A stretch of 64,000 nucleotides of DNA from Vicinamibacteria bacterium (GTDB lineage Bacteria > Acidobacteriota > Vicinamibacteria > Marinacidobacterales > Marinacidobacteraceae), in assembly GCA_963555995.3 (NCBI GenBank), contig OY821641.1, positions 3,680,001-3,744,000 of the forward strand, given 5' to 3'. The position numbers and the translations under genes were made by a program. Within the stretch, counting starts at the first letter, position 1; each line of letters begins with the position of its first letter. The notes below the pieces were generated by a model, which searched no databases, had not been told where the DNA came from, and worked only from the letters and a program-made list of their open reading frames with translations. This document shows positions 1 through 64,000 of the stretch, piece by piece.

Positions 1-1
1 C

Positions 2-1048
2 GGAACCCTTCTCGACTACGAGGACCTGGAGTTCGAACTGCTCTCCGAGATCGAGTCCGAGGTTCCCGGGGAGGAGCGGTTTCTCGAGTTGCCGGTGGAA
101 CCCGACTGGATCGGCCGCCGCCTCGAGGTCACCGTCCGTTACGAGGCGCGCGGCGGCGCCAGTGAGGCGAGCGAACCCCGGTCCCTCGACGTCACCGGCC
201 CGCTCCCGCCGGTGGAGGAGGTGGTTGTCGAGGTCGGGCCGCTCGAGCTGACGGTCCGGTGGCAGGACCCCCGCGGCGCCCTGGGAGAGGCGCCGCTGGC
301 GGACCCGATGTTCGAGGTCTTCCGGAAGCGCGGCGAGGAGTCCGAACGGCTGGGACGGTCCTTCGGTCCGAGTCAGGCGGACCCCGACGTGGTCTGGGGG
401 GAAGAGGTCTGTTACAGCGCGCGGCTCGTCGTGGCGGGGGACGCGGAGGAGAGGGTGATCCCGGACCCCGGGCCCGCCGAGCCGGCCGGTCCCGAGGGGG
501 ACGCGGACGCCGGGGAGTCGCCGGCTCCGGACGAGGGGGCCGGGGAAGCGCCGGCTCCGGACGAAGCCGGTGAGGCAGGCGCCCTTGAGACGCCCGAAGC
601 GGAATCCGGAGATCCCGAGGGGGACGCGGCGCCCGAGGAACCCGAGGGCGGGGAGACGCCGTGGGCCCCGATCCCGGTCCGGGTCCCCGGCGCCGGAACC
701 GGGGCGCTGAGCGTCGGTCCCATGTCGGCCGAGACGTGCGTCACTCCGGTGGACGCCTTCCCGCCGCTTCCGCCTTCGGACCTGCGCCTCTTCTGGCGAA
801 CCGAGGCGACCGAACTCAGTTGGAGGGAATCGCCGTCCACCGATGCCGCCGGGTATCACGTCTACCGCTCCGGCCCGGACGGCGCCGGCTTCGAGCGCCT
901 GACGGAATCGCCCGTCGAGCAGACGAGCTACACCGACGCCGCGCGCGAACCGCGGGGCGCGTATCGCTACGCCATCACGGCGGTGGACGGCGCCGACCCG
1001 CCGAACGAGAGCCTGCCCTCCGACAGCCGGAGAGTGAACCCGAGGTGA
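2..1048 (+). CDS. Fibronectin type III-like domain protein (5' partial) with acidic Pro/Ala/Glu linker
   Basis: Frame open from position 2; FN3-like C-terminus (LSWRES..GYHVYR..YTD..YRYAITAVD..NES). Confidence 0.7.
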   Translation, partial: GTLLDYEDLEFELLSEIESEVPGEERFLELPVEPDWIGRRLEVTVRYEARGGASEASEPRSLDVTGPLPPVEEVVVEVGPLELTVRWQDPRGALGEAPLADPMFEVFRKRGEESERLGRSFGPSQADPDVVWGEEVCYSARLVVAGDAEERVIPDPGPAEPAGPEGDADAGESPAPDEGAGEAPAPDEAGEAGALETPEAESGDPEGDAAPEEPEGGETPWAPIPVRVPGAGTGALSVGPMSAETCVTPVDAFPPLPPSDLRLFWRTEATELSWRESPSTDAAGYHVYRSGPDGAGFERLTESPVEQTSYTDAAREPRGAYRYAITAVDGADPPNESLPSDSRRVNPR

Positions 1049-1099
1049 GCAGCCCCGGCGCACTCCGGCGGGCCGCCCCGCCGCCGTGATGGCGCTGCC

Positions 1100-1150
1100 G
1101 GCCTGGAACGCCGGTCTCCAGGCCGGCACGCGCGGTGCTCCGCACGGCGC
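1100..1150 (+). repeat. REP-like two-hairpin element, copy 1
   Basis: GGCCTGGAACGCCGGTCTCCAGGCCGGCACGCGCGGTGCTCCGCACGGCGC; near-identical copies elsewhere; partial copy at about 1307-1325. Confidence 0.85.
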
Positions 1151-1413
1151 ACCATGCGGACCCGGGAGGGGGCCGGCGCCGGGCTGTTTCCCGGTGGCGC
1201 CACGAAGGCGAGGAACGACGCCCCCTCCCGCGTCCGCCCGGCACTTCGTGCCGGAAATCGAAACTCCCCAAGCCCCCCTCTCACACTCTCCCCCGGATGG
1301 CACTCCGGCCTGGAACGCCGCGTCCCTCGTGCCGCCGGCTGGTAGCATTGCGTCCGGGTTTGGGGACTTGGATTCCGGGCCGAATTCCGGATTGACGAGG
1401 GGCTCGGCGCAGC

Positions 1414-2061
1414 ATGCAAATCTTTCTCGACACGGCGAATCTGGACGAAATCTCGCGTGCCGCCGCGATGGGGCTCGTGGACGGCGTCACCACGAATCCG
1501 TCGCTCATGGCGAAGGAAACCGGCGATCCGCGGGAGATCCTGGCCGCGATCGCCGAAACGGTTTCCGGCGACGTCTCGGCGGAGGTCCTCTCGACCGACA
1601 CCGCCGGGATGGTGGCCGAGGGCCGGGAGCTCGCGACCATCGCCCCGAACATCATCATCAAGTGCCCGCTGACGCCCGACGGCCTGCGCGCGGTCCGCGA
1701 GCTGAAGGAGGAGGGGATCCGCGTCAACGTGACGCTGTGTTTCAGCGTTCCGCAGGCGCTCTTCGCCGCGAAGGCGGGCGCCTACATCGTGAGCCCCTTC
1801 GTCGGCCGGCTCGACGACATCTCCGCTCCGGGCATGCAGTTGATCGCGGACATCCGGGAGGTCTACGACAACTACGGCTTCGCCACCCAGATCCTGGTCG
1901 CCAGCATCCGGAACCCGCTTCACGTCGTGGAGGCGGCGCGGCTGGGAGCCGACATCGCCACCATGCCCGCCAAGGTGCTGGACCTGCTCATCAGGCACCC
2001 GTTGACGGACATCGGTCTCGAGCGTTTCCTGAAGGACTGGGAGGCGGCGAGGGTCACCTGA
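1414..2061 (+). CDS. tal: Transaldolase / fructose-6-phosphate aldolase (short type)
   Basis: [23 protein letters not shown] (Schiff-base Lys), SPFVGRLDD. Confidence 0.93.
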
Positions 2062-2074
2062 TCCTCCGGATCGG

Positions 2075-3640
2075 GTGGCACCAAAGTCCGAAGGGCGTCC
2101 GGACGCCTTCGCCGAACTCGAGGCGCGGAACCGCCGCGCCGAGGAGGGCGGCGGCGCGGCCCGGCTCGAGCGCCAGCGGCGTTCGGGGAGACTGACGGCG
2201 CGCGAGCGGATCGCGACCCTCGTGGACGCCGGGTCCTTCGAGGAGACCGGAAAACTGGTCCAGCATCGCTCGCGCGATTTCGGCCTCGACCGGCAGCGCT
2301 ACCCCGGGGACGGGGTCGTGACCGGCTACGCCCGGATTGACGGGCGCCTCGCCTACCTGTTCGCCCAGGACTTCACGGTGCTCGGCGGCTCGCTGAGCGA
2401 GGCGGTCGCGGAAAAGATCTGCCGGACCATGGACCTCGCGGTCCGGCAGGGCGCCCCCATCATCGGGCTGAACGACTCCGGCGGCGCGCGCATCCAGGAA
2501 GGGGTGGTCTCGCTCGCCGGCTACGCCGACATCTTCCTGAGGAACACGCTGGCTTCGGGAGTGGTTCCCCAGATCTCGGCCATCCTCGGGCCCTGCGCGG
2601 GGGGCGCCGTGTATTCCCCGGCCATCACCGACTTCACGATCATGTCCCGCGGCACCAGCTACATGTTCGTGACCGGGCCGGACGTGATCCGCGCCGTGAC
2701 CCACGAGGAAGTCACGAAGGAGGACCTCGGCGGCGCGGAGACCCACAACACGGTTTCGGGAAACGCGCACTTCCTCGGGGAAGACGACGAGGACTGCCTC
2801 GACCTGATCCGCCAGCTCCTCTCGTTCCTGCCGTCGAACAACCTGGAGGAGCCCCCGCGGCGTCCCTCGGCGGACCCGCCCGACCGGGAGACCCCGTCGC
2901 TGGACGGTCTCGTGCCCGAGCAGCCCGACCAGCCGTACGACATCAAGGACCTCATCGGCGAGGTGGTGGACGACGGCGCGTTCCTCGAGGTCCAGGCGCT
3001 CCACGCCGGGAACCTGGTGGTCGGCTTCGGCCGGCTGGGCGGCGCCCCGGTGGGCATCGTGGCGAACCAGCCGGCGGTGCTGGCCGGCGTCCTCGACATT
3101 CAGGCTTCCGTGAAGGGCGCCCGCTTCGTCCGGTTCTGCGACGCCTTCAACATCCCGCTCGTCGTCTTCGAGGACGTGCCGGGCTTCCTGCCGGGGACCC
3201 AGCAGGAGTGGGGAGGCATCATCCGGCACGGGGCGAAGCTGCTCTACGCCTTCGCGGAAGCCACCGTCCCCAAGATCACGGTGATCACCCGCAAGGCGTA
3301 CGGCGGCGCCTACTGCGTGATGGCGAGCAAGCACATCCGGACCGACCTCAACTACGCCTGGCCGAACGCCGAGATCGCGGTGATGGGGTCGGAGGGGGCC
3401 GTGAACGTCCTCTACCGGCGGGAACTCGAAGCGGCCGAGGACGCCGAAGCGGAGCGCGCCGGCCGGGTGGCCGCCTACCGCGAGCGCTTCGCGAACCCCT
3501 ACGTGGCGGCGGAGCGGGGATACGTGGACGAGGTCATCCCGCCGCGGACCACCCGCCGGAAGCTGACCACCGCCCTCGCCTCGCTCGCCACCAAGCGCGA
3601 CCGGAACCCTCCGAAGAAGCACGGGAACATCCCGCTCTGA
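2075..3640 (+). CDS. pccB: Acyl-CoA (propionyl-CoA) carboxylase carboxyltransferase beta subunit
   Basis: [47 protein letters not shown] end. Confidence 0.93.
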
Positions 3641-3667
3641 GCCGATGTCCGGACCGCCGACCCGCTG

Positions 3668-5182
3668 ATGTTCCGCCGCGTCCTCGTCGCCAACCGGGGT
3701 GAGATCGCGGTCCGGATCATCCGGGCCTGCCGCGACCTCGGCGTCTCACCGGTGACGGTCCACTCCGAGGCCGACCGGGACAGCCTGCACGTGCGGCTGG
3801 CCGACGAGTCCTTCGAAGTGGGGGGAGCGGCCTCCCGCGACAGCTACCTGAACGGCGAGCGGGTCATCGAGGCGGCGCGGGCCATGGAGGCCGAGGCCCT
3901 GCATCCGGGTTACGGATTCCTGGCGGAGAACGGCGATTTCGCCGCGCGCTGCGCGGAGCGCGGCCTCGTCTTCGTGGGACCGCCTCCCGAGGCGATGCGC
4001 CGGATGGGGGACAAGGCCGCCGCCCGGGAGACGGCGGTCAAGGCCGGGGTTCCGGTCGTCCCGGGCTCGGACATCGTTTCCGGGAAGGATGCGGAGCGCG
4101 CCGCCGCGACGATCGGGTTCCCGCTGCTCATCAAGGCCGCCGCCGGCGGCGGGGGCATGGGGATGCGGCTGGTGCGGGATCCGTCGGGCTTCTCCGACTC
4201 CCTCCGGGAAGCGCAGTCCGAAGCGGAGGCCGCCTTCGGAGACGCCCGGGTGTTCCTCGAGCGCTTCGTGGAGAACCCCCGTCACGTGGAGATCCAGGTG
4301 TTCGGCGACGATTCCGGTTCCGTCGTTCACCTCGGAGAGCGCGACTGTTCGATCCAGCGCCGGAACCAGAAACTCCTCGAAGAGAGTCCGTCGCCCGCGA
4401 TCTCGCCGGAACTGCGGGCCGGGATGGGGGAGGCGGCGGTGCGTCTGGCGCGCGGCGCCGGCTACCGCAACGCCGGGACCGTCGAGTTCCTGCTCGATCC
4501 GGAAGGGCGCTTCCATTTCCTCGAAATGAACGCGCGGCTCCAGGTCGAGCATCCGGTCACCGAGCTCGTATCGGGGTTGGACCTCGTGGCGCTCCAATTG
4601 CGGGTAGCCGCCGGCGAGCCGCTCGGTTTCGCGCAGTCCGACGTCTCGCTCCGCGGCGCGGCGATCGAGCTCCGCATCACCGCGGAGGATCCGTTCGCCG
4701 GTTTCGTCCCCGCCACCGGCCGTATCCGGGAGTTCCGTCCCCCCGCGGGTCCGGGAGTCCGGTGTGACGCCGGGATCGTTTCGGGGAGCGTGGTGTCGCC
4801 GCACTACGACCCGCTGCTCGCCAAGATCATCGTTTCGGGACTCGACCGGGAAACGGCCCGGAAACGGGCGATCCGGGCGGTCCGGGAAACGAGACTCATC
4901 GGAGTCGCCTCGACCCTTCCCTTCTTCGAGCGGGTGCTGGCCAGCGCCCCGTTCTGCAGCGGGAACTTCGATACCTCGTTCGTCCCCGCGCACTGGTCCG
5001 CCCTCAGCCGGAGCGGAACGCAGGGCGAATCCACGGCGCGGGCCGAACTGGGGCCCCTGGCCCTCGCGGCGGCGGCGGCCGAGCTGTGGCGGCGCGAAGG
5101 GTCGAACGCGCACGCGGCCGGCGCGCCCCCGTCCCGGTGGCGCCTCGCCGGCGTCGCCGAAGCGCATCGGGAGCGGCTCTAG
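3668..5182 (+). CDS. accC: Biotin carboxylase subunit of acyl-CoA carboxylase
   Basis: VANRGEIAVR, HPGYGFLAEN, GGGGMG, ERDCSIQRRNQK, EMNARLQVEHPVTE. Confidence 0.92.
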   Translation: MFRRVLVANRGEIAVRIIRACRDLGVSPVTVHSEADRDSLHVRLADESFEVGGAASRDSYLNGERVIEAARAMEAEALHPGYGFLAENGDFAARCAERGLVFVGPPPEAMRRMGDKAAARETAVKAGVPVVPGSDIVSGKDAERAAATIGFPLLIKAAAGGGGMGMRLVRDPSGFSDSLREAQSEAEAAFGDARVFLERFVENPRHVEIQVFGDDSGSVVHLGERDCSIQRRNQKLLEESPSPAISPELRAGMGEAAVRLARGAGYRNAGTVEFLLDPEGRFHFLEMNARLQVEHPVTELVSGLDLVALQLRVAAGEPLGFAQSDVSLRGAAIELRITAEDPFAGFVPATGRIREFRPPAGPGVRCDAGIVSGSVVSPHYDPLLAKIIVSGLDRETARKRAIRAVRETRLIGVASTLPFFERVLASAPFCSGNFDTSFVPAHWSALSRSGTQGESTARAELGPLALAAAAAELWRREGSNAHAAGAPPSRWRLAGVAEAHRERL

Positions 5183-5199
5183 GCGCCGGTGCTGAACTC

Positions 5200-5727
5200 A
5201 TGCGGCGCATCCTCTCGATCGACGGCAAGGAGAGCCGGGTCGAAGTACGCGCCGACGCCGACGGCGGCACCCTGAGGGTCGGGGTCGAAGGCGGAGACGG
5301 AGAACTGGTTGCGCGCGAGACCCCCGCCGGCTGGACGATCACGAACGGCCGCCGCACCGTCGAGGCGGGCGTCACCGGCGGGCGAACCGGCGAACTCGTA
5401 GTCCAGATCGCCGGGCACACCTACCGGCTCGAAACCGGCCGTGGCGCGGCCGGCGGTTCGCGCCGCAGCGGCTCGGCGGCCGGCGGGACGGCGGGCGGAC
5501 GCGCCGAGGTGCGGACCCCGATGCCGGGGAAGGTGGTACGTCTCGTGCGGAAAGAAGGAGATCAGGTCGCCGCCGGCGACGCCGTGCTGGTGTTCGAGGC
5601 GATGAAGATGCAGAACGAGATCCGGGCCCCGGAGAGCGGGGTCATCGCTAACATGAGGGCTACGCGAGGGACTCCCATGGAGGGCGGCGAACTGCTGTTC
5701 GTCGTGGAGCCTGCGGAATCTGCGTGA
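5200..5727 (+). CDS. Biotin carboxyl carrier protein
   Basis: PMPGKV..EAMKM biotinylation motif; ATG at 5200. Confidence 0.9.
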   Translation: MRRILSIDGKESRVEVRADADGGTLRVGVEGGDGELVARETPAGWTITNGRRTVEAGVTGGRTGELVVQIAGHTYRLETGRGAAGGSRRSGSAAGGTAGGRAEVRTPMPGKVVRLVRKEGDQVAAGDAVLVFEAMKMQNEIRAPESGVIANMRATRGTPMEGGELLFVVEPAESA

Positions 5728-8700
5728 CCTCTACTGCTCCGAATCGCCGCACCCGCCGGTTCTGGCTGGTGTTGGCGGGCGCCGCCGCTGCCTCGGCGGT
5801 GTCCCTCGGAGTGCTCCTCTGGGTGGTGTCGAGCCTGGATCAGCAGCGTCTCGGCGCCTATGTCACCGGCCGGCTCAGCGCCGTCCTGGGCCGCCCGGTC
5901 GCCGCGAGCGGTTTCGAGGTCTCGCTCCGAAGGGGGGAGTTCGTCGTTCGCGGACTCCAGCTCGGGAGGGAGCCCACGGAGATCGGTCCGCCGCCCCCGG
6001 CCTTTTCGATCGACCGGATCCGCGGCCGCCTGAGCTGGCGTTCGTTCTTTCCGGCGCGCCTCCACCTCGAGAGCCTCGACGTCGAGGGGGTCGGCCTCTG
6101 GGGTCTCGACGACGGAGGAAAACCGCCGCCGGAGTCCGCCCCCCTCGGACCGGCCATCGAGGCGGTGGCCGCCCGGCTCTCGTTCTCTTCGAACCGGATG
6201 ACGGTGTCCGGAACCACGATCGGGTACCGGAACCGGCCGACGCCGTGGGAAGTCCGCGCCGACGATGTTGCGTTCAGCCTCCAGACCGGCGAAGCAGGAG
6301 GCGTGGACGGCGAAATCCGATCCGGTTGGGGAGTGATCCGCCTCTGGGAGCGGCCGGATCTGCCGATGGCGCTGTCGTCGGGCTTCCGGATCCGGGGGAA
6401 CGACCTGCACTTCGACTTCCTCGAGCTGCGCTCCGACCTGCTCGAGGTGCGCTTCGACGGAACCATGGACATGGCCAACGATCTCGACGGCCGCCTGCGG
6501 ATGGTCGGCAGCGGGGACGCCGGCGGTCTGGGCCGTTTCCTGTTCGAGTTCGAGGGAATGGACACCGAGGGGGAGCCCTGGCTCGAGTTCGAGGGAACCG
6601 CGGGGTTTCAGGAGAACGGCCTGGCGATCGACGGCGACTTCGCGTTGCCGCGGAGCCGTTTCTTCGGCGTCCCGCTGCGGGACTGGACGGGCGTGGTGCA
6701 CTGGGACCCCGAGCGCGTCGAGATCCTCTCCTCGCAGGGACTGGCGTCCGAGGGACCGGCCACCCTGCGGCTGCTACAGGTGCAGCCGCGCGAGGAGAAC
6801 CCGGCGGAGATCCTCCTCAGCGTTCGCGACGGGGCGTTGGCGCCCGCCCTTGAGGGCGTTTTCGGAACGCCGGCCGCGATTCGTTCGCAGGTGAACCTCG
6901 ACGCGGACCTGCGCATGCCCCTCGCCGATCCGGGACTGATGACGGGGACCATTCGGGCCACCGGCCTGATGCCGGACGAGACGGGACCGGGAGAGTTGCC
7001 GCTCGCCTTCGAGACCGACCTGCGGATGGATGACACGGCGACCGACATCCACCGCGTCGTCCTGGAAGGCGAGGCCTTTCGCGGCTCGATGGAAGGCCGC
7101 TATCCCCGGTCCGGGGACGCCAGCATCGCGGCGACCGCGCTGGCCGGCGAATCGGCCGAGGCCGATGCCGTGCAGCAGGAGCTGCGCCGGATGCTCTTCG
7201 GGGAAGACCCCGAGACGACCTTCTGGGACGTTGCGGGGGCCGGGGGGTTCGAGGGCGTCGTTCGCGGCCGGTGGCCCGATCTCGTGCTGGAGGGCGAGGT
7301 CGAGGGTCAGATGATGCGCTTCTCCACGATCCACACGGAAACGCTGATCGCGACCGGGAGGATCGAGCGCGACGCGATCTTTCTCGACAGTCTGAACGCG
7401 CGGTTCGGCGGGGGACGGATCTCCGCCTCGGGAGTCTTCGACCGGGCCGCGGTGGAGTATCCGGACATGGAGTTCGACGCCGACTGGGAGGGCTGGGACG
7501 CCCGGGAGATCATTGACTTCCTGGAGTGGGATCTGGAGGCGGACGGAATCACGACCGGCCGGAGCCACACCGTGCGGCGGGACGAGCGCTATACGGGAGG
7601 CGGATCCGTGGTCGGTTCCGACGGACACGTCCTGGAACAGCCGTTCGACGAGGTGGCGATCACCTGGGACATGGACGGCGACACCGCCCGGCTGGCGCCC
7701 ATGAGCGGGGTGTTCCGGGAGGGCGCCGCCGAAGGGGTCCTCGACATCGGCCTCGTGGACTGGGAGATGGAGGGCCTCGTCACGGGAAGCGACTACCCGC
7801 TGACGCCCGGTCTGGCGCCGGAGTGGATTTCCATCCGCTCCGATTTCCGCCTCGAGGTCGGCGGCGACCTGCTGGTTCCGGAACTGCTGCTCGAGGCGCG
7901 GGTGCCGAACGCCGCCGTCCTCGGCCTGCCGCTCGGCCCGGGCGACATCACGGGGTCCGTCCACGGGGAGGACTTCGAGGGCAGCGGGGCGCTGGATTCG
8001 GGCGCCGCGTCCTTCCGGATGCAGGGACGGGTACCGCTCGGCACCGACGGCGCTGGCACCGTCACGATCCGGGAAGTCGATGTCGCACCCATCCTCTTCG
8101 ACGCGCCGGCCGAGCGGGGGTTTCAGGTCGTGGTCGGCGGGTCCGGGGACTTCCACATCGAGGATCCGCTCGACGAATGGATGACCGGCGCGGCGACTCT
8201 CGAGACCCTGAAGATCACGGCGCCGGATTTCGTCGCCGAAACCGGCGGGCCGACGACCGTCCGCCTGCAGGACGCGCGGGTGCACGTCGAGGGTCTCCGT
8301 CTCCAGCACGAAGGCAGCCAACTGGCGCTGGCGGGATCCATCGGACTGGATGACGAGCTTCTCGATCTCTCGCTGCTGGGACAGACGTCGCTGCTTGCCA
8401 CCGCGCCGTTCTTGCCCTGGCTTTCCGCGGACGGCGAGTTCGGCCTGGAGGCATCGGTGGTCGGTCCGTGGACCGAGCCGGAAGTCCTGGGCACCGGGAC
8501 GATGCGGAACGGCTCCTTCCGCGTCGAGGGGTTTCCGCACGCCCTGAGCGACGTGGAGGGCACCGTTGATTTCGATCAACGGACACTGCGGATCGCGGAG
8601 GTCATCGGCCGCATGGGCGGTGGCGAGGCCGTCGTTTCCGGGTCGATCTCGGTCGAGGACGCGGAGTTCGCCGCCACCGACCTGCGGGTCCAGCTCACAG

Positions 8701-9638
8701 GTTCCAGCCTTCGCTATCCGAGGGACCTGAGCGCGACGGTGGATGCCGACCTGCGGCTCCTGGGCGATCAGGGCGGCCGCCTGCTCACCGGCGGGGTGAC
8801 CCTCGATGAGGCGGTCTGGAGCCGCGAGTACGAGTTCTTCGCCAGCGTCCTCGCCGACGTCAACAGCGTCGCACGTCCCGAGGAGACCGATGCGAGCGGG
8901 TTCCTGGACGAGCTGCGGATGGACGTCCAGGTGGCGACGGACTCTCCCTTCGCGGTCCGGAACTCCAGCTTTCAGCTCGATGCCGCGGCGAATTTCGGTC
9001 TCAGCGGAACCGCCGGGTCTCCGGCGGTGCTGGGTCGCGCCGACCTCGTCGGGGGTGAGGTGTACTTCGGCGCCCATCGCTTCCAGATCGCCCGTGGCCG
9101 GGCCGACTTCATTGATCCCGAGGGGATCCAGCCGGTGTTCGAAGTCGAGGCGGAAGCCACGGTCCGTAGCTACCGGGTGCGGCTCGCCGCCTCGGGAACC
9201 GCGGAACAGATCGAAACGAACCTGAGTTCCGAGCCGCCCCTGCGGGAGGCCGACATCTTCCGGCTCCTGGCGGGCGCTCCGGAACAGGATCTCCTGACGG
9301 CGGCGAGCGACGACCAACTCGCGGCGGCCTCCGCGGCGAGCCTGCTGAGCCAGCAGCTCAGCAACATGATCGGCCGGCGCGCCGGCCGGGTGTTCGGGAT
9401 CGACCGGGTGAGCGTTGATCCCTTCATGATCGGTCGCTTCAGTAACCCGACCGCGAGGGTCACGCTGGGCAAGCAGGTGACCCGGGACCTCAACGTCCGC
9501 TACTCCTCGAGCCTGTCGGACGCCGAGGAATCCATCATCGTGGTCGAGTACACCCCGAGCGGCCCCGTCTCCTGGATCTTCTCTCGGGATCAGGATGGTT
9601 CGCTGGGGGTGGACGTCCGTTTCCACCGGAGTTTCTAG
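5724..9638 (+). CDS. tamB: TamB/AsmA-family translocation and assembly module protein
   Basis: N-terminal TM helix, about 1300 aa beta-rich body, TamB-type C-terminus (SSEPPL..ARVTLGKQ..VEY); adjacent Omp85 gene. Confidence 0.8.
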   Translation: MTSTAPNRRTRRFWLVLAGAAAASAVSLGVLLWVVSSLDQQRLGAYVTGRLSAVLGRPVAASGFEVSLRRGEFVVRGLQLGREPTEIGPPPPAFSIDRIRGRLSWRSFFPARLHLESLDVEGVGLWGLDDGGKPPPESAPLGPAIEAVAARLSFSSNRMTVSGTTIGYRNRPTPWEVRADDVAFSLQTGEAGGVDGEIRSGWGVIRLWERPDLPMALSSGFRIRGNDLHFDFLELRSDLLEVRFDGTMDMANDLDGRLRMVGSGDAGGLGRFLFEFEGMDTEGEPWLEFEGTAGFQENGLAIDGDFALPRSRFFGVPLRDWTGVVHWDPERVEILSSQGLASEGPATLRLLQVQPREENPAEILLSVRDGALAPALEGVFGTPAAIRSQVNLDADLRMPLADPGLMTGTIRATGLMPDETGPGELPLAFETDLRMDDTATDIHRVVLEGEAFRGSMEGRYPRSGDASIAATALAGESAEADAVQQELRRMLFGEDPETTFWDVAGAGGFEGVVRGRWPDLVLEGEVEGQMMRFSTIHTETLIATGRIERDAIFLDSLNARFGGGRISASGVFDRAAVEYPDMEFDADWEGWDAREIIDFLEWDLEADGITTGRSHTVRRDERYTGGGSVVGSDGHVLEQPFDEVAITWDMDGDTARLAPMSGVFREGAAEGVLDIGLVDWEMEGLVTGSDYPLTPGLAPEWISIRSDFRLEVGGDLLVPELLLEARVPNAAVLGLPLGPGDITGSVHGEDFEGSGALDSGAASFRMQGRVPLGTDGAGTVTIREVDVAPILFDAPAERGFQVVVGGSGDFHIEDPLDEWMTGAATLETLKITAPDFVAETGGPTTVRLQDARVHVEGLRLQHEGSQLALAGSIGLDDELLDLSLLGQTSLLATAPFLPWLSADGEFGLEASVVGPWTEPEVLGTGTMRNGSFRVEGFPHALSDVEGTVDFDQRTLRIAEVIGRMGGGEAVVSGSISVEDAEFAATDLRVQLTGSSLRYPRDLSATVDADLRLLGDQGGRLLTGGVTLDEAVWSREYEFFASVLADVNSVARPEETDASGFLDELRMDVQVATDSPFAVRNSSFQLDAAANFGLSGTAGSPAVLGRADLVGGEVYFGAHRFQIARGRADFIDPEGIQPVFEVEAEATVRSYRVRLAASGTAEQIETNLSSEPPLREADIFRLLAGAPEQDLLTAASDDQLAAASAASLLSQQLSNMIGRRAGRVFGIDRVSVDPFMIGRFSNPTARVTLGKQVTRDLNVRYSSSLSDAEESIIVVEYTPSGPVSWIFSRDQDGSLGVDVRFHRSF

Positions 9639-9645
9639 TCAGTCC

Positions 9646-12447
9646 GTGGTGAAAGCGCCCCGCCCGGGCCCTGCGGCGGCTCTGACCCGGAGTCCGGCGT
9701 TCAGCGTGCCGGTGGTTCTCCTTGCCGGCATCCTGTCGGCAACGTTCGCGGTCGCCGCCGGCGGGCAGGATGTGACCGGTCAGCCCGAGGATCCGCTCTC
9801 CCAGCGCGTGGACTCGGTCGTGGTCCGCTGGGCCGACGGGAGCACCGACCCGGTGCCCGACGAGGTCTCCCGACTGATTTCGGTGCGTCCGGGAACCCGT
9901 TTCCGTCCGCTGGTCGTGCGTCAGTCGGTGAAACAGGTGTTCGCGCTCGGCCGTTTCCGCGATGTCCGGGTGCGGTCCGAGGAAGCGGCGGACGGGGACC
10001 TGCGGCTGGTCTTCGAACTCGATCCCATTCCCCGAATCGCCCGTCTGAGCGTCGAGGGCGCTCCCTCCGGCGAGGACCTGAACCTGATCGCCACCCTTGA
10101 TCTCGAGGTCGGGGATTCCGTCCCGGAGGATCTGCCGGCTCGGGCGGAGGTCGGCGAAGACTGGCTTCGCTCACGCGGCTACGTGAGCGCGGAAGTGAAC
10201 ATCCGGACCGTTCCGGACGGGCGGGATGCGCTGCTCGAGGTGGTGGTGGCCGCCACTGACCGGGCCCGGGTGGCCTCGATCGAGGCCCTCGGGGTGGACG
10301 ATGACCTGGGCCGCAACCTCATCTCGGCGCTGGGCATCTCGCGGGACGATCCCTGGATCGAGGCGGACGTCACGGCGCGACTGCCGGAGGTGGAGGAAAG
10401 GCTCCGGGATCGTGGCTTCCTGTTCGCCACGGCTGGCCTCGATTGGAGGCCGACCGACGCGGGGGACGTCCTGGTCGTTCTCTCCGTGGATCGCGGCCCC
10501 GCAGTAGCCCTGGAAGTGCAGGGGTTCGGTCCTGCTCAGGGAGACGCCCAGGGCGTCGTGGACGGCCTTTCCGCACAGACCCTCACGCTCGATGGGATCG
10601 AAGGCGCCAGGCAGGAGCTTCTCGACGAGCTCCGGCGCGAGGGACGGCGGGACGGCGCCGTCACGGTGGAGAGCGTGGAGAGCGCGGACGGCGGACACCG
10701 AACCTTCCTGTTCTCCGCCGATCCGGGCCCTCGCTACGTCGTCGGCGCCGTCTCGTCGGAGGGTGCGCCCCCCGAGGAGGCCGACGCCGTCGCCGAAGTC
10801 CTGCTGCCGCTCCGGCCCGGCCGCCCCTACCGTGAGGAGGAGTGGCGGGCGCTGACCGAGAGCGTGCGCCGAACGCTCCGTGGCCTGGGCTATTTCGAGG
10901 CCGATGTGGTCCCGCTCCCGCCCCAGCCCGGGGAACCCGGGGACGATGCCCTTTCCCTGGATCTCCGGGTCCGGATCGAGCCGGGTCCGGCCGCCTCCGT
11001 CGCGGCGGTGCGCTTCGAGGGGAGCGCCGCGTTCACTGACGCCGAGCTGGCGGAGGTGGTCGCCCTGGCGCCCGGTGCGCCCTACGTGGCCGAAGAGATC
11101 GTGGGCGCCCGCGAAGACCTGGAGACGTTCCATCGGAATCGGGGATACCTGGAGGCGGTGGTGGAGGTCGAGGCGCCAGTGGATCCGGTCACTCACGAGG
11201 CCGAGGTCGTCTTCCGGATCCGTCCGGGGAGCTACTTCACCGTCGGCGGCATCATCGTGGCGGGCCTCGGCACCACGCGGGACTCCGTGATCCGCTCGCG
11301 TCTTCCCTTTGCGGAGGGGGATGCACTGGGGAGCGGCGATCTGCTGGAGGTGCGCCGGCGCCTCGTGTCCATGGGGATTTTTCGCAGCGTGGACGTGAAT
11401 CTGCTGGAACCCGAGGAACCGATCAGTGAACGGAACGTGTTGATCCGGGTGGCGGAGGGTCCCCGCACCAGCATCGGCTACGGCGCCGGCTACAGCGAGC
11501 GCGAGCAAGTCCGGGGAGAGGGCGAATGGACCCGGAACAACCTCTTCGGGATGGGCCACACCCTGAGCCTCTTCGGCCGGTTCTCGCTCAGGGGCACGCG
11601 CATGGTGGCGACCTACCGGGGGGCGGAGAGCGTCGAGGGCGAGATCCCCATTTTCGTGAGCGCGTTCCGGGAGTCGCAGGACCGGGAGAGTCTCGACTTC
11701 ATCCGCTCCGGCATCGGGGTCCAGGTGACCCGCAGGATCCTGGGGCGGAACGTGTTCCTGCGCTACGACCTGACCACCAGCGAGTTGTTCGACCTGAAGA
11801 TCAACCCGATCCAGATCGATCGCAACTTCGCCGACAACCTCTGGCTCTCGGCGGTTTCGGCGTCGGTGGTCACGGACACCCGCGACGATCCCGTGGACCC
11901 CCGCCGGGGCCGGTTCGGAATCGTGGACGTGGAGTGGTCATCGGCGCTCCTCCGGTCCCGGGCGCCCTTCCTGAAGGGGCTGGGGCAGCAGTATCTGTTC
12001 TTTCCGGTCGGCGAAGCGGTCGTCCTCGCCGTCAGCGGGCGGCTCGGCCTCGCGTGGACGCTGGGTGCGGACCAGCCCGCCCTGGTTCCCATCACCGAGC
12101 GGTTCTTCGCCGGGGGAGCCACCAGCCTGCGCGGCTACAAGCTGGACCGCGCCGGACCGCTCGATCCGAGCGGGTACCCGGTCGGCGGGAACATGCTCAT
12201 CGTGGGCAACATCGAGGCTCGGTTCCCCATCGTGGGGAGCCTCCGCGGCGCCGTGTTCTCGGATCACGGCGGCGTTTACAGCGAGGTCCGTTCGTTCCGC
12301 CTGCCGGACCTGGGGCACAACGTCGGCGCCGGGCTCCGCTGGAACACCCCGCTGGGGCCACTCCGCTTCGACTACGGAGTCCGGCTGGGCGACATCGGCG
12401 ACGCCCCGCGGGGGCAGTGGCACTTCACGATCGGCCACGCCTTCTAA
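9646..12447 (+). CDS. Omp85 family BamA/TamA outer membrane protein with multiple POTRA domains
   Basis: POTRA-like repeats; ERFFAGGATSLRGY; GLRWNTPLGPLRFDYG; terminal Phe (GHAF); start uncertain (9595 or 9646). Confidence 0.88.
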   Translation: MVKAPRPGPAAALTRSPAFSVPVVLLAGILSATFAVAAGGQDVTGQPEDPLSQRVDSVVVRWADGSTDPVPDEVSRLISVRPGTRFRPLVVRQSVKQVFALGRFRDVRVRSEEAADGDLRLVFELDPIPRIARLSVEGAPSGEDLNLIATLDLEVGDSVPEDLPARAEVGEDWLRSRGYVSAEVNIRTVPDGRDALLEVVVAATDRARVASIEALGVDDDLGRNLISALGISRDDPWIEADVTARLPEVEERLRDRGFLFATAGLDWRPTDAGDVLVVLSVDRGPAVALEVQGFGPAQGDAQGVVDGLSAQTLTLDGIEGARQELLDELRREGRRDGAVTVESVESADGGHRTFLFSADPGPRYVVGAVSSEGAPPEEADAVAEVLLPLRPGRPYREEEWRALTESVRRTLRGLGYFEADVVPLPPQPGEPGDDALSLDLRVRIEPGPAASVAAVRFEGSAAFTDAELAEVVALAPGAPYVAEEIVGAREDLETFHRNRGYLEAVVEVEAPVDPVTHEAEVVFRIRPGSYFTVGGIIVAGLGTTRDSVIRSRLPFAEGDALGSGDLLEVRRRLVSMGIFRSVDVNLLEPEEPISERNVLIRVAEGPRTSIGYGAGYSEREQVRGEGEWTRNNLFGMGHTLSLFGRFSLRGTRMVATYRGAESVEGEIPIFVSAFRESQDRESLDFIRSGIGVQVTRRILGRNVFLRYDLTTSELFDLKINPIQIDRNFADNLWLSAVSASVVTDTRDDPVDPRRGRFGIVDVEWSSALLRSRAPFLKGLGQQYLFFPVGEAVVLAVSGRLGLAWTLGADQPALVPITERFFAGGATSLRGYKLDRAGPLDPSGYPVGGNMLIVGNIEARFPIVGSLRGAVFSDHGGVYSEVRSFRLPDLGHNVGAGLRWNTPLGPLRFDYGVRLGDIGDAPRGQWHFTIGHAF

Positions 12448-12448
12448 C

Positions 12449-12500
12449 GGCTTGGAACGCCGGTCTCCAGACCGGCACGCGCGGTGTTCCGCACCGCGCA
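12449..12500 (+). repeat. REP-like element, copy 2
   Basis: GGCTTGGAACGCCGGTCTCCAGACCGGCACGCGCGGTGTTCCGCACCGCGC directly after the Omp85 stop. Confidence 0.85.
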
Positions 12501-12573
12501 CGACGCAACCCCGATGTGCCTGGTGGGGCTCTCGGGAACCGGCAACCGACCCTGGCTGTGCCAGACTGTCCCC

Positions 12574-13356
12574 GTGCGGAGCCACGGCCGAATCGCGGGG
12601 AGGCGCCTGAACTCCTTCAAGCGCCGCTTCCGGTGGTCCGTCCGCCTCGTGTCGGGCGTCGTCCTGGCGCTCTGCCCCGTCCCGGCGCTCTCGGGAGGCG
12701 GCGGCTCGGGCGCGCTCGCGCAGGTCCAGCCGGGCGCGGAGGTCGCGCCGGTTGACCGGATCCTCGCGGTCGTGAATGGCGAACCGATCACTTACTCGGA
12801 AGTCATGGAGGCGATCGCCCTCCTGCCCGGGGCGACGCCGCCCCCGACCCTCGAAGAAGCGCTGGAGCGCCTTATTGATGCGAGGCTCATGGAGCACGAG
12901 GCCCGCCGGTATCTGCAGGAGCCGCCGTCGGAAGAGGAGGGCGAGGCGACGCTGCGGGCCCTTATGGACCGCTTCGCGACCGCCGAGGACTACCGCGCCA
13001 CGCTGCGCCGCCTCGGCATCGCCGAGGACTATCTGCGGAAGCGGATCCAGCGGGAACTGATCGTGGACCGCTACGTGGACCGCCGTTTCCGGCCGCTGGT
13101 GCAGGTGGCCCAGCGAGACGTCGAGGAGTACTACCGGGCCGTGCTGCTTCCGGACCTGCCCGCCGGCTCGCCAACAACTTTGGTTGAAGTGGAGCCGCTG
13201 ATTCGGAATATACTTGAACAGCGCGATCTGAACCGCCGGATTTCCGCTTGGGTGGACGAGTTGAAGTCCAGCGCCAGCATCGTGCGGCTGCCGCTCCCCG
13301 AGCCGCCCCAGTTCAACTGCCGGTTCGATTGCCAGTCGGATTCAACGTCGGGCTGA
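12574..13356 (+). CDS. SurA N-terminal domain-like periplasmic chaperone
   Basis: VDRILAVVNGEPIT, LERLIDARL, WVDELKSSASI; start codon uncertain. Confidence 0.72.
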   Translation: MRSHGRIAGRRLNSFKRRFRWSVRLVSGVVLALCPVPALSGGGGSGALAQVQPGAEVAPVDRILAVVNGEPITYSEVMEAIALLPGATPPPTLEEALERLIDARLMEHEARRYLQEPPSEEEGEATLRALMDRFATAEDYRATLRRLGIAEDYLRKRIQRELIVDRYVDRRFRPLVQVAQRDVEEYYRAVLLPDLPAGSPTTLVEVEPLIRNILEQRDLNRRISAWVDELKSSASIVRLPLPEPPQFNCRFDCQSDSTSG

Positions 13357-13384
13357 ATCGTTCGGTCCCGCCGGGGCGTTCGAA

Positions 13385-13550
13385 GGTTCCTTCCGCGGGG
13401 AAGGGAACTCTTGGCTTGGGTGCGGCGTTATTCCCTTATCCGTGGGTGAGGAGGAGCGATCACCTCGTTCACGGGTGACCCAGGATTCCGCTCGGAGACG
13501 GAGCGGTCGGAGCAGTGAGGATGGCACACTGCGTGCTTATCACGCGATAG
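13385..13550 (+). promoter_or_regulatory. Multi-hairpin intergenic region (terminator and/or structured 5' leader of the sigma factor)
   Basis: Five consecutive inverted repeats; GGAGG RBS before ATG 13590. Confidence 0.4.
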
Positions 13551-13589
13551 ACACAAAGTAGGCCAACAAGGAGTTATCTGGAGGGCGCT

Positions 13590-14624
13590 ATGGACCCTAC
13601 GAGTACGGATTACGAAACCATCGAATTTGTCGACGAGGCGTTCGAGCTCGAGGAAGAAGAGGAAGAGTCCACTGAGGACGAGGTGGACGAGGCGAGGGAA
13701 CTCGGCCTCGCTGCCGACACGCACCAGACCGGCGATCTGGATTCGATGGGCCTCTATCTTCGGGACACGCACCGGCACCGGCTGCTGACCAAGAATGACG
13801 AGCAGCGCTACAGCCGGGCCATGCAGAAGGCCTGGCGCGAGATAGAGAGCTCGGAGGACCCGTCGAATCAGGACCTCGCGGCCTTCTACCGGAACCGCGA
13901 AAAGATGATCGAGGGGAATCTGCGCCTCGTCATCTCCATCGCCAAGCAGTCCCGAGGGAAGGGACTCCCGCTGGGTGATCTCATTCAGGAAGGGAACATC
14001 GGACTCATGCAGGCGGTTCGCAAGTTCGAACCCGAGCGGAACCTCAAGTTCTCCACCTACGCGACGTGGTGGATCCGGCAGGCGATCTGGCGCGCGCTTT
14101 CGCAGAAGTCCCGCACCATCAAGGTCCCGATCAACAAGCTGGATCTCCATCGCAAGGCTTCCAAGGTCAGGGCGGAGCTCGAGCAGCGGTACCGGAACGA
14201 TCCGGCGCGCCGCGGCAAGCGTCAGTTCCCGTCCACCGATGATGTCGCCCGCGAGATCGGCGTGCCGCCGGAGAGGCTTCGCGACGCGCTCCGTTCGGTA
14301 CCCCAGATTGACTCGCTCGATGCGCCGCTGGTTCCCGACGGGACACCGCGGATCCAGTTGACCCCCGATCCGGACCAGCTGAACCCGATCGAAGGGGTCA
14401 CGGACGCCGAGCAGCGCCGGCACGTGCGGGATGCCATTTCGGACCTCCCGGACCGGTTGCAGCACGTGCTCAAGCGCCGCTTCGGGATCCTGGGCGGTCC
14501 GGAGGCGAACCTGGAGGAGATCGGCCGGGAGCTGCACCTCACCCGGGAGCGGGTGCGGCAGCTCGAGGCGGAAGCGCTCACGCGGCTTCGCCAGGATCCG
14601 CGCCTCCGCGTCTCGGCGAACTGA
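13590..14624 (+). CDS. RNA polymerase sigma70 family factor, RpoD/RpoS-like (group 2-like, no large region 1.1/NCR)
   Basis: [49 protein letters not shown]. Confidence 0.92.
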
Positions 14625-14645
14625 CCCGCGGCCGGGCGGCGCACC

Positions 14646-14697
14646 GGCTTGGAACGCCGGTCTCCAGACCGGCACGCGCGGTGCTCCGCACCGCGCA
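14646..14697 (+). repeat. REP-like element, copy 3
   Basis: Same consensus, after the sigma factor stop. Confidence 0.85.
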
Positions 14698-14773
14698 CGC
14701 CGCGACGCCAACCCGCCGAGTGGCTCCCTGCCCGGTCGTCCGCCCGAACGGGCCCGCCAGATACGATGGCGCG

Positions 14774-16384
14774 ATGCGCCGTCCTCAGCCTTTCCCCACC
14801 GCCTTGCTGGCCGGGGCGCTCGCCGCCCTGGCCTTGTTGTTCGCCGCCCGCAGCGATGCCGGGCAGCCGCGTGAGATCGAACTCACCACCGCCACCATCG
14901 CCGAGATCAATGAGGCGGTGGATGCCGGCGTCCTGACCGCCGAGCGGCTCGTCGAGCTGTGTCTGGCGCGAATCGCCGCCTACGACGACCAGGGGCCACG
15001 GATTAACGCCGTCATCTCGGTGAACCCGAACGCCCGGGCGCGGGCCCGGGAGATGGACGCCGAACGGGAGCGTTCGGGGCGCCGCTCACCGCTGCACGGG
15101 ATCCCGGTCCTCCTCAAGGACAACTTCGACACCGCGGACATTCCCACCACCGCGGGGTCCTTCCTGCTTCAGGACTCGCGCCCGCCGGACGACGCCTTCG
15201 TGGTGCGGAAACTGCGGGAGGCTGGCGCGATCGTCCTGGCGAAGGTGAACCTGAGCGAGTTCGCCTCCGGCGGCGCCATGAGTTCGCTCGGCGGAATCAC
15301 CCGGAATCCGCACGATCCCGCCCGCACGCCCGCCGGTTCGTCGGGCGGCACCGGCGCGGCGGTCGCGGCCGGGTACGGCTTCGTCGGGTTGGGTTCGGAC
15401 ACCGGGGGTTCCATTCGCGGTCCCTCCACCGCGAACGGACTGGCGGGGCTCAAACCGACCCTCGGGCTCCTGAGCCGCGACGGCATCGTGCCCCTGGCGC
15501 TCTCCTTCGACACCGGCGGACCGATGGCGCGCAGCGTGTACGACGTGGCGGTCTCGCTCGGAACCATGGTGGGCGTGGATGAGGCGGATGCGGCGACGTC
15601 GAGGAGCGCCGGGCAGTTCCACGACGACTACACGCAGTTCCTCGACGCGGAGGCGCTCTCCGGGGCGCGGCTGGGGGTGGCCCGCGATTTCATGGGTACC
15701 GACCGCGAGGTGGACTGGGCGATCGAGGCGGCGCTCGATGCGATGCGCGACGCCGGGGCTGAGGTCGTGGACGTGCGCTTTCCGGAGTGGCTGCTGGAGG
15801 TCGAGAGCGACTTCTACCTGGCGGTGCGCTGGCCGGAGTTCCGCCAGCAGATCGCCGAGTACCTGCGCGACCTGGGGGACGGTTATCCGCAAACGCTCGA
15901 CGAGCTGGTCGAGCGCTCCATGCGGCTTCCCTCCCGCGGAGACGGGCTGCGTCCCAACCCGGGACGCTGGAGCCTGTTCCTCCGTGAGAACGCGAGCGGG
16001 GAGGTCACCGACTACGCCCACGTCGCGGTGCGGGAGCACGCGCTCCCGCTGGTCCGTGCCCTGGTGGAAGGCCTGATGGACCAGGAAGACCTCGACGCCA
16101 TCGTCTATCCGACGTCTCCGACGCGTCCGGCCCTCCTCGATCGTCCCCCGGATCTCTACGGGCCCTCGCCCGTGCGCCTCGCCAACATGAGCGGGTTTCC
16201 GGACCTGATCGTGCCCGCGGGGTTCACCGGGGGAGGGCTCCCGGTGGGCATCTCGTTCCTGGGCCGGGCGTTCAGCGAGCCTCGGCTTCTCGCCCTCGGC
16301 TACGCGTTCGAGCAGCGGGTGAAGGCCCACCGGGTCCCCGCGCACACGCCGCCGCTGCCGGGCGAGCGGATCACCATTCCGTGA
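14774..16384 (+). CDS. Amidase signature family protein, secreted
   Basis: Signal peptide; LHGIPVLLKDN, GSSGGTG, GSDTGGSIRGPS. Confidence 0.9.
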   Translation: MRRPQPFPTALLAGALAALALLFAARSDAGQPREIELTTATIAEINEAVDAGVLTAERLVELCLARIAAYDDQGPRINAVISVNPNARARAREMDAERERSGRRSPLHGIPVLLKDNFDTADIPTTAGSFLLQDSRPPDDAFVVRKLREAGAIVLAKVNLSEFASGGAMSSLGGITRNPHDPARTPAGSSGGTGAAVAAGYGFVGLGSDTGGSIRGPSTANGLAGLKPTLGLLSRDGIVPLALSFDTGGPMARSVYDVAVSLGTMVGVDEADAATSRSAGQFHDDYTQFLDAEALSGARLGVARDFMGTDREVDWAIEAALDAMRDAGAEVVDVRFPEWLLEVESDFYLAVRWPEFRQQIAEYLRDLGDGYPQTLDELVERSMRLPSRGDGLRPNPGRWSLFLRENASGEVTDYAHVAVREHALPLVRALVEGLMDQEDLDAIVYPTSPTRPALLDRPPDLYGPSPVRLANMSGFPDLIVPAGFTGGGLPVGISFLGRAFSEPRLLALGYAFEQRVKAHRVPAHTPPLPGERITIP

Positions 16385-16397
16385 TCCTCCGTATTCC

Positions 16398-17348
16398 CTA
16401 ATCCGGGATCCGCAACACCCCTTCGGCGACCTCCACCGCCTGTCCGCCGACGCGGACCAGCGAGGGCTGGCCGCCTTCGCGTTCGACCTCCACGTGGATC
16501 GAGCTGGGACGGCCCATCTCGTAGCCCTGTTCGATCACGAGGCGCACCGGATCCCGGTCCCCGTTCTCGACCAGTCCGTGACGGACCAGCCAGGCGCCCA
16601 GCGCGCCCGCGGCGCTGCCGGTCGCCGGGTCTTCGTGGACGCCGAGTCCCGGGGCGAACATCCGGGCGTGCGCGGCGCTCTCCTCACGGGCGCACTGGGT
16701 GGAGAAGACCATCATGCAGTCGGAGCCGATCTCCTCGCGGCTCAGTAGCGCCTGCGCGGCCACCGGGTCCAGTTCGAGTTTCTCGATGCTGCGCAGCGAC
16801 CGCACCGGCACCATCAACTGGGGGAGCGCCGTCGAGACGACCTGCGCCGGCCGCCCGTCGGGAAGGAGCTCGTCGGCGCCGATACCGAGGCAGCCGGCAA
16901 GCGAACCCCGGTCGGTGAACTCGGCGAAGAAGCGGGGGGGCGCCTGCGTCATGACGACCTGCTCCACCTCGCCGCCGGAGACCCGGATGTCCACCGGAAG
17001 TACGCCGGCGCCGCATTCCTGGTGGATGCGGTGGAGGCCGGTGCCGAGGTTCCGGAGGGCCTCGCCGAGGCCCAGTTCTCCGCGCCGGGCGAGCACGAAG
17101 AAGGTTCCCACCACGGGGTGGCCCGCGAGCGGGAGTTCCGTGTTGGGGGTGAAGATGCGCAGGCGGCAGAGCGCCTGCACATCCGTCGGCGGCAGCACGA
17201 ACGCGGTCTCCGAGAGATTCATTTCGGCGGCGATCCGCTGCATCTCTTCGCCCGACAGCCCTTCCGCGCCGGTGACGATGGCGAGCGGATTCCCGGCAAA
17301 CGCGCGGTCGGTGAAGACGTCCGCCTGAAGGAACCGGTATTCGCGCAC
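16398..17348 (-). CDS. PhzF family epimerase/isomerase
   Basis: DVFTDRAFAGNPLA, EMNLSETAF, RIFTP..ELPLAGHP, EDPATGSA; GTG start 17348. Confidence 0.9.
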   Translation of the reverse strand: MREYRFLQADVFTDRAFAGNPLAIVTGAEGLSGEEMQRIAAEMNLSETAFVLPPTDVQALCRLRIFTPNTELPLAGHPVVGTFFVLARRGELGLGEALRNLGTGLHRIHQECGAGVLPVDIRVSGGEVEQVVMTQAPPRFFAEFTDRGSLAGCLGIGADELLPDGRPAQVVSTALPQLMVPVRSLRSIEKLELDPVAAQALLSREEIGSDCMMVFSTQCAREESAAHARMFAPGLGVHEDPATGSAAGALGAWLVRHGLVENGDRDPVRLVIEQGYEMGRPSSIHVEVEREGGQPSLVRVGGQAVEVAEGVLRIPD

Positions 17349-17361
17349 GAACGCCCCGAGT

Positions 17362-17847
17362 CTATCTGTTGGGGTGAAAGAGCGAGCCGCTCCGGTCGGG
17401 TCGTGGCGCTTGCCGCCCTTGCCGGAGGGCTTCTTCCGACGCGAGGGTATGGGCCCTTTCGTTCCCCGGGTGGCCAGCGTGACCCCGGACCCACTGGAAC
17501 CGCACGGCGGGCCGCTTCCGGCGCGCGTCGTCCAGGCGCCGCCACAGGTCGGCGTTCTTGACCGGGCGGCGGTTCGCGGTCTGCCAGCCGCGCCGGACCC
17601 AGGACGGAAGCCACTCGGTGATGCCCTTGACCACGTACTGACTGTCGCAGAACACGGTGGCCGAGGCCCCGTCCGGCACCGCTTCCACCGCCCGGATCGC
17701 GGCGGTGAGTTCCATCCGGTTGTTCGTGGTGTTCGGTTCACCCCCCGAGAGGACCCGCTCCTCTCCGGCAGCGGTCAGGATCACCGCCGCCCATCCCCCC
17801 GGGCCGGGGTTCCCGAGGCAGGAGCCGTCGCACGCGATCTGCAACAT
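17362..17847 (-). CDS. rnhA: Ribonuclease HI
   Basis: DGSCLGNPGPGG, TTNNRMEL, DSQYV, KNADLW, WVRGHAGHPGNERA. Confidence 0.95.
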   Translation of the reverse strand: MLQIACDGSCLGNPGPGGWAAVILTAAGEERVLSGGEPNTTNNRMELTAAIRAVEAVPDGASATVFCDSQYVVKGITEWLPSWVRRGWQTANRRPVKNADLWRRLDDARRKRPAVRFQWVRGHAGHPGNERAHTLASEEALRQGRQAPRPDRSGSLFHPNR

Positions 17848-17889
17848 CCGCTGGGTATCCTATGTGGCGGGTTCCTTCTCCCCATTCGG

Positions 17890-18447
17890 ATGTCCTGGAT
17901 TCACATGGTTCCGCCCACCGCCCCCGAGGGGCAGGCGGGGCGGCTCGGGGAGCTCTACCGGCGGCACCGGCGTCCCGATGGACTGGTGGACAACATCCTG
18001 AGGGTGTCCAGCCTGAATCCGGAAGCGCTGGAGCACCACCTGTCCCTCTACGAACACTTGATGCGAGGCGTATCGGGCCTCAGCCTCGCCGAACGGGAAC
18101 TGATCGCCGTCGCCGTTTCGGTGGTCAACGACTGCCACTATTGAATCGAGCACCACCGGAGAGGTCTTCTCCGGCTGACCCGGGATCGGCACCTGGTGGA
18201 CGCCCTGTGCCGTGATCCGGAGGGTTGCCCGCTCACGCCGCGCCAGCGGGCGCTCGCCGACTACGCGATCAAGCTGGCGCGGACCCCGGGCAGCCTGGTG
18301 GAGCAGGACATCGAGCCGCTCCGATGCATCGGACTGTCAGACCGCGACATCCACGACGCCTGCGCGGTGGCCTCCTACTACTGCTTCGTGAACCGCATGG
18401 CGAACGGCCTGGGGGTGCAACTGGAGGAGGCGGAAGCCGCTCGGTAG
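17890..18447 (+). CDS. AhpD-like / peroxidase-related selenoprotein (185 aa, C82xxU85)
   Basis: ERELIAVAVSVVNDCHY-TGA-IEHH continues in frame to FVNRMANGLG; TGA at 18142-18144; SECIS-like hairpin follows. Confidence 0.88.
18156..18174 (+). promoter_or_regulatory. Bacterial SECIS element
   Basis: CCGGAGA-GGTCT-TCTCCGG stem-loop beginning 11 nt after the UGA; AGGUCU apex as in the E. coli fdhF SECIS. Confidence 0.82.
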
Positions 18448-18461
18448 CCCGGCTGGCGCAC

Positions 18462-18510
18462 GTTGGAACGCCGGTCTCCCGACCGGCACGCGCGGCGCTC
18501 CGCGCGGCGC
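18462..18510 (+). repeat. REP-like element, copy 4
   Basis: TTGGAACGCCGGTCTCCCGACCGGCACGCGCGGCGCTCCGCGCGGCGC between convergent genes. Confidence 0.85.
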
Positions 18511-18556
18511 CCGTCGCAACCCCACCCACCCTCAGGGCGCGGTCCGGAAATACCCG

Positions 18557-20491
18557 TTACGGACCGCCGGCGCTGCCCTGAACCGCGGCGTCAAGCCGTT
18601 CGAGTTCCTCGTAGAGGGCCGGCAGCCGGCCCTTCAGGTCCTCGTAGGTGGCCGTGACCTCGCGGGACCCCTCGCGGTCGCCGAAGAAACCGGGCGCCGC
18701 CATCCGCGCCTCCAGGCTCTCGACGGCGGCCTCGGTGTCCGCGATCGCCTCGAACACTTCGCGCCATTCGCGCCGCAGTTGCCGCAACCGGTTCTTCCCG
18801 GGCGACCGGCGCGCGCCGGTCTTGCCCGCCGGCTTCGCGTTTCGCTTCGGACGTTTCGCCGCAGCCGGTGCGGGCGCCGGGGAAGCGGCCGCGGCGGGCT
18901 CCGGGAGGCTGACCCTCGCGAGGTAGTCCGAGTAGTTGCCCCAGTAGAGGGCCGCTCCGCCGCCGCCGATCGCCGCCACCCGGGTCGCCAGGGCGTCCAT
19001 GAAGTACCGGTCGTGGGCGACGAACACGATCGTGCCCTGGTAGTTCGAAAGCGCGTTCAGGAGCGCCCGCTTGGAGTCCAGATCGAGATGGTTGGTCGGC
19101 TCGTCGAGGAGGAGGAGGTTCGCGGGACGGAGGAACAGGCGGGCCAGCGCCAGCCGGCTTCGTTCGCCGCCGGAGAGGACCGCGGTCTTCTTCTCCACGG
19201 TCTCTCCCGAGAACAGGAACGCACCCAGGATGTTGCGGATCTCCGGGAGCATGGCGAGCGGCGCCGCGTCGGCCATGGTCTCCCGTACCGTCCGGTCGGG
19301 GTCGAGATCGTGCCGGTCCGGCCCGTAGTAGGCGATGCGGACGTTGTGGCCCAGCTCCCGATCGCCGGTGTCCAGCCCTTCCTCACCGGCGATCAGCCGG
19401 ATGAGGGTGGATTTCCCGGCGCCGTTCCGCCCGACGAGCGCCAGGCGCTGGCCGCGCTCCACGACCAGGTCCACGTTGCGGAAGACCTCGTTGGTTCCGA
19501 AGGCCTTGGACACCGCGGTGAGCGTCACGAGGACCCGCCCGGAACGCGGCGGGTGCGGCAGCCGGAGAGCCACCCGCCGGGGCTCCGGCGGCGCTTCGAT
19601 CCGCTCGATCTTCTCGAGCATGCGGATCCGGCTCTGGACCTGCCGCGCGCGGCTGGCCTGATAGCGGAACCGGTTGATGAAGCGTTCGGTCCGCTCGATC
19701 TCGGCCGCCTGCTCGGCGGCCCGCTTGCGCAGGTCGGCGATCTCGGCGGCCCGCCGGGTCTCGTAGCGGCTATAGGTGCCCGGATAGTTTCCGAGCCGGC
19801 CCAGCCCGATCTCGGTGATCCGGGTCACCACGGAGTCGAGGAAGAACCGGTCGTGGGCGACCAGCACCAGGCCGCCGCGGTGACGGGCCAGGAAGCCGAG
19901 CAACCAGGTCCGGGCTTCGATGTCCAGATAGTTCGTAGGCTCGTCGAGGAGGACGAGGTCGTTCGCCTCGGCCAGCAGCCTGGCGAGGGCGATGCGCATC
20001 TGCCAGCCCTGGCTGAAGGTCTCCACGGGGCGGTCCTCGTCTCCGGCCGCGAATCCCAGGCCGGAGAGGACTTCGCTGATGCGGGTGTCCATTTCGTACC
20101 CGCCGCGGCGCTGCCACTCCTCCTCCAGTTCTCCGTAGCGGGCGATCAGGTCGGGCTGATCGGGGGTCCCCGCCAGCGCTTCCGCCACCTCCTCCTGTTC
20201 GCGCCGCAGCCGGAGCAGGTCGGCGAAGGCGGTGCGCACCTCCCCGGCGACGGTGCGCCCCTCGAGGCTCAGCCCCTCCTGGGGCAGGTACCCGACGCGT
20301 TTCCGCCTGGCCAGCACGACCTTTCCGGCGTCGGGACGAACCAGTCCCGCAAGGATCTTCAGGAGGGTGGTCTTGCCGGATCCGTTGGGTCCCACCAGTC
20401 CGACGCGGTCGCCGTCTCCAACCTGCCAGGACACCTCACGGAGCAGCACCTGTTCTCCGTAGGCCTTCGAGGCTTCGACGAGCTGGATCAT
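18557..20491 (-). CDS. ABC-F family ATP-binding protein
   Basis: Two ABC domains (GPNGSGKT / GRNGAGKS; LLDEPTN twice), QVQSRIRML linker, no TM segments, C-terminal coiled coil. Confidence 0.93.
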   Translation of the reverse strand: MIQLVEASKAYGEQVLLREVSWQVGDGDRVGLVGPNGSGKTTLLKILAGLVRPDAGKVVLARRKRVGYLPQEGLSLEGRTVAGEVRTAFADLLRLRREQEEVAEALAGTPDQPDLIARYGELEEEWQRRGGYEMDTRISEVLSGLGFAAGDEDRPVETFSQGWQMRIALARLLAEANDLVLLDEPTNYLDIEARTWLLGFLARHRGGLVLVAHDRFFLDSVVTRITEIGLGRLGNYPGTYSRYETRRAAEIADLRKRAAEQAAEIERTERFINRFRYQASRARQVQSRIRMLEKIERIEAPPEPRRVALRLPHPPRSGRVLVTLTAVSKAFGTNEVFRNVDLVVERGQRLALVGRNGAGKSTLIRLIAGEEGLDTGDRELGHNVRIAYYGPDRHDLDPDRTVRETMADAAPLAMLPEIRNILGAFLFSGETVEKKTAVLSGGERSRLALARLFLRPANLLLLDEPTNHLDLDSKRALLNALSNYQGTIVFVAHDRYFMDALATRVAAIGGGGAALYWGNYSDYLARVSLPEPAAAASPAPAPAAAKRPKRNAKPAGKTGARRSPGKNRLRQLRREWREVFEAIADTEAAVESLEARMAAPGFFGDREGSREVTATYEDLKGRLPALYEELERLDAAVQGSAGGP

Positions 20492-20495
20492 CGCT

Positions 20496-20678
20496 AGCAG
20501 TCTGTGGACAAAGTGACGTGAGCGCCGAGGCTGGCGAGGCGCCTGGCTGACAAGGCGCGCGAGGGAGGAATACCGAGTGTATTTCGACCGAAGCGCAACG
20601 ACGGGCGACGCGAAGCGGCGCGATTCAGCCGGGATGCATCGCCAGCCGAACGCCGCGTGACTTTGTCTGCAGGCTGCT
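20496..20678. mobile_element. MITE-like element (183 bp) with terminal inverted repeats
   Basis: Left AGCAGTCTGTGGACAAAGT vs reverse complement of right end AGCAGCCTGCAGACAAAGT (16/19); non-coding. Confidence 0.6.
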
Positions 20679-20790
20679 CCGCGCGCGGAACCGTATCGCG
20701 GGGAACGACGCATTCACGGTCGTCCGGGTCCCGCGTCGCCACCGTTTGCGGCGATTGGAGCCGGTGCGGGTTGGTCATAATGTGGAGTCC

Positions 20791-23700
20791 ATGTTCCGGA
20801 GCATCCCGCCCCGTTCCTCCTGGCTCCTGCCGCTCGCGGCGGCCGTCGTCCTGTCCTCCGCCGGCGCCCGGACGCAGCCGCAGGAGGCGGACGCCGGGAT
20901 GAGCCGCGGGGTGGCGCTGCTCGAGCAGTTCCGGTTCTCGGACGCCGCCGCCGAGTTCGCGCGGGTGGTGGAGCTCCGGCCTTCGTCGGCGGCCGCCCAC
21001 GTGAACCTGGGCATCGCCTGGTTCAACGAGCGCGATTTCCTCGCCGCCCGCGCGTCCTTCGCCCGGGCGCTCGATCTCGATCCCGAGGGGCTCCACGCCC
21101 GCTACAACCTGGGCCTCATCGAAAAGCTCGAGGGCAACACCGAGGCGGCGCTCGCCGCTTTCCGGCAGGTCGCTGAAGCCGACCCCGACGATGCGATGAC
21201 CCAGTACTACCTGGGCGCCGCCTTCGCCGCGGCCGGCCGTCTGGAGGAGGCGGAGGCCGCCCTGCGCACCGCGATCCAGCTCCAGCCCGAGCACGAGTCC
21301 GCGCACTTCAGCCTGGGGAACGTCCTCGTGCGCGCGGGCCGCCGCGAAGAGGGCCGCGCCCAGTTGATGCGGTTCCAGGAACTGAAGAACAGCTTTTCCG
21401 GGGGCGGGGTCTCCGCCGGGCTCCAGTACACCGAGCTCGGGCCGTACGCGGAAGCGGTCGAGGAGCGTCCGGTATCGCTGCACGGCGGCCAGGACGAAGC
21501 CGTCTCGACCGGTCAGGTCCGTTATTCGGAAGCCACCGGCGCATGGAATCTGGCGCTGCCGGCTGCCGGCGCGCTCCCCGATCCTCCTCGGGCGCTGCGG
21601 GCGGCGGACTACTCGGCCGACTGGGTGGCGGCGAACCTCCTGCCCCAGCTCGGCTCGGGCGTCGCGATCCGCGATCTGGACGCGGACGGCCGGCCGGAGA
21701 TCCTGTTCGTGCGGGATGGGAGCGTGGTCGTGTTCCGGAACACGGGAGCCGGTTTCGAGGTCTGGGCGGACTCCGGGGTCGAAACGGACGGGACGGTCAG
21801 CGTGACCGTCGGCGACGTGGACCTCGACGGAGATCCGGACCTCTACGCGGCGGGAGCCGGCCCGAACGCGCTCTTCCTGAACCAGTCGCGCGAGGGTGGG
21901 GCGCTCTTCGCGAGGGCGGACGCCTCGGGGGCGGAGGGAGACGACGTTTCGGTGGGCGCCACCTTCGCCGACTTCGATCACGACGGCGACCTCGACATCC
22001 AGGTTTCCAACTACGCCCCGGCCTCGCTGGCGGCGCTCGATGCCGTCCCGGAGGTCCTCCGTGTTCCGGACGATCTTCCGGGAGCCCCGAACCGGCTCTA
22101 CCGGAACAACGGCGACGGCAGCTTCACGGACGTCGCGGTGGAGACCCGGACCGACGGCGGGGCGCGGCGCAGCCTCTTTGCGCTGTTCTCCGACTGGGAC
22201 GACGACCGCGACGTGGACTTCCTGGTGGTGAACGACGGGAGTCCGGTGCAGGTCTTCTCGAACGATCGCGTCGGAACGTTCACCGAGAGCGCGGAGGCCT
22301 GGGGCGTCGAGACGGCGCGGCGGATGCGGGGAGCCGCGTCCGCCGACTACGACCGGGACGGGTTCTTCGACCTGCTGCTCTCGGCCGAGGGAAGCGCGTT
22401 GAACATGTTGTTGCGGGGATCCGGCCCCGGCGGGTTCTCTCCGGACGTCCGGTCCCCCTTCCTGCTGCGCGCTGGCGTGCCCGGGGCCCGGTACGGGATC
22501 TCGTTCCTCGATGCCGACCACGACATGGACCTCGACCTCCTCATGGCCACGTCCGGGGCCGAAGGACCTCTCACGCTCTATGAGAACTCCCCCGCCGGGT
22601 TCTCGCGCGCCGGGGCGGTCTCCGCCGGGCTCGACTCCGGGGAGGAGCCGCGGGCGCTCGCCACCGGGGACCTCGACGGTGACGGAGATCTCGACGCCGT
22701 GATCGGCACCACCCGGGGCCGCATCTTCGCCTTCCGCAACGACCGGACCGGGTCCGGAAACTGGCTGGCGGTCAGCCCGCGGGGCCTGCGCAGCAACCTG
22801 GACGGGGTCGGGACCAAGATCGAGGTCCGGGTCGCCGGGGTGAGCCAGCGCCGGCAGGTGCGGACCACGTCGGGGTACCTCTCGCAGAGCGATCTTCCCG
22901 TCCACTTCGGGCTGGGAGACGCGCTCGCGGCCGACTACGTCCGCTTCCTCTGGCCGGGAGGGGTGAAGCAGGTCGAGCTGGACGTGCCGGCGCTGGCGGT
23001 GGCGTCCGTCGAGGAACTGAACCGCAAGGGCACGTCCTGTCCCGTGCTCTACGCCTGGGACGGGGAGCGGATCCGCTTCGTCACCGATTTCCTGGGCGGC
23101 AGCGCGCTCGGAAACCTCCTCGCCCCCGGCGTCCACAACGTCCCGGACACCGCGGAAGTCGTGAAGATGGAAGCGTTTCCGCTCGTTCCCCGGGACGGGG
23201 CCTACGAGATGCGCTGGGTGAACCAGCTTGAAGAGGTCATCTTCTACGACCGCGCGGCGCTGTGGGTGGTGGACCATCCGGAAGAGGTGGACGTCTTCCC
23301 GCTGGAGCGTCTGATGCCGGGTCCCCCGTACCCCGACCCGGGACTGATCGCGGTCCGGAACCGGCGGACTCCCTCCCGGGCGTCGTCTTCGACGGCCGCG
23401 GGGGAGCGGGAGGTGACCGCGGCGCTCGCCCGGGTGGACCGGGACTATGTGGACGATTTCGCCCTCCTCCCCTTCAAGGGATACGCGGAGCCCCACGATC
23501 TGACCCTTACGTTCGACGGGGTGCGCCCCGGCGTCCCCCACGTCCTCCTCCTCTACGGATGGGTGGACTACGCCGATTCGAGTTCCAACCTCGCCGCTTC
23601 CCAGGCGGGGGTCGGGGCTCAGCCGCCGATCCTGGAGATTGCCAACGGTGACGGGTTCCGAATCGCCACCGACCGGATGGGATTCCCGGCGGGCCTGCCC

Positions 23701-24384
23701 AAGACCATGGTCGTGCCCTTGAACGGCATCGCGGTCGAGAGCGGGCGGCCGCTCAGGATCCGGACCAACATGCGCATCTACTGGGACCGGATCGAGCTTG
23801 CCGAGGCCGCCGACGTCCCGCTTCAGGAGTGGCGGCTCGACGCCCAGACGGCCGAGTTCGGCTTCGCGGGGTATCCCGAACCCCACCGGCCCCGCGGCAT
23901 CCCCCCTACCGAGTACCGCTACGGCACGCGGGCGGCGCGGGACATCTGGGGGGCGCACGAGGGCGAATACACGAGGCACGGGGACGTGCTGCCCCTCCTC
24001 AATGCGATTGACGACCGCTACGTCATCGCCCGGCACGGAGACGAGTTGCGGCTCCGGTTCGACGCGCGGCAGGTCCCGCCGCCGGCGGCCGGAACCCGCC
24101 GGTCATTCTTCGCCTTTGCCGATGGTTTCGGAAAGGACATGGACCTGAACTCCGCCCGGCCGCACACCGTCGAGCCCCTGCCGTTCCACGGGATGCCGAG
24201 CTATCCGTACCCCCCGGATGCCTATCCAGACACCGAGGAGTTGGCCCGCTGGCGCGCCGAATACAACACCCGGCGGATCGGCCCGGAGGGGCGGCACGGG
24301 TTCCTGGAGGACGGCGAACCGCCGATCGAAACGACCGGAGAGCCCGCCTCCCGCAGCGGCGTCAACCGGGAGCCGCGCCGCTGA
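20791..24384 (+). CDS. Secreted TPR + FG-GAP/VCBS + ASPIC/UnbV (CRTAC1-like) protein
   Basis: Signal peptide, TPRs, repeated DxDxDGDxD loops, SNLDGVG..GYLSQS..HFGLG, KGTSCP C-terminal domain. Confidence 0.85.
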   Translation: MFRSIPPRSSWLLPLAAAVVLSSAGARTQPQEADAGMSRGVALLEQFRFSDAAAEFARVVELRPSSAAAHVNLGIAWFNERDFLAARASFARALDLDPEGLHARYNLGLIEKLEGNTEAALAAFRQVAEADPDDAMTQYYLGAAFAAAGRLEEAEAALRTAIQLQPEHESAHFSLGNVLVRAGRREEGRAQLMRFQELKNSFSGGGVSAGLQYTELGPYAEAVEERPVSLHGGQDEAVSTGQVRYSEATGAWNLALPAAGALPDPPRALRAADYSADWVAANLLPQLGSGVAIRDLDADGRPEILFVRDGSVVVFRNTGAGFEVWADSGVETDGTVSVTVGDVDLDGDPDLYAAGAGPNALFLNQSREGGALFARADASGAEGDDVSVGATFADFDHDGDLDIQVSNYAPASLAALDAVPEVLRVPDDLPGAPNRLYRNNGDGSFTDVAVETRTDGGARRSLFALFSDWDDDRDVDFLVVNDGSPVQVFSNDRVGTFTESAEAWGVETARRMRGAASADYDRDGFFDLLLSAEGSALNMLLRGSGPGGFSPDVRSPFLLRAGVPGARYGISFLDADHDMDLDLLMATSGAEGPLTLYENSPAGFSRAGAVSAGLDSGEEPRALATGDLDGDGDLDAVIGTTRGRIFAFRNDRTGSGNWLAVSPRGLRSNLDGVGTKIEVRVAGVSQRRQVRTTSGYLSQSDLPVHFGLGDALAADYVRFLWPGGVKQVELDVPALAVASVEELNRKGTSCPVLYAWDGERIRFVTDFLGGSALGNLLAPGVHNVPDTAEVVKMEAFPLVPRDGAYEMRWVNQLEEVIFYDRAALWVVDHPEEVDVFPLERLMPGPPYPDPGLIAVRNRRTPSRASSSTAAGEREVTAALARVDRDYVDDFALLPFKGYAEPHDLTLTFDGVRPGVPHVLLLYGWVDYADSSSNLAASQAGVGAQPPILEIANGDGFRIATDRMGFPAGLPKTMVVPLNGIAVESGRPLRIRTNMRIYWDRIELAEAADVPLQEWRLDAQTAEFGFAGYPEPHRPRGIPPTEYRYGTRAARDIWGAHEGEYTRHGDVLPLLNAIDDRYVIARHGDELRLRFDARQVPPPAAGTRRSFFAFADGFGKDMDLNSARPHTVEPLPFHGMPSYPYPPDAYPDTEELARWRAEYNTRRIGPEGRHGFLEDGEPPIETTGEPASRSGVNREPRR

Positions 24385-24397
24385 GTGGTCGGCAGCC

Positions 24398-24871
24398 ATG
24401 CCTCGAGACATCCTGCGCACCGAGCTCTACCGGTTGCTCTTCGACGACCGGCAGGGGGCGGCGGCGTTCCTGGCGCCGCGGATGCTCGCGGATCCGCAGT
24501 CGCTCACCCCGGAGGTGCGCTGGTGCCTGATCTACCTGCTACGCGGGATCCGTTCGGTGGCCGCGAGCAGCCGCCTGCTGGAGCCGGACTCGGTGCTCCA
24601 CTTGGTGGCGCATACGGTCGAGGCGGCGCGCCGGGCGACGGCCGGCGTGGACGGGCACTGGCATGAGATCGCGAGAGAACTGCCGGGCCACTGGCTGCGT
24701 CGCTACGAGCAGGGCGAGGTCAGGTACTCGCTGGACGAACTCCGCTACCTGAACGTCCTGCTCGCCCGGTTGTGGTTCGTGGAGCGGCAACGGATCGCGT
24801 TCATGGACCCGCCGCTGCTGCCCCGCTACCTGCGCCCGGAGGGGAAAGCGGCGACGCTCCCCGCCGGCTGA
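24398..24871 (+). CDS. Hypothetical protein
   Basis: ATG 13 nt after the upstream stop; plausible codon usage; no motif recognised. Confidence 0.6.
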   Translation: MPRDILRTELYRLLFDDRQGAAAFLAPRMLADPQSLTPEVRWCLIYLLRGIRSVAASSRLLEPDSVLHLVAHTVEAARRATAGVDGHWHEIARELPGHWLRRYEQGEVRYSLDELRYLNVLLARLWFVERQRIAFMDPPLLPRYLRPEGKAATLPAG

Positions 24872-24934
24872 TCCGCGGCGGCGCACTTCCGGCCTCCGCG
24901 CGATGCGGCCCAGGAGCGGGCCGGTCAACTCGAC

Positions 24935-26032
24935 CTAGAAGCCGCCTTCGCAGACCCCGTCCTCGATGTCGAGGATCATGTCCTCGACGTCCGCGGCCCG
25001 CGAGTCGCCCCTCGCCAGGCGCATGAACGCCTGGAAGTAGCGCAACGCGGTGTTGCACTGGGCGCGATTGAAGGCGATCACACCCAGGGAGTAGTTCGCA
25101 TCCCGGGCGTTCGGATTGTTGGGGTCCGCCGCGAGCGCCGCGCCGTAGTGCCGCATCATGCCGTTCTCGTCGGTGCTGCGTCCCGCGATGAATCCGAGCA
25201 TCCAATGGACCTCGGTGGCGTACTGCCCTTCCGGCTCCGCTTCAAGGTACTTGCTCAGCCGCTCGGCAGCCGAGTCGAATTCCTGGGCGTTGTAGGCGAG
25301 TTGGCCGGCCAGGAAGAGGACCTGCGGCAACTGCGGGATGTCCGGGTTCAGCGCGATCACCGCCGCGAAGGACTCCTCGGCGCCCGCGTCGTCGTCCTCC
25401 TGGAGCAGCGCGTATCCAAGCCGGAAATGCGCCTCCGCATCGGACGGATTGGCTTCGGCGACCTGCCGCAGCAGGGGGATCGCCGCCGCCCGGTCACCCA
25501 TCTCGCTGCGGGCGATCGCAACGGTGCGACGGGCGATGGCGATCTGCTCGCCCAACTGGGCGGCCATCTCCGGGTTCGCATCGGCGGCCGAGAGGAACTC
25601 CTGGAAGGAACCGATGGCCTCCTCCTGGTTTCCGGTTCCCTGATGGGCGAAGCCGAGGAAGAGGTGGGCGACGAAGAAGTCGGGAGTCGTGGCGAGGATT
25701 GCCGGGCAGGCGGTCAGGGTGGTGTCCCAGGCGCCGGACTGGGCCGACTCGACGCACTGCTGCTGGTTCTGGTAGTTGATCGTGGTGTGGGCGTAGTCCA
25801 CGTTCTCCTTGTAGAACTCGTACGAAGGATGGCTCTCGTCGTGGGTGGAGAGCAGTGGTTCACAGGCCGCGATCACGTCCTCCCAGACCTGGCTCTCGAT
25901 GGCGGCCTCGCACACCTCGTCCGGATCCTCCTGAGGAAACGAAGGCGTGGAAGGGGCGGAAAACGCGAGAGCCGGGAAACCGAGCGATGCAACGAGCAGA
26001 AGCGGGAGTCCGATGTTGCTCCGGAGTGACAT
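24935..26032 (-). CDS. Secreted TPR protein, paralogue 1
   Basis: AGGAGG RBS, signal peptide, TPR motifs (AHFRLGYAL, ANYSLG). Confidence 0.8.
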   Translation of the reverse strand: MSLRSNIGLPLLLVASLGFPALAFSAPSTPSFPQEDPDEVCEAAIESQVWEDVIAACEPLLSTHDESHPSYEFYKENVDYAHTTINYQNQQQCVESAQSGAWDTTLTACPAILATTPDFFVAHLFLGFAHQGTGNQEEAIGSFQEFLSAADANPEMAAQLGEQIAIARRTVAIARSEMGDRAAAIPLLRQVAEANPSDAEAHFRLGYALLQEDDDAGAEESFAAVIALNPDIPQLPQVLFLAGQLAYNAQEFDSAAERLSKYLEAEPEGQYATEVHWMLGFIAGRSTDENGMMRHYGAALAADPNNPNARDANYSLGVIAFNRAQCNTALRYFQAFMRLARGDSRAADVEDMILDIEDGVCEGGF

Positions 26033-26249
26033 GACAGAACCTCCTGGGGGTCGGGAAGCGCATGGCGGCCAGCCGTAGCTGGTGACGACCCTCACTACCC
26101 CGTCCCCGTGAATGGAACAAGGCAGATTACCACAGGCAACCGCGCCGGTGGCGAAAGGGAACGGAAGGGCGGGACTGTTGCCTGCCGCACGGATTGGCGC
26201 CAATCCGGAGAGTGCCGGGGTGTGTTGACCGGCGAAACGCCGGAGGGGG

Positions 26250-27305
26250 TCAGTCCCCCTCGCACCCGCCTTCCGCGATCGACGCCAGGATCTCGGTCAC
26301 CTGGGCGGCGTTCGCATGGTCGGGCGCCAGTTCCATGAACGTCTGGTAGTGCGTCTCGGCGTTGCCGCAGTCGTCACGGTTATAGAAGATGGTGCCGAGG
26401 GCGAAGTTGGCGTCCACGATCCGAGGGTCCCCCGCCGCCGACCCGGAGAGGAAGCCCTGGTAGTGGGTGACCGCCCGGTCCTCGTCCGAACCCTGGAGCG
26501 CCTGCGCCAGCATGAAGTGGGCGTCCGGGACGCCCCGGTCTCCTCCGGCGTTCGCCAGGTAGGCGGTCAGCCGCGCGTCGGCCTTGGCGTAGTCGCCGGC
26601 GTTGTAGTTGAGCTGGCCGGCGAGGAACAGGACGCTGGCGATCGGGTTCGGAGCGTTGTCGATCACGACGGAAAACGCCCGCTCGGCGCCCGCGCTGTCG
26701 CCCGTCGACAGGAGGGCGACCGCCAGCCGGTAGTGCACCTCAACGTCGGTCCCGCCCGCTCGGGAAGCCGCCTGCAGCAGGGGAATGGCATCCTGCATCG
26801 CGCCCGCCCGCGCGTACGCGATGCCGCCGGAGCGCTGGGCGGTGGCGATCTGGTCCGAGAGCTGCGACGCTGCCTCCGAGTTTCCCCGGACCCCGTCCAG
26901 GAAGGCGGTGAAGTTGACCGCGGTGTTCGCCCAGTCCTCTTTCGTCTGGTGGGCGACGCCGAGGAAGTAGTTCATGATGAACGCCCCGGGGTTCGCCTCG
27001 ACCGCCATCTGGCAGTAGGCGATCACGCTGTCCCACTGCTGCGCCTCGAACGCCGGCTGGCACTGGAGGCTGTAGGCGTAGTTCACCGTCTGCGCCCAGT
27101 GGGCGTAGTACGGATGGTCCTCGGGAAGTACATCGAGTACCTCGGGGCAGGTGGCGAGGACCGCTTCGTAGTTCTGACCGTCCACGGCCTGCATGCAGGC
27201 GGCGGCCTTCTGCGGGTCCACATCCTGGGCCGTCGCCTCCGGGGCGCTTCCCATGAGTACGCCGAACGCGGCGACTACCGACAGGGCGAGGAATCGGGTG
27301 GGCAT
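26250..27305 (-). CDS. Secreted TPR protein, paralogue 2
   Basis: AAGGAG RBS, signal peptide (ATA-Q), TPR motifs collinear with paralogue 1. Confidence 0.8.
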   Translation of the reverse strand: MPTRFLALSVVAAFGVLMGSAPEATAQDVDPQKAAACMQAVDGQNYEAVLATCPEVLDVLPEDHPYYAHWAQTVNYAYSLQCQPAFEAQQWDSVIAYCQMAVEANPGAFIMNYFLGVAHQTKEDWANTAVNFTAFLDGVRGNSEAASQLSDQIATAQRSGGIAYARAGAMQDAIPLLQAASRAGGTDVEVHYRLAVALLSTGDSAGAERAFSVVIDNAPNPIASVLFLAGQLNYNAGDYAKADARLTAYLANAGGDRGVPDAHFMLAQALQGSDEDRAVTHYQGFLSGSAAGDPRIVDANFALGTIFYNRDDCGNAETHYQTFMELAPDHANAAQVTEILASIAEGGCEGD

Positions 27306-27391
27306 GACGAATGTCTCCTTGACGGGATGACCGGACGCCCCTTGGCGCGCACTCTGATGAAGGCGGTCGCGGCCCGTGCGAACGGGGGAAA

Positions 27392-28387
27392 CTAGCATAG
27401 CCCTCGGGGATTCAGCGAATTCCCGGCGGGAGCCGGACAGGGTGCGAAACCCTCCTCCAGATAGCGCCGGACCTCGGCGGCGCGTTCGTGGTCCGGCGTG
27501 ATCCGCAGGAAGTCCTCGTAGTGCCGGCGGGCCTGATCGCATTCCTCCCGGTCGGCCGCGATGGTGCCGAGGAAGTAGTGCGCGACCGCCGCGCGGGGGG
27601 TATCCGGTTCGACCTCGAGGAGCGCGGCGAAGTGGTTCCGCGCCGCGTCGGCGGCGCCGGGGTCCGCGGTCTCGGACTCCGAACTCCTGAGGGCGATGGA
27701 CCCGGCCATCCAGTGCGCGTCGGCGGCGAAGGGGCCTGCCGGGGCCGCTTCCAGATAGCGGGCGAGGTGAGCGCCCGCCGCCTCGTAATCCCCCGCGTCG
27801 TAGCGGAGTTGTCCGGCGAAGAAGCGCGCCTGGCTGATCTGGGGGGCTTCCCGGATCACCACCGAAAACGCAGCCTCCGCCCCTTCGCCGTCACCGCGCT
27901 GCATCAGGCCCACCCCGAGGAAGAAGTGGACCTCGGCGTCGGCCGGGTCCGCTTCGGCGGTCCGGCGGAGGAGAGGGAGCGCGGTCTCGAGGTCTCCCCC
28001 GCGAAACCACGCCAGCCCGGCGCTCCGCGCCGCGATACCGAGTTGCTCGTCCGGCCGCGGAACGTCTTCGGGCAGTTCCTCGACGGCGCCGAGGAAGGAC
28101 TCGAACGCGGCGCCGGCCCTGGTCCACTCCTGCCGCGCCTGGTAGGCGAAACCGAGGAAGTAGTGGATGCCGTAGGTGTCCGGGGACTCCCGGATCGCCT
28201 CTTCGCAGCGGGTCACGGCGGCGTCCCAGTCGGACGCCTGCGCGGCCGCCTCGCATTCCGAGACGGCGCCCGAGCCCTGCGGCGCCGGCAGCGCGAAGAG
28301 GGGGCCGGCCGCGAGTAGGCCGACGGCGCACGGAACGAAGGGTGCCGGGAGAACCCCGGCGAGGCTCCTAGCCAGCCCGAGATTCAC
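27392..28387 (-). CDS. Secreted TPR protein, paralogue 3
   Basis: TPR motifs (IHYFLGFAY, VHFFLG, AHYFLG); GTG start uncertain. Confidence 0.75.
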   Translation of the reverse strand: MNLGLARSLAGVLPAPFVPCAVGLLAAGPLFALPAPQGSGAVSECEAAAQASDWDAAVTRCEEAIRESPDTYGIHYFLGFAYQARQEWTRAGAAFESFLGAVEELPEDVPRPDEQLGIAARSAGLAWFRGGDLETALPLLRRTAEADPADAEVHFFLGVGLMQRGDGEGAEAAFSVVIREAPQISQARFFAGQLRYDAGDYEAAGAHLARYLEAAPAGPFAADAHWMAGSIALRSSESETADPGAADAARNHFAALLEVEPDTPRAAVAHYFLGTIAADREECDQARRHYEDFLRITPDHERAAEVRRYLEEGFAPCPAPAGNSLNPRGLC

Positions 28388-28712
28388 TGGAGGACGAGGA
28401 GGTCTTGGCGCTGCTCGTCGCTGCCGACGTGGCTCCCGAACTCTCCTTCCCCTTGGATTTCCCGGAGTCCGATTTTCCCGGTCCACCCTTCGCCGCGGAC
28501 CCGTTCTTCCCGTTGGCAGCCTTCTCGCCGGACTTCCTCGCGTAGTCGGTCACGTACCAGCCGCTGCCCAGGAACTGGATCGCCGGGCTGGAGACGATCC
28601 GGTGGGCGGCTCCGCCGCAGTGCCGGCAGGCATCGAGCGGCTCGTCGCTGATGCGCTGGATGGCCTCGAACACCTGCTCGCAGTCGTCGCAGCGGTATTC
28701 GTAGATGGGCAT
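28368..28712 (-). CDS. FmdB family zinc-ribbon protein
   Basis: MPIYEYRCDDC..CRHC..FLGSGWYVTDY plus low-complexity tail. Confidence 0.9.
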   Translation of the reverse strand: MPIYEYRCDDCEQVFEAIQRISDEPLDACRHCGGAAHRIVSSPAIQFLGSGWYVTDYARKSGEKAANGKNGSAAKGGPGKSDSGKSKGKESSGATSAATSSAKTSSSSSESRAG

Positions 28713-28772
28713 GGGTTTTCGGAGCTTCGGCGCCGGGAGTGTAGCGAAGAGAGGCTTGCTGTTTCTCCGCGG

Positions 28773-30347
28773 TTAGCGCGCCAGCGGCGGCGTGGTTGGC
28801 GGCGGTTTCCGGTGAGCGGTCGCCTGCTCGTAGGCGTACGAGATGCGGAAGAGCGCGCCCTCGCCGAGAGCGTTCCCGAGCAGTTGCAGTCCACCCGGCA
28901 GCCCGGACGGAGTAAAGCCCATGGGAACGGTGACCGCCGGAAACCCGGTGGGAGGGGAGAGCTGGGGCGAGTTGTTCCCGTCGGGCGTGGTCAGGTCGCC
29001 CAGGAGGCGCGGGGGATTGCTCCAGGTGGGGAAGGCAAGCGCGTCGAGATCCTCGGCTTCGAACAGGCCCCCGACCTCGGCCCGCAGTTCTCCGGCGCGC
29101 CGGTTCGCCTCGGCGCAGATGTCGTCCGGCTCGCCCTCCACCTCAAGGGCGGTTTCGAGCCGCGGCCGGATGGACGGATGGAAGTCGCCGCCCTCCACCA
29201 GGTCCTCGAGCGTCGTCACCGGGGCGTCCGGTCCGAGGCTCGCCAGGTAGGCCTCGAGCTGGGCGCGGAAGGGGTTGCACCACAGCGATCCCTCGGCTTC
29301 AAGCCCCTCGATCCGCACCGGGTCCACCACGGTGACCCCGAGCGCCTCGAGGTCGGCGAGGGCCGCTTCGAAGAGCGCTCCGATGTCGGCGTCCGCGGTC
29401 TCGGTGTCGCTGAGCTGACGGACGACGCCGATCCGGAAATCGGTGAGCGGCCCCGCGTCGAGGTACCGGAGGTAGTCGCTCTCGCGCTCGAACCCCTCCG
29501 TCGCCTCGTCGGCCGGGTCCGGCCCCGCCAGCACGTCGAAGACCCGCACCCCGTCTTCGACGGTGCGCGCCATCGGGCCGCCGATGTCCCGGAAGAGGTT
29601 GAGCGGGACGATCCCGTCCCGGCTCGTCAGTCCCATCGTGGACCGGATGCCGAAGAGGGCGTTGTGGGACGAGGGTCCGCGGATGGAGTTGCCGGTGTCC
29701 GTCCCGAGGCCCACCGCCCCGAAGCTCGCGGCCACCGCGGCGCCGGTGCCTCCCGAGGATCCCGCCGGCACCCGATAGGGGTCATACGGGTTCCGGACAT
29801 GGCCGGGAATGACCGAGCCGAGGCTCTGGTAGGCGCTGAAGGCGAACTCGGCCATGTGCGACTTGGCGAGCACGATGGCCCCCGCTTCCCGGATCCTCTG
29901 CACCTGGAAGGCGTCGTCGGGCGGGACCGAGTCCGCGAGCGACGCCGATCCGGCGCTCGTGGGGAGGTCCGCGGTGTCGTAGTTGTCCTTCACGATCATC
30001 GGGACGCACTCGAGCGGCCGGTCCGGGTCGAGCCCGGAGCCCGCGAGGCGCGCGTCGGCTTCCGCGGCCCGCTCCGTCGCCTGCGGATTGACCGTCACGA
30101 TCGCGTGGAGCGCCGGACCCTCGCGGTCATAGGCCTCGATCCGGGCCAGGTAGGCCGTGACCAGTTCCGCGCAGGTGAAGTCGCCGGCCTGAAGGCCCTG
30201 GTGGATCCCGGCGATGTCGAGTTCCACCACATCGAGCCCGGCCATCGCTTCCGGCGCCGGAGCGCCGCAACTGGCCGCACCGCAGGCCGCGATGAGCGCC
30301 GGTGCGATCCTGTTTCCCTTTCCGAGAGTCCCCGCTGTACCAACCAT
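28773..30347 (-). CDS. Amidase signature family protein (probable lipoprotein)
   Basis: VKDNYDT, GSSGGTG, GTDTGNSIRGPS; paralogue of 14774..16384. Confidence 0.9.
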   Translation of the reverse strand: MVGTAGTLGKGNRIAPALIAACGAASCGAPAPEAMAGLDVVELDIAGIHQGLQAGDFTCAELVTAYLARIEAYDREGPALHAIVTVNPQATERAAEADARLAGSGLDPDRPLECVPMIVKDNYDTADLPTSAGSASLADSVPPDDAFQVQRIREAGAIVLAKSHMAEFAFSAYQSLGSVIPGHVRNPYDPYRVPAGSSGGTGAAVAASFGAVGLGTDTGNSIRGPSSHNALFGIRSTMGLTSRDGIVPLNLFRDIGGPMARTVEDGVRVFDVLAGPDPADEATEGFERESDYLRYLDAGPLTDFRIGVVRQLSDTETADADIGALFEAALADLEALGVTVVDPVRIEGLEAEGSLWCNPFRAQLEAYLASLGPDAPVTTLEDLVEGGDFHPSIRPRLETALEVEGEPDDICAEANRRAGELRAEVGGLFEAEDLDALAFPTWSNPPRLLGDLTTPDGNNSPQLSPPTGFPAVTVPMGFTPSGLPGGLQLLGNALGEGALFRISYAYEQATAHRKPPPTTPPLAR

Positions 30348-30490
30348 GATCCGATTCTATGCGTCCGCTTCCCCCGCCAGCCCCGGAAGCGGGCTCGGCA
30401 GGGAACGGCTGGCGAAAACGCCGCCGGGACCGCATGACCTCGGGATGCCGGATGCAGTGTGCCGGATTCCTTCGTTACAATCCTGCGCCC

Positions 30491-30595
30491 ATGACGCTCA
30501 GCGAGTCAGCCCGGTCGCGCCATTCCCGGCAATGGCTGTGGCGATGGCGATTTTGCATCAGGCCGGGCTCGCCTCGCGTCCGTTCGATCCACTGA
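30491..30595 (+). CDS. trpL: trp operon leader peptide (34 aa, W15-L-W17-R-W19)
   Basis: MTLSESARSRHSRQWLWRWRFCIRPGSPRVRSIH; TACAAT -10 at 30476-30481; directly upstream of trpD. Confidence 0.75.
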   Translation: MTLSESARSRHSRQWLWRWRFCIRPGSPRVRSIH

Positions 30596-30630
30596 TTGCG
30601 GCGGGAGGCGGCCCGACCCGGGACGCCTCC
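30563..30630 (+). promoter_or_regulatory. Attenuator-like alternative hairpins
   Basis: GGGCTCGCCTC (30565-75) pairs with GAGGCGGCCC (30605-14), competing with GGAGGCG/CGCCTCC (30604-30630); no U-tract. Confidence 0.55.
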
Positions 30631-30732
30631 GGACGACGGCGCGAGAGGGTGCTTGAGGGCGCCCGCCAAGGCTTCGAGGTTCCCGGTTCGGGACGCGCTG
30701 ACCGTCACTCACCCCACCAAGGAGCCACTACC

Positions 30733-31764
30733 GTGATCGCCCCTCTCCTCGAAACCCTGCTCTCCGGCGAGGCCGCCGATTCCGGCGCGCTGGAGACCGC
30801 GCTCCACCGGATCCTGGCCGGAGAGAGCGATGTCGCCCAGACCGCCGGACTGCTGGTCGCTCTCCGGATCAACGAGCCCGACGCCGCCACGCTGGCCGCG
30901 TGCGCCCGCGCGCTCCGGGGTCACCGGAAGGCCGTCATGTCACAAGTGCGGCCGCTGGTGGACACCTGCGGAACCGGTGGCGACAAGAGCGGCACCTTCA
31001 ACATCTCCACCGCTTCGGCGCTGGTCGTCGCCGCCGCCGGCGGCGCGGTGGCCAAGCACGGCAACCGCAGCGTGTCGTCCATCACCGGCAGCGCGGACGT
31101 GCTGGAAGTCTGCGGCGCGCCGCTTCACCTCGAGCCCGGCCAGGCGTCCCGGATCCTGGACTCCACGGGCTTCGTCTTCCTGTTCGCTCCCGCCTTCCAC
31201 CCCGCCATGGCCCACGTCGGGCCGGCGCGCCGGGCGCTCGGGATCCGCACCCTCTTCAACGTCCTCGGCCCGCTCGCGAACCCGGCGCTCGCCGACCGCC
31301 AGTTGATCGGCGTCTACGACCCGGCCCTGACCGAGACCGTCGCGGGCGCGCTCGCCGAACTCGGGTCCGCCTCGGCGCTCGTCGTGCACTGCGAGGGACT
31401 GGATGAAATCGGCCTTCATGCCACGACCCGGGGCCACGCGCTGAACGACGGGAAGGTGACGCCGGTCGAGATCCGGGTCTCCGAACTCGGGCTTCGCGAA
31501 GCCTCGATCGAGGAACTGCGGGGGGGCGCCACCTCGCAGAACGCGGAGATCCTGCGCGCCGTGCTCTCCGGGGAGGACGAAGGACCGAAGCGGGACGTGG
31601 TGGCCGCGAACGCGGGCGCCGCCCTCACCGTCGCCGGCCTCGCGCCGGACCTGCCGGCCGGGGTGAAGACCGCGCTGGAGACCCTGGCGTCGGGCCGCGC
31701 GCTGCGCACGCTGGAACGCTACGTGGAGACCAGCATGCGGATGACCGGAATGAACGTGGCGTGA
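30733..31764 (+). CDS. trpD: Anthranilate phosphoribosyltransferase
   Basis: DTCGTGGD, FNIST, KHGNRSVSS, GSADVLE, GPLANP; AAGGAG RBS before GTG. Confidence 0.95.
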   Translation: MIAPLLETLLSGEAADSGALETALHRILAGESDVAQTAGLLVALRINEPDAATLAACARALRGHRKAVMSQVRPLVDTCGTGGDKSGTFNISTASALVVAAAGGAVAKHGNRSVSSITGSADVLEVCGAPLHLEPGQASRILDSTGFVFLFAPAFHPAMAHVGPARRALGIRTLFNVLGPLANPALADRQLIGVYDPALTETVAGALAELGSASALVVHCEGLDEIGLHATTRGHALNDGKVTPVEIRVSELGLREASIEELRGGATSQNAEILRAVLSGEDEGPKRDVVAANAGAALTVAGLAPDLPAGVKTALETLASGRALRTLERYVETSMRMTGMNVA

Positions 31765-32537
31765 CGGAAGGGGTACTCGAGCGGCTCGTCCGGGCCGCCG
31801 AGGCAAGAGCGGAGCGGCTCGCGGCGGAACCGGACCCCGGGCCTCCTGACGGGGAGCCTCCTTCTTTCCGGAACGCGATCGCCGGGCGGGACGCGCTGTC
31901 GGTGATCGCCGAGTTCAAGCGGAAGAGTCCGAGCGCCGGGTCCATCCGCGACGACGATCCCGGCGCCCGGGCGCTGGCGTACCGGGAGGCCGGCGCCTCC
32001 GCCGTCTCCGTGCTGACCGACCCGGATGCCTTCGGGGGGGCCCTCGCGGACCTGCAGGCGGCTTCGGCGGCCTCCGGCCTCCCCGTCCTCATGAAGGACT
32101 TCATCGTGCACCCGGCGCAGGTCCGGGCGGGGTGGGCGGCGGGAGCGTCCGCGGTGCTGCTGATCGTCCGCTGCCTGGACGACGCCCGGCTTCGCCGTCT
32201 CCATCGGGAGGTGCGGTCGCTGGGGCTCGACGCCCTGGTCGAGGTGCACGATGCGGCGGAACTGGATCGCGCCCTGGCGCTCGACGACGCGATCGTGGGG
32301 ATCAACAACCGGGACCTGGACACGCTCCGGACGGATCGCCGCCGCGCCCGGGACCTCCTTCCCCGGGTTCCCTCCGGACGGATCGCCGTCGCCGAGAGCG
32401 GGTATCTCGAGCCGGAACACCTGGTGGAGTTGCGGGGGCGGGCGGACGCGGTGCTCATCGGGACCGCGTTGATGCGCGCCGCCGACCCGTCGGCGTTTCT
32501 CCGGGCTGCAACGGAACCCGTACCGGCCGGCGTCTGA
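31761..32537 (+). CDS. trpC: Indole-3-glycerol phosphate synthase
   Basis: IAEFKRKSPS, SVLTD, KDFI, GINNRDL, AESG. Confidence 0.95.
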   Translation: MTEGVLERLVRAAEARAERLAAEPDPGPPDGEPPSFRNAIAGRDALSVIAEFKRKSPSAGSIRDDDPGARALAYREAGASAVSVLTDPDAFGGALADLQAASAASGLPVLMKDFIVHPAQVRAGWAAGASAVLLIVRCLDDARLRRLHREVRSLGLDALVEVHDAAELDRALALDDAIVGINNRDLDTLRTDRRRARDLLPRVPSGRIAVAESGYLEPEHLVELRGRADAVLIGTALMRAADPSAFLRAATEPVPAGV

Positions 32538-32549
32538 CCGGCGCGCGTC

Positions 32550-33173
32550 GTGGAGATCAAGATCTGCGGCCTCCGGAGGCCGGAGGACGCCCGTCTGGCC
32601 GTGCGGCTCGGCGCCCGGTGGATCGGCGTGGTCCGCGCTCCGGACTCCCCGCGCTCGGCATCGCTCGAAGAGGCCCGGCAGGTCATCGCGGCCGCCAGGG
32701 AGGTCAATCCGGAGGTGCGGCCCGTGCTCGCGACCGGGAGGCGCACCCGCGACGAGGTCGCCTCGGACGCGCTCGCGCTGGGAGTGGAGCGGGTCCAGCC
32801 CCACGGCCTCTCGGAAGCCGGCGTCCGCACCCTCACCCAGGCGGGCCTCGTCGTTCACCGGGTCGTGACCGTGCCCGAGACCGCGGCTCGACTTCCGGAT
32901 TTCGAGCCCCCCGCGGGGAAGGACGGTCCGCTCGTCTTCGACGTGGGAGGCGGCGGCAGCGGCCGGGCCTTCGATTGGCGCATTCTGGGCGAGCGGGCGC
33001 CGGGGCGGGCGTTCATCGCCGGCGGGCTGCGGCCCGAGAACATCGGGCGGCTCCTTCCCTACCGGCCCTGGGGCGTGGATGTCTCGAGCGGGATCGAGTC
33101 GTCGCCCGGGGTCAAGGATCCCGAGCGGATGCGGCGGTTCTTCGACCTGCTCCGGCCGCCTGCGGTCTCATGA
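32550..33173 (+). CDS. trpF: Phosphoribosylanthranilate isomerase
   Basis: KICGL, GGSGRAFDW, AGGLRPEN, GVDVSSGIE. Confidence 0.92.
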   Translation: MEIKICGLRRPEDARLAVRLGARWIGVVRAPDSPRSASLEEARQVIAAAREVNPEVRPVLATGRRTRDEVASDALALGVERVQPHGLSEAGVRTLTQAGLVVHRVVTVPETAARLPDFEPPAGKDGPLVFDVGGGGSGRAFDWRILGERAPGRAFIAGGLRPENIGRLLPYRPWGVDVSSGIESSPGVKDPERMRRFFDLLRPPAVS

Positions 33174-34366
33174 AGTCCTCACTCCGTCCCCGCCAGGGCG
33201 CGTTCGGCTCCTTCGGCGGGCGTTTCGCTCCGGAACTTCTCATCCCCGCGCTCGAGGAACTGGAGTCGGCCCGGCGGGAGATCGTCCCCACGAAGGCGTT
33301 CCGGGACGAACTGGACTGCGAGGCGCGCGCCTGGGTGGGGCGGCCGACTCCCCTCACCAGCGTCCCCCGGTTCTCGGATCGGGCCGGCCTCGAAACGGTC
33401 TTCAAGCGCGAGGACCTGCTCCACGGCGGCGCCCACAAGGCGAACAACGTCCTGGGGCAGGCGCTCCTGGCCCGGCACATGGGCAAGTCCCGGCTGATCG
33501 CGGAGACCGGCGCCGGGCAGCACGGGACCGCGACCGCGATGATCGCCGCGCGCTTCGGAATGCAGGCGGTGGTCTACATGGGGGAGAAGGACATGGAGCG
33601 CCAGGCCCCCAACGTGAAGCGGATGGAGCTCTGCGGCGCCGAAGTCATCCCCGTGACCGCGGGCGCGCGCACGCTCAAGGACGCCATCAACGAGGCGCTT
33701 CGCGACTGGACGGCGAGCCTGTCCACGACCCACTACCTGCTCGGGACGGCCGCGGGCCCCCATCCCTTTCCGCGGCTGGTGCGGGACTTCCAGGCGGTCA
33801 TCGGCCGCGAGGCGAAGCGGCAGTGGCGGCGGGAGTTCGGCGGTCTCCCCGACGTGGTGGTGGCGTGCGTCGGCGGCGGCAGCAACGCCATCGGCATCTT
33901 CCACGCCTTCGTTCCCGAGGAGCCGGTGCGGCTCGTCGGCGTCGAACCCGGCGGAGCGGGACTCGACAGCGGCCGTCACGGCGCCACCCTTGTCCGGGGC
34001 ACGCCCGGCCTGCTCCACGGAGCCCGGACGATGATCCTGCAGGACGACGACGGGCAGATCCTCGAACCGCACAGCGTCTCGGCCGGGCTCGACTACCCCG
34101 GCGTGGGCCCCGAGCATGCCCACCTCCAGGAGACCGGCCGGGCCGGCTACGTGGCCGCCACCGACGAGGAAGCGCTGGCGGCCTTCGAGGTGCTGTCGGC
34201 CACCGAGGGGATCGTCCCCGCCTTCGAGCCCTCGCACGCGCTCGCGTTCGTGCTGCGCGCCCGGGAGTCGGGAGAGCTTCCCGCCGGGGCGCGGGTGCTC
34301 CTGAACCTCTGCGGGCGCGGCGACAAGGACCTCGAGACCTACTTCGCGCTCGACCGCTCCCGATGA
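33170..34366 (+). CDS. trpB: Tryptophan synthase beta chain
   Basis: KREDLLHGGAHK, AETGAGQHG, GGGSNA, SAGLDYPGVGP, GRGDKD. Confidence 0.96.
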   Translation: MKSSLRPRQGAFGSFGGRFAPELLIPALEELESARREIVPTKAFRDELDCEARAWVGRPTPLTSVPRFSDRAGLETVFKREDLLHGGAHKANNVLGQALLARHMGKSRLIAETGAGQHGTATAMIAARFGMQAVVYMGEKDMERQAPNVKRMELCGAEVIPVTAGARTLKDAINEALRDWTASLSTTHYLLGTAAGPHPFPRLVRDFQAVIGREAKRQWRREFGGLPDVVVACVGGGSNAIGIFHAFVPEEPVRLVGVEPGGAGLDSGRHGATLVRGTPGLLHGARTMILQDDDGQILEPHSVSAGLDYPGVGPEHAHLQETGRAGYVAATDEEALAAFEVLSATEGIVPAFEPSHALAFVLRARESGELPAGARVLLNLCGRGDKDLETYFALDRSR

Positions 34367-35160
34367 GCCTCCGGTCGCTCCGCTCCGCACTCGGCCACGG
34401 TCCGGTGGTCTCGCCGTTTCTCGTCCTCGGGGACCCGACTCCCGAACTTTCCGTCGAGCTGGCGCGGGCCGCGGTCTCCGCGGGAGCGGGCATGCTCGAG
34501 ATCGGATTCCCGTACAGCGATCCGGTGGCTGACGGACCGGCGATCCAGGCGGCCGCTCAGCGCGCGCTCGCCGGGGGGACTTCGACCCGCACCGCGTTCG
34601 ACGTGCTGGGCCGGATCGCGTCGGCCTGTCCCGGCGTACCGCTGAACCTGCTGGTGTATGGCAATCTCGTGCATCGCACCGGATACGAGCGATTCACGGG
34701 TGCGGCAACGGACGCCGGTGCTTCCACGCTCCTGGTACCCGACATCCCCATTGATGAGGCGACTCCGCTGCGCCGGGCGTGCCAGGGCTCCGGTCTCGGC
34801 CACGTCGAGCTGGCGGGTCCCCTGACCCCGGCGGCGCGTCTCCGACGGCTCGCCGCCGCTTCGCGTTTTCTGTATCTGGCCGGCTTCCAGGGCGTCACCG
34901 GGGTGCGCGCGGCCGGTTTCGGCGGCGTCCTCGACCGGGTCGCCGAGGTTCGAGAGATCACCGACGTTCCGGTATGTCTCGGTTTCGGGCTTTCCAGCCG
35001 GGATCAGATCGTCCGCGCCTTCGGGGCCGGCGCGGAGATCGCGGTCGTCGGAAGCCACCTCGCGCGGGTCGTGGGAACCCTCTATGGCGCTCCCGCGGAC
35101 GCGGGTCGCCTCGTCGCCGGTTACCGTTCCGCCGTGCGCGGGCTCACCTCGAACGGGTAG
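34363..35160 (+). CDS. trpA: Tryptophan synthase alpha chain
   Basis: GDP, LEIGFPYSDPVADGPAIQ, GVTG, GFG. Confidence 0.94.
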   Translation: MSLRSLRSALGHGPVVSPFLVLGDPTPELSVELARAAVSAGAGMLEIGFPYSDPVADGPAIQAAAQRALAGGTSTRTAFDVLGRIASACPGVPLNLLVYGNLVHRTGYERFTGAATDAGASTLLVPDIPIDEATPLRRACQGSGLGHVELAGPLTPAARLRRLAAASRFLYLAGFQGVTGVRAAGFGGVLDRVAEVREITDVPVCLGFGLSSRDQIVRAFGAGAEIAVVGSHLARVVGTLYGAPADAGRLVAGYRSAVRGLTSNG

Positions 35161-35179
35161 GGAGGAGAAGGGACAGACC

Positions 35180-36184
35180 ATGCTGGTCATCATGCGGACG
35201 AACCCCACCGAGGAACAATGCGGACGGGTGGAGACTGCGATCCGCGACATGGGTTTCACCCCGCTCCGGGTGCCGGGCGCCGACCGGACCGCGATCTGCG
35301 TCACCGGGAACCGGGGTCCGGTGGACCCCTCGTTCCTGATCCGGCTCCCCGGGGTCGCCCGCTGTATTCCCGTCACCAAGCCGTTCAAGCTGGTCAGCCG
35401 CGAGGTCCACCCGGCGGAGACGATTGTGGAGATCGGCGGGGTGCCGGTGGGAGGTCCGGAGCCCATCGTGATCGCCGGTCCGGGCAGCGTCGAGACCGAG
35501 GCCAGGACCCTGGACATCGCCCGCGCGGTGAAGAAGGCGGGCGCCCACGCATTCCGCGCGCGCCTGTGGGCGGAGCGGGTCGGTCCGTACCACTTCGGCG
35601 GGGTCGGCGACGAAGGGGTGCACACCCTGGACCGCGTGCGCGAGGAGACGGGGCTCCCGGTGATCACCGAGGTCATTGATCCGCGGTCGGCGGAGCAGGT
35701 GGCGGAACGCGTCGACTGCGTCCAGATCGCGGCCCGGCACATGGAGAACGAGGCGCTCCTGGACGTGGCGTGCGGCCTCGGGAAGCCCGTGATCGTGGAA
35801 CGCGCGCCGTCCGCGAGCGTGGAGGAGTGGCTGATGGCGGCGGAGTCGCTGCTGGCCCGGGAGAAGCGGGACGTGATCCTGTGCGAACGGGGAATCCGCA
35901 CCGGCGGCCAGCGGCGGACGCTGCTGGACCTCCACGTCGTGCCGGTGGTGCGGCGCATGACCCATCTGCCGGTGCTGGTGGACCCGTCGCGCGCCGTCGC
36001 GGAACGGGACCGCGTCCGTCCGCTGGCCCGCGCCGCCCTGGGCGCCGGCGCTTCGGGCCTGCTGCTTGAGGTGCACACCCACCCGGACACCGCCTACACC
36101 GACCCGATGCAGACCGTGGATATCCCGACCTTCGAGGGCATCCAGCGCGACCTCGTCAAGATCGGCGAGTTCGAGGCGCTATAA
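35180..36184 (+). CDS. Type I-beta DAHP synthase homologue with N-terminal regulatory domain; catalytic residues substituted
   Basis: KPFKLVSRE, IAGPGSVE, CERGIRT, HLPVLVDPS, EVH; GGAGGAG RBS; C, KPRT, K and H motif residues lost. Confidence 0.85.
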   Translation: MLVIMRTNPTEEQCGRVETAIRDMGFTPLRVPGADRTAICVTGNRGPVDPSFLIRLPGVARCIPVTKPFKLVSREVHPAETIVEIGGVPVGGPEPIVIAGPGSVETEARTLDIARAVKKAGAHAFRARLWAERVGPYHFGGVGDEGVHTLDRVREETGLPVITEVIDPRSAEQVAERVDCVQIAARHMENEALLDVACGLGKPVIVERAPSASVEEWLMAAESLLAREKRDVILCERGIRTGGQRRTLLDLHVVPVVRRMTHLPVLVDPSRAVAERDRVRPLARAALGAGASGLLLEVHTHPDTAYTDPMQTVDIPTFEGIQRDLVKIGEFEAL

Positions 36185-36205
36185 CAGCCTGCTGGCGCCA
36201 TCCCC

Positions 36206-37093
36206 GTGACCGAACCAACTCCGCCGCCACCCGAAGCGGGCGACGTCTCGTTCGGGCGGACCCTGCTCCAGTTCTTCGTGATCCCCATGCTGGTGGTGAT
36301 CCTGGGCGTCGGGATCTTCCTGGGGTTCGCGTGGCTCGTCTCCGACGACACGACCGCCGAGGAACAGCTCCAGCGGATCCGCTCCGGAGGGCACCGCGAG
36401 GCGCGGCAGGCCGCGTTTGAACTCGCGAACCGCATCCAGCACGGCGATCCCGCAGAGTTCCGGGCTCTGGGTCCCGATCTGGTGCGGGCCTTCGAGGAAG
36501 CGGGAGCGCCGGCGGACCCGTGGGTGCGCCAGTACCTCGCGCTCGCCCTCGGAACCCTCTCCGAAGCGACGGCGGTTCCGGTGCTCGCCGCGGCGCTTGC
36601 CGATCCGGACGAGACGGTGCGGGTCTATGCGGCCTGGGCGCTCGGCTCCATCGGGGGCGGCGCCGCGGTTTCCGCGCTCAGCGAAGCCAGCCGCGCCGAT
36701 GACGCGGGACTCCGCACGATGGCGGTCTACGGGCTCGGGGCGATCGGCGATCCCGCGGGCGCCGACGCGCTCCGGCGAGCGGTTGACGATCCGGTGCTGG
36801 ACGTTTCCGTGAACGCGGTGGTGGCGCTCGCCCGCATCGGCGACGACGCGGCCGCCGCCCGGTTGCTCGGCATGATGGAGCCGGATTACTGGGCGAACGT
36901 GCCGGGCATGCTGGAGGGCGAGCGGACGCTCGCCCGGCTGAGCGCCGTGCAGGCGGCCGGCGTGCTGGAGACCCCGATGGTGCGGGCCCGGCTCGAGGAG
37001 GTCGGCGCGAACGATCCGGATCTCCGGGTTCGGGAGGCCGCACTCTCGGCCCTCGCGGGCGGGGGGCGGACGAAACCGCCGGCGCCTCCCTGA
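36206..37093 (+). CDS. Membrane-anchored HEAT-repeat protein
   Basis: TM helix (FFVIPMLVVILGVGIF) then repeated VR..AAWALG-type units. Confidence 0.82.
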   Translation: MTEPTPPPPEAGDVSFGRTLLQFFVIPMLVVILGVGIFLGFAWLVSDDTTAEEQLQRIRSGGHREARQAAFELANRIQHGDPAEFRALGPDLVRAFEEAGAPADPWVRQYLALALGTLSEATAVPVLAAALADPDETVRVYAAWALGSIGGGAAVSALSEASRADDAGLRTMAVYGLGAIGDPAGADALRRAVDDPVLDVSVNAVVALARIGDDAAAARLLGMMEPDYWANVPGMLEGERTLARLSAVQAAGVLETPMVRARLEEVGANDPDLRVREAALSALAGGGRTKPPAPP

Positions 37094-37194
37094 CGCGCGG
37101 CCGGAACGGTCCGGAGGCGAACAAACCCATAGCTCGATTCGGGGGGCTTCCGTTAGAATCCCGCGCCGATCCACAATTCCTCCAACTGCAAGCG

Positions 37195-37749
37195 ATGCCT
37201 GACCCCCCGGCCCCACCGGCAGCCCCCAAACCGGCTCCCCGGCGGGCCGCCGGCGCCGCGAAGAAGGTCACCCGCCGGGAGTTCCCGTTCCTCGCCATCG
37301 GCTGGGGAATGTTCACGGCCGCGATGGCGGCCGGCCTCACCGCGGCGGGCCGTTTCATGTTCCCGAACGTGCTCACCGAGCCGCCCTCGACCTTCACGGC
37401 CGGCTTCCCGGATGACTTCGCCATCGGGGTGGTGGACACCCGCTTCAAGGAGCGCTACCAGGTCTGGATCGTCCGGGACGAGGAGGGGATTTACGCCCTC
37501 TCCACGATCTGCACCCACCTGGGATGCACCCCGAACTGGCTGGAGGCCGAGAGCAAGTTCAAGTGCCCCTGCCACGGCAGCGGGTTCTACGCCTCCGGGA
37601 TCAACTTCGAGGGACCGGCGCCCCGGCCGCTGGAGCGGGTGGGGGTGAGTCTCGCGGAGGACGGCCAGGTCCTCATAGACAAGTCGCGCCTCTTCAAGTT
37701 CGAAGCGGGTCAGTGGTCCGACCCCGCTTCCTTCCTGTCGCTCACGTAA
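37195..37749 (+). CDS. Rieske 2Fe-2S subunit of cytochrome bc-type complex
   Basis: Tat motif TRREF; CTHLGC and CPCHGS; GPAPRPL; TAGAAT upstream. Confidence 0.93.
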
Positions 37750-37768
37750 GGCTGGAGAGGCGAGCGTC

Positions 37769-38569
37769 ATGTTGAACCGCATCCTCGCCCCTCTCTCCGC
37801 CGCTTGGAAGGAGGCGACGGACTCGCAGGTCTGGACCTCGATCTTCCGTCACGGCAAGCCGGTCAGCAACCGGAACCGGGCGCTCGTGATGATGAGCAAC
37901 GTGTTCCTGCACCTGCATCCGGTCAAGTCCCGGAAGGCGGGCATCAAGCTCCGCTACACCTGGTGCATGGGAGGCATCACGTTCTTCCTCTTCCTGGTGC
38001 TCACCTTCACCGGGCTGCTCCTGATGTTCTACTACCGGCCCACGGTGGAATACGCCTACGCGGACATCGTGGACCTGCAGGAGCACGTGCCGCTCGGCAT
38101 CATGCGGGAACTCCACCGCTGGGGCGCCCACGCGATGGTCATCACCGTGTGGCTGCACATGCTGCGCGTCTTCATGACCGGTTCCTACAAGCCGCCGCGG
38201 GAGTTCAACTGGGGCATCGGGGTGGTCCTGCTGGTGCTCACCCTGCTCCTGTCTTTCACCGGCTACCTGCTCCCTTGGGACCAGCTCGCGATCTGGGCCA
38301 TCGCGGTCGGCTCCAACATGGCGCGCGCGACACCCCTGCTCGGAACGGAAGGGCCGTTATCGGCGTCCCTCACCCTGGGGGACATCAGTCTCATCAACGC
38401 GGGGAACGACGCGCGCTTCGCGTTGCTGGGCGCCCGTTCGGTCGGCCAGCCGACGCTTCTCCGCTTCTATGTCCTCCACTGCGTCGGGCTGCCCCTGGCC
38501 GCCGCCTTCCTGATGGCGGTGCATTTCTGGCGGGTCCGCAAGGACGGGGGCATCTCGGGGCCGATGTAG
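37769..38569 (+). CDS. Cytochrome b N-terminal subunit (cytochrome b6-like)
   Basis: [40 protein letters not shown]. Confidence 0.92.
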
Positions 38570-38627
38570 GTCCGTGTTCCGAATCCACGTTTGAGACAAG
38601 ACGCTTCCGCCGCGACCCGCTGAGACG

Positions 38628-39749
38628 GTGATAGACCTCTTCAAGGACCTCGTCAACTGGGCTTCGGGGCCCACGGTCCTGTTCACGATCGCGACGCTCG
38701 GCCTCCTGGCTGCCTTTCGCTTCACCCAGGTCTGGAGCAAGACCTCGGCGAAGGTGTTCTTCGTGGTCCTCGCGGTGTTCTACACCGCGAGCATGTGGGA
38801 CCCCGACTTCTTCCTGATCGTCGCGAAGCCCGACAACATCCCGATCACCGGGGTCATCTTCCTGGTCTTCTTCTTCACCTGGTACGCGATGCACCAGGGG
38901 ATCCAGAACGACCGGCGGAGCGCGGGCGAGGAAGAGGTCCTCGAGAAACAGGAGTCCGAAAAGGTCTGGGTGTGGCCCGATCTCGTCTACACCGAGATGC
39001 TCGCGATGGTGCTGCTCAGCATCGTGCTGCTGGTGTGGTCCATCCTGCTGGCGGCGCCGCTGGAGCAGCCGGCGAACCCGGCCGACTCTCCCAATCCCTC
39101 GAAGGCGCCCTGGTACTTCCTCGGGCTCCAGGAGATGCTGGTCTATTTCGACCCCTGGCTCGCCGGCGTGGTCTTCCCCACGCTGATCATCGTGGGGCTG
39201 ATGGCGATTCCCTACATCGACACGAACCCGAAGGGGAACGGCTACTTCACCTTCAGGGAGCGGAAGGCCGAGATCGTCATCTTCCTGTTCGGCTTCCTGA
39301 TCCTCTGGTGCCTGCTGGTGGTCTCGGGCACCTTCCTGCGGGGGCCCAACTGGAACTTCTTCGGCCCCTACGAGTACTGGGACGTCCACCGGGTGGAGCC
39401 GCTGCTGAACGTCAACGTCTCCGACTTCTTCTGGGTGAAGCTGCTCGGGCGTCCGCTGCCCACGGGCGGGTTCTTCGCCGCGCTCATGCGGGAATGGCTC
39501 GGCATCCTGATGGTGGGGGCCTACCTGTTCGTGCTTCCGGTGGTCATGTCGTGGCCGAGGGACCGGTTCCCCACCGGGTTCAAGTGGCTGAGCTGCCACC
39601 ACTACTTCGAAAAGATGGGCGCCACCCGCTACTACATCGGCGTCAGCCTCTTCCTGATGATGATGAGCCTGCCGATCAAGATGTACCTGCGGTGGGCTTT
39701 CAACCTGAAGTACATCGTCGCCTTCCCCGAAATTTTCTTCAACATCTAG
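38628..39749 (+). CDS. Cytochrome b C-terminal / subunit IV-like membrane protein with extra helices
   Basis: WPDL, APLEQPANP..PNPSKAPWYFLGLQE (PEWY equivalent), PYID. Confidence 0.85.
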   Translation: MIDLFKDLVNWASGPTVLFTIATLGLLAAFRFTQVWSKTSAKVFFVVLAVFYTASMWDPDFFLIVAKPDNIPITGVIFLVFFFTWYAMHQGIQNDRRSAGEEEVLEKQESEKVWVWPDLVYTEMLAMVLLSIVLLVWSILLAAPLEQPANPADSPNPSKAPWYFLGLQEMLVYFDPWLAGVVFPTLIIVGLMAIPYIDTNPKGNGYFTFRERKAEIVIFLFGFLILWCLLVVSGTFLRGPNWNFFGPYEYWDVHRVEPLLNVNVSDFFWVKLLGRPLPTGGFFAALMREWLGILMVGAYLFVLPVVMSWPRDRFPTGFKWLSCHHYFEKMGATRYYIGVSLFLMMMSLPIKMYLRWAFNLKYIVAFPEIFFNI

Positions 39750-39759
39750 GCAACCACCC

Positions 39760-42567
39760 GTGTCCAAAGTCGCTCCCGGTCACGCCCACAACATCTCGAA
39801 GCTGAATGTCATCTTCGCGGTTTCGAGCGTCTTCCTCCTGTTCTCGACGCTCTGGATGATCTGGTTCGACTACTCGCGCGAGTGGAAGGGTTTCCAGCGG
39901 CAGTTCGTCCAGATGGAGCGCGACCTCACCGCGCGGCAGATCCAGGAGGCGCAGCAGGGGATCAACCAGGCGGACCTGCAGCGCGTTCAAGGCGAACTCC
40001 AGCAGGCCCGGACCGCCCTCGCCGCCGAGCAGGCCGCGCTCGAAGCCCTCGAAACGGAGATCGCGGACCTCGACACCCGCCGGACGCTGGCGGACATCCG
40101 CGAGCGCGAGATCAAGGCGGTTTACGACTCCGACAAGTTCTACTACGAGGAGACCCGCGAGCGCGGCACGCCGCTCGGCAGGGCGGTCAGCGACGACGAG
40201 TTCCAGGCGCTCGAAGCGAGCTTCTTCGCCGCGCGCGACGTCCGGGTGGCCCTCGACTTCGACCTCACCGAGAAGCGGGCGGAACTGCGCGGCCGGCGAT
40301 CCAGCGTGACGGAACTGGCCGGAACCATGGAGGAGTTGACCCAGGCGGTGACGCTCGCCCGCAACAAGCTCGACAGCCTGGCTCCCAGCTTCCCGAACAC
40401 CTTCCGCAACCTTCCCGTCGTGGACTTCATTGACCCCTCCATCGAGGTCCGGCAGGTGCTCGTGCGGAACGTCACCGAGGAACTCAACTTCGCCCAGGTG
40501 CCGCGGATTGATCGCTGCCAGACCTGTCACCTTGGGATTGACAACCCCGACTACGCGGACGCGCCCCAGCCCTTCACCACGCACCCGAACCTGGACATCT
40601 TCGTCAGTCGCGAGTCCAACCACCCGGTGGACGACTTCGGTTGCACCTCCTGCCACCTCGGACGGGGACGCAAGCTGAGTTTCAGCGGGGCGACCCACAT
40701 GCCCGAGTCGGTCGAGGAAGAACACGCGTGGATGGAGCAGTACGGCTGGAAGGAAGACCACTACTGGGACAACCCGATGTACCAGGCGAACCTCACGGAA
40801 GCGGGCTGCATCAAGTGTCACCGCGACCAGGTCTTCATTCCCGGAGCGCAGCAGCTCAACCAGAGCCGGATGACCTATGAACTCTCCGGCTGCTGGGGAT
40901 GTCACAACACGGCCGGTTACGAGGACAAGCGGAACCGGGGACCGTCGCTCAAGCGGATCGCCCACAAGACCGACCGCGACTTCGTGGCGCGCTGGGTACG
41001 GGATCCGAAGGCGTTCCGGCAGTCCACCTGGATGCCGACCTTCTGGAATCTGGAGAACAACCCGGACTCCGAACTCCGGGCTCGCAACGACACCGAGGTC
41101 GCGGCGATCGTGGAGTACGTCTTCGAGCATTCGACCGACGACGCCGACTACCCCGCGCCCCCGCGCGGGAACGCGGAACGCGGCGAGGCGCTGGTGAACG
41201 AGATCGGCTGCCTCGGGTGCCACCTCACCGACGAGAACGGGTACGACCAGGCGAGCATCTATCGGCGCCGGGGCCCGGCGCTCGTCGGTACCGGCACCAA
41301 GCTCGACGCGGGCTTCGTCTTCGAGTGGGTACGGAACCCGCGGCACTACTGGGAAGAGACCTACATGCCGGACCTCCGGCTCACCGACCAGGAGGCTGCC
41401 GACATCACCGCCTGGCTCATGGGGCTCGAAGCGAACGAGTTCGCTTCGGCGGCGGTTCCGCAGGCGGACGCCGGCGAACTCGACGAGCTGACCCGCGAGT
41501 TCCTGCGTACCAGCCTCCCGGATGCGATGGCCGCCGAGCGTCTCGCCGGGATGTCGGAGCGGGACAAGCTGCTCTTCTCGGGTGAATGGCTGATTCGCCG
41601 CCACGGCTGCTTCGGCTGCCACGAGATCGGCGGCTTCGAGGACGCCCAGAAGATCGGCGTGGACCTCTCGACGTGGGGATCCAAGATGGTCACCCGGCTG
41701 GACTTCGGCTACATCGACATCCCGCACACGCGCCAGGCCTGGCTGGAGCAGAAGCTCGCCCACCCCCGCAGCTACGACCGGGGGAAGGTGAAGAGCCCGG
41801 CCGAGAAACTGCGCATGCCGCAGTTCGGTTTCAGCGACGGTGACCGGCAGCACATCGTGCGGAACGTGCTGGGCCTCGTGCGCGACGAGTTCCCGCAGGA
41901 GGGCACCAAGACGCTCTCCGCGGCCGAGGCGGTCGCCGAGCAGGCCCGCCACCTCATCCACAACTACAACTGCCGCGGCTGCCACCTCATTGACGGCGTC
42001 GGCGGCGGGATCTACGAAACCATCGAAGACACCGGAATGCGCCCGCCCAACCTGAACACCCAAGGCAGCCGGACGCAGGCGGACTGGCTCTACCACTTCC
42101 TCGCGGACCCCACCGAGGTGCGGTTCTGGATGAACGTCCGGATGCCGAGCTTCAACTTCACCAACGAGGAATCCAACACCCTGATCTCCGGGTTCCTCGC
42201 CATGGACGGCGCCCAGCCCTTCGACGAGGAGCAGGAACGGGTGTACGACCGCGCCGAACTGCGGGTGGGCGCCCAGCTCCTCGACCAGCTCCAGTGCGAG
42301 CGCTGTCACATCGCCGCCGCCGCCGGCACCATGGAGGCGTCGCAGCTCGCCCCGTCCTTCCGCCTCTCGGGGGAACGGCTCACCCACGACTGGATCGTGG
42401 ACTGGATGCTCGATCCGCAGGCGATCACCCCGGGAACCCAGATGCCGCAGTTCTGGCCGACCGATCAGCAGGGCAACCGGCTGACGCCGCTGCCGGACGT
42501 GCTGGACGGCGACCCGATGGCGCAGATGCGCGCGGTGGCGTCGTACCTGATGAACTACGACCGCTGA
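39760..42567 (+). CDS. Membrane-anchored multiheme cytochrome c (8 CxxCH)
   Basis: CQTCH, CTSCH, CIKCH, CWGCH, CLGCH, CFGCH, CRGCH, CERCH; N-terminal TM and coiled coil. Confidence 0.9.
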   Translation: MSKVAPGHAHNISKLNVIFAVSSVFLLFSTLWMIWFDYSREWKGFQRQFVQMERDLTARQIQEAQQGINQADLQRVQGELQQARTALAAEQAALEALETEIADLDTRRTLADIREREIKAVYDSDKFYYEETRERGTPLGRAVSDDEFQALEASFFAARDVRVALDFDLTEKRAELRGRRSSVTELAGTMEELTQAVTLARNKLDSLAPSFPNTFRNLPVVDFIDPSIEVRQVLVRNVTEELNFAQVPRIDRCQTCHLGIDNPDYADAPQPFTTHPNLDIFVSRESNHPVDDFGCTSCHLGRGRKLSFSGATHMPESVEEEHAWMEQYGWKEDHYWDNPMYQANLTEAGCIKCHRDQVFIPGAQQLNQSRMTYELSGCWGCHNTAGYEDKRNRGPSLKRIAHKTDRDFVARWVRDPKAFRQSTWMPTFWNLENNPDSELRARNDTEVAAIVEYVFEHSTDDADYPAPPRGNAERGEALVNEIGCLGCHLTDENGYDQASIYRRRGPALVGTGTKLDAGFVFEWVRNPRHYWEETYMPDLRLTDQEAADITAWLMGLEANEFASAAVPQADAGELDELTREFLRTSLPDAMAAERLAGMSERDKLLFSGEWLIRRHGCFGCHEIGGFEDAQKIGVDLSTWGSKMVTRLDFGYIDIPHTRQAWLEQKLAHPRSYDRGKVKSPAEKLRMPQFGFSDGDRQHIVRNVLGLVRDEFPQEGTKTLSAAEAVAEQARHLIHNYNCRGCHLIDGVGGGIYETIEDTGMRPPNLNTQGSRTQADWLYHFLADPTEVRFWMNVRMPSFNFTNEESNTLISGFLAMDGAQPFDEEQERVYDRAELRVGAQLLDQLQCERCHIAAAAGTMEASQLAPSFRLSGERLTHDWIVDWMLDPQAITPGTQMPQFWPTDQQGNRLTPLPDVLDGDPMAQMRAVASYLMNYDR

Positions 42568-42650
42568 TCGCTTGGGATCCCTGATCGAAGCCGCACCGGA
42601 ACGCCTCAGCCTCGGCGCGTTCCGCCAGTAAACCCCAGGAGAAACACCAG

Positions 42651-43520
42651 ATGGCCGATGAACCGAAGGGAAGCCGCGGAAGTCTTCAGGGGATCGCCAT
42701 GGCGGTCGTCATCTGGGCCATCGTGGTGCTCTCGTCGCTCTACTACGTTCGCTACGGGGTGCCCGAACTGGCGTCTGATCGCGGCTATCTGGACAGCCTC
42801 TACTACGTGATCCTCGGGATCACCGGGGCCGCCTACATCCTGTACCAGCTCGCGCTCGGCTACGTCATCTACCGGTACCGCGGCGACCGGCCCGGCGCCG
42901 AGTCGAGCTACTGGCACGAGAGCCACAAGCTCGAGCTCACCTGGACGATCGGAACCGCGGCCATCATGATCCCGATCGTCTTCACCGGCCTGATCTACTG
43001 GGACCGGGTGAAGGGCCCGGCGCCGGAGGATGCGGTGACCGTGATGGCCGTCGGGGCGCAGTTCCAGTGGGACTTCCACTATCCGGGGGCGGATGGCGAG
43101 TTCGGCCGCTTCGACCCCACGCTCTACGCCATTGACAACCAGATCGGGCTCGACGAGACGGATCCGGCGGCGGCGGACGACTGGGTGCTCACCAACCAAC
43201 TGGTCATCCCGGTGAATCGTCCGACGCGCATCCTGATGCGGTCGAAGGACGTCCAGCACGCCATCTTCCTTCCCAACTTCCGCGTGAAGCAGGACCTGGT
43301 CCCGGGCATGACCACCGAGGTCTGGTTCACCCCGGTCAAGACCGGGAGCTACGAGGTGGCGTGCGCCGAGCTCTGCGGACTCGGTCACTACCGGATGCGC
43401 GCCTTCCTCGAGGTGATGGAAGAGGCCGACTACCGGCAGTGGCTGAGCGACAACGCGCCGGCCGCGGTGGCCGATGCGGCGGACCCGGCGCCGGAGGCCC
43501 CGTCCGCCTCGGCGGAATAG
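42651..43520 (+). CDS. coxB: Cytochrome c oxidase subunit II
   Basis: LELTWT, QFQWDF, DVQH, CAELCGLGHYRM (CuA). Confidence 0.94.
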   Translation: MADEPKGSRGSLQGIAMAVVIWAIVVLSSLYYVRYGVPELASDRGYLDSLYYVILGITGAAYILYQLALGYVIYRYRGDRPGAESSYWHESHKLELTWTIGTAAIMIPIVFTGLIYWDRVKGPAPEDAVTVMAVGAQFQWDFHYPGADGEFGRFDPTLYAIDNQIGLDETDPAAADDWVLTNQLVIPVNRPTRILMRSKDVQHAIFLPNFRVKQDLVPGMTTEVWFTPVKTGSYEVACAELCGLGHYRMRAFLEVMEEADYRQWLSDNAPAAVADAADPAPEAPSASAE

Positions 43521-43580
43521 GCGAAGCGGCGAGCAGGCGAACGAAGAAGCGGATCCCCCCAAGCACTACGGAGTAAAGCG

Positions 43581-45305
43581 ATGGAGCACGAAAAGCAAGG
43601 CTTCGTGAGCAAGTACATCTTCAGCTTCGATCACAAGATGATCGGCAAGCAGTACTTCACGCTCGCGATGAGCATGGGGTTCATCGGCGGGATCCTGGCG
43701 GTGCTGATCCGCCTCCAGCTCGGCTTCCCGTCGCAACCCTGGCCCTTCCTCGAGAACCTGTTTCCCGTCGGCATGGCCAGCGGGATCATGACCCCGGAGT
43801 TCTACGTCTCGCTGTTCACCATGCACGGGACGATCATGGTGTTCTTCCTGCTCTCGCTGCTCCCCGTCAGCGGTTTCGGGAACTTCCTGATTCCCCTCCA
43901 GATCGGGGCGCGGGACATGGCGTTCCCGTTCCTGAACATGCTGTCGTTCTGGACCGTGGTGCCCGGGGCGATCATCATCATCATCTCCTTCTTCGTGGAG
44001 GGCGGCGCCGCGGCCTCGGGCTGGACGGCCTACCCACCGCTCTCGGCGATCCGCAGCGCCATCCCAGGATCGGACGCCGGTCAGACCCTGTGGCTGGTCG
44101 GGATGATTTTCTTCGTGGCCTCGTTCACCATGGGCGGCCTCAACTTCGTGGTGACGATCCTGAACCTCAGGACGAAGGGGCTCCGGATGATGCGGATGCC
44201 GCTCACCACCTGGGCCCAGTTCGTGGTCGGCATCCTGGGCCTGCTGTCCTTCCCCGCGCTCGCCGCGGGCGCCCTGCTGCTGACCTTCGACCGTTCGCTC
44301 GGGACCAGCTTCTTCCTCCCGGCGGGCATCTTCATCGGCGACACGCTGATGCCCCACGAGGGCGGCACGCCGCTGCTCTGGCAGCACCTCTTCTGGTTCC
44401 TCGGCCACCCCGAGGTCTACATCATCATGCTGCCGGCCATGGGGTTCACCTCGGACATCCTGGCCACCTTCTGCCGCCGGCCCATCTTCGGCTACCGCTC
44501 GATGGTGTACGCCATCATGGCGATCGGCACCCTCAGCTTCCTCGTCTGGGGCCACCACATGTTCGTGAGCGGGATGAGCCCGTTCCTCGGCAGCCTCTTC
44601 GTGGTGACGACGCTCGCGATCGCCATCCCCTCGGCGGTGAAGGCGTTCAATTGGCTGTTCACGATCGCGCGAGCGAGGATTCAGTTCACGAGCGCCTCCC
44701 TGTTCGGGCTGGGCGTGGTGTCGCTGTTCGTGACCGGCGGCCTGACCGGCATCTTTCTGGGCACGAACGCCGTTGACATCCAGTTGCACGACACCTACTT
44801 CGTCGTCGGGCACTTTCACTTCATCATGGCGGGCGCCGGGCTCTTCGGCGCCTTCGGGGCGGTCTACTACTGGTATCCCAAGATGTTCGGGAGGATGTTG
44901 AGCGAGCGTCTCGGGAAGATCCACTTCTGGATCACGTTCGTCGCCTACTACGCGGTGTTCTTCCCGATGCACTACCTCGGCGTCTCGGGAATGATGCGCC
45001 GCATCTACGACCCGAACGTCTATGAGTACCTGCAGCCGCTCCAGCCGGTGAACCTCTTCATCACGATCTCCGCCTTCGTGCTGTTCGCCGGGCAGTTGAT
45101 CTTCATCTACAACTACTTCGCCAGCATGCGGACCGGCGCCCCGGCCACCGCCAACCCGTGGAACGCGGCCGGGCTCGAGTGGTCCACGCCGCCCCATCCC
45201 GGACACGGCAACTGGGAGGGCGAGATCCCGCCGGCCCACCGCTGGCCCTACGACTATTCCGAACCCGGCAAGAAGCGCGACTTCACGCCGCAGTGGGAGG
45301 CCTGA
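43581..45305 (+). CDS. coxA: Cytochrome c oxidase subunit I, type A1
   Basis: DHKMIG, TMHG, WFLGHPEVY, WGHH, HDTYFVVGHFH. Confidence 0.96.
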   Translation: MEHEKQGFVSKYIFSFDHKMIGKQYFTLAMSMGFIGGILAVLIRLQLGFPSQPWPFLENLFPVGMASGIMTPEFYVSLFTMHGTIMVFFLLSLLPVSGFGNFLIPLQIGARDMAFPFLNMLSFWTVVPGAIIIIISFFVEGGAAASGWTAYPPLSAIRSAIPGSDAGQTLWLVGMIFFVASFTMGGLNFVVTILNLRTKGLRMMRMPLTTWAQFVVGILGLLSFPALAAGALLLTFDRSLGTSFFLPAGIFIGDTLMPHEGGTPLLWQHLFWFLGHPEVYIIMLPAMGFTSDILATFCRRPIFGYRSMVYAIMAIGTLSFLVWGHHMFVSGMSPFLGSLFVVTTLAIAIPSAVKAFNWLFTIARARIQFTSASLFGLGVVSLFVTGGLTGIFLGTNAVDIQLHDTYFVVGHFHFIMAGAGLFGAFGAVYYWYPKMFGRMLSERLGKIHFWITFVAYYAVFFPMHYLGVSGMMRRIYDPNVYEYLQPLQPVNLFITISAFVLFAGQLIFIYNYFASMRTGAPATANPWNAAGLEWSTPPHPGHGNWEGEIPPAHRWPYDYSEPGKKRDFTPQWEA

Positions 45306-45321
45306 TCCGGCTTCCCGGAGG

Positions 45322-45927
45322 ATGACCAAGGTGAGTTCCTGGACGGCCGGAGCCGCGGCGCCCATAGACGCGGCGCGGACCTCGTCCGACCGCCGCCACA
45401 TCAACCGGCTCGGTCTGCTCGTGGGCCTCGGCGGGATCACGATGCTGTTCGCGGCCTTCACCTCGGCCTACATCGTGCGGAGCGGGGGCGGGGACTGGGC
45501 GGCCCTCGAACTCCCTCCGGTCCTCTGGATGAGCACGGCGCTGATCGCCGCCAGCTCGCTCACGCTCGAGTTGGCCCGCCGGGCCTTCCAGCGCGGCAGC
45601 CTCCCGTCCTTCCGGTCGTGGAGCGCCGCGACCGCGGCGCTCGGGACCGGTTTCCTGGCCAGCCAGTACGCCGCCTGGCTGTCGCTGAACGCAGCCGGGA
45701 TCTACCTCCAGAGCCACCCGAAGAGTTCCTTCTTCTTCGTGTTGACCGGGGTCCACGCCGTCCACCTGCTCGCCGGTGTCGTGGCGCTGCTCGCGCTGTT
45801 CGGGCTGGCCGCCGCCGGCCGGCTCGTCCCCGGGCGTTCGGACGCGCCCACCCTGACCGCCATCTACTGGCATTTCGTAGGCGGCCTGTGGATCTATCTG
45901 CTGGCCGTACTGTCTCTTCTCGGCTGA
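45322..45927 (+). CDS. Cytochrome c oxidase subunit III (first)
   Basis: FAAFTSAY, TGVHAVH, YWHFV. Confidence 0.85.
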   Translation: MTKVSSWTAGAAAPIDAARTSSDRRHINRLGLLVGLGGITMLFAAFTSAYIVRSGGGDWAALELPPVLWMSTALIAASSLTLELARRAFQRGSLPSFRSWSAATAALGTGFLASQYAAWLSLNAAGIYLQSHPKSSFFFVLTGVHAVHLLAGVVALLALFGLAAAGRLVPGRSDAPTLTAIYWHFVGGLWIYLLAVLSLLG

Positions 45928-45988
45928 TGTCCCCACTCGGATTTCCTGTTCGGAAACGTGACGTGAGCCGACAAGGAGAGGAGGACGC

Positions 45989-46594
45989 ATGAGCCAGACC
46001 GCGATTGCCCAGGCGGACTGGGGGGGCGGCGCCAGCCCCTTCGGTGTGACCTGGCAGAAGATGATGATGTGGTTCTTCATCGTCACCGATGCGCTGCTGT
46101 TCGCGGGCCTGCTGGTCAGCTACGGCGTGGTGCGGATTGCCACCGGCGACTGGCCGACGCAGAGCGAGGTCTTCAGCCTCACCTACATCGCGATCATGAC
46201 GTTCGTGCTGATCACCTCGTCGGCGACCATGGCGTGCGGGGTGAAGGCGGCCGAGCTCGGGCGCCCGGCGCGGGCCGCCCAGTTCGTCTGGCTCACCATC
46301 CTCGGCGGGTTCATCTTCCTCGGGATGCAGGCCTACGAGTGGTCCGTGTTCATCCACGAGGGCGGCGGCATCACCGGCAACCCGTGGGGCTCGCCCACCT
46401 TCAGCCAGTTCTTCTTCATCATCACCGGCTTCCACGGTTTCCACGTCCTCACCGGCGTGACCGTGCTGCTGGTGGTGGCGGTCCGCGCCGCCATGGGCCG
46501 CTATTCCCCCGCCGGCGTGGAGAACGCCGGCCTCTACTGGCACTTCGTGGACCTGGTCTGGGTCTTCGTCTTCGCCCTCTTCTACCTGGTCTAG
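45989..46594 (+). CDS. Cytochrome c oxidase subunit III (second)
   Basis: KMMMWFFIVTD, TGFHGFHV, GLYWHFVDLVW. Confidence 0.88.
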   Translation: MSQTAIAQADWGGGASPFGVTWQKMMMWFFIVTDALLFAGLLVSYGVVRIATGDWPTQSEVFSLTYIAIMTFVLITSSATMACGVKAAELGRPARAAQFVWLTILGGFIFLGMQAYEWSVFIHEGGGITGNPWGSPTFSQFFFIITGFHGFHVLTGVTVLLVVAVRAAMGRYSPAGVENAGLYWHFVDLVWVFVFALFYLV

Positions 46595-46604
46595 GAGAAG
46601 CCAA

Positions 46605-46922
46605 GTGTCCAGCGACGCCCATCCCTACCGCTTCTACTGGCTCCTCTGGGTCGTGCTCCTCGCCGTCACCCTCCTCATGATCGCCATCGAGGGAGCCAAC
46701 CTCCCCGCCGCCCTGGCGGTCCTCGTCCTGCTCTTCGGATCGGCGATCAAGGCGACCCTCATCATCTTCTACTACATGCACCTGAAGTTCGAGCACATGG
46801 GTCTGATCATGACGGTGCTGGTCGGCCTGTTCGTCACCGCCATCCTGATGTTCGTGCTCCCGGCCTACGACGGCGGCCACATTCTCGAATCGTGGCAAAG
46901 CCTCAAGGAGTACTCGGGCTGA
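46605..46922 (+). CDS. Cytochrome c oxidase subunit IV (CtaF/Cox4_pro)
   Basis: Three TM helices; KATLI..YYMHLKFE. Confidence 0.85.
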   Translation: MSSDAHPYRFYWLLWVVLLAVTLLMIAIEGANLPAALAVLVLLFGSAIKATLIIFYYMHLKFEHMGLIMTVLVGLFVTAILMFVLPAYDGGHILESWQSLKEYSG

Positions 46923-46927
46923 CCGCG

Positions 46928-47227
46928 ATGTCCCGTTCCGGTCTCCTCGTCCTGATCGCGGTGGCGCTGCTCGCGCTGTTGTCCTCCGACGCGGCCGCCC
47001 AATGCTCCATGTGCCGGACCGCGCTCGAGCAGAACGAGGAGGCGGCGGCCGGCTTCAACCGGGCCATCCTGTTCCTGCTGGTGATGCCCTACGCGGTCTT
47101 CGCCTCCGGCGCCGGCTACGTGCTGGTGACGCGCCGGAGACGCGCGCGGCAGTCCGCCGCCACGGCAGCTCCGGAAGTCCGCGCCGAACTGCTTCCCGCT
47201 GACGATCCGATCGGCGCCACGTCCTGA
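46928..47227 (+). CDS. Small membrane protein with AQCSMC motif
   Basis: Signal peptide AAA-QCSMC, then GFNRAILFLLVMPY TM helix; last gene of the oxidase cluster. Confidence 0.7.
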   Translation: MSRSGLLVLIAVALLALLSSDAAAQCSMCRTALEQNEEAAAGFNRAILFLLVMPYAVFASGAGYVLVTRRRRARQSAATAAPEVRAELLPADDPIGATS

Positions 47228-47237
47228 CCACGCCGAG

Positions 47238-47303
47238 TCACTCCTCGCCCGGGATCGCGTAGTAGCCGTTCCGGGTCCGGGTCGTCAGGTCCCGGCGCCC
47301 GCG
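47238..47303 (-). pseudogene. Diverged duplicate of the last 21 codons plus stop of the VWA gene
   Basis: RGRRDLTTRTRNGYYAIPGEE* vs RGRRDLLARTRNGYYAFPSEE*; 53/66 nt identical. Confidence 0.8.
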
Positions 47304-47354
47304 GCTTGGAACGCCGGTCTCCAGACCGGCACGCGCGGCGCTCCGCGCCGCGCA
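47303..47354 (+). repeat. REP-like element, copy 5
   Basis: Consensus with compensatory second hairpin GCGCGGCGC-TCC-GCGCCGCGC. Confidence 0.85.
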
Positions 47355-47455
47355 CAGCGCAGCCCCACCCACCCCAAGAGCTTGCATGGTTTGGCCCGGA
47401 TGCCCCCGGGCCGGCACCCGGCCCGCTCTCAAGCCCGGGTATCGCGGGCTTTCGG

Positions 47456-48400
47456 CTACTCCTCGCTCGGGAATGCGTAGTAGCCGTTCCGGGTTCTAGC
47501 CAGCAGGTCGCGGCGCCCCCGGACCGACACCTCGATCTCGCGCCACTCGCCCTCCCGCTCCGCCTCTCGCGGGACGTAGCCCAGCCGGTACTGGGCGTGC
47601 ATGTCCGCCTCGATCCGGGCGAAGCTGCCGATGAGATCGCCGGTCCGCTCCGGGAAGAGCGCCTGACCGCCGGTTTCTTCCGTGAGCCGGCGCAGGAACC
47701 GCTTGTTGACCCGGGCGCCGTTTCCTTCGAACCCGATGGCGTAGACGACGGCGTCCGTGAGCCGGGCGGCCTCGATGGCGTCCCCGGCGCCCATCTCGCT
47801 CCCGAAGCCCATGCTCCGCGAGTCGTCGCCGTCGGTGAAGATCAGGAGCGCCTTCCGGTCCCCGTCGGCGAAATGGAGCCGCTCGAGGGCCATGATCGAG
47901 GCGTCGTAGAGCGCGGTCGGCCCAAGCGGGTTGAGGGCCATGATGTTGGCAGTGAGCCGGAAGCGGTCGTCAGTGAACTCGCCCCCGAACCGGACCCGGT
48001 CGTTGAACTCGCCGATCATCGCGACGTCGCCCTCCCACAACCGGTCCACGAAGGTGGCGGCGGCTTCCTTCACGTAGTCGAGGCTCACCCTCATGCTCAG
48101 GGAGGCGTCGAGCAGCACCAGGATCGTGAGCGGGGCCGCCTCGGCCGCGAAGAAGCTGATCTGCTGGGGAACTCCGTCCTCGCGAACCACGAAATCGTCG
48201 GCGGTCAGACCGGAGACGAAGCGCCCGCGCTCGTCGCTGACCGCCACCCCCAGGTTGACCGCCTCCACCTGCACCTGGATGCGGAAGGGGTCCTGAGTCT
48301 GACGGACCGCCGCGGCCGCGAGAGTCCCCAGGATGGCCGCGGAGAGAGCCGCGGCCAGACCTGGCGCCGCGTTTCGGCGTATCCACCGGGACGTTCGCAA
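47456..48400 (-). CDS. VWA domain protein (Acidobacterial VWFA-related)
   Basis: VSDERGRFVSGL..DF..EDG, LLDASLSM (MIDAS), TALYD, TDGDD, QYRLGY, RNGYY; TTG start with GAGGGG RBS. Confidence 0.88.
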   Translation of the reverse strand: MRTSRWIRRNAAPGLAAALSAAILGTLAAAAVRQTQDPFRIQVQVEAVNLGVAVSDERGRFVSGLTADDFVVREDGVPQQISFFAAEAAPLTILVLLDASLSMRVSLDYVKEAAATFVDRLWEGDVAMIGEFNDRVRFGGEFTDDRFRLTANIMALNPLGPTALYDASIMALERLHFADGDRKALLIFTDGDDSRSMGFGSEMGAGDAIEAARLTDAVVYAIGFEGNGARVNKRFLRRLTEETGGQALFPERTGDLIGSFARIEADMHAQYRLGYVPREAEREGEWREIEVSVRGRRDLLARTRNGYYAFPSEE

Positions 48401-48660
48401 AGTTCCCCTCGACTCCGGGTATTTTGTCTCGCGGAAGGGGTCCGTGGTTGATGGACCCCGTGGGCCGTCTGTTTGGTCCGGATTCGAGATCAAGACAGGC
48501 TCCAAGACCCGCGGGCTGCTACAATTCCCGGCTCGAATCGGGGCGAAACCGCCCCACCGAGTCGGTTTCCCGGCTGTCAGTTGCGGCCCGAGTCTGTCAG
48601 GCCCACCGGTTGCGGACCGCGGTTCATTCCCCTGCCCACGGAACGGAGGTTCCCCGCAAG

Positions 48661-49449
48661 ATGCTTCAAAGAGCCCCTCGCACGCTCATTCTGCTCGCGA
48701 TTCCCCTTGCCGCCGCCCTGATGGTCGGCTGCGGCGGTGGCGGCGAATCGGACACCGCGATGGAGGCCGTTCCGGCCGCCTCCATGACCACCGTGGACCC
48801 GGCGACCGCCGGGACCATCAACGGCAAGATCATGCTGGACGGCGAGGCCCCGCCGGCCGACACCATCCAGATGGCCGCGGACCCGAACTGCGCCCGCATG
48901 CACGACAGCCCGGTGATGACCGAGTTCGTGATCACCGACATGGAGGGCGGCCTCCAGAACGCCTTCGTGTACATCAAGGGCGGCCTCGAAGGCATGAGTT
49001 TCCCCACCCCGACCGAGCCGGTCACCCTGAACCAGGAGGGCTGCGTCTATGTGCCGCACGTGCTGGGCCTACAGGTCGGACAGGAACTGAACATCCTGAA
49101 CAGCGACGCGACGCTCCACAACATCCACGCCACCCCGACGGCGAACCAGGAGTTCAACATCGGCCAGCCGGTGGCCAACATGAGCACCACCCGGACCTTC
49201 GACACCGTCGAGATCATGGTCCCCTTCAAGTGCGACGTGCACCGCTGGATGAACAGCTACGCGGGCGTCCTCGACCATCCCTACTTCGCGGTCAGCGGCG
49301 CGGACGGCGCCTTCAGCATCGGGAACGTGCCTCCGGGCGACTACACGGTCGGCGTCTGGCACGAGCGCCTCGGTGAGATGGAGATGGCGGTGACGGTCGG
49401 CGAGTCGGCCACCGCGGACGCCAGCTTCACCTACAGCGCCGCCGAGTAG
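48661..49449 (+). CDS. Lipoprotein with cupredoxin-like (amicyanin-type) motif and carboxypeptidase-regulatory-like domain
   Basis: Lipobox LMVGC; GCVYVPHV, HNIH, KCDVHRWM; PPGDYTV.VWHE. Confidence 0.75.
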   Translation: MLQRAPRTLILLAIPLAAALMVGCGGGGESDTAMEAVPAASMTTVDPATAGTINGKIMLDGEAPPADTIQMAADPNCARMHDSPVMTEFVITDMEGGLQNAFVYIKGGLEGMSFPTPTEPVTLNQEGCVYVPHVLGLQVGQELNILNSDATLHNIHATPTANQEFNIGQPVANMSTTRTFDTVEIMVPFKCDVHRWMNSYAGVLDHPYFAVSGADGAFSIGNVPPGDYTVGVWHERLGEMEMAVTVGESATADASFTYSAAE

Positions 49450-49459
49450 GACAACCATT

Positions 49460-49522
49460 CGCATCGTGGCGGGCGACACCCGCCGGGATGCGGGAATCAC
49501 CGCCCTCGGGGCGGTGATTCCC
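49460..49522. terminator. Tandem hairpins between convergent genes
   Basis: GGGAATCACCGCCC-TCG-GGGCGGTGATTCCC (14-bp stem, 49492-49522) plus an upstream hairpin. Confidence 0.6.
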
Positions 49523-49524
49523 CC

Positions 49525-50823
49525 TCAGTGGTGGGGGTGGGATTCCTCTCCCTCCGGATGCGGCCGGGATCCCTCGGGGGCGCCTTCGGGCCAGGGCCGC
49601 TTGCGCAGGGCCTTGGCCCAGCCTTCGGCCACCTTGTCCCCACCGAGCTGCCGGACCCGGTTGTAGTCGAAGAGCGCTGGCTGGCGCTGACCCAGGCCGT
49701 CGCGGGCATTGCCGCGGCGGAAGTGCAGCATCACCCGGACGTCGGGAGGCGGGGAGGACTGGAGACCGCGTGAGAACGCGGTCTCCGCCGCCTCCCAGTT
49801 CTCTTCGAACAGCCAGGTCTCGCCCAGCCGGAGTTCGGCGAGACCGCCCGGGGACAGGTGGAAGTTCCCGAAACCGGCATCCCGCCGTTCGATGAAGGCG
49901 AGCACCTCCTCGCGCGCCTCGGCGGTTTCGCCATGATGCAGGTGAATTCCAACTTCTTCGAGGGCGAAGTCCGGGTTCCTGGGGAAGTTCTCGCGAAGCC
50001 GCCTGACGGCGTCGAGGGCTTCGTCCAGCCGATCCTCGCGCTGCATGAAGAGCGCGAGCGACCAGAGCGCGCCCCAGCGGGAGCGCTCGCCTTCGTTTGC
50101 GGTCCGGGCCACCCACTCCAGTCCCCGCTCCTTGTCGCCCCGCATGCCGAACAGCCTCGCGAGAAAACGGAGCGCCCGGGGCAGCGTCGCGATCCCGTAT
50201 TCATAGACCCCCGGCACCTGATAGGCATCGTCGTACTCGGGATCGATTTCCAGGACCCTGCGGTGGTGCTTGACCGCCCGCCGCATGGCCCCGGTTCCGC
50301 CCCAGTAGGACCGGAGGATCGTCATGTCCCAGGCAGCCTTGAGGGCTTCGCTGGCCCCCAGGTAGTAAAGGGCCAGCGGGTCGTCGGGATCGCGCGCGAG
50401 GACTCGCTCGCAGCGAGCCACCGATTCGGCGTACGAGCGGTCGAAGAGTTCCCGTTCTTCGGGGCTCAGCTCCGGCTTCGCGGTCTGGTCCCAGAATCGG
50501 TCCCCCCGGTGCGACGATCCGCGCATGGCCCCGATCGGCTGGGCGAAGCGCATGTACAGGGTGCTGGCGCGCCCGTAGGGTCCGGCGGCGAAGTCGGAAA
50601 ACTGTTGGTCGAGGCGCTGGAACACCTGATCGGCTTCCTCGTAGTCGTAGTTGAAGACGTGCTGGTACCCCTCTGCCTCAAGGGGCAGCGCTTCGGAACC
50701 GTCGAACCGCGCGGTTCCCTCGACGAGGTCCCGCGGCTGTCCGTGGACGAGGCCGGCCGCGAACAGAACAAGCGCGGCCAGGAAGCCGACTCGGGCGGTT
50801 GCGGTTGGCGAAGACTCCATCAT
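49525..50823 (-). CDS. Secreted TPR-like protein
   Basis: Signal peptide, TPR-like helices (ALYYLG, YDDAY..GVYEY, GDKERGL). Confidence 0.75.
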   Translation of the reverse strand: MMESSPTATARVGFLAALVLFAAGLVHGQPRDLVEGTARFDGSEALPLEAEGYQHVFNYDYEEADQVFQRLDQQFSDFAAGPYGRASTLYMRFAQPIGAMRGSSHRGDRFWDQTAKPELSPEERELFDRSYAESVARCERVLARDPDDPLALYYLGASEALKAAWDMTILRSYWGGTGAMRRAVKHHRRVLEIDPEYDDAYQVPGVYEYGIATLPRALRFLARLFGMRGDKERGLEWVARTANEGERSRWGALWSLALFMQREDRLDEALDAVRRLRENFPRNPDFALEEVGIHLHHGETAEAREEVLAFIERRDAGFGNFHLSPGGLAELRLGETWLFEENWEAAETAFSRGLQSSPPPDVRVMLHFRRGNARDGLGQRQPALFDYNRVRQLGGDKVAEGWAKALRKRPWPEGAPEGSRPHPEGEESHPHH

Positions 50824-50866
50824 GCCGCGTATTTTTCCACGCTGGCCCACTTACACTGCCGGTCTG

Positions 50867-51439
50867 ATGCCCGACCCGTCCAGCGCCGTTTCCGCCCAAC
50901 TGATCGCCCGCAGCGTCCCGTTCTCCGGGCGGCTGCTGCGCGTGGAACTCGATCGGGCGAAGGAGCCCACGGGACCGGACGCATACGGTCCGGAGGTCCG
51001 CCGGGAGGTGGTCCGGCACCCCGGCGCGGTGGCGGTCGTCGCCGTGACCCCGGAACACAAGCTGGTGCTGGTGCGGCAATACCGCTATGCCGCCGGCAGG
51101 TTCCTGCTGGAGATTCCCGCCGGAACGCTGGAACCCGGCGAGACTCCCGAAGAGACGGCCCGCCGCGAGCTGCGCGAGGAAACGGGCTACACCGCGGAGC
51201 GCCTGCGCCCGCTCGGGTCGTTCTTCAGCGCGCCGGGTTTCTGCGACGAGGTGATTCACCTGTTCCGGGCGGAGGGCCTCACCCCCGGCGAACAGGACAC
51301 GGATTTCGGAGAGGACATCGCCCTGGTCGAGATCCCCGTCGAAGAGGGGCGTCGCCGGCTGGCGGCGGGCGATTTCGAGGACGCGAAGACGCTCGCCGGG
51401 CTCGGGCTCTTCTTCCTGGAGGAACGCGGCCCCTCCTGA
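50867..51439 (+). CDS. NUDIX hydrolase, ADP-ribose pyrophosphatase-like
   Basis: HPGAV, RQYRY, EIPAG..GE..ARRELREETG, APGF, DAKT. Confidence 0.92.
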   Translation: MPDPSSAVSAQLIARSVPFSGRLLRVELDRAKEPTGPDAYGPEVRREVVRHPGAVAVVAVTPEHKLVLVRQYRYAAGRFLLEIPAGTLEPGETPEETARRELREETGYTAERLRPLGSFFSAPGFCDEVIHLFRAEGLTPGEQDTDFGEDIALVEIPVEEGRRRLAAGDFEDAKTLAGLGLFFLEERGPS

Positions 51440-51453
51440 GGCTGCCGACTCCG

Positions 51454-51984
51454 ATGGGATTCCACGGCGACACCGCGAAGCGGCCAGCCTGGCGGGGCAT
51501 CGCGCCCTTCCTGGTGGTGGCGGCACTCGCCGGCGCCTGCGCCGAGAAGCCGGATGCCCCCACGCCGGACGCCCCAGCGCCTCCCTTTGAGCTGCTGGAC
51601 CTCGACGGGCGCACCCACCACCTCTCGGACTTCGCGGGTCAGGTGGTGGTGCTCAACTTCTGGGCCACCTGGTGCCCGCCGTGCGTGGAGGAGATGCCGT
51701 CGCTCCAACGCCTTCAGGACCTCCTGGGAGACGACGGTCTCGAGGTGGTCGCGGTGTCCGTGGACGAGCGGTACTCCGACATCCCGCCGTTCGTCGCCGA
51801 ACACGGCCTGCGCTTCCTGGTTCTCCACGACCTCGGGAAACGGGTCTCCCGGCGCTATGAGGTGTTCCAGTTTCCGGAGACCTGGATCATCCGCCGCGAC
51901 GGGACGCTCGCCTCCCACATCATCGGCGCCCGCGACTGGGCCGCTCCCGGCTCGCTCGAGATTTTCCGGGACCTTCTCGAGTAG
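51454..51984 (+). CDS. TlpA/ResA family thioredoxin-like lipoprotein
   Basis: LAGAC lipobox; NFWATWCPPCVEEMP; FPET. Confidence 0.9.
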   Translation: MGFHGDTAKRPAWRGIAPFLVVAALAGACAEKPDAPTPDAPAPPFELLDLDGRTHHLSDFAGQVVVLNFWATWCPPCVEEMPSLQRLQDLLGDDGLEVVAVSVDERYSDIPPFVAEHGLRFLVLHDLGKRVSRRYEVFQFPETWIIRRDGTLASHIIGARDWAAPGSLEIFRDLLE

Positions 51985-52041
51985 GCGCTAGAATCCGCCG
52001 CTCGACCGGAGGGGATGCCGGTCCCGTGTGAGGCGATCCAC

Positions 52042-52452
52042 TTGAAGATTGAAGAATCGAGTCAGTTCCTGCAGGCGAACGCCGTGGCGCAGCGGGTGCG
52101 CCAGTTGATCCTGGGGGCGGCGCCCAAGGTGAAGACCCCGTCCCGACGGCCGACCGCGATCGCGCTCGCCGAGTTGAAAGCGGGCAAGCTCGAGGTCTAT
52201 GACCCGCGGGAAGCCGCCGAGCTGCTCGCCGAGGACAGCGAGGACTTCAGCGAGGAAGAGCGGGCCGCCGCCGAAGCGGCGCGGGCCAGCTTCGAGCAGA
52301 TGTTCGCCGAGGCGGCGGGTGGTGACGCGGACCTCGACGCCTCCCCCGAGGAAGCGGCCGAGCCCGCGCCGGAACCGGAAGCCGGCCCCGGCGAGACCGC
52401 GGCGGTAGAGGCGAACGGGACCGAAGCTCCGGCCGAAGCTCCGGCCGAATAA
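52042..52452 (+). CDS. rpoZ: RNA polymerase omega subunit with acidic C-terminal extension
   Basis: VAQRVRQLILGA.P..RPTAIALAELKAGKL resembles the omega core; TTG start with GAGG; TAGAAT upstream. Confidence 0.7.
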   Translation: MKIEESSQFLQANAVAQRVRQLILGAAPKVKTPSRRPTAIALAELKAGKLEVYDPREAAELLAEDSEDFSEEERAAAEAARASFEQMFAEAAGGDADLDASPEEAAEPAPEPEAGPGETAAVEANGTEAPAEAPAE

Positions 52453-52502
52453 CACTGGCGCTTGCGCGCCTCTCGCGTACCCTTTGGCGCGGGAGGATTT
52501 GC

Positions 52503-53822
52503 ATGAGTTCCCGTTTCCTTCGTGGCGCCGCCCTTGCGGTGCTCGCTCTCCTGTTCGTCCCGGCCGAAGCCGACGCCAAGACCGAAGCCCGCGTCCGCTG
52601 GGAGCGGATGTGCCAGATCCGCGCTGACAAGTTCGATCTCATCCTCCCCGAAGCCATGCGCGGGAACGGGATCGACATGTGGATCACGGTCATGAAGGAG
52701 GGACTCAGGGATCCCCTCTGGCCGGACCTCGGCCACGGCTACGTGGGGAGCACCGGCTACATCATCTTCACCGACCGGGGAGGCGACCGCATCGAGCGGG
52801 TGGCCATCGGAGCCACCGGCTACAAGATCGAGCGCTGCGGGGTCTATGACCAGGTGACCGGCAGCGCCGATCTCGCCGCGTTCGTGCGGGAGCGCGATCC
52901 CGAACGGATCGGCGTGAACATGTCCCGCAGCATCGGGGCGGCGGACGGGCTCTCGCACACGAGCTGGCTGCATCTCCGGGAGACGCTCGGCGAGCCCTAC
53001 GCGGACCGCCTGGTCTCGGCCGAGAAGCTGATCTCGGACTTCCGTTCCCGGCGGGTGGCGAGCGAGATCGTCGCCTTCGGCGAGGCCGGCGAGTGGTCGC
53101 GGAGGATCGCCGAGCGCGCCTTCTCGAACGAGGTCATCACCCCGGGCGTCACCGCGCTCGAGGACGTCGGCTGGTGGATCGAACAGCAACTGCTGGAGAA
53201 CGGCCTCGACAGCTCGTTCGGCATGCCGTCCATCTACATCACCGGTCCGACCGGCATCGAGGCCACCTCCAACGAGCGCATCATCCAGCGCGGCGACCTG
53301 CTGATGATTGACTGGGGGGTCGGCTACCTGAACTTCTATACCGACATGAAGCGGATCGCCTACGTGCTGAAGGACGGCGAGGTCGCCGCGCCGCCGGGCA
53401 TCCAGAACGCCTTCGACCGGGGCCGCGCCGCCCGCGACGTGATCCGGCGGACCATCAAGCCGGGCCCGACCGCGGGAGCGATGCTGGAACAACTCGGCGC
53501 CGAGCTGACCGCCGCCGGCTTCCAGATGATCGAGTTCAACCAGCCCACCGATGACGACACCACCGACGTCGTGATCGGCTGCCACTCGGTCGGGAACCTC
53601 GGCCACGGGATCGGCCCCTCCATCGCCTGGTTCAATCCCACCCGGCTGGAGTACGAGATCGTGCCCTCGAACATGTTTTCCATCGAACTCTTCGCCTACA
53701 CGAAGGCCGACGAGTTCGGCGGCGCCAAGGTCCGCATCCCGCTCGAGGACGACGCCATCGTCACCGAGCGGGGCGTGGAGTGGTTCTATCCCGCCAACGA
53801 CCGGATCCTGCTGATCCGCTAA
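52503..53822 (+). CDS. M24 family Xaa-Pro aminopeptidase-like, secreted
   Basis: DWGV..YTD, HSVG, SIE, LEDD metal ligands. Confidence 0.85.
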   Translation: MSSRFLRGAALAVLALLFVPAEADAKTEARVRWERMCQIRADKFDLILPEAMRGNGIDMWITVMKEGLRDPLWPDLGHGYVGSTGYIIFTDRGGDRIERVAIGATGYKIERCGVYDQVTGSADLAAFVRERDPERIGVNMSRSIGAADGLSHTSWLHLRETLGEPYADRLVSAEKLISDFRSRRVASEIVAFGEAGEWSRRIAERAFSNEVITPGVTALEDVGWWIEQQLLENGLDSSFGMPSIYITGPTGIEATSNERIIQRGDLLMIDWGVGYLNFYTDMKRIAYVLKDGEVAAPPGIQNAFDRGRAARDVIRRTIKPGPTAGAMLEQLGAELTAAGFQMIEFNQPTDDDTTDVVIGCHSVGNLGHGIGPSIAWFNPTRLEYEIVPSNMFSIELFAYTKADEFGGAKVRIPLEDDAIVTERGVEWFYPANDRILLIR

Positions 53823-53832
53823 GGAGGCCGAC

Positions 53833-56259
53833 ATGCGGCCGATTTCCGCCACTACCAAAGCCATCCTCTTCCTCATCCTGCCGGCGCTCGCGGGCGCGCA
53901 GCTCCGCTCGCAGTCGGAACTCACCGCCGCCGACGCCGATCCCGGCTTCCGCCTGACCCTCGATCATCTCGGCGGCGGCAACCGCGTCTTCGGCCTGGCT
54001 CCGCGCGACCTGCGCTGGGCCCCGGACGGTTCCGAGGTCTATTTCCGCTGGCGCGAGGATCCGAAACCCGACCAGCTCGCCGACGACGATCCGTGGTTTG
54101 CGGTGGACCGGGCGGGAGGAGCCCTGCGGGAGTTGAGCGAGGACGAGGTCGGCCTCGTCCCGGGATCGAACGCGGTCCGGACCGTCTCGGGAGACACGGC
54201 CGCCTGGAGCCGGCAGGGCTCGCTCTACGTCTGGACGGAGGACGGGGGAACGCGTCCGGTCTTCGCGGTCGCCGGCCAGATCGGACAGCTCCGGCTCCGT
54301 CCCGACGGCAGCAGGGTCCTCTTCGCCACCAAGGGTCTCTCGGCGAACGCGCCCGAGAGCGGAGATCTTTGGGAACACGACGTCGCCTCCGGCGCCACCC
54401 GCCAGCTCGCGGTGGTGGTCCCCGCGAAGGAGGAGGAGACCGACCAGCAGACCTGGCTCAAGGCGCAGCAGAACGAACTCGTCCAGGTCGTCCGCGAACG
54501 CAAGGAACGGGACGAACGCCGCGACCAGCTCCGCCGGGACCAGAACGGCCTCCTGCCCCAGGAGATTCCGGTCCCCAAGGGTGAGAAGGCGGTGGACATC
54601 CGCGTGTCACCGGACGGCAAGCACCTCGTCTTCCGGTCGCGCAAGGACCCCTCGGACCCGAAGCGCACCAGCTTCATGGAGTTCGTGAACGAGAGCGGGC
54701 AGGCCACCGAGAAGGACGCCCGTCCGAAGGTCGGCGAAACCCTCCCGTCGTGGCGCCTCGGCATCGTGGCGGTGGACCGCGCCGTCCGCACCGAGGACAT
54801 CGAGATCCGTTGGGTCGAGGACGGCATCGAGAAGGACACCGTGATGCACGGCCCCTGGTGGAGCCCGGACGGGAAGCACGGGGCGGTGCAGGTGCTCTCC
54901 ATGGACCACAAGGAGCGCTGGATCTCGCTGCTCGATGTCGAGTCCGGAACGCTGCGCCACGTGGACCACCAGCAGGAGGAAGCCTGGATCGGCGGGCCGC
55001 TGGTGACCGGCCGCTGGTCGCCGGGGTACCTGGAGTGGCTGCCGGACAGCCAGGCGTTCGCCTTCGGGTCGGTGGCGAGCGGCTGGGCGATGCTGATGCT
55101 CGCGAACCTCGAGGGAGAGGTCACGGCGCTTACCGAGGGCCAGTTCGAGGTGCGGCGCGCCGAGCTCGCGCCGGGCGGCGACTCGTTCCTCGTCACCACC
55201 AGCCGCGAGCATCCCGGCGAGGAGCACCTCTACCGGCTGCCGGCGCGCGGCGGCGCCCTCGAGCAGATCACCGGGGGCGAGGGAATGCACTCCTGGGCCG
55301 TCGCTCCCGACGGTGGGCGGGTCGCTGCGATCAGCCAGTCGCTCACCGAGATGGGCGATCTCTACCTGATGGACCCGGTGGCCGCTGCCGAGCCGGTACG
55401 GATCACGAAGAGCGGCACCGACGCCTTCTACCGGACCGCCTGGGCCGGCAGCGAGATCGTCGAGTACGACCTGCCCGACGGCACGACGGCGTGGGCCCGG
55501 ATCTGGGACACGCCTGCCGGGGCCACCCCCGGTGCGACGCCCGCCGTGGTCTATGCCCACGGCTGCGGCGAGTGCGCCCAGGCGGTGGTCAAGGGCTGGG
55601 CGCGCTCGGGCAGCATCGTCTATGCGAACTACCTGATCCAGCGCGGCTACGCGGCGGCCTCGGTGGACTACCGGGGAAGCTCCGGCTACGGACACCGGAA
55701 CCGCACCTACGCCTACCGCCAGATGGGGGTCTCGGACATCGACAGCGCGCTGCCGCTGCTGGACATCCTGGCGGACCGCCACGGCGTCGCGCGCGATCGC
55801 ATCGGGGTCTACGGCGGCTCCTACGGCGGCTTCTTCACCCTCATGTCCCTCTTCCGGAATCCGGGCAGCTACGCCGCGGGCGTCGCCCTCTACCCGGTCA
55901 CCGACTGGGTCCACTACAACCAGGGCTACACGAGCCGGATCCTGAACGGCGACCAGCTCGACGACGAGGAGGCCTATCGGGTCTCGAGCCCGGTCTACTA
56001 CGCGGACGGGTTACAGGACGCGCTCCAGATCCAGCACGGCCTCGTGGACGGCAACGTCCAGATCCAGGACTCCTTCCGCCTCGCCCAGATCCTCATCGAG
56101 AAGCAGAAGGACTTCGACCTGGTCGTCTATCCGGTCGAGGACCACGGCTGGGACGAGATCCCCACGCGCCGCGACAGCTACCGCCGCATGACCGACTTCT
56201 TCGACCGCTACCTCAGCGGCGGCTCCGGAGGCACACCCCCGACCACGGACCCACGATAG
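53833..56259 (+). CDS. S9 family (dipeptidyl/prolyl oligo)peptidase with beta-propeller
   Basis: DYRGSSGYG, GGSYGG (Ser), HGLVDGNV (Asp), YPVEDH (His). Confidence 0.92.
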   Translation: MRPISATTKAILFLILPALAGAQLRSQSELTAADADPGFRLTLDHLGGGNRVFGLAPRDLRWAPDGSEVYFRWREDPKPDQLADDDPWFAVDRAGGALRELSEDEVGLVPGSNAVRTVSGDTAAWSRQGSLYVWTEDGGTRPVFAVAGQIGQLRLRPDGSRVLFATKGLSANAPESGDLWEHDVASGATRQLAVVVPAKEEETDQQTWLKAQQNELVQVVRERKERDERRDQLRRDQNGLLPQEIPVPKGEKAVDIRVSPDGKHLVFRSRKDPSDPKRTSFMEFVNESGQATEKDARPKVGETLPSWRLGIVAVDRAVRTEDIEIRWVEDGIEKDTVMHGPWWSPDGKHGAVQVLSMDHKERWISLLDVESGTLRHVDHQQEEAWIGGPLVTGRWSPGYLEWLPDSQAFAFGSVASGWAMLMLANLEGEVTALTEGQFEVRRAELAPGGDSFLVTTSREHPGEEHLYRLPARGGALEQITGGEGMHSWAVAPDGGRVAAISQSLTEMGDLYLMDPVAAAEPVRITKSGTDAFYRTAWAGSEIVEYDLPDGTTAWARIWDTPAGATPGATPAVVYAHGCGECAQAVVKGWARSGSIVYANYLIQRGYAAASVDYRGSSGYGHRNRTYAYRQMGVSDIDSALPLLDILADRHGVARDRIGVYGGSYGGFFTLMSLFRNPGSYAAGVALYPVTDWVHYNQGYTSRILNGDQLDDEEAYRVSSPVYYADGLQDALQIQHGLVDGNVQIQDSFRLAQILIEKQKDFDLVVYPVEDHGWDEIPTRRDSYRRMTDFFDRYLSGGSGGTPPTTDPR

Positions 56260-56269
56260 CGCACCGGCA

Positions 56270-56722
56270 TGGAACGCCGCCTTCAGCCGGCACAGCCCGC
56301 CCAAGGCGGGCGGACCGCGTAACGCCGTCGCGCGCAAAACACGGAAACGGCTTGGAACGCCGGTCTCCAGACCGGCACGCGCGGCGCTCCGCGCGGCGCA
56401 CGTCCCAACCTCAACGGGCCAAGGTGGCCCCCGCCTCGACGCGGCGTTCCAGAGCGGAGGCAACAGGTACGGCTTGGAACGCCGCCTTCAGCCGGTACAG
56501 CCCGCCCAAGGCGGGCGGACCGCGTAACGCCGTCGCGCGCAAAACACGGAAACGGCTTGGAACGCCGGTCTCCAGACCGGCACGCGCGGCGCTCCGCGCG
56601 GCGCACGTCCCAACCCCACCGGGCCAAAGCGGCCCCCGCCTCGACGTGGAGTTCCAGAGCGCAGGCAGCAGGTACGGGTTGGAGCGCCGGCTTCAGCCGG
56701 CACCGCGGTCCGCAGGGCCGCG
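56270..56722 (+). repeat. BIME-like tandem array: 205-bp unit x2 plus partial, each carrying REP variants
   Basis: Units start at 56270, 56475, 56680; full REPs at 56349-56400 and 56554-56605; an inverted REP half (GCGGCGTTCCAG or variant) in each full unit. Confidence 0.88.
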
Positions 56723-56743
56723 AGGCTGCGGACCCTCAAAACT

Positions 56744-56845
56744 CAGCACAGCCCCGTGGACGGGCACGTCCAGACCAAGGACTCCTTCCGGCTGGCCCAG
56801 ATCCTCATCGAGAGGCAGAAACCTCGACCTGTCGGCTACCGGCGA
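56744..56845 (+). pseudogene. Diverged duplicate of the S9 peptidase 3' region (56032-about 56135)
   Basis: QHSPVDGHVQTKDSFRLAQILIERQK vs QHGLVDGNVQIQDSFRLAQILIEKQK; 68/78 nt identical, then frameshift. Confidence 0.8.
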
Positions 56846-57121
56846 GTCCTGTCGTCGGGCCGTAGAATCCTGTCAGCGCGCTCCCAGAGTGCCAGGACGA
56901 GCCCTCCGCAGCCCATGAAGCCGGAACTGACCGTGAACGACCTGATCCGGGAGGCGGACCGCTTCGCAACGGGCTTGGCGAAAGAGTGGACATCGAGAGG
57001 GAAGCCGCGCGGTGCGACGGAGACATTCCGAACCGTCCGCATACGGGCCTCCCGTGATTGAATTGGCCACTGGCAGGGCCGGGCGGGGAGACGATGTGAC
57101 GGCGTTTGAGCGAGGAGCGAG

Positions 57122-57967
57122 ATGATCGACATCAACGAGATCGGGGCGACCGCGTTTGTCATCGCGTCCATCCGCGCGTTGGAGGACGAAAAGCCGGAGC
57201 CCCTGTTCAGCGACCAGTACGCCAGGTGGTTCTCCAACGAGCGCGCGCGTGGCGCCGCGCGGCAACTGGACGTCGCCTTTCCGCCATCGACCACCATGGT
57301 CCGTTTCCGCACCCGCTACTTCAACGGCTTCGTCGAGCGCGGGATCGCGGCCGGCGCCCGGCAGGTCGTGCTGCTCGGCGGCGGCTTCGACATGCGCGCC
57401 CACCAATACGGCAATCAGGACGTCGCTTTCTTCGAGGTGGACCAGAAGGCCGTCCTCGAATTCAAGCGGGTGGTCGTGGAGCGGGGCGGACTCGCTCAGC
57501 CTCCCTCGCTCCTCGCCAACTACCTCGACACCGATGTCTCCGCCGGTCTCGCGGAACTCGGCTTCGACCCGGCGGCTTCCACGCTGCTCGTCTGGGAAGG
57601 GAACACCATGTACTTGCCTCCCGAGAGCATCATGCCCTTCCTCAATCGCCTCGCCGGTTCGATGCGGTCGTTCCGCATCGCCTTCGACTACTTCTCGCTC
57701 GACCTGCAGGACCGCGAATCCGTGGACCCCGTGGACCGCAAACGCCTTGAGGGGGTGGAGCGAGCGATGGGCGCCTCGTTCCCCACCGGCTTTGCCGACC
57801 TGGCCGTGTTCGAGAGCGAGACGGCGCTCAGAGTCGCCGAGTCGGGCTCGTTCGCGGGGCTGGCCGAGGAATACGGATACACGGACACGGTGGCCGCCTA
57901 CCCCGAGGACTGGCGCGAGACGCTGAAGCTCTATCGGTACTGTGTCTTGGAGAGGGCGCGGCGGTAA
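57122..57967 (+). CDS. SAM-dependent methyltransferase (LCM / YktD-like)
   Basis: GATA..RA.E, LFSDQYA, RTRYF, QVVLLGGGFDMRA, FEVD, EG..MYL. Confidence 0.9.
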   Translation: MIDINEIGATAFVIASIRALEDEKPEPLFSDQYARWFSNERARGAARQLDVAFPPSTTMVRFRTRYFNGFVERGIAAGARQVVLLGGGFDMRAHQYGNQDVAFFEVDQKAVLEFKRVVVERGGLAQPPSLLANYLDTDVSAGLAELGFDPAASTLLVWEGNTMYLPPESIMPFLNRLAGSMRSFRIAFDYFSLDLQDRESVDPVDRKRLEGVERAMGASFPTGFADLAVFESETALRVAESGSFAGLAEEYGYTDTVAAYPEDWRETLKLYRYCVLERARR

Positions 57968-57976
57968 CCGGGGACG

Positions 57977-58336
57977 CTACGGAAGCGCGCGGGCCATCGC
58001 CTGAGCCTCGCGGCACGACTTCGTGCGCCGGTAGCCGATCCACGTCGAGATGGCGGCCGCCGCTGCCGTGAGGCTGCCGTCAATCCGGTCGTCCCGGTTG
58101 TCGTAGTTCACCGTGAGCGCGAAGACCCACAGCATGAGCCCCAGATCTACGAGCGGCCACATCCGGCTGCTGGTGCACGGGACGCCGTCCGGGTAGGCGC
58201 CGGTCGCGTCGTAGTCGCTCTCGCCGGGCTTGGGTGGCCCCTGAGTGAGGACGATGGAACAGCCGCTCGCGAGGACCGCGAACATGAGGCCACCCGCCAC
58301 GAGGCGTAGGAGGTGGGGATTTCGGATGCGCAGCAT
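57977..58336 (-). CDS. Small hypothetical membrane lipoprotein
   Basis: Lipobox LASGC; CTSS..P.VD; C-terminal CR. Confidence 0.6.
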   Translation of the reverse strand: MLRIRNPHLLRLVAGGLMFAVLASGCSIVLTQGPPKPGESDYDATGAYPDGVPCTSSRMWPLVDLGLMLWVFALTVNYDNRDDRIDGSLTAAAAAISTWIGYRRTKSCREAQAMARALP

Positions 58337-58343
58337 GGGGTCG

Positions 58344-60062
58344 TCAAGTGGACCGGCGGAGCACGCAGCCGGGAAGCGCGCCGGTGAAGCGGCCGTCATG
58401 GATCACGGGCTGTCCGTTCACGAAGGTGGCCCGGATGCCGGTGGCCCGGGCGCGGGGTTGTTCGAGGGTGGCGTGGTCCGTCACTTCGCCTCTGTCGAAC
58501 AGAACGAGATCCGCGGGGAATCCGTTCGAGATTCGCCCCCGGTCCTCGAGTCCGACGATGTCGGCAGGCAGCGAGGTCATCCGCCGGATCGCCTCTTCCA
58601 GAGGGAGAAGCCCCTCCTCCCGGACGTAGCGCCGGAGCACCCGCGGGAACGCGCCGTAGGCCGCCGGATGGGGCGAGCCCTTCCCGTAGTCGTTCGCGTC
58701 GGTGATGAAGGCCACCTCGGGATCGCCAGCGAGTTCGCGGAGGCCGTCCTCGCCGCTGATGTCGAGCACGAACTGCCCGACGGCTCCGTCCTCGGCCAGC
58801 ATGAGGTCCGAGATGGCCTCGAACGGTTCCCTCCCCGCCGCGCTTCCGAGTTCGGCGAGCGAGCGTCCGAGCGCGTCGCGGCCGGCCTCGCTCCCCACGC
58901 TGGACACCCGGATCCGGTCCCAACCCACCGCCGAGACCAGGTTGTGCGGCCAGCCTCCGGGTTCCCAGGGCGGCCACTCGGGAGTGCGCTCCTCGATGTC
59001 CTTCCCGATCCGGGCCCGCGTCTCCGGGTCGCGCAGGCGGGCGAGCAACTCGTCCGGGCCGCCTTCGAGAGCCCACGGCGGATAGATCGCGTACATCATG
59101 GTTGCCGCCACCGGGTAGGGAAACATGTCCGCGGAGACTCGCACGCCGTCCCGGCGGGCTTCGCGCTCCACGTCGAGGAACGTGGCGAGCTTCGCCCAGT
59201 GGTCCCGGCCGACCGCTTCCGCGTGGCTGTGATGGACCCGGACCTCCGCGTCCCGGCCGATCCCGATCAGTTCCTCCACCGCCGGGAGCAGCGTTTCGCT
59301 CGATCCCCGCACGTGGGCGGTGAACACGCCGTCCGAGGCTCGCAGCGAACCCGCCAGTTCGAGTAGCTCCTCCGTCGCGCTGAACATTCCCGGCGGATAG
59401 ATGAGCCCGCAGGAGAGGCCGCAGGCGCCCTCTTCGAGGCTCTGTTCCAGCCCGCCGGCCATCGCCGCGCGTTCCCCGGCGTCGGGCGCTCCGGGCCGCA
59501 GACCCATCGCGCCGAGCCGCAGCAGGCCGTGGGGAACGAGGGCGGCCACGTTGAGCGGAAGGCCGCGCGTCTCCAACGCGGAGAAGTAGTCGGCGAGCGA
59601 TTCCCAACGCCAGTCGGCTCCCTCGGGTGTCATCCAGGCGTGCACGGCGGGAGCGAGGTCATGCGCCTCGCCGAACAGCGGCGCCGCCCCCAGCCCGCAG
59701 TTCCCGATCACCTCGGTGGTGATGCCTTGGGCCAGCCGGCCGGCGATGAGTGTTTCGCGGTCGGGCCGGCTGCTGGCGAGCACCAGGTCGCCGTGCGAGT
59801 GGATGTCCACGAAGCCGGGAGCCGCGACCAGGCCCTCAGCGTCCACTACATAGAGCGCCTCGCCCTCGGCCGGGACGAAGCGGCCGTCCCGGATTCCGAG
59901 GTCCCCGCGCCGCGCGGGAGCGCCCGTCCCGTCCACCACCAGAGCGTTGCGGATCCGGTAGTCGAGGGAGGCGGGGTGGGAGGGGCGCTCCGGGCCGCAC
60001 GCGACGCCGAAGAGGCCGGCGGCAAGCGCGCCGCCGAACTCGCGCCGGTTCAGGTCAGCCAT
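58344..60062 (-). CDS. N-acyl-D-amino-acid deacylase family amidohydrolase with Tat signal
   Basis: NRREFG, VVDGTG, APGFVDIHSH, QGITTEVIGNCG, GLIYPPG, HPAAYGAFPR. Confidence 0.9.
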   Translation of the reverse strand: MADLNRREFGGALAAGLFGVACGPERPSHPASLDYRIRNALVVDGTGAPARRGDLGIRDGRFVPAEGEALYVVDAEGLVAAPGFVDIHSHGDLVLASSRPDRETLIAGRLAQGITTEVIGNCGLGAAPLFGEAHDLAPAVHAWMTPEGADWRWESLADYFSALETRGLPLNVAALVPHGLLRLGAMGLRPGAPDAGERAAMAGGLEQSLEEGACGLSCGLIYPPGMFSATEELLELAGSLRASDGVFTAHVRGSSETLLPAVEELIGIGRDAEVRVHHSHAEAVGRDHWAKLATFLDVEREARRDGVRVSADMFPYPVAATMMYAIYPPWALEGGPDELLARLRDPETRARIGKDIEERTPEWPPWEPGGWPHNLVSAVGWDRIRVSSVGSEAGRDALGRSLAELGSAAGREPFEAISDLMLAEDGAVGQFVLDISGEDGLRELAGDPEVAFITDANDYGKGSPHPAAYGAFPRVLRRYVREEGLLPLEEAIRRMTSLPADIVGLEDRGRISNGFPADLVLFDRGEVTDHATLEQPRARATGIRATFVNGQPVIHDGRFTGALPGCVLRRST

Positions 60063-60071
60063 CGGGCGAAT

Positions 60072-60300
60072 CAAGGGACTTCCTAGTGCCCACCTCGCGG
60101 CGGTCAGATCCGTCGAGTTCGTCCTTCGGCCTTGAGCCAATCAAGGTGATATTTCACCCCATCCTCGGTATACCGGCCAGCGCGGTCGCGATCTCGCCGC
60201 GGCCTGCGGTCGGATTCCCGCGCAGAATCCGGAGGATTCCCTGAGCGGCGTTCCGAGTCGGCCGGTGTGTTCTTGGGTAGTTGTTTTGGGTAGTTCTGGC
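60072..60300 (-). pseudogene. Degraded winged-HTH domain (C-terminal HTH seen on Fic / ATP-binding regulators)
   Basis: Across frames: TTQ..ILRILRGNPTAGRGEIATALAGI / TEDGVKYHLDWLKAEGRTRRI*PPRGGH*EV; frameshifts and two stops. Confidence 0.6.
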
Positions 60301-60445
60301 CGTTTCCGGATAGCGCTCTCCAAGTTCGCACCGACCTCCATGCTGACGCTCTGATCCTCCCAATCTACAGCTTGGCTCACACGGCTGAGCGATCGGTTCG
60401 CCGAGTCACTTCTTTGGCCGCCAAGTGCACGTTCATTGCGGCCAC

Positions 60446-61183
60446 CTACTCGCGGTCACGCTGATCGAGGATACACCTCAGTGCGTGCCAGTCACCTTCC
60501 GTCGGCGACTGCGACCATGTGAGCTCCTGCGACATCGGGTATCCCAATCCTTTGTCGTAATCCGCGTGGTGGAAGCCGAACAAATGAAACATTTCGTGCA
60601 GGACCATCTCGTCGGTTCGTTCTCCACCCTTGCCGTATAGGGTCCCGTTCCAGTACTGGATACGCGCGCATTTGGCAGACGCCGTAAGCTGCACATCTGG
60701 AAGCACGGGATTCGGTTCTTGTTGATCGCTCACAAAGACGGTGATCCTGCCCTCCTCCCAGCCGCCCAAACGAGGGCAAGAACGCTCTTCCTCGAGTCGG
60801 ATCCCCTCTCGAATCATCCGGCGCTCGAGGCCTCTGTTGAACTTGTCGATCACCCGTCGCCGGACCTCCTGAGCGTGCTCCCATTCATCGTCCGCAACCC
60901 GAGCCCAATCGAAGTACAGCACGGAAGAGGGCTCCTCCAGAATCACCACGGGTTCGCCCCCAGAGTAGTAGTTCCGAGCTTGATCGTACTCGTACCCTGA
61001 GCACTGCGCAGGCTCTGGGGCAGGTTCCGGTTCGGGGGAGGGCTCCGGAGCAGACGGGGGAGGAGTTGGCGTCGTCCGAGTCAAGTCTCCGGAGTCAGCT
61101 CCACAAGCGGTGAGAACGGTGAGTACTGCAAGGATGAGAGGCCGTGTGATGCTGTCGAGCATGTGCGCCCGTGTGCAAATCAT
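60446..61183 (-). CDS. Putative zinc metalloprotease lipoprotein (metzincin motif)
   Basis: Lipobox VLTAC, Pro-rich linker, HEMFHLFGFHH, downstream PM turn; lower GC; start 61162 or 61183. Confidence 0.7.
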   Translation of the reverse strand: MICTRAHMLDSITRPLILAVLTVLTACGADSGDLTRTTPTPPPSAPEPSPEPEPAPEPAQCSGYEYDQARNYYSGGEPVVILEEPSSVLYFDWARVADDEWEHAQEVRRRVIDKFNRGLERRMIREGIRLEEERSCPRLGGWEEGRITVFVSDQQEPNPVLPDVQLTASAKCARIQYWNGTLYGKGGERTDEMVLHEMFHLFGFHHADYDKGLGYPMSQELTWSQSPTEGDWHALRCILDQRDRE

Positions 61184-61609
61184 GATGTGCTCCTTCCCGG
61201 GAACCCTTGCCGAAGTTTGGGCTTGCCCGTTTTTTGTGGACACGATTGAGTCTGGGACCCGGCTCGGAAGGCGTGTGAATCGGAGGCCGGCACTCGGTTG
61301 AGCGTAGCGTTTCTGTGGCTCGGCAAGACGAGTGAGTTGGCTGGCTTGGGGCCCCTGCTGCCGCCGGTGGGTGAGAAGAATGGGAGTGGGCTCGCGCTGG
61401 GTGCCGAGGTGCTTGAACAGCGCTTGGTGTGGGTCAGCTTCAGCGTAGCGCGCAAGGCCGGACCGGGAGAGGATGGAGTTGGCGGGGCACCTGCAGGATC
61501 GGGGCACCGTTGTCGTCGTTGGCGGTATCCAAGTGGACCGGCTGTGTGCTGTCGCGGGATAGGACGGTCTTTGTGGGAAGGTCAACGGCCGAAGTCCGGG
61601 GGGTCGCGC

Positions 61610-61770
61610 AGCGTTTGCCATTCCGTGAACGCGCGGCCTCCGACGGCGACGCACGAGTCCGAGCGGCGGCGCTACCCGACTCGCGACCGGAGCCAGAACA
61701 GCCTGGCGCCTGCGTTGCTCACGCTCGGCGACGACTGGCACCGCAACCACCACCGCCACCCCATGGGGCG
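61610..61770 (+). pseudogene. Fatty-acid (acyl-CoA delta-9) desaturase relic, 5' part, interrupted by IS
   Basis: VCHSVN..RRRYPTRDRSQNSLAPALLTLGDDWHRNHHRHP resembles the GEGWHNNHH His box. Confidence 0.65.
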
Positions 61771-61853
61771 TCTAGCCGGAAGTTTCGGGCCTGATTTCGT
61801 GTAAGGCCCGTATTTTGAGTGAGTTGTGGGATTTGGGTGTTGTCGTGTAGTGG

Positions 61854-63611
61854 CTACATTCGGTGTGAGACGTGGAGTAGATCGAGGGAACGTTGCTGGA
61901 CGGGGGTGGGGTTGGCGTAGAGGGTGAAGGTGGTTTCGGCGTCGTTGAGTTGCATGGTGTTTCGGGTGAGGGTGCCGAGATCGGCGAGGAGGGACCGGAA
62001 GGATTGGACGGGGAGGCCGTCGTGAGTGCGCTTGGTGGCGGCCTTCTTCTGGGCGGCGGGCGAGCGCTGGGCGGGCTGGACGACGGAGTCCCGGAGTGAT
62101 TCGGCGGCTTCGGGGTGGTGGTCGTCGAAGAGGAGGGTTGCGAGGTCGTTTCGCATGTGCCACTCGACGTAGTAGGCGAGCATGCAGAGGAAGACGTGGG
62201 CGCGGACGCGGTCGGAGCGTCGGTGGTGGATCGGTCTGACCTTGAGGTCGACGGATTTGAGGGAGCGGAAGGCGCGCTCGACGCGGGAGAGGTTCTTGTA
62301 GGCGCGGACGGTTTGGGGGGCGTCGAGGCGCTCGGGCTCGACGTTGGAGCGGATGACGTAGAGGCCGTCGAGTTGTTCTTCGGTGGCGATCTGTTCGCAG
62401 AGCCGTTCGAAGGAGAAGGAGTCGTCGGTGATGTCGGTCTGGAAGTGCTTGGCGACCTTGTAGCGGTCGATGACCTTGCCGACGCGGACGCCGATGTGAT
62501 CCTTTCCGCGGAGGGGGCGCCGTTCGCGTTGGGTGGCCGCCTGGATGGGTTCGAGAAGAGCTTCGGTGGCGCCGAGGAGTTCGTTGCGCTTACGGCGGCG
62601 CTCGGCGGCGAGGCGGGGGTTGCGGCAGACGATGAGGCGCTCGCCGGGGAAGTCGTCGGAGGTGACCTCGGCGAGATCCCGTTGGTCGAAGAGGGAGGGG
62701 TTCACGGTCCCGTCGGCGAGGAGTTTCTTGATGGTGGGGGCGCGGAGGGCGGTGATCCAGCGCAGCCCCTCGACACCGGCGAGGTCCTCGCGGATGCGGG
62801 CGGAGGTGAGCATGCCGCGATCGCCGACCAGGACGACGCGGGCGAGGCCGAAGCGGGTGCGGAGCTTTTGCACCTGGGAGGCGACGGTCCTGGGGTCGCT
62901 GGTCGAGCCCTCGAAGACCTCGACGGCGATGGGGCAGCCCTCGGGGGAGCAGAGCAGTCCGAAGACGATCTGGAGCTTGTTCTTCTTTCCGTCGCGGGAG
63001 TAGCCGCGCTGTGCGAGGGGGCAGTGGGTTCCTTCCACGTAGGTGGAGGTGAGGTCGTAGAGGACGAGGGTGTTGTCTTCGAGGTGCCGGCGGGCGAGAC
63101 GCTGTTCGATGCCGGGCTGGCGTCGGAGGAGCCAGTCCATGGCGTCGTAGAGCTCGTGCTGGTCGACGTCGCCGAGTTGGAGCATTTCTCCGAGGGAGGA
63201 GACGGCGGTTTGTGGGTTGAGGGCGCGTGCGGTGGCGAGCTTGGAGCGGGGGTCGATGACGCGGGCGACGATGAGGGCGACGGCGAGATCGCGGAGCCGG
63301 CTGGGGGCGCGGGCGATGAGGGAGTGGAGTCCGAGGCGTCGGAGGGATCCGAGGGTGGCGGCGACGTGTCCGTGGGGGAGGCTGCGCTGGCAGTCGAAGG
63401 CGTCGTCGGGTGCGACGAGGGTTTCGCCCTTGAGTCCTCTGCGGATGAGAGTGATGACCGGATCGGGCAGGTGGGAGAGGTTGCCGAGGGTCTGGTGTTT
63501 GACCTTCCCGTTTTCGCGGAAGGTTCGGCGCAGGAGGTGGGATCGGTAGGTCTTGCCCTTGTAGTGTCGTTGTGTTGTGGCTACGTGGACGGCGTATTTT
63601 CGCGGCGGCAT
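61854..63611 (-). CDS. IS1634 family DDE transposase
   Basis: LYDLTSTY, GYSRDGK, VGDRGM, YKNLSRVERAFRSLK, RPIHHR..RVRAHVFLCMLAYY. Confidence 0.93.
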   Translation of the reverse strand: MPPRKYAVHVATTQRHYKGKTYRSHLLRRTFRENGKVKHQTLGNLSHLPDPVITLIRRGLKGETLVAPDDAFDCQRSLPHGHVAATLGSLRRLGLHSLIARAPSRLRDLAVALIVARVIDPRSKLATARALNPQTAVSSLGEMLQLGDVDQHELYDAMDWLLRRQPGIEQRLARRHLEDNTLVLYDLTSTYVEGTHCPLAQRGYSRDGKKNKLQIVFGLLCSPEGCPIAVEVFEGSTSDPRTVASQVQKLRTRFGLARVVLVGDRGMLTSARIREDLAGVEGLRWITALRAPTIKKLLADGTVNPSLFDQRDLAEVTSDDFPGERLIVCRNPRLAAERRRKRNELLGATEALLEPIQAATQRERRPLRGKDHIGVRVGKVIDRYKVAKHFQTDITDDSFSFERLCEQIATEEQLDGLYVIRSNVEPERLDAPQTVRAYKNLSRVERAFRSLKSVDLKVRPIHHRRSDRVRAHVFLCMLAYYVEWHMRNDLATLLFDDHHPEAAESLRDSVVQPAQRSPAAQKKAATKRTHDGLPVQSFRSLLADLGTLTRNTMQLNDAETTFTLYANPTPVQQRSLDLLHVSHRM

Positions 63612-63618
63612 ACCTCGT

Positions 63619-63647
63619 AGCATTAGGGACACGGCGACTCATGTCAA
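63619..63647 (-). promoter_or_regulatory. Putative transposase promoter
   Basis: Minus strand TTGACA-N17-AATGCT, 7 nt before ATG 63611. Confidence 0.5.
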
Positions 63648-63743
63648 GTCATATTAGTGGCTGCATATTACATCCCGAAACACCCCTAACTCCATGACAC
63701 TCGGTCGCTTGGCCCGATTCAGGGCCCGAAACTTCCGTCTAGC

Positions 63744-63894
63744 TAGCGATAGACTGACTTGACCCTACTATCTGCTGGCCACCGTGTCGCGGCGTGGCCT
63801 CGTCCGGAACCGCCATCCGGTGCTGGCGCAGGTCAAACTTGAAGCTGGCGCTGCGCCGAACGACGCGACCCGACTCATCGAGTTGTGGCGGTAA
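63744..63894 (+). pseudogene. Desaturase relic, 3' part
   Basis: DLT(+1)YYLLATVSRRGLVRNRHPV resembles the desaturase C-terminus (IDxTYYxL..LGLV). Confidence 0.5.
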
Positions 63895-64000
63895 GGCGTG
63901 AGAGGAGGCTTTCGATGCCGAATCCGGTTTTCCAGACCGCGCATCGGATGCGGATGCGTGGCGAACCAGTATCGAGTTCCAGTTGGAATCCCGCCGCGTC

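Follow-up and report, generated by a model that had tools for sequence, protein, structure and literature searches.

An AhpD-like gene with a predicted selenocysteine at an in-frame UGA in a Vicinamibacteria genome

The locus lies in a window of 64,000 nucleotides (contig OY821641.1 of the Vicinamibacteria assembly GCA_963555995.3, positions 3,680,001 to 3,744,000) and comprises a gene for an AhpD-like protein, with rnhA located upstream on the opposite strand in divergent orientation, and a gene encoding an ABC-F ATPase on which the AhpD-like gene converges. The reading frame of the AhpD-like gene runs from an ATG to a TAG and contains a single in-frame TGA, at codon 85 (Table 1). The original prediction had noticed that the gene is split at this codon and had proposed that read-through yields one continuous AhpD/CMD-like protein; both points were borne out, as one program-listed ORF ends at 18144 and another one (83 aa) begins at 18196, and as the translated product of 185 residues, in which the UGA has the context NDCHY-U-IEHH, is recognized by the family profiles (see below). 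The composition of the DNA remains of the coding type downstream of the TGA (GC3 0.87 vs 0.83 upstream). A sequencing error does not account for the TGA, since the region 18080-18220 shows zero differences in the contigs from three out of three near-identical public runs (which stem from one study and possibly from the same source DNA) and since the other 15 genomes of the genus likewise have the TGA.

Table 1. Features of the AhpD-like gene (window coordinates) and further candidate selenoprotein genes in the genome (coordinates preceded by G000:C1)
Feature	Coordinates	Strand	Basis
AhpD-like gene read through one UGA, 185 aa	17890..18447	+	TIGR01926 and Pfam CMD
Glu70, predicted AhpD proton relay	18097..18099	+	Glu in 56/56 TGA forms; spacing as for PA0269 Glu36 and M. 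tuberculosis AhpD Glu118 (PMC3141380)
Cys82, predicted resolving residue at the first position of CxxU	18133..18135	+	Cys in 56/56 TGA forms and 134/150 representatives
In-frame TGA, predicted Sec85, second position of CxxU	18142..18144	+	TGA kept in homologues; Cys in solved ones
His89, predicted AhpD proton relay	18154..18156	+	His in 56/56 TGA forms and 142/150 representatives
Predicted SECIS hairpin within the coding sequence, with a 7-bp stem and a GGUCU loop	18156..18174	+	folding, rare codons, covariation
AhpC/TSA-like, UxxC, candidate selenoprotein	G000:C1:1619913	+	
OsmC-like, UxxT, candidate selenoprotein; 1.1 kb from the AhpC/TSA-like candidate, same strand	G000:C1:1621024	+	
Two adjacent rhodaneses, candidate selenoproteins	G000:C1:1885614 and 1885163	-	
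CYCXC family, candidate selenoprotein	G000:C1:1335270	-	NF041379, above cut-off
MerB-like candidate selenoprotein	G000:C1:1026209	-	
Second peroxiredoxin-like candidate selenoprotein	within G000:C1:1183092-1183541	-	

The match of the read-through product to TIGR01926 (142.4 bits vs a cut-off of 81.8; residues 22-177) runs across the TGA, and so does the match to the Pfam CMD domain. The cut-off of NF041238, the profile of an AhpD-related selenoprotein with the motif CFYUT, was not reached (43.7 vs 175 bits). An AlphaFold2 model (alignment of 21; pLDDT 93.7) predicts helices at residues 66-79 and 83-97 and points to the all-helical AhpD fold with its helical hairpin; a fold search with this model retrieved Mlr4105 (3c1l), the D. 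radiodurans structure 6k40 and 2pfx with TM values of 0.82-0.90. The relay that is formed by Glu70, Cys82, Tyr84, Sec85 and His89 is complete in the protein. It had been proposed to check whether homologues carry a Cys opposite the TGA, and they do: the five best solved homologues have a Cys at position 85, as do 121 out of 150 representatives, the others having Gly (10), Ser (7), Trp (3), Leu (3) or another residue (4) or leaving the position uncovered (2), which amounts to a non-Cys residue in 27 of the 148 representatives that cover it. Cys85 was likewise found in 17 of 20 database matches (17 of the 18 that are full-length), with a Gly in one and with two matches ending just before position 85.

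The same databases illustrate how such genes are mis-annotated, as the original prediction had stated for CxxU AhpD-like genes in general: relatives end exactly at the TGA, and in one database cluster all 12 members do so. Gene callers thus treat the codon as a true stop, and with the GTG start that is available at 18196 the locus could be read as a pseudogene or as a pair of short genes (84 and 83 aa). Against this reading stands the fact that the break coincides with the catalytic position, and that a 3' gene starting at 18196 would miss His89 together with residues 86-102, which are part of the core as modelled. Moreover, 56 loci from several families of the class share the TGA at this codon, with no TAA or TAG among them, and the half downstream of it is conserved in frame.

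These loci were recovered as follows. A homologue was matched in 56 of the 61 genomes searched (15/15 within the genus and 24/27 within the family), and 71 loci were examined, namely 70 of the 125 listed matches (the top 30 and 40 hand-picked ones, among which stop-free matches were deliberately included as controls) and a single locus from Flavobacteriaceae. Of the 71, 56 have TGA at codon 85, nine have Ser and six have Cys, and all 25 loci of the same family have the TGA, each followed by 94-128 more open codons; because the relatives are not independent, these counts overstate the conservation. The gene selA was found in 58 of the 61 genomes. All three homologues examined in a genome in which selA was not found (G059, 99% complete) have TGC at this codon, and two further genomes without a recovered selA (G036, 83% complete, and G055, 72% complete) each contain a TGA-form homologue, and go against the pattern of selA and TGA unless their incompleteness accounts for them. 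A tree was obtained by a quick search (113 rows, among them 32 of the 71 loci together with 55 of the Cys representatives); it is mostly unresolved and supports no count of Sec gains or losses. Within the same order a well-supported clade of paralogues (L071-L078 and L081) was observed that has CxxS, with Ser at the Sec position, in 9/9 loci; the three of these paralogues that were included in the tree group with a Flavobacteriaceae Cys form.

The genome (3.80 Mb, 93% complete, 70% G+C) encodes the complete set of decoding components whose presence elsewhere in the genome had been implied by the original prediction: selA (489.7 bits, cut-off 267.9), selB (297.1 bits, cut-off 242.25), selD (247.4 bits, cut-off 125) and a tRNA-Sec (69.7, Rfam gathering score 47) with the anticodon TCA. 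SelB has its beta-barrel domain as well as a winged-helix domain. SelD (L011; G000:C1:2910615-2912894, minus strand) is of the Cys-type and carries a fused N-terminal pyridine nucleotide-disulfide oxidoreductase domain, a fusion that has been mentioned before (PMC2398784).

Either a lack of Sec machinery or homologues with Trp or another non-Cys residue at position 85 had been named beforehand as a finding that would contradict a selenoprotein; the machinery is present and the family residue is Cys, though three Trp, ten Gly and seven Ser forms occur among the 150 representatives. The Trp and Gly forms could be taken to indicate that the UGA directs the insertion of Trp, Gly or Cys and involves no selenium, through an alternative code or by leaky read-through. 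An alternative code is at odds with the approximately 1232 long coding frames of the genome that end in TGA, and with its 54 tRNAs, among which only the Sec type has a TCA anticodon and tRNA-Trp has CCA. In addition, the tree places one Trp and two Gly forms as sisters to TGA clades (support 90-92), as would be expected for Sec codons translated under another table, and some of the Trp and Gly database forms may be TGA codons that were translated under tables 4 or 25. The Trp forms (P0031, P0130 and P0149) and the ten Gly forms (e.g. P0032 and P0046) include several from short metagenome contigs. A metagenome scan with one Trp form yielded four loci of 30-44% identity, and its own source contig was not recovered. 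Given the conservation of the TGA, the large number of frames that end in TGA and the Sec type of the sole tRNA with a TCA anticodon, we regard both a true stop and a selenium-free reading of the UGA as very unlikely, and insertion of Sec at codon 85 as very likely.

The original prediction also included a textbook SECIS element with the spacing and apex of that of fdhF. The hairpin indeed starts 11 nt after the TGA (stem 18156-18162 and 18168-18174, loop GGTCT at 18163-18167), and its GGTCT apex is situated 18 nt past the TGA both here and in fdhF of E. coli K-12; the stems differ, as that of fdhF is bulged and of unrelated sequence and the one found here is a perfect 7-bp duplex. The hairpin is present in the minimum free energy and centroid structures of all four windows folded. 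It agrees in all respects (loop 5, stem 7, spacing 18, -10.7 kcal/mol) with a published SECIS consensus, i.e. a loop of 3-9 nt, a stem of 4-16 bp, a G in loop positions 1-2, a spacing of 16-37 nt and an energy of -7.5 kcal/mol or lower (PMC13188914).

Taken alone the hairpin is weak evidence. The folding energy was rejected as proof of a SECIS, with three of the four windows not significant (z = 0.18 for the 49-nt window; z = -2.19 for the 31-nt window, with 6 out of 200 shuffles as good), and a loose rule for bacterial SECIS elements is passed by 272 of the 1232 ordinary TGA stops of the genome. The precise geometry (a loop that starts with GG at 17-19 nt and a stem of at least 6 bp) occurs after 7/1232 stops, and after 0/1232 when GGT is demanded.

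The comparisons of codon usage, of forms with and without the TGA and of covariation provide stronger evidence. Arg91 is encoded by AGA or AGG and Gly92 by GGT in all 25 same-family loci, while the usage of those Arg and Gly codons in the genome is 3.7% and 6.4% (1767 training ORFs), and the two columns rank first and third of 145 in rare-codon excess. Codons 86-95 show a synonymous divergence of 0.197 as compared to 0.376 elsewhere, which ranks only sixth of 126 windows (five are lower). A fixed hairpin test (stem of at least 6 bp and a loop that begins 16-19 nt downstream of the codon, with G in loop positions 1-2), the thresholds of which were chosen once hairpins had been viewed, was passed by 44 of the 56 TGA forms, and thus failed by 12, and by 0/15 Cys/Ser forms, 59/1232 stops and 93/2509 in-frame Cys codons; fdhF itself fails this test because of the bulge in its stem. 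Covariation over 49 distinct rows was 0.293 at the true register vs 0.137-0.198 for six slid registers, with pairing in only 66.5% of the cells because distant clades have a shifted register. The kinship of the loci inflates the counts in all of these comparisons. The TGA forms in the alignment (A1, L024-L110) have the hairpin in at least three registers, with the loop at 18, 16-17 and 24 nt, so that sub-clades seem to have arrived at different hairpins within one and the same coding segment.

The AhpD-like gene is accompanied in the genome by at least seven further candidate selenoprotein genes of known families with a TGA within the family match (L111-L116 and L137; Table 1). A genome-wide read-through scan gave 22 candidates, the AhpD-like gene among them. 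Twelve of the 22 were checked against protein families and six of these proved selenoprotein-like; the other six resembled ordinary gene junctions or showed no family across the TGA. A Sec-type formate dehydrogenase was not found, the one match to the molybdopterin family PF00384 having no internal stop, and at 93% completeness of the genome its absence is not established. The lineage has retained the Sec machinery alongside eight or more candidate small selenoproteins, with no Sec formate dehydrogenase found.

With respect to function, the protein likely acts, by analogy, as a thiol/selenol peroxidase or as a reductant of peroxiredoxins. DR1765 (6k40, which the titles suggest to be the same protein) and Mlr4105 are Cys-type, peroxidase-related proteins whose CxxC aligns to the CxxU described here, and they differ by a Cys in place of the Sec at the second position. 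The D. radiodurans structure 6k40 has a TM of 0.89 to the model, and a DR1765 mutant is sensitive to H2O2, with both Cys residues needed for complementation (PMC8945050). A five-residue proton relay has been described in PA0269 (2o4d) and M. tuberculosis AhpD (PMC3141380). The spacing of that relay is identical to the one found here (Glu, Cys, Tyr/His, Cys and His at 0, +12, +14, +15 and +19), and the Tyr at the third position is shared with PA0269, a weak H2O2 reductase whose activity depends on cysteine. The similarity to these two proteins is much lower (E 1e-7 for PA0269 and E 0.76 for M. tuberculosis AhpD), and there is no adjacent ahpC at the present locus.

Following the known bacterial pathway, SelD would provide selenophosphate and SelA would form the Sec-tRNA, after which SelB would bind the hairpin 11 nt downstream and bring Sec to UGA85. 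By the enzymology of AhpD, Glu70 and His89, together with Tyr84, would activate position 85, the selenolate would attack a hydroperoxide or the disulfide of a partner, Cys82 would resolve Sec85 to a selenenylsulfide, and an NADH-fed dihydrolipoyl carrier would regenerate the reduced protein. In work on M. tuberculosis AhpD the second Cys position was reportedly the attacking one. The reduction of AhpD is lipoamide-dependent (PMC8945050). Ten matches to the AhpC/TSA family are present elsewhere in the genome, two of which have an internal TGA, and the encoded proteins are possible clients of the AhpD-like protein.

Sec could also be inserted in a protein that functions as a reductive dehalogenase, in the manner of the tetrabromopyrrole debrominase Bmp8 or of the Sec deiodinases. 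Sponges are a habitat rich in brominated compounds, and the contig of a relative is present in an RNA library of a sponge metagenome. Bmp8 (6ohi/6ohj), compared here by fold and sequence only, has the fold in common with the model (TM 0.79 for 6ohj), was retrieved in the profile search (E 1.4e-6) and uses Cys-based redox chemistry, debrominating reductively via cysteine oxidation to a disulfide (PMC5577590, PMC7918430). It is on the other hand an enzyme of a biosynthetic cluster that has only Cys, shares about 20% identity with the AhpD-like protein and was absent from the single-sequence search (E up to 10), whereas Mlr4105 and the D. radiodurans protein are much nearer (30-35% identity, profile E about 1e-48). 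Moreover, neither a bmp gene cluster nor any other gene of halogen metabolism was found among the identified neighbours. We consider a dehalogenase improbable, and the same holds for the more specific idea of a Sec counterpart of Bmp8 that debrominates halogenated metabolites in marine host-associated Acidobacteriota; if true, such a debrominase would represent a bacterial selenoenzyme and a parallel, independent of fold, to the animal deiodinases. That the locus holds one intact gene, with Sec at UGA85 and an AhpD-type redox role, is the prediction we prefer and consider very probable.

The gene is an added member of a CxxU family that has already been catalogued, and represents a correction of annotation rather than new biology; the result will not surprise selenoprotein specialists. 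For the AhpD-like CxxU selenoproteins (COG2128), the Sargasso Sea study of 2005 reported 27 sequences (PMC1088965), and 299 were reported in GOS in 2008 (PMC2398784). A review of 2026 places the 'AhpD-like protein, TIGR01926, CxxU' under 'Predicted with high confidence' (PMC13188914), and the family can be browsed in BSepDB (PMC13326102). With that family ('AhpD-like 1') the present gene shares the HMM, the CxxU motif and the in-frame UGA with a downstream hairpin, and there is no qualitative difference. The string 'Acidobacteri' is absent from the main texts of the last two sources (PMC13188914, PMC13326102), the supplements of which may well cover the lineage, and a literature search at the level of titles returned nothing on selenoproteins of sponge-symbiont Acidobacteria. 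The value of the gene lies in the corrected annotation, as pipelines truncate it at the active site, and in its use as a clean test case for AhpD-like selenoproteins that are so far predicted only: the family has only predicted status in the 2026 review, the protein is small, the apex of the SECIS is fdhF-like and solved Cys homologues exist.

As to the neighbourhood, the divergent rnhA is present in all 25 same-family loci and in none of five more distant loci (flanks of 1.5 kb), and the adjacent genes, rnhA and the ABC-F ATPase gene, include no peroxiredoxin, lipoyl-enzyme or ahpC gene. A consensus scan of 17700-18650 recovered no sigma-70 consensus promoter and no terminator. The 42-bp gap between rnhA and the AhpD-like gene (17848-17889) has no obvious Shine-Dalgarno site; it does contain the sequence TATCCTA (17856-17862), a possible -10 element that is found in 16/16 genomes of the genus. 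The signal in three RNA libraries consists of small shares and concerns contigs of relatives, and is not proof of transcription. Immediately 3' of the gene lies a dispersed intergenic repeat of 50-60 nt (18456-18515), REP- or MITE-like in character, that has 448 BLASTN matches genome-wide (E <= 1e-3), seven of them within the window, with copies near 1104, 12452, 14649, 47306, 56352 and 56557.

Follow-up and report, generated by a model that had tools for sequence, protein, structure and literature searches.

A predicted pseudo-DAHP synthase, held by selection, ends the trp operon of a family of largely sponge-associated Vicinamibacteria

The step into aromatic metabolism is catalysed by DAHP synthase (DAHPS), a textbook example of an allosterically controlled enzyme. 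What, then, does a homologue of this enzyme do as the last gene of a trp operon, when its active site appears to have been dismantled and its reading frame is intact? The question is raised by a gene in a 64,000-nucleotide stretch of a Vicinamibacteria bacterium (contig OY821641.1, positions 3,680,001 to 3,744,000), hereafter the window, whose relevant features are listed in Table 1. A sequence-only reading of this DNA had proposed a maintained, non-catalytic protein, for example a sensing subunit that associates with an active DAHPS.

Table 1. Features of the trp operon and of its terminal pseudo-DAHPS gene, in window positions.
Feature	Position	Strand	Evidence or remark
trp leader peptide, 34 aa, W-L-W-R-W	30491..30595	+	homologous to 16-25 aa trpL leaders (2-4 Trp) of relatives
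Terminator-like hairpin without U-tract	30604..30630	+	5' arm alternatively pairs with upstream leader (antiterminator-like fold)
trpD, anthranilate phosphoribosyltransferase, first operon gene, no trpEG upstream	30733..31764	+	PF00591, PF02885
trpC	31761..32537	+	PF00218
trpF	32550..33173	+	PF00697
trpB	33170..34366	+	PF00291
trpA, catalytic Glu and Asp conserved	34363..35160	+	PF00290, alignment
Spacer between trpA and pseudo-DAHPS, 19 nt, with ribosome-binding site	35161..35179	+	GGAGG and AAGGGA
Pseudo-DAHP synthase (type I-beta fold), 334 aa	35180..36184	+	barrel with remodelled active site: G102, R128, A131, V134, E207, R271
N-terminal ferredoxin-like/ACT-like domain, residues 1-67, intact and conserved	35180..35380	+	PF18152

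The open reading frame contains no internal stop and starts 19 nt past the trpA stop, as expected from the earlier description of a full-length, intact gene with its own ribosome-binding site. Collinearity with type I-beta DAHPSs, N-terminal domain included, was likewise recovered: PF18152 covers residues 1-67 and PF00793 residues 88-321, and the protein aligned end to end with Thermotoga maritima DAHPS 1rzm (E 3e-62, 34% identity, collinear over 330 residues). An AlphaFold model made with 31 clade sequences (pLDDT 83) had DAHPS structures as its best structural matches (against 1rzm, VIA Z 36.1, 330 aligned residues, rmsd 5.0), and a search of the ESM Atlas returned DAHPS clusters only. The two-domain architecture and the fold are thus shared with the T. 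maritima type I-beta DAH7PS (PDB 1RZM, 1VR6, 3PG9; PRK08673), from which the window protein differs in the lack of two metal ligands, both PEP lysines and T134, and in its position at the end of a trp operon.

In type I-beta enzymes (T. maritima numbering), the metal is bound by C102, H272, E298 and D309, PEP by R126, K131, A185, R186, K207 and R237, and E4P by R133 and T134, and every reported DAHPS is a metalloenzyme, according to one account (PMC6362186). In the window protein, GPC has become GPG (C102G), RGGAYKPRTS has become RARLWAERVG (G128R, K131A, T134V), LLKRG has become IVERA (K207E) and DPSH has become DPSR (H272R; R271 here), which are the motif changes that the sequence-only reading had given. 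Two of the four metal ligands are therefore replaced (G102, R271), both lysines of the PEP site are gone while its arginines stay, and the E4P motif KPRT reads AERV. Additional changes comprise N187H, Q189E, F191E and Y223S, and the RTFE loop is shorter by one residue; the retained residues are R126, R133, Q182, A185, R186, R237, E298 and D309. Moreover, the protein scored below the NCBIfam cut-offs for DAHPS (327.8 vs. 335 bits for PRK08673; 259.5 vs. 267.75 bits for TIGR01361) and far under those of KDO8P synthase HMMs (90 vs. 242 and 87.6 vs. 314 bits). A contig from a DNA run (1796 nt) spans 35246-37041 with zero differing letters, and loss of K131, K207 and T134 is common to the 31 closest proteins; the changes are attributable neither to chance nor to assembly error.

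These 31 proteins, taken from the 120 best database hits, are 69-96% identical to the window protein; all have the RARL motif, and their residue 207 is acidic. In the set of 32 that includes the window protein, K131, T134 and K207 are absent in 32/32 and R133 in 18/32, so that homologues with the same substitutions, for which the sequence-only reading had suggested a search, do exist. For the full set, trees were built with FastTree, and LG+G4 was used on subsets for topology tests. The dead copies form one clade on a long stem, and its members are largely sponge-associated Vicinamibacteria, several of them Candidatus Marinacidobacterium; the sole run with a stated habitat was a sponge metagenome, where the clade had a small share. 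The metal triad is found as G/R/E in 20 members, C/H/A in 11 and S/H/S in one, and all four ligands occur in none of the 32. In the G/R/E class an arginine may take the place of the metal, and the other class would represent a three-ligand remnant. Because a single origin of the G/R/E state was only marginally rejected (p 0.045, LG+G4 subset), reversal and repeated gain of this state both stand.

Codon models gave an omega of 0.063 for 28 pseudo copies of the family, compared with 0.055 for AroF, the intact DAHPS of the same family (21 sequences), 0.047 for intact orthologues of the pseudo-DAHPS (8 sequences), 0.045 for TrpB, 0.046 for TrpD and 0.103 for TrpA. An omega fixed at 1 was rejected (lnL -14041, against -12093 when free), both domains are constrained (ACT 0.057, barrel 0.053) and none of the 28 copies, at 71-99% identity, has an internal stop. 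Decay is thereby excluded, and the earlier view of a maintained pseudo-enzyme is borne out. Only 3 of 41 clade-diagnostic positions fall in residues 1-80 (p 0.006), and 26 of the 38 diagnostic barrel changes lie in loops of the active-site face (p 1e-5, with loop limits set by the analyst). The stem branch was faster, with an identity to the outgroup of 0.59, vs. 0.79 among outgroup orthologues. Judged from its sequence, the window protein is a pseudoenzyme, i.e., an enzyme fold with catalytic residues lost and held by selection, whose inactivity is predicted; that it is both dead and maintained we consider highly probable. Since the catalytic residues are lost and conservation yet equals that of working enzymes, a regulator is likely rather than an enzyme.

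Comparison within the order points to the origin of this gene. In the two other families the orthologue is intact, 59-62% identical, and ends a trpE-G-D-C-F-B-A operon; for intact trp-operon DAHPSs of Vicinamibacteria, the range is 56-64%. Among the trpEG-containing operons (13 read directly and 3 inferred from coordinates), the catalytic residues checked are kept in 16/16, all ten of them in 15, and C102, K207 and H272 in G035, an assembly that splits the DAHPS copy as well as trpD and trpB. These intact proteins resemble the window protein in their position after trpA, in the ACT hairpin and in 28 signature residues, and differ from it by their catalytic residues and by the trpEG genes of their operons. 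In the pseudo-DAHPS family, the gene follows trpA in 27/27 loci, in agreement with the trp-operon synteny that had been expected, and trpEG lies upstream of trpD in 0/24 loci showing that region. In fact, all operons without trpEG, which are those of this family, of genus g18 and of genome G143, carry substitutions. Three g18 genomes have trpDCFBA and a DAHPS copy with S102, H133, S187 and E207 (omega 0.058, 3 sequences), and the copy of G143 has only R133H; the correlation comprises two or three independent events, with which a pairs test cannot reach significance. These comparisons show, at the level of sequence, a pseudo-DAHPS that descends from the intact DAHPS ending trpEGDCFBA operons, its catalytic residues having been lost where trpEG left.

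Furthermore, five of the six genomes of the order without trpD are also without the orthologue. The sixth, G025 (560 contigs), has an intact copy on a contig that begins in trpB, with neither trpD nor trpE found, and is uninformative for this reason. The search for a chorismate-binding domain, positive in 14/14 controls, found none in 4/4 genomes of g18 and none in G143 (these genomes being 74-95% complete). Five genomes of 5-8 Mb (G146, G123, G152, G135 and G143) have trpD and no chorismate-binding enzyme that could be found, and trpDCFBA with a Trp leader was present in four loci read from them, which suggests that they make Trp from salvaged anthranilate. Kynureninase did not discriminate as a special anthranilate source of trpEG-less genomes, being present in 5/5 tested, one of which has trpEG. 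In other families of the order, DAHPS fusions are encoded (L046, L047, L048-L051, L171, L172), with domains named from motifs: a PDT-like domain comes after the DAHPS part in one kind (622 aa), and CM-PDT-like domains come before it in the other (about 700 aa).

The loss of the metal cysteine and the change at residue 207 go together beyond this clade. Among 89 outside orthologues, K207E/D was present in 14/16 without C102 vs. 1/73 with C102. On the best tree, with active-site columns removed, E207 needs 5 changes, at least 2 of them on starred branches, and one clade for E207 was rejected (AU p 8e-8; 36 of 121 rows used); as reconstructed here, the combination of K207E and a lost C102 has two or more origins. 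Because 10/149 distant cluster representatives are similarly dead, with 4 or more of the 10 core residues replaced, the dead class may be widespread and mis-annotated. The ten divergent representatives fetched were full length, and their lineages include Schekmanbacteria and Sphaerochaeta. The active site is also destroyed in P0173, P0181, P0199, P0212, P0253, P0265, P0272, P0287 and P0229, which are full-length DAHPS homologues of the ACT type and unrelated to the clade; P0181 has K207E, as does the window protein. A metagenome scan that had aimed at further K207E loci yielded 80 more distant loci, which served as a control set; all had the ten core residues except one with E298D.

Regarding the rest of the pathway, the source genome (93% complete) has exactly two PF00793 genes, the pseudo-DAHPS and AroF (G000:C1:1162263-1163280), and no class II DAHPS was found in it. 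AroF has all ten core residues, which fits the intact paralogue that the sequence-only reading had asked for; it is 35% identical to the pseudo-DAHPS and belongs to a distant clade. Its operon reads trpE-trpG-aroF-aroB-aroA-aroKDE-aroC, with a CM/TyrA-like gene upstream, and this arrangement was seen in all 20 family loci fetched (two cut by contig ends). A second DAHPS hit and chorismate synthase were each found in 26/27 other family genomes. With AroF, its operon and chorismate synthase in place, the aromatic pathway is complete without the pseudo-DAHPS gene, and since trpE lies in the aro operon of this family, Trp feedback is not missing either. The aro supra-operon (L001 1462-13604; G000:C1 about 1156000-1168600) includes an AroK-AroD-AroE-like triple fusion of 692 aa. 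Its TrpE shares only about 40% identity with the TrpE encoded in the trp operons of sister families, which suggests replacement by transfer, and the G+C contents of aroF and trpG (0.66 and 0.65) are under that of their neighbours.

The sequence-only reading had also called the trp operon Trp-attenuated, a description that is only partly sustained: a classic attenuator was the ancestor of the leader peptide and of the predicted hairpins, but it has lost its U-tract, and 9/24 family leaders have only one Trp in the run. As in classic ribosome-mediated attenuation (trpL), a Trp-bearing leader peptide and putative alternative hairpins precede the operon, whereas here the leader has 34 aa, Trp numbers 1-3 across the 24 family leaders examined, and no U-tract follows the hairpin. 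In the outgroup, 16 operons have leaders of 16-39 codons with 2-4 clustered Trp, and a U-run follows the hairpin in 4/4 aligned leaders; it is absent in the pseudo-DAHPS family, where the hairpin region is kept. Both alternative folds (antiterminator and terminator) were obtained for the window leader, with z of only -1.25 and -1.55, and a terminator scan did not call its hairpin. The 16 aro-operon trpE genes examined showed no comparable conserved leader, and neither TrpR nor TRAP was found in the genome. Trp control of the trp operon is plausible, but not of the textbook kind.

Several other observations were made around the operon. In close relatives, trpA and the pseudo-DAHPS barrel are shuffled (window 34363-36184; L052-L064, L074-L075): within the genus, TrpB and TrpD are 89-99% identical and TrpA 73-88%, with a discordant tree, and L052 and L054 have identical TrpA and different pseudo-DAHPS alleles. 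Palindromic intergenic repeats of 200-700 nt, possibly a MITE- or REP-like element, flank the pseudo gene on either side in relatives (L056 8740-9010; L062 8270-9010; L052/L058/L061/L062/L077 about 10000-10400). What separates the pseudo gene from trpA or from the HEAT gene in some relatives consists of repeat elements, and the inserts were therefore rejected as partner genes. In L077 (1950-5600), a transposase-like ORF (521 aa) and tandem repeats separate trpD from trpC. Upstream of the trp operon and divergent from it, an amidase-signature gene (window 28773-30347, -) and a small CxxC zinc-ribbon-like ORF (28368-28712, -) form a pair kept across the order, and three secreted TPR-like paralogues, in which Cys pairs are conserved, lie in tandem at 24935-28486 (-). 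Downstream, 21 nt after the pseudo-DAHPS stop, a run at 36206-42567 (+) encodes a HEAT-repeat membrane protein and a Rieske protein; it also includes two cytochrome b-like ORFs and an ORF of 935 aa in which CxxCH motifs recur. The order HEAT, Rieske, cytochrome b is conserved in the family. One RNA-labelled run, which yielded contigs of relatives, was discarded as evidence of pseudo-DAHPS expression, its depth being even over genes on both strands and over spacers, indistinguishable from DNA.

In the N-terminal ACT-like domain, the hairpin residues V31, G33, C40 and G43 are present in 32/32 dead copies and near-invariant in dead and intact members, and G33, R36, T37 and G43 are common to the window protein and T. 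maritima. At positions 29, 31 and 40, the window protein has L, V and C vs. H, S and G in T. maritima DAH7PS. The 28 signature residues, which are rare in other DAHPSs and conserved in intact and dead members alike, include E18, M24, P28, V31, C40 and C62 in the ACT domain and T106, R109, T110, T149, R278, R280, Y306, T312 and T317 in the barrel. According to one study, the ACT-like domain of T. maritima binds Tyr or Phe and, once ligand-bound, closes over the active site (PMC5526877). If the signature residues form this closing switch, the pseudo-DAHPS would have retained a gate although its own site no longer needs closing.

In this context, our leading explanation, to which we give slightly less than even weight, is that the pseudo-DAHPS, itself without catalysis, regulates the branch downstream of anthranilate, from trpD to trpA, probably by sensing Trp. 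Retention of the gene follows the trp operon and tracks neither a particular active DAHPS nor the chorismate-to-anthranilate link, which favours an older role, independent of catalysis, in sensing aromatic amino acids. The ancestral trp-operon DAHPS would already have had this second role, tied to Trp enzymes, and with shikimate entry supplied by a separate intact AroF, catalysis by the trp-operon copy could have become dispensable. The protein would then fill the empty site with its own side chains, Glu207 in place of PEP, and Arg271 together with Glu297 in place of the metal. Through its subfamily pocket (L29, V31, C40), the ACT domain would remain able to bind an aromatic amino acid, from the genomic context most likely Trp, and the homo-oligomer would swing between open and closed forms. 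Contact would transmit the switch to a Trp-branch enzyme, most plausibly TrpD, which carries out the first PRPP-consuming step and whose operon offers no feedback site on a TrpE. Against this explanation stand the TrpE of the aro operon, through which Trp feedback exists in this family, and the two barrel allele classes described below. TrpD is weakly indicated as the target: it has the highest share of order-specific invariant residues (36/343, with 15 in residues 20-67, against an outgroup of 11 TrpD), a signature that may merely mark an order-specific homodimer interface. Partnership with TrpA was disfavoured, given that TrpA alleles of no more than 74% identity accompany pseudo alleles that are nearly the same (99%). 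A broader and more doubtful proposal, also drawn from sequence comparison, is that ACT-bearing type I-beta DAHPSs have an unrecognised second job and repeatedly become dedicated regulators through metal Cys loss plus K207E, the dead tetramer here being a Trp-gated regulatory subunit of TrpD.

Hetero-oligomerisation with an active DAHPS, as the sequence-only reading had imagined, is unlikely, even if it has something to commend it. The dead protein and AroF would form a heterotetramer in which the former activates the latter or lends it amino-acid feedback, and Trp-controlled expression of the dead subunit would go on tuning the entry to the shikimate pathway. AroF is the only other PF00793 gene in the source genome, most family genomes likewise have a second DAHPS hit, and the two proteins look complementary: AroF is catalytic and has an atypical ACT domain, with His at position 40 in 21/21 (Gly, Cys or Ala in 81/81 other loci) and variable G33 and T37, and the dead copy keeps the hairpin. 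However, selection also constrains the ACT domain of AroF (omega 0.061), and AroF is a distant xenologue. The lining of the tight DAHPS dimer (Q189, F191, Y223 and the RTFE loop) is remodelled in the dead copy and canonical in AroF. Trypanosome prozymes supply the precedent (PMC3663545, PMC5201418). Those of Trypanosoma AdoMetDC and deoxyhypusine synthase are also dead, conserved homologues beside an active enzyme, but they form heteromers with an active paralogue, whereas a pseudo-DAHPS heteromer is only a candidate and retention of the gene tracks the trp operon. Indeed, the gene is lost with the trp operon and not with the other DAHPS, and the same inactivation under selection occurred in g18, where the active enzyme is a CM-PDT-DAHPS fusion and no chorismate-binding TrpE was found, so that the comparative evidence leans against this association as a general role.

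Rather improbable, too, is a neo-functionalised pocket, in which the barrel would bind or turn over another metabolite of the Trp branch (anthranilate, PRA/CdRP/IGP or Trp) by means of R126, R128, R186, R237, E207 and a new L129/W130 lid. Within the clade, R126, R128 and R237 are present in 32/32 and R186 in 30/32, and H187, E191, K229, H252 and P309 are new near-invariant residues. The metal triad switches in concert between its states, each of which may thus preserve a positive centre. Moreover, barrel alleles of the genus fall into two deep classes (68-88% identical in DNA) under ACT domains up to 99% identical, which points to some function in the old active-site pocket, and pseudoenzymes can have migrated catalytic residues (PMC10211241). 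Nevertheless, a catalytic site should not tolerate two metal-site states or variable residues 131-134 and 182, and no pathway step is lacking, since trpDCFBA occurs together with trpEG and the aro genes.

PyrR is a precedent for an RNA-binding regulator of attenuation, and the dead enzyme might similarly bind the trp leader RNA or another nucleic acid, replacing the eroded ribosome attenuator. The loss of the U-tract and of some Trp codons in the same family, together with the failure to find TrpR or TRAP in the genome, would agree with this idea, which we nonetheless regard as a long shot: the net charge shows no basic shift (mean -3.6 vs. -2.5 in intact orthologues), and g18 combines a dead copy with a short leader (2-3 Trp) and a U-tailed terminator. 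It is very improbable that the protein remains a DAHPS, or acts as a metal-independent aldolase like some KDO8P synthases; the fold and R126, Q182, R186, R237, E298 and D309 are retained, and databases name close relatives 3-deoxy-7-phosphoheptulonate synthase, but C102, H272, K131, K207 and T134 are all replaced, residue 207 is acidic and the scores fall under both sets of cut-offs. Slow decay of a gene made redundant as an enzyme by the intact AroF, with which the accelerated stem branch would be in line, has a negligible probability, being refuted by dN/dS and by the stop-free family copies.

A literature search, mostly outside subscription papers, returned nothing on a catalytically dead DAHPS, and the text on pseudoenzymes (PMC10211241) contains no occurrence of DAHP. 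The dead copies are labelled 3-deoxy-7-phosphoheptulonate synthase, and would be counted as enzymes in metabolic models of uncultured bacteria. In brief, a family-wide, selectively maintained dead form, evolved convergently where trpEG was lost from the operon, implies a second role of DAHPS, and the intact, half-dead (g18) and fully dead orthologues provide a natural series in which this role could be found. If the dead protein is indeed a Trp-gated subunit of TrpD, operons without trpEG would gain a feedback control not described before.
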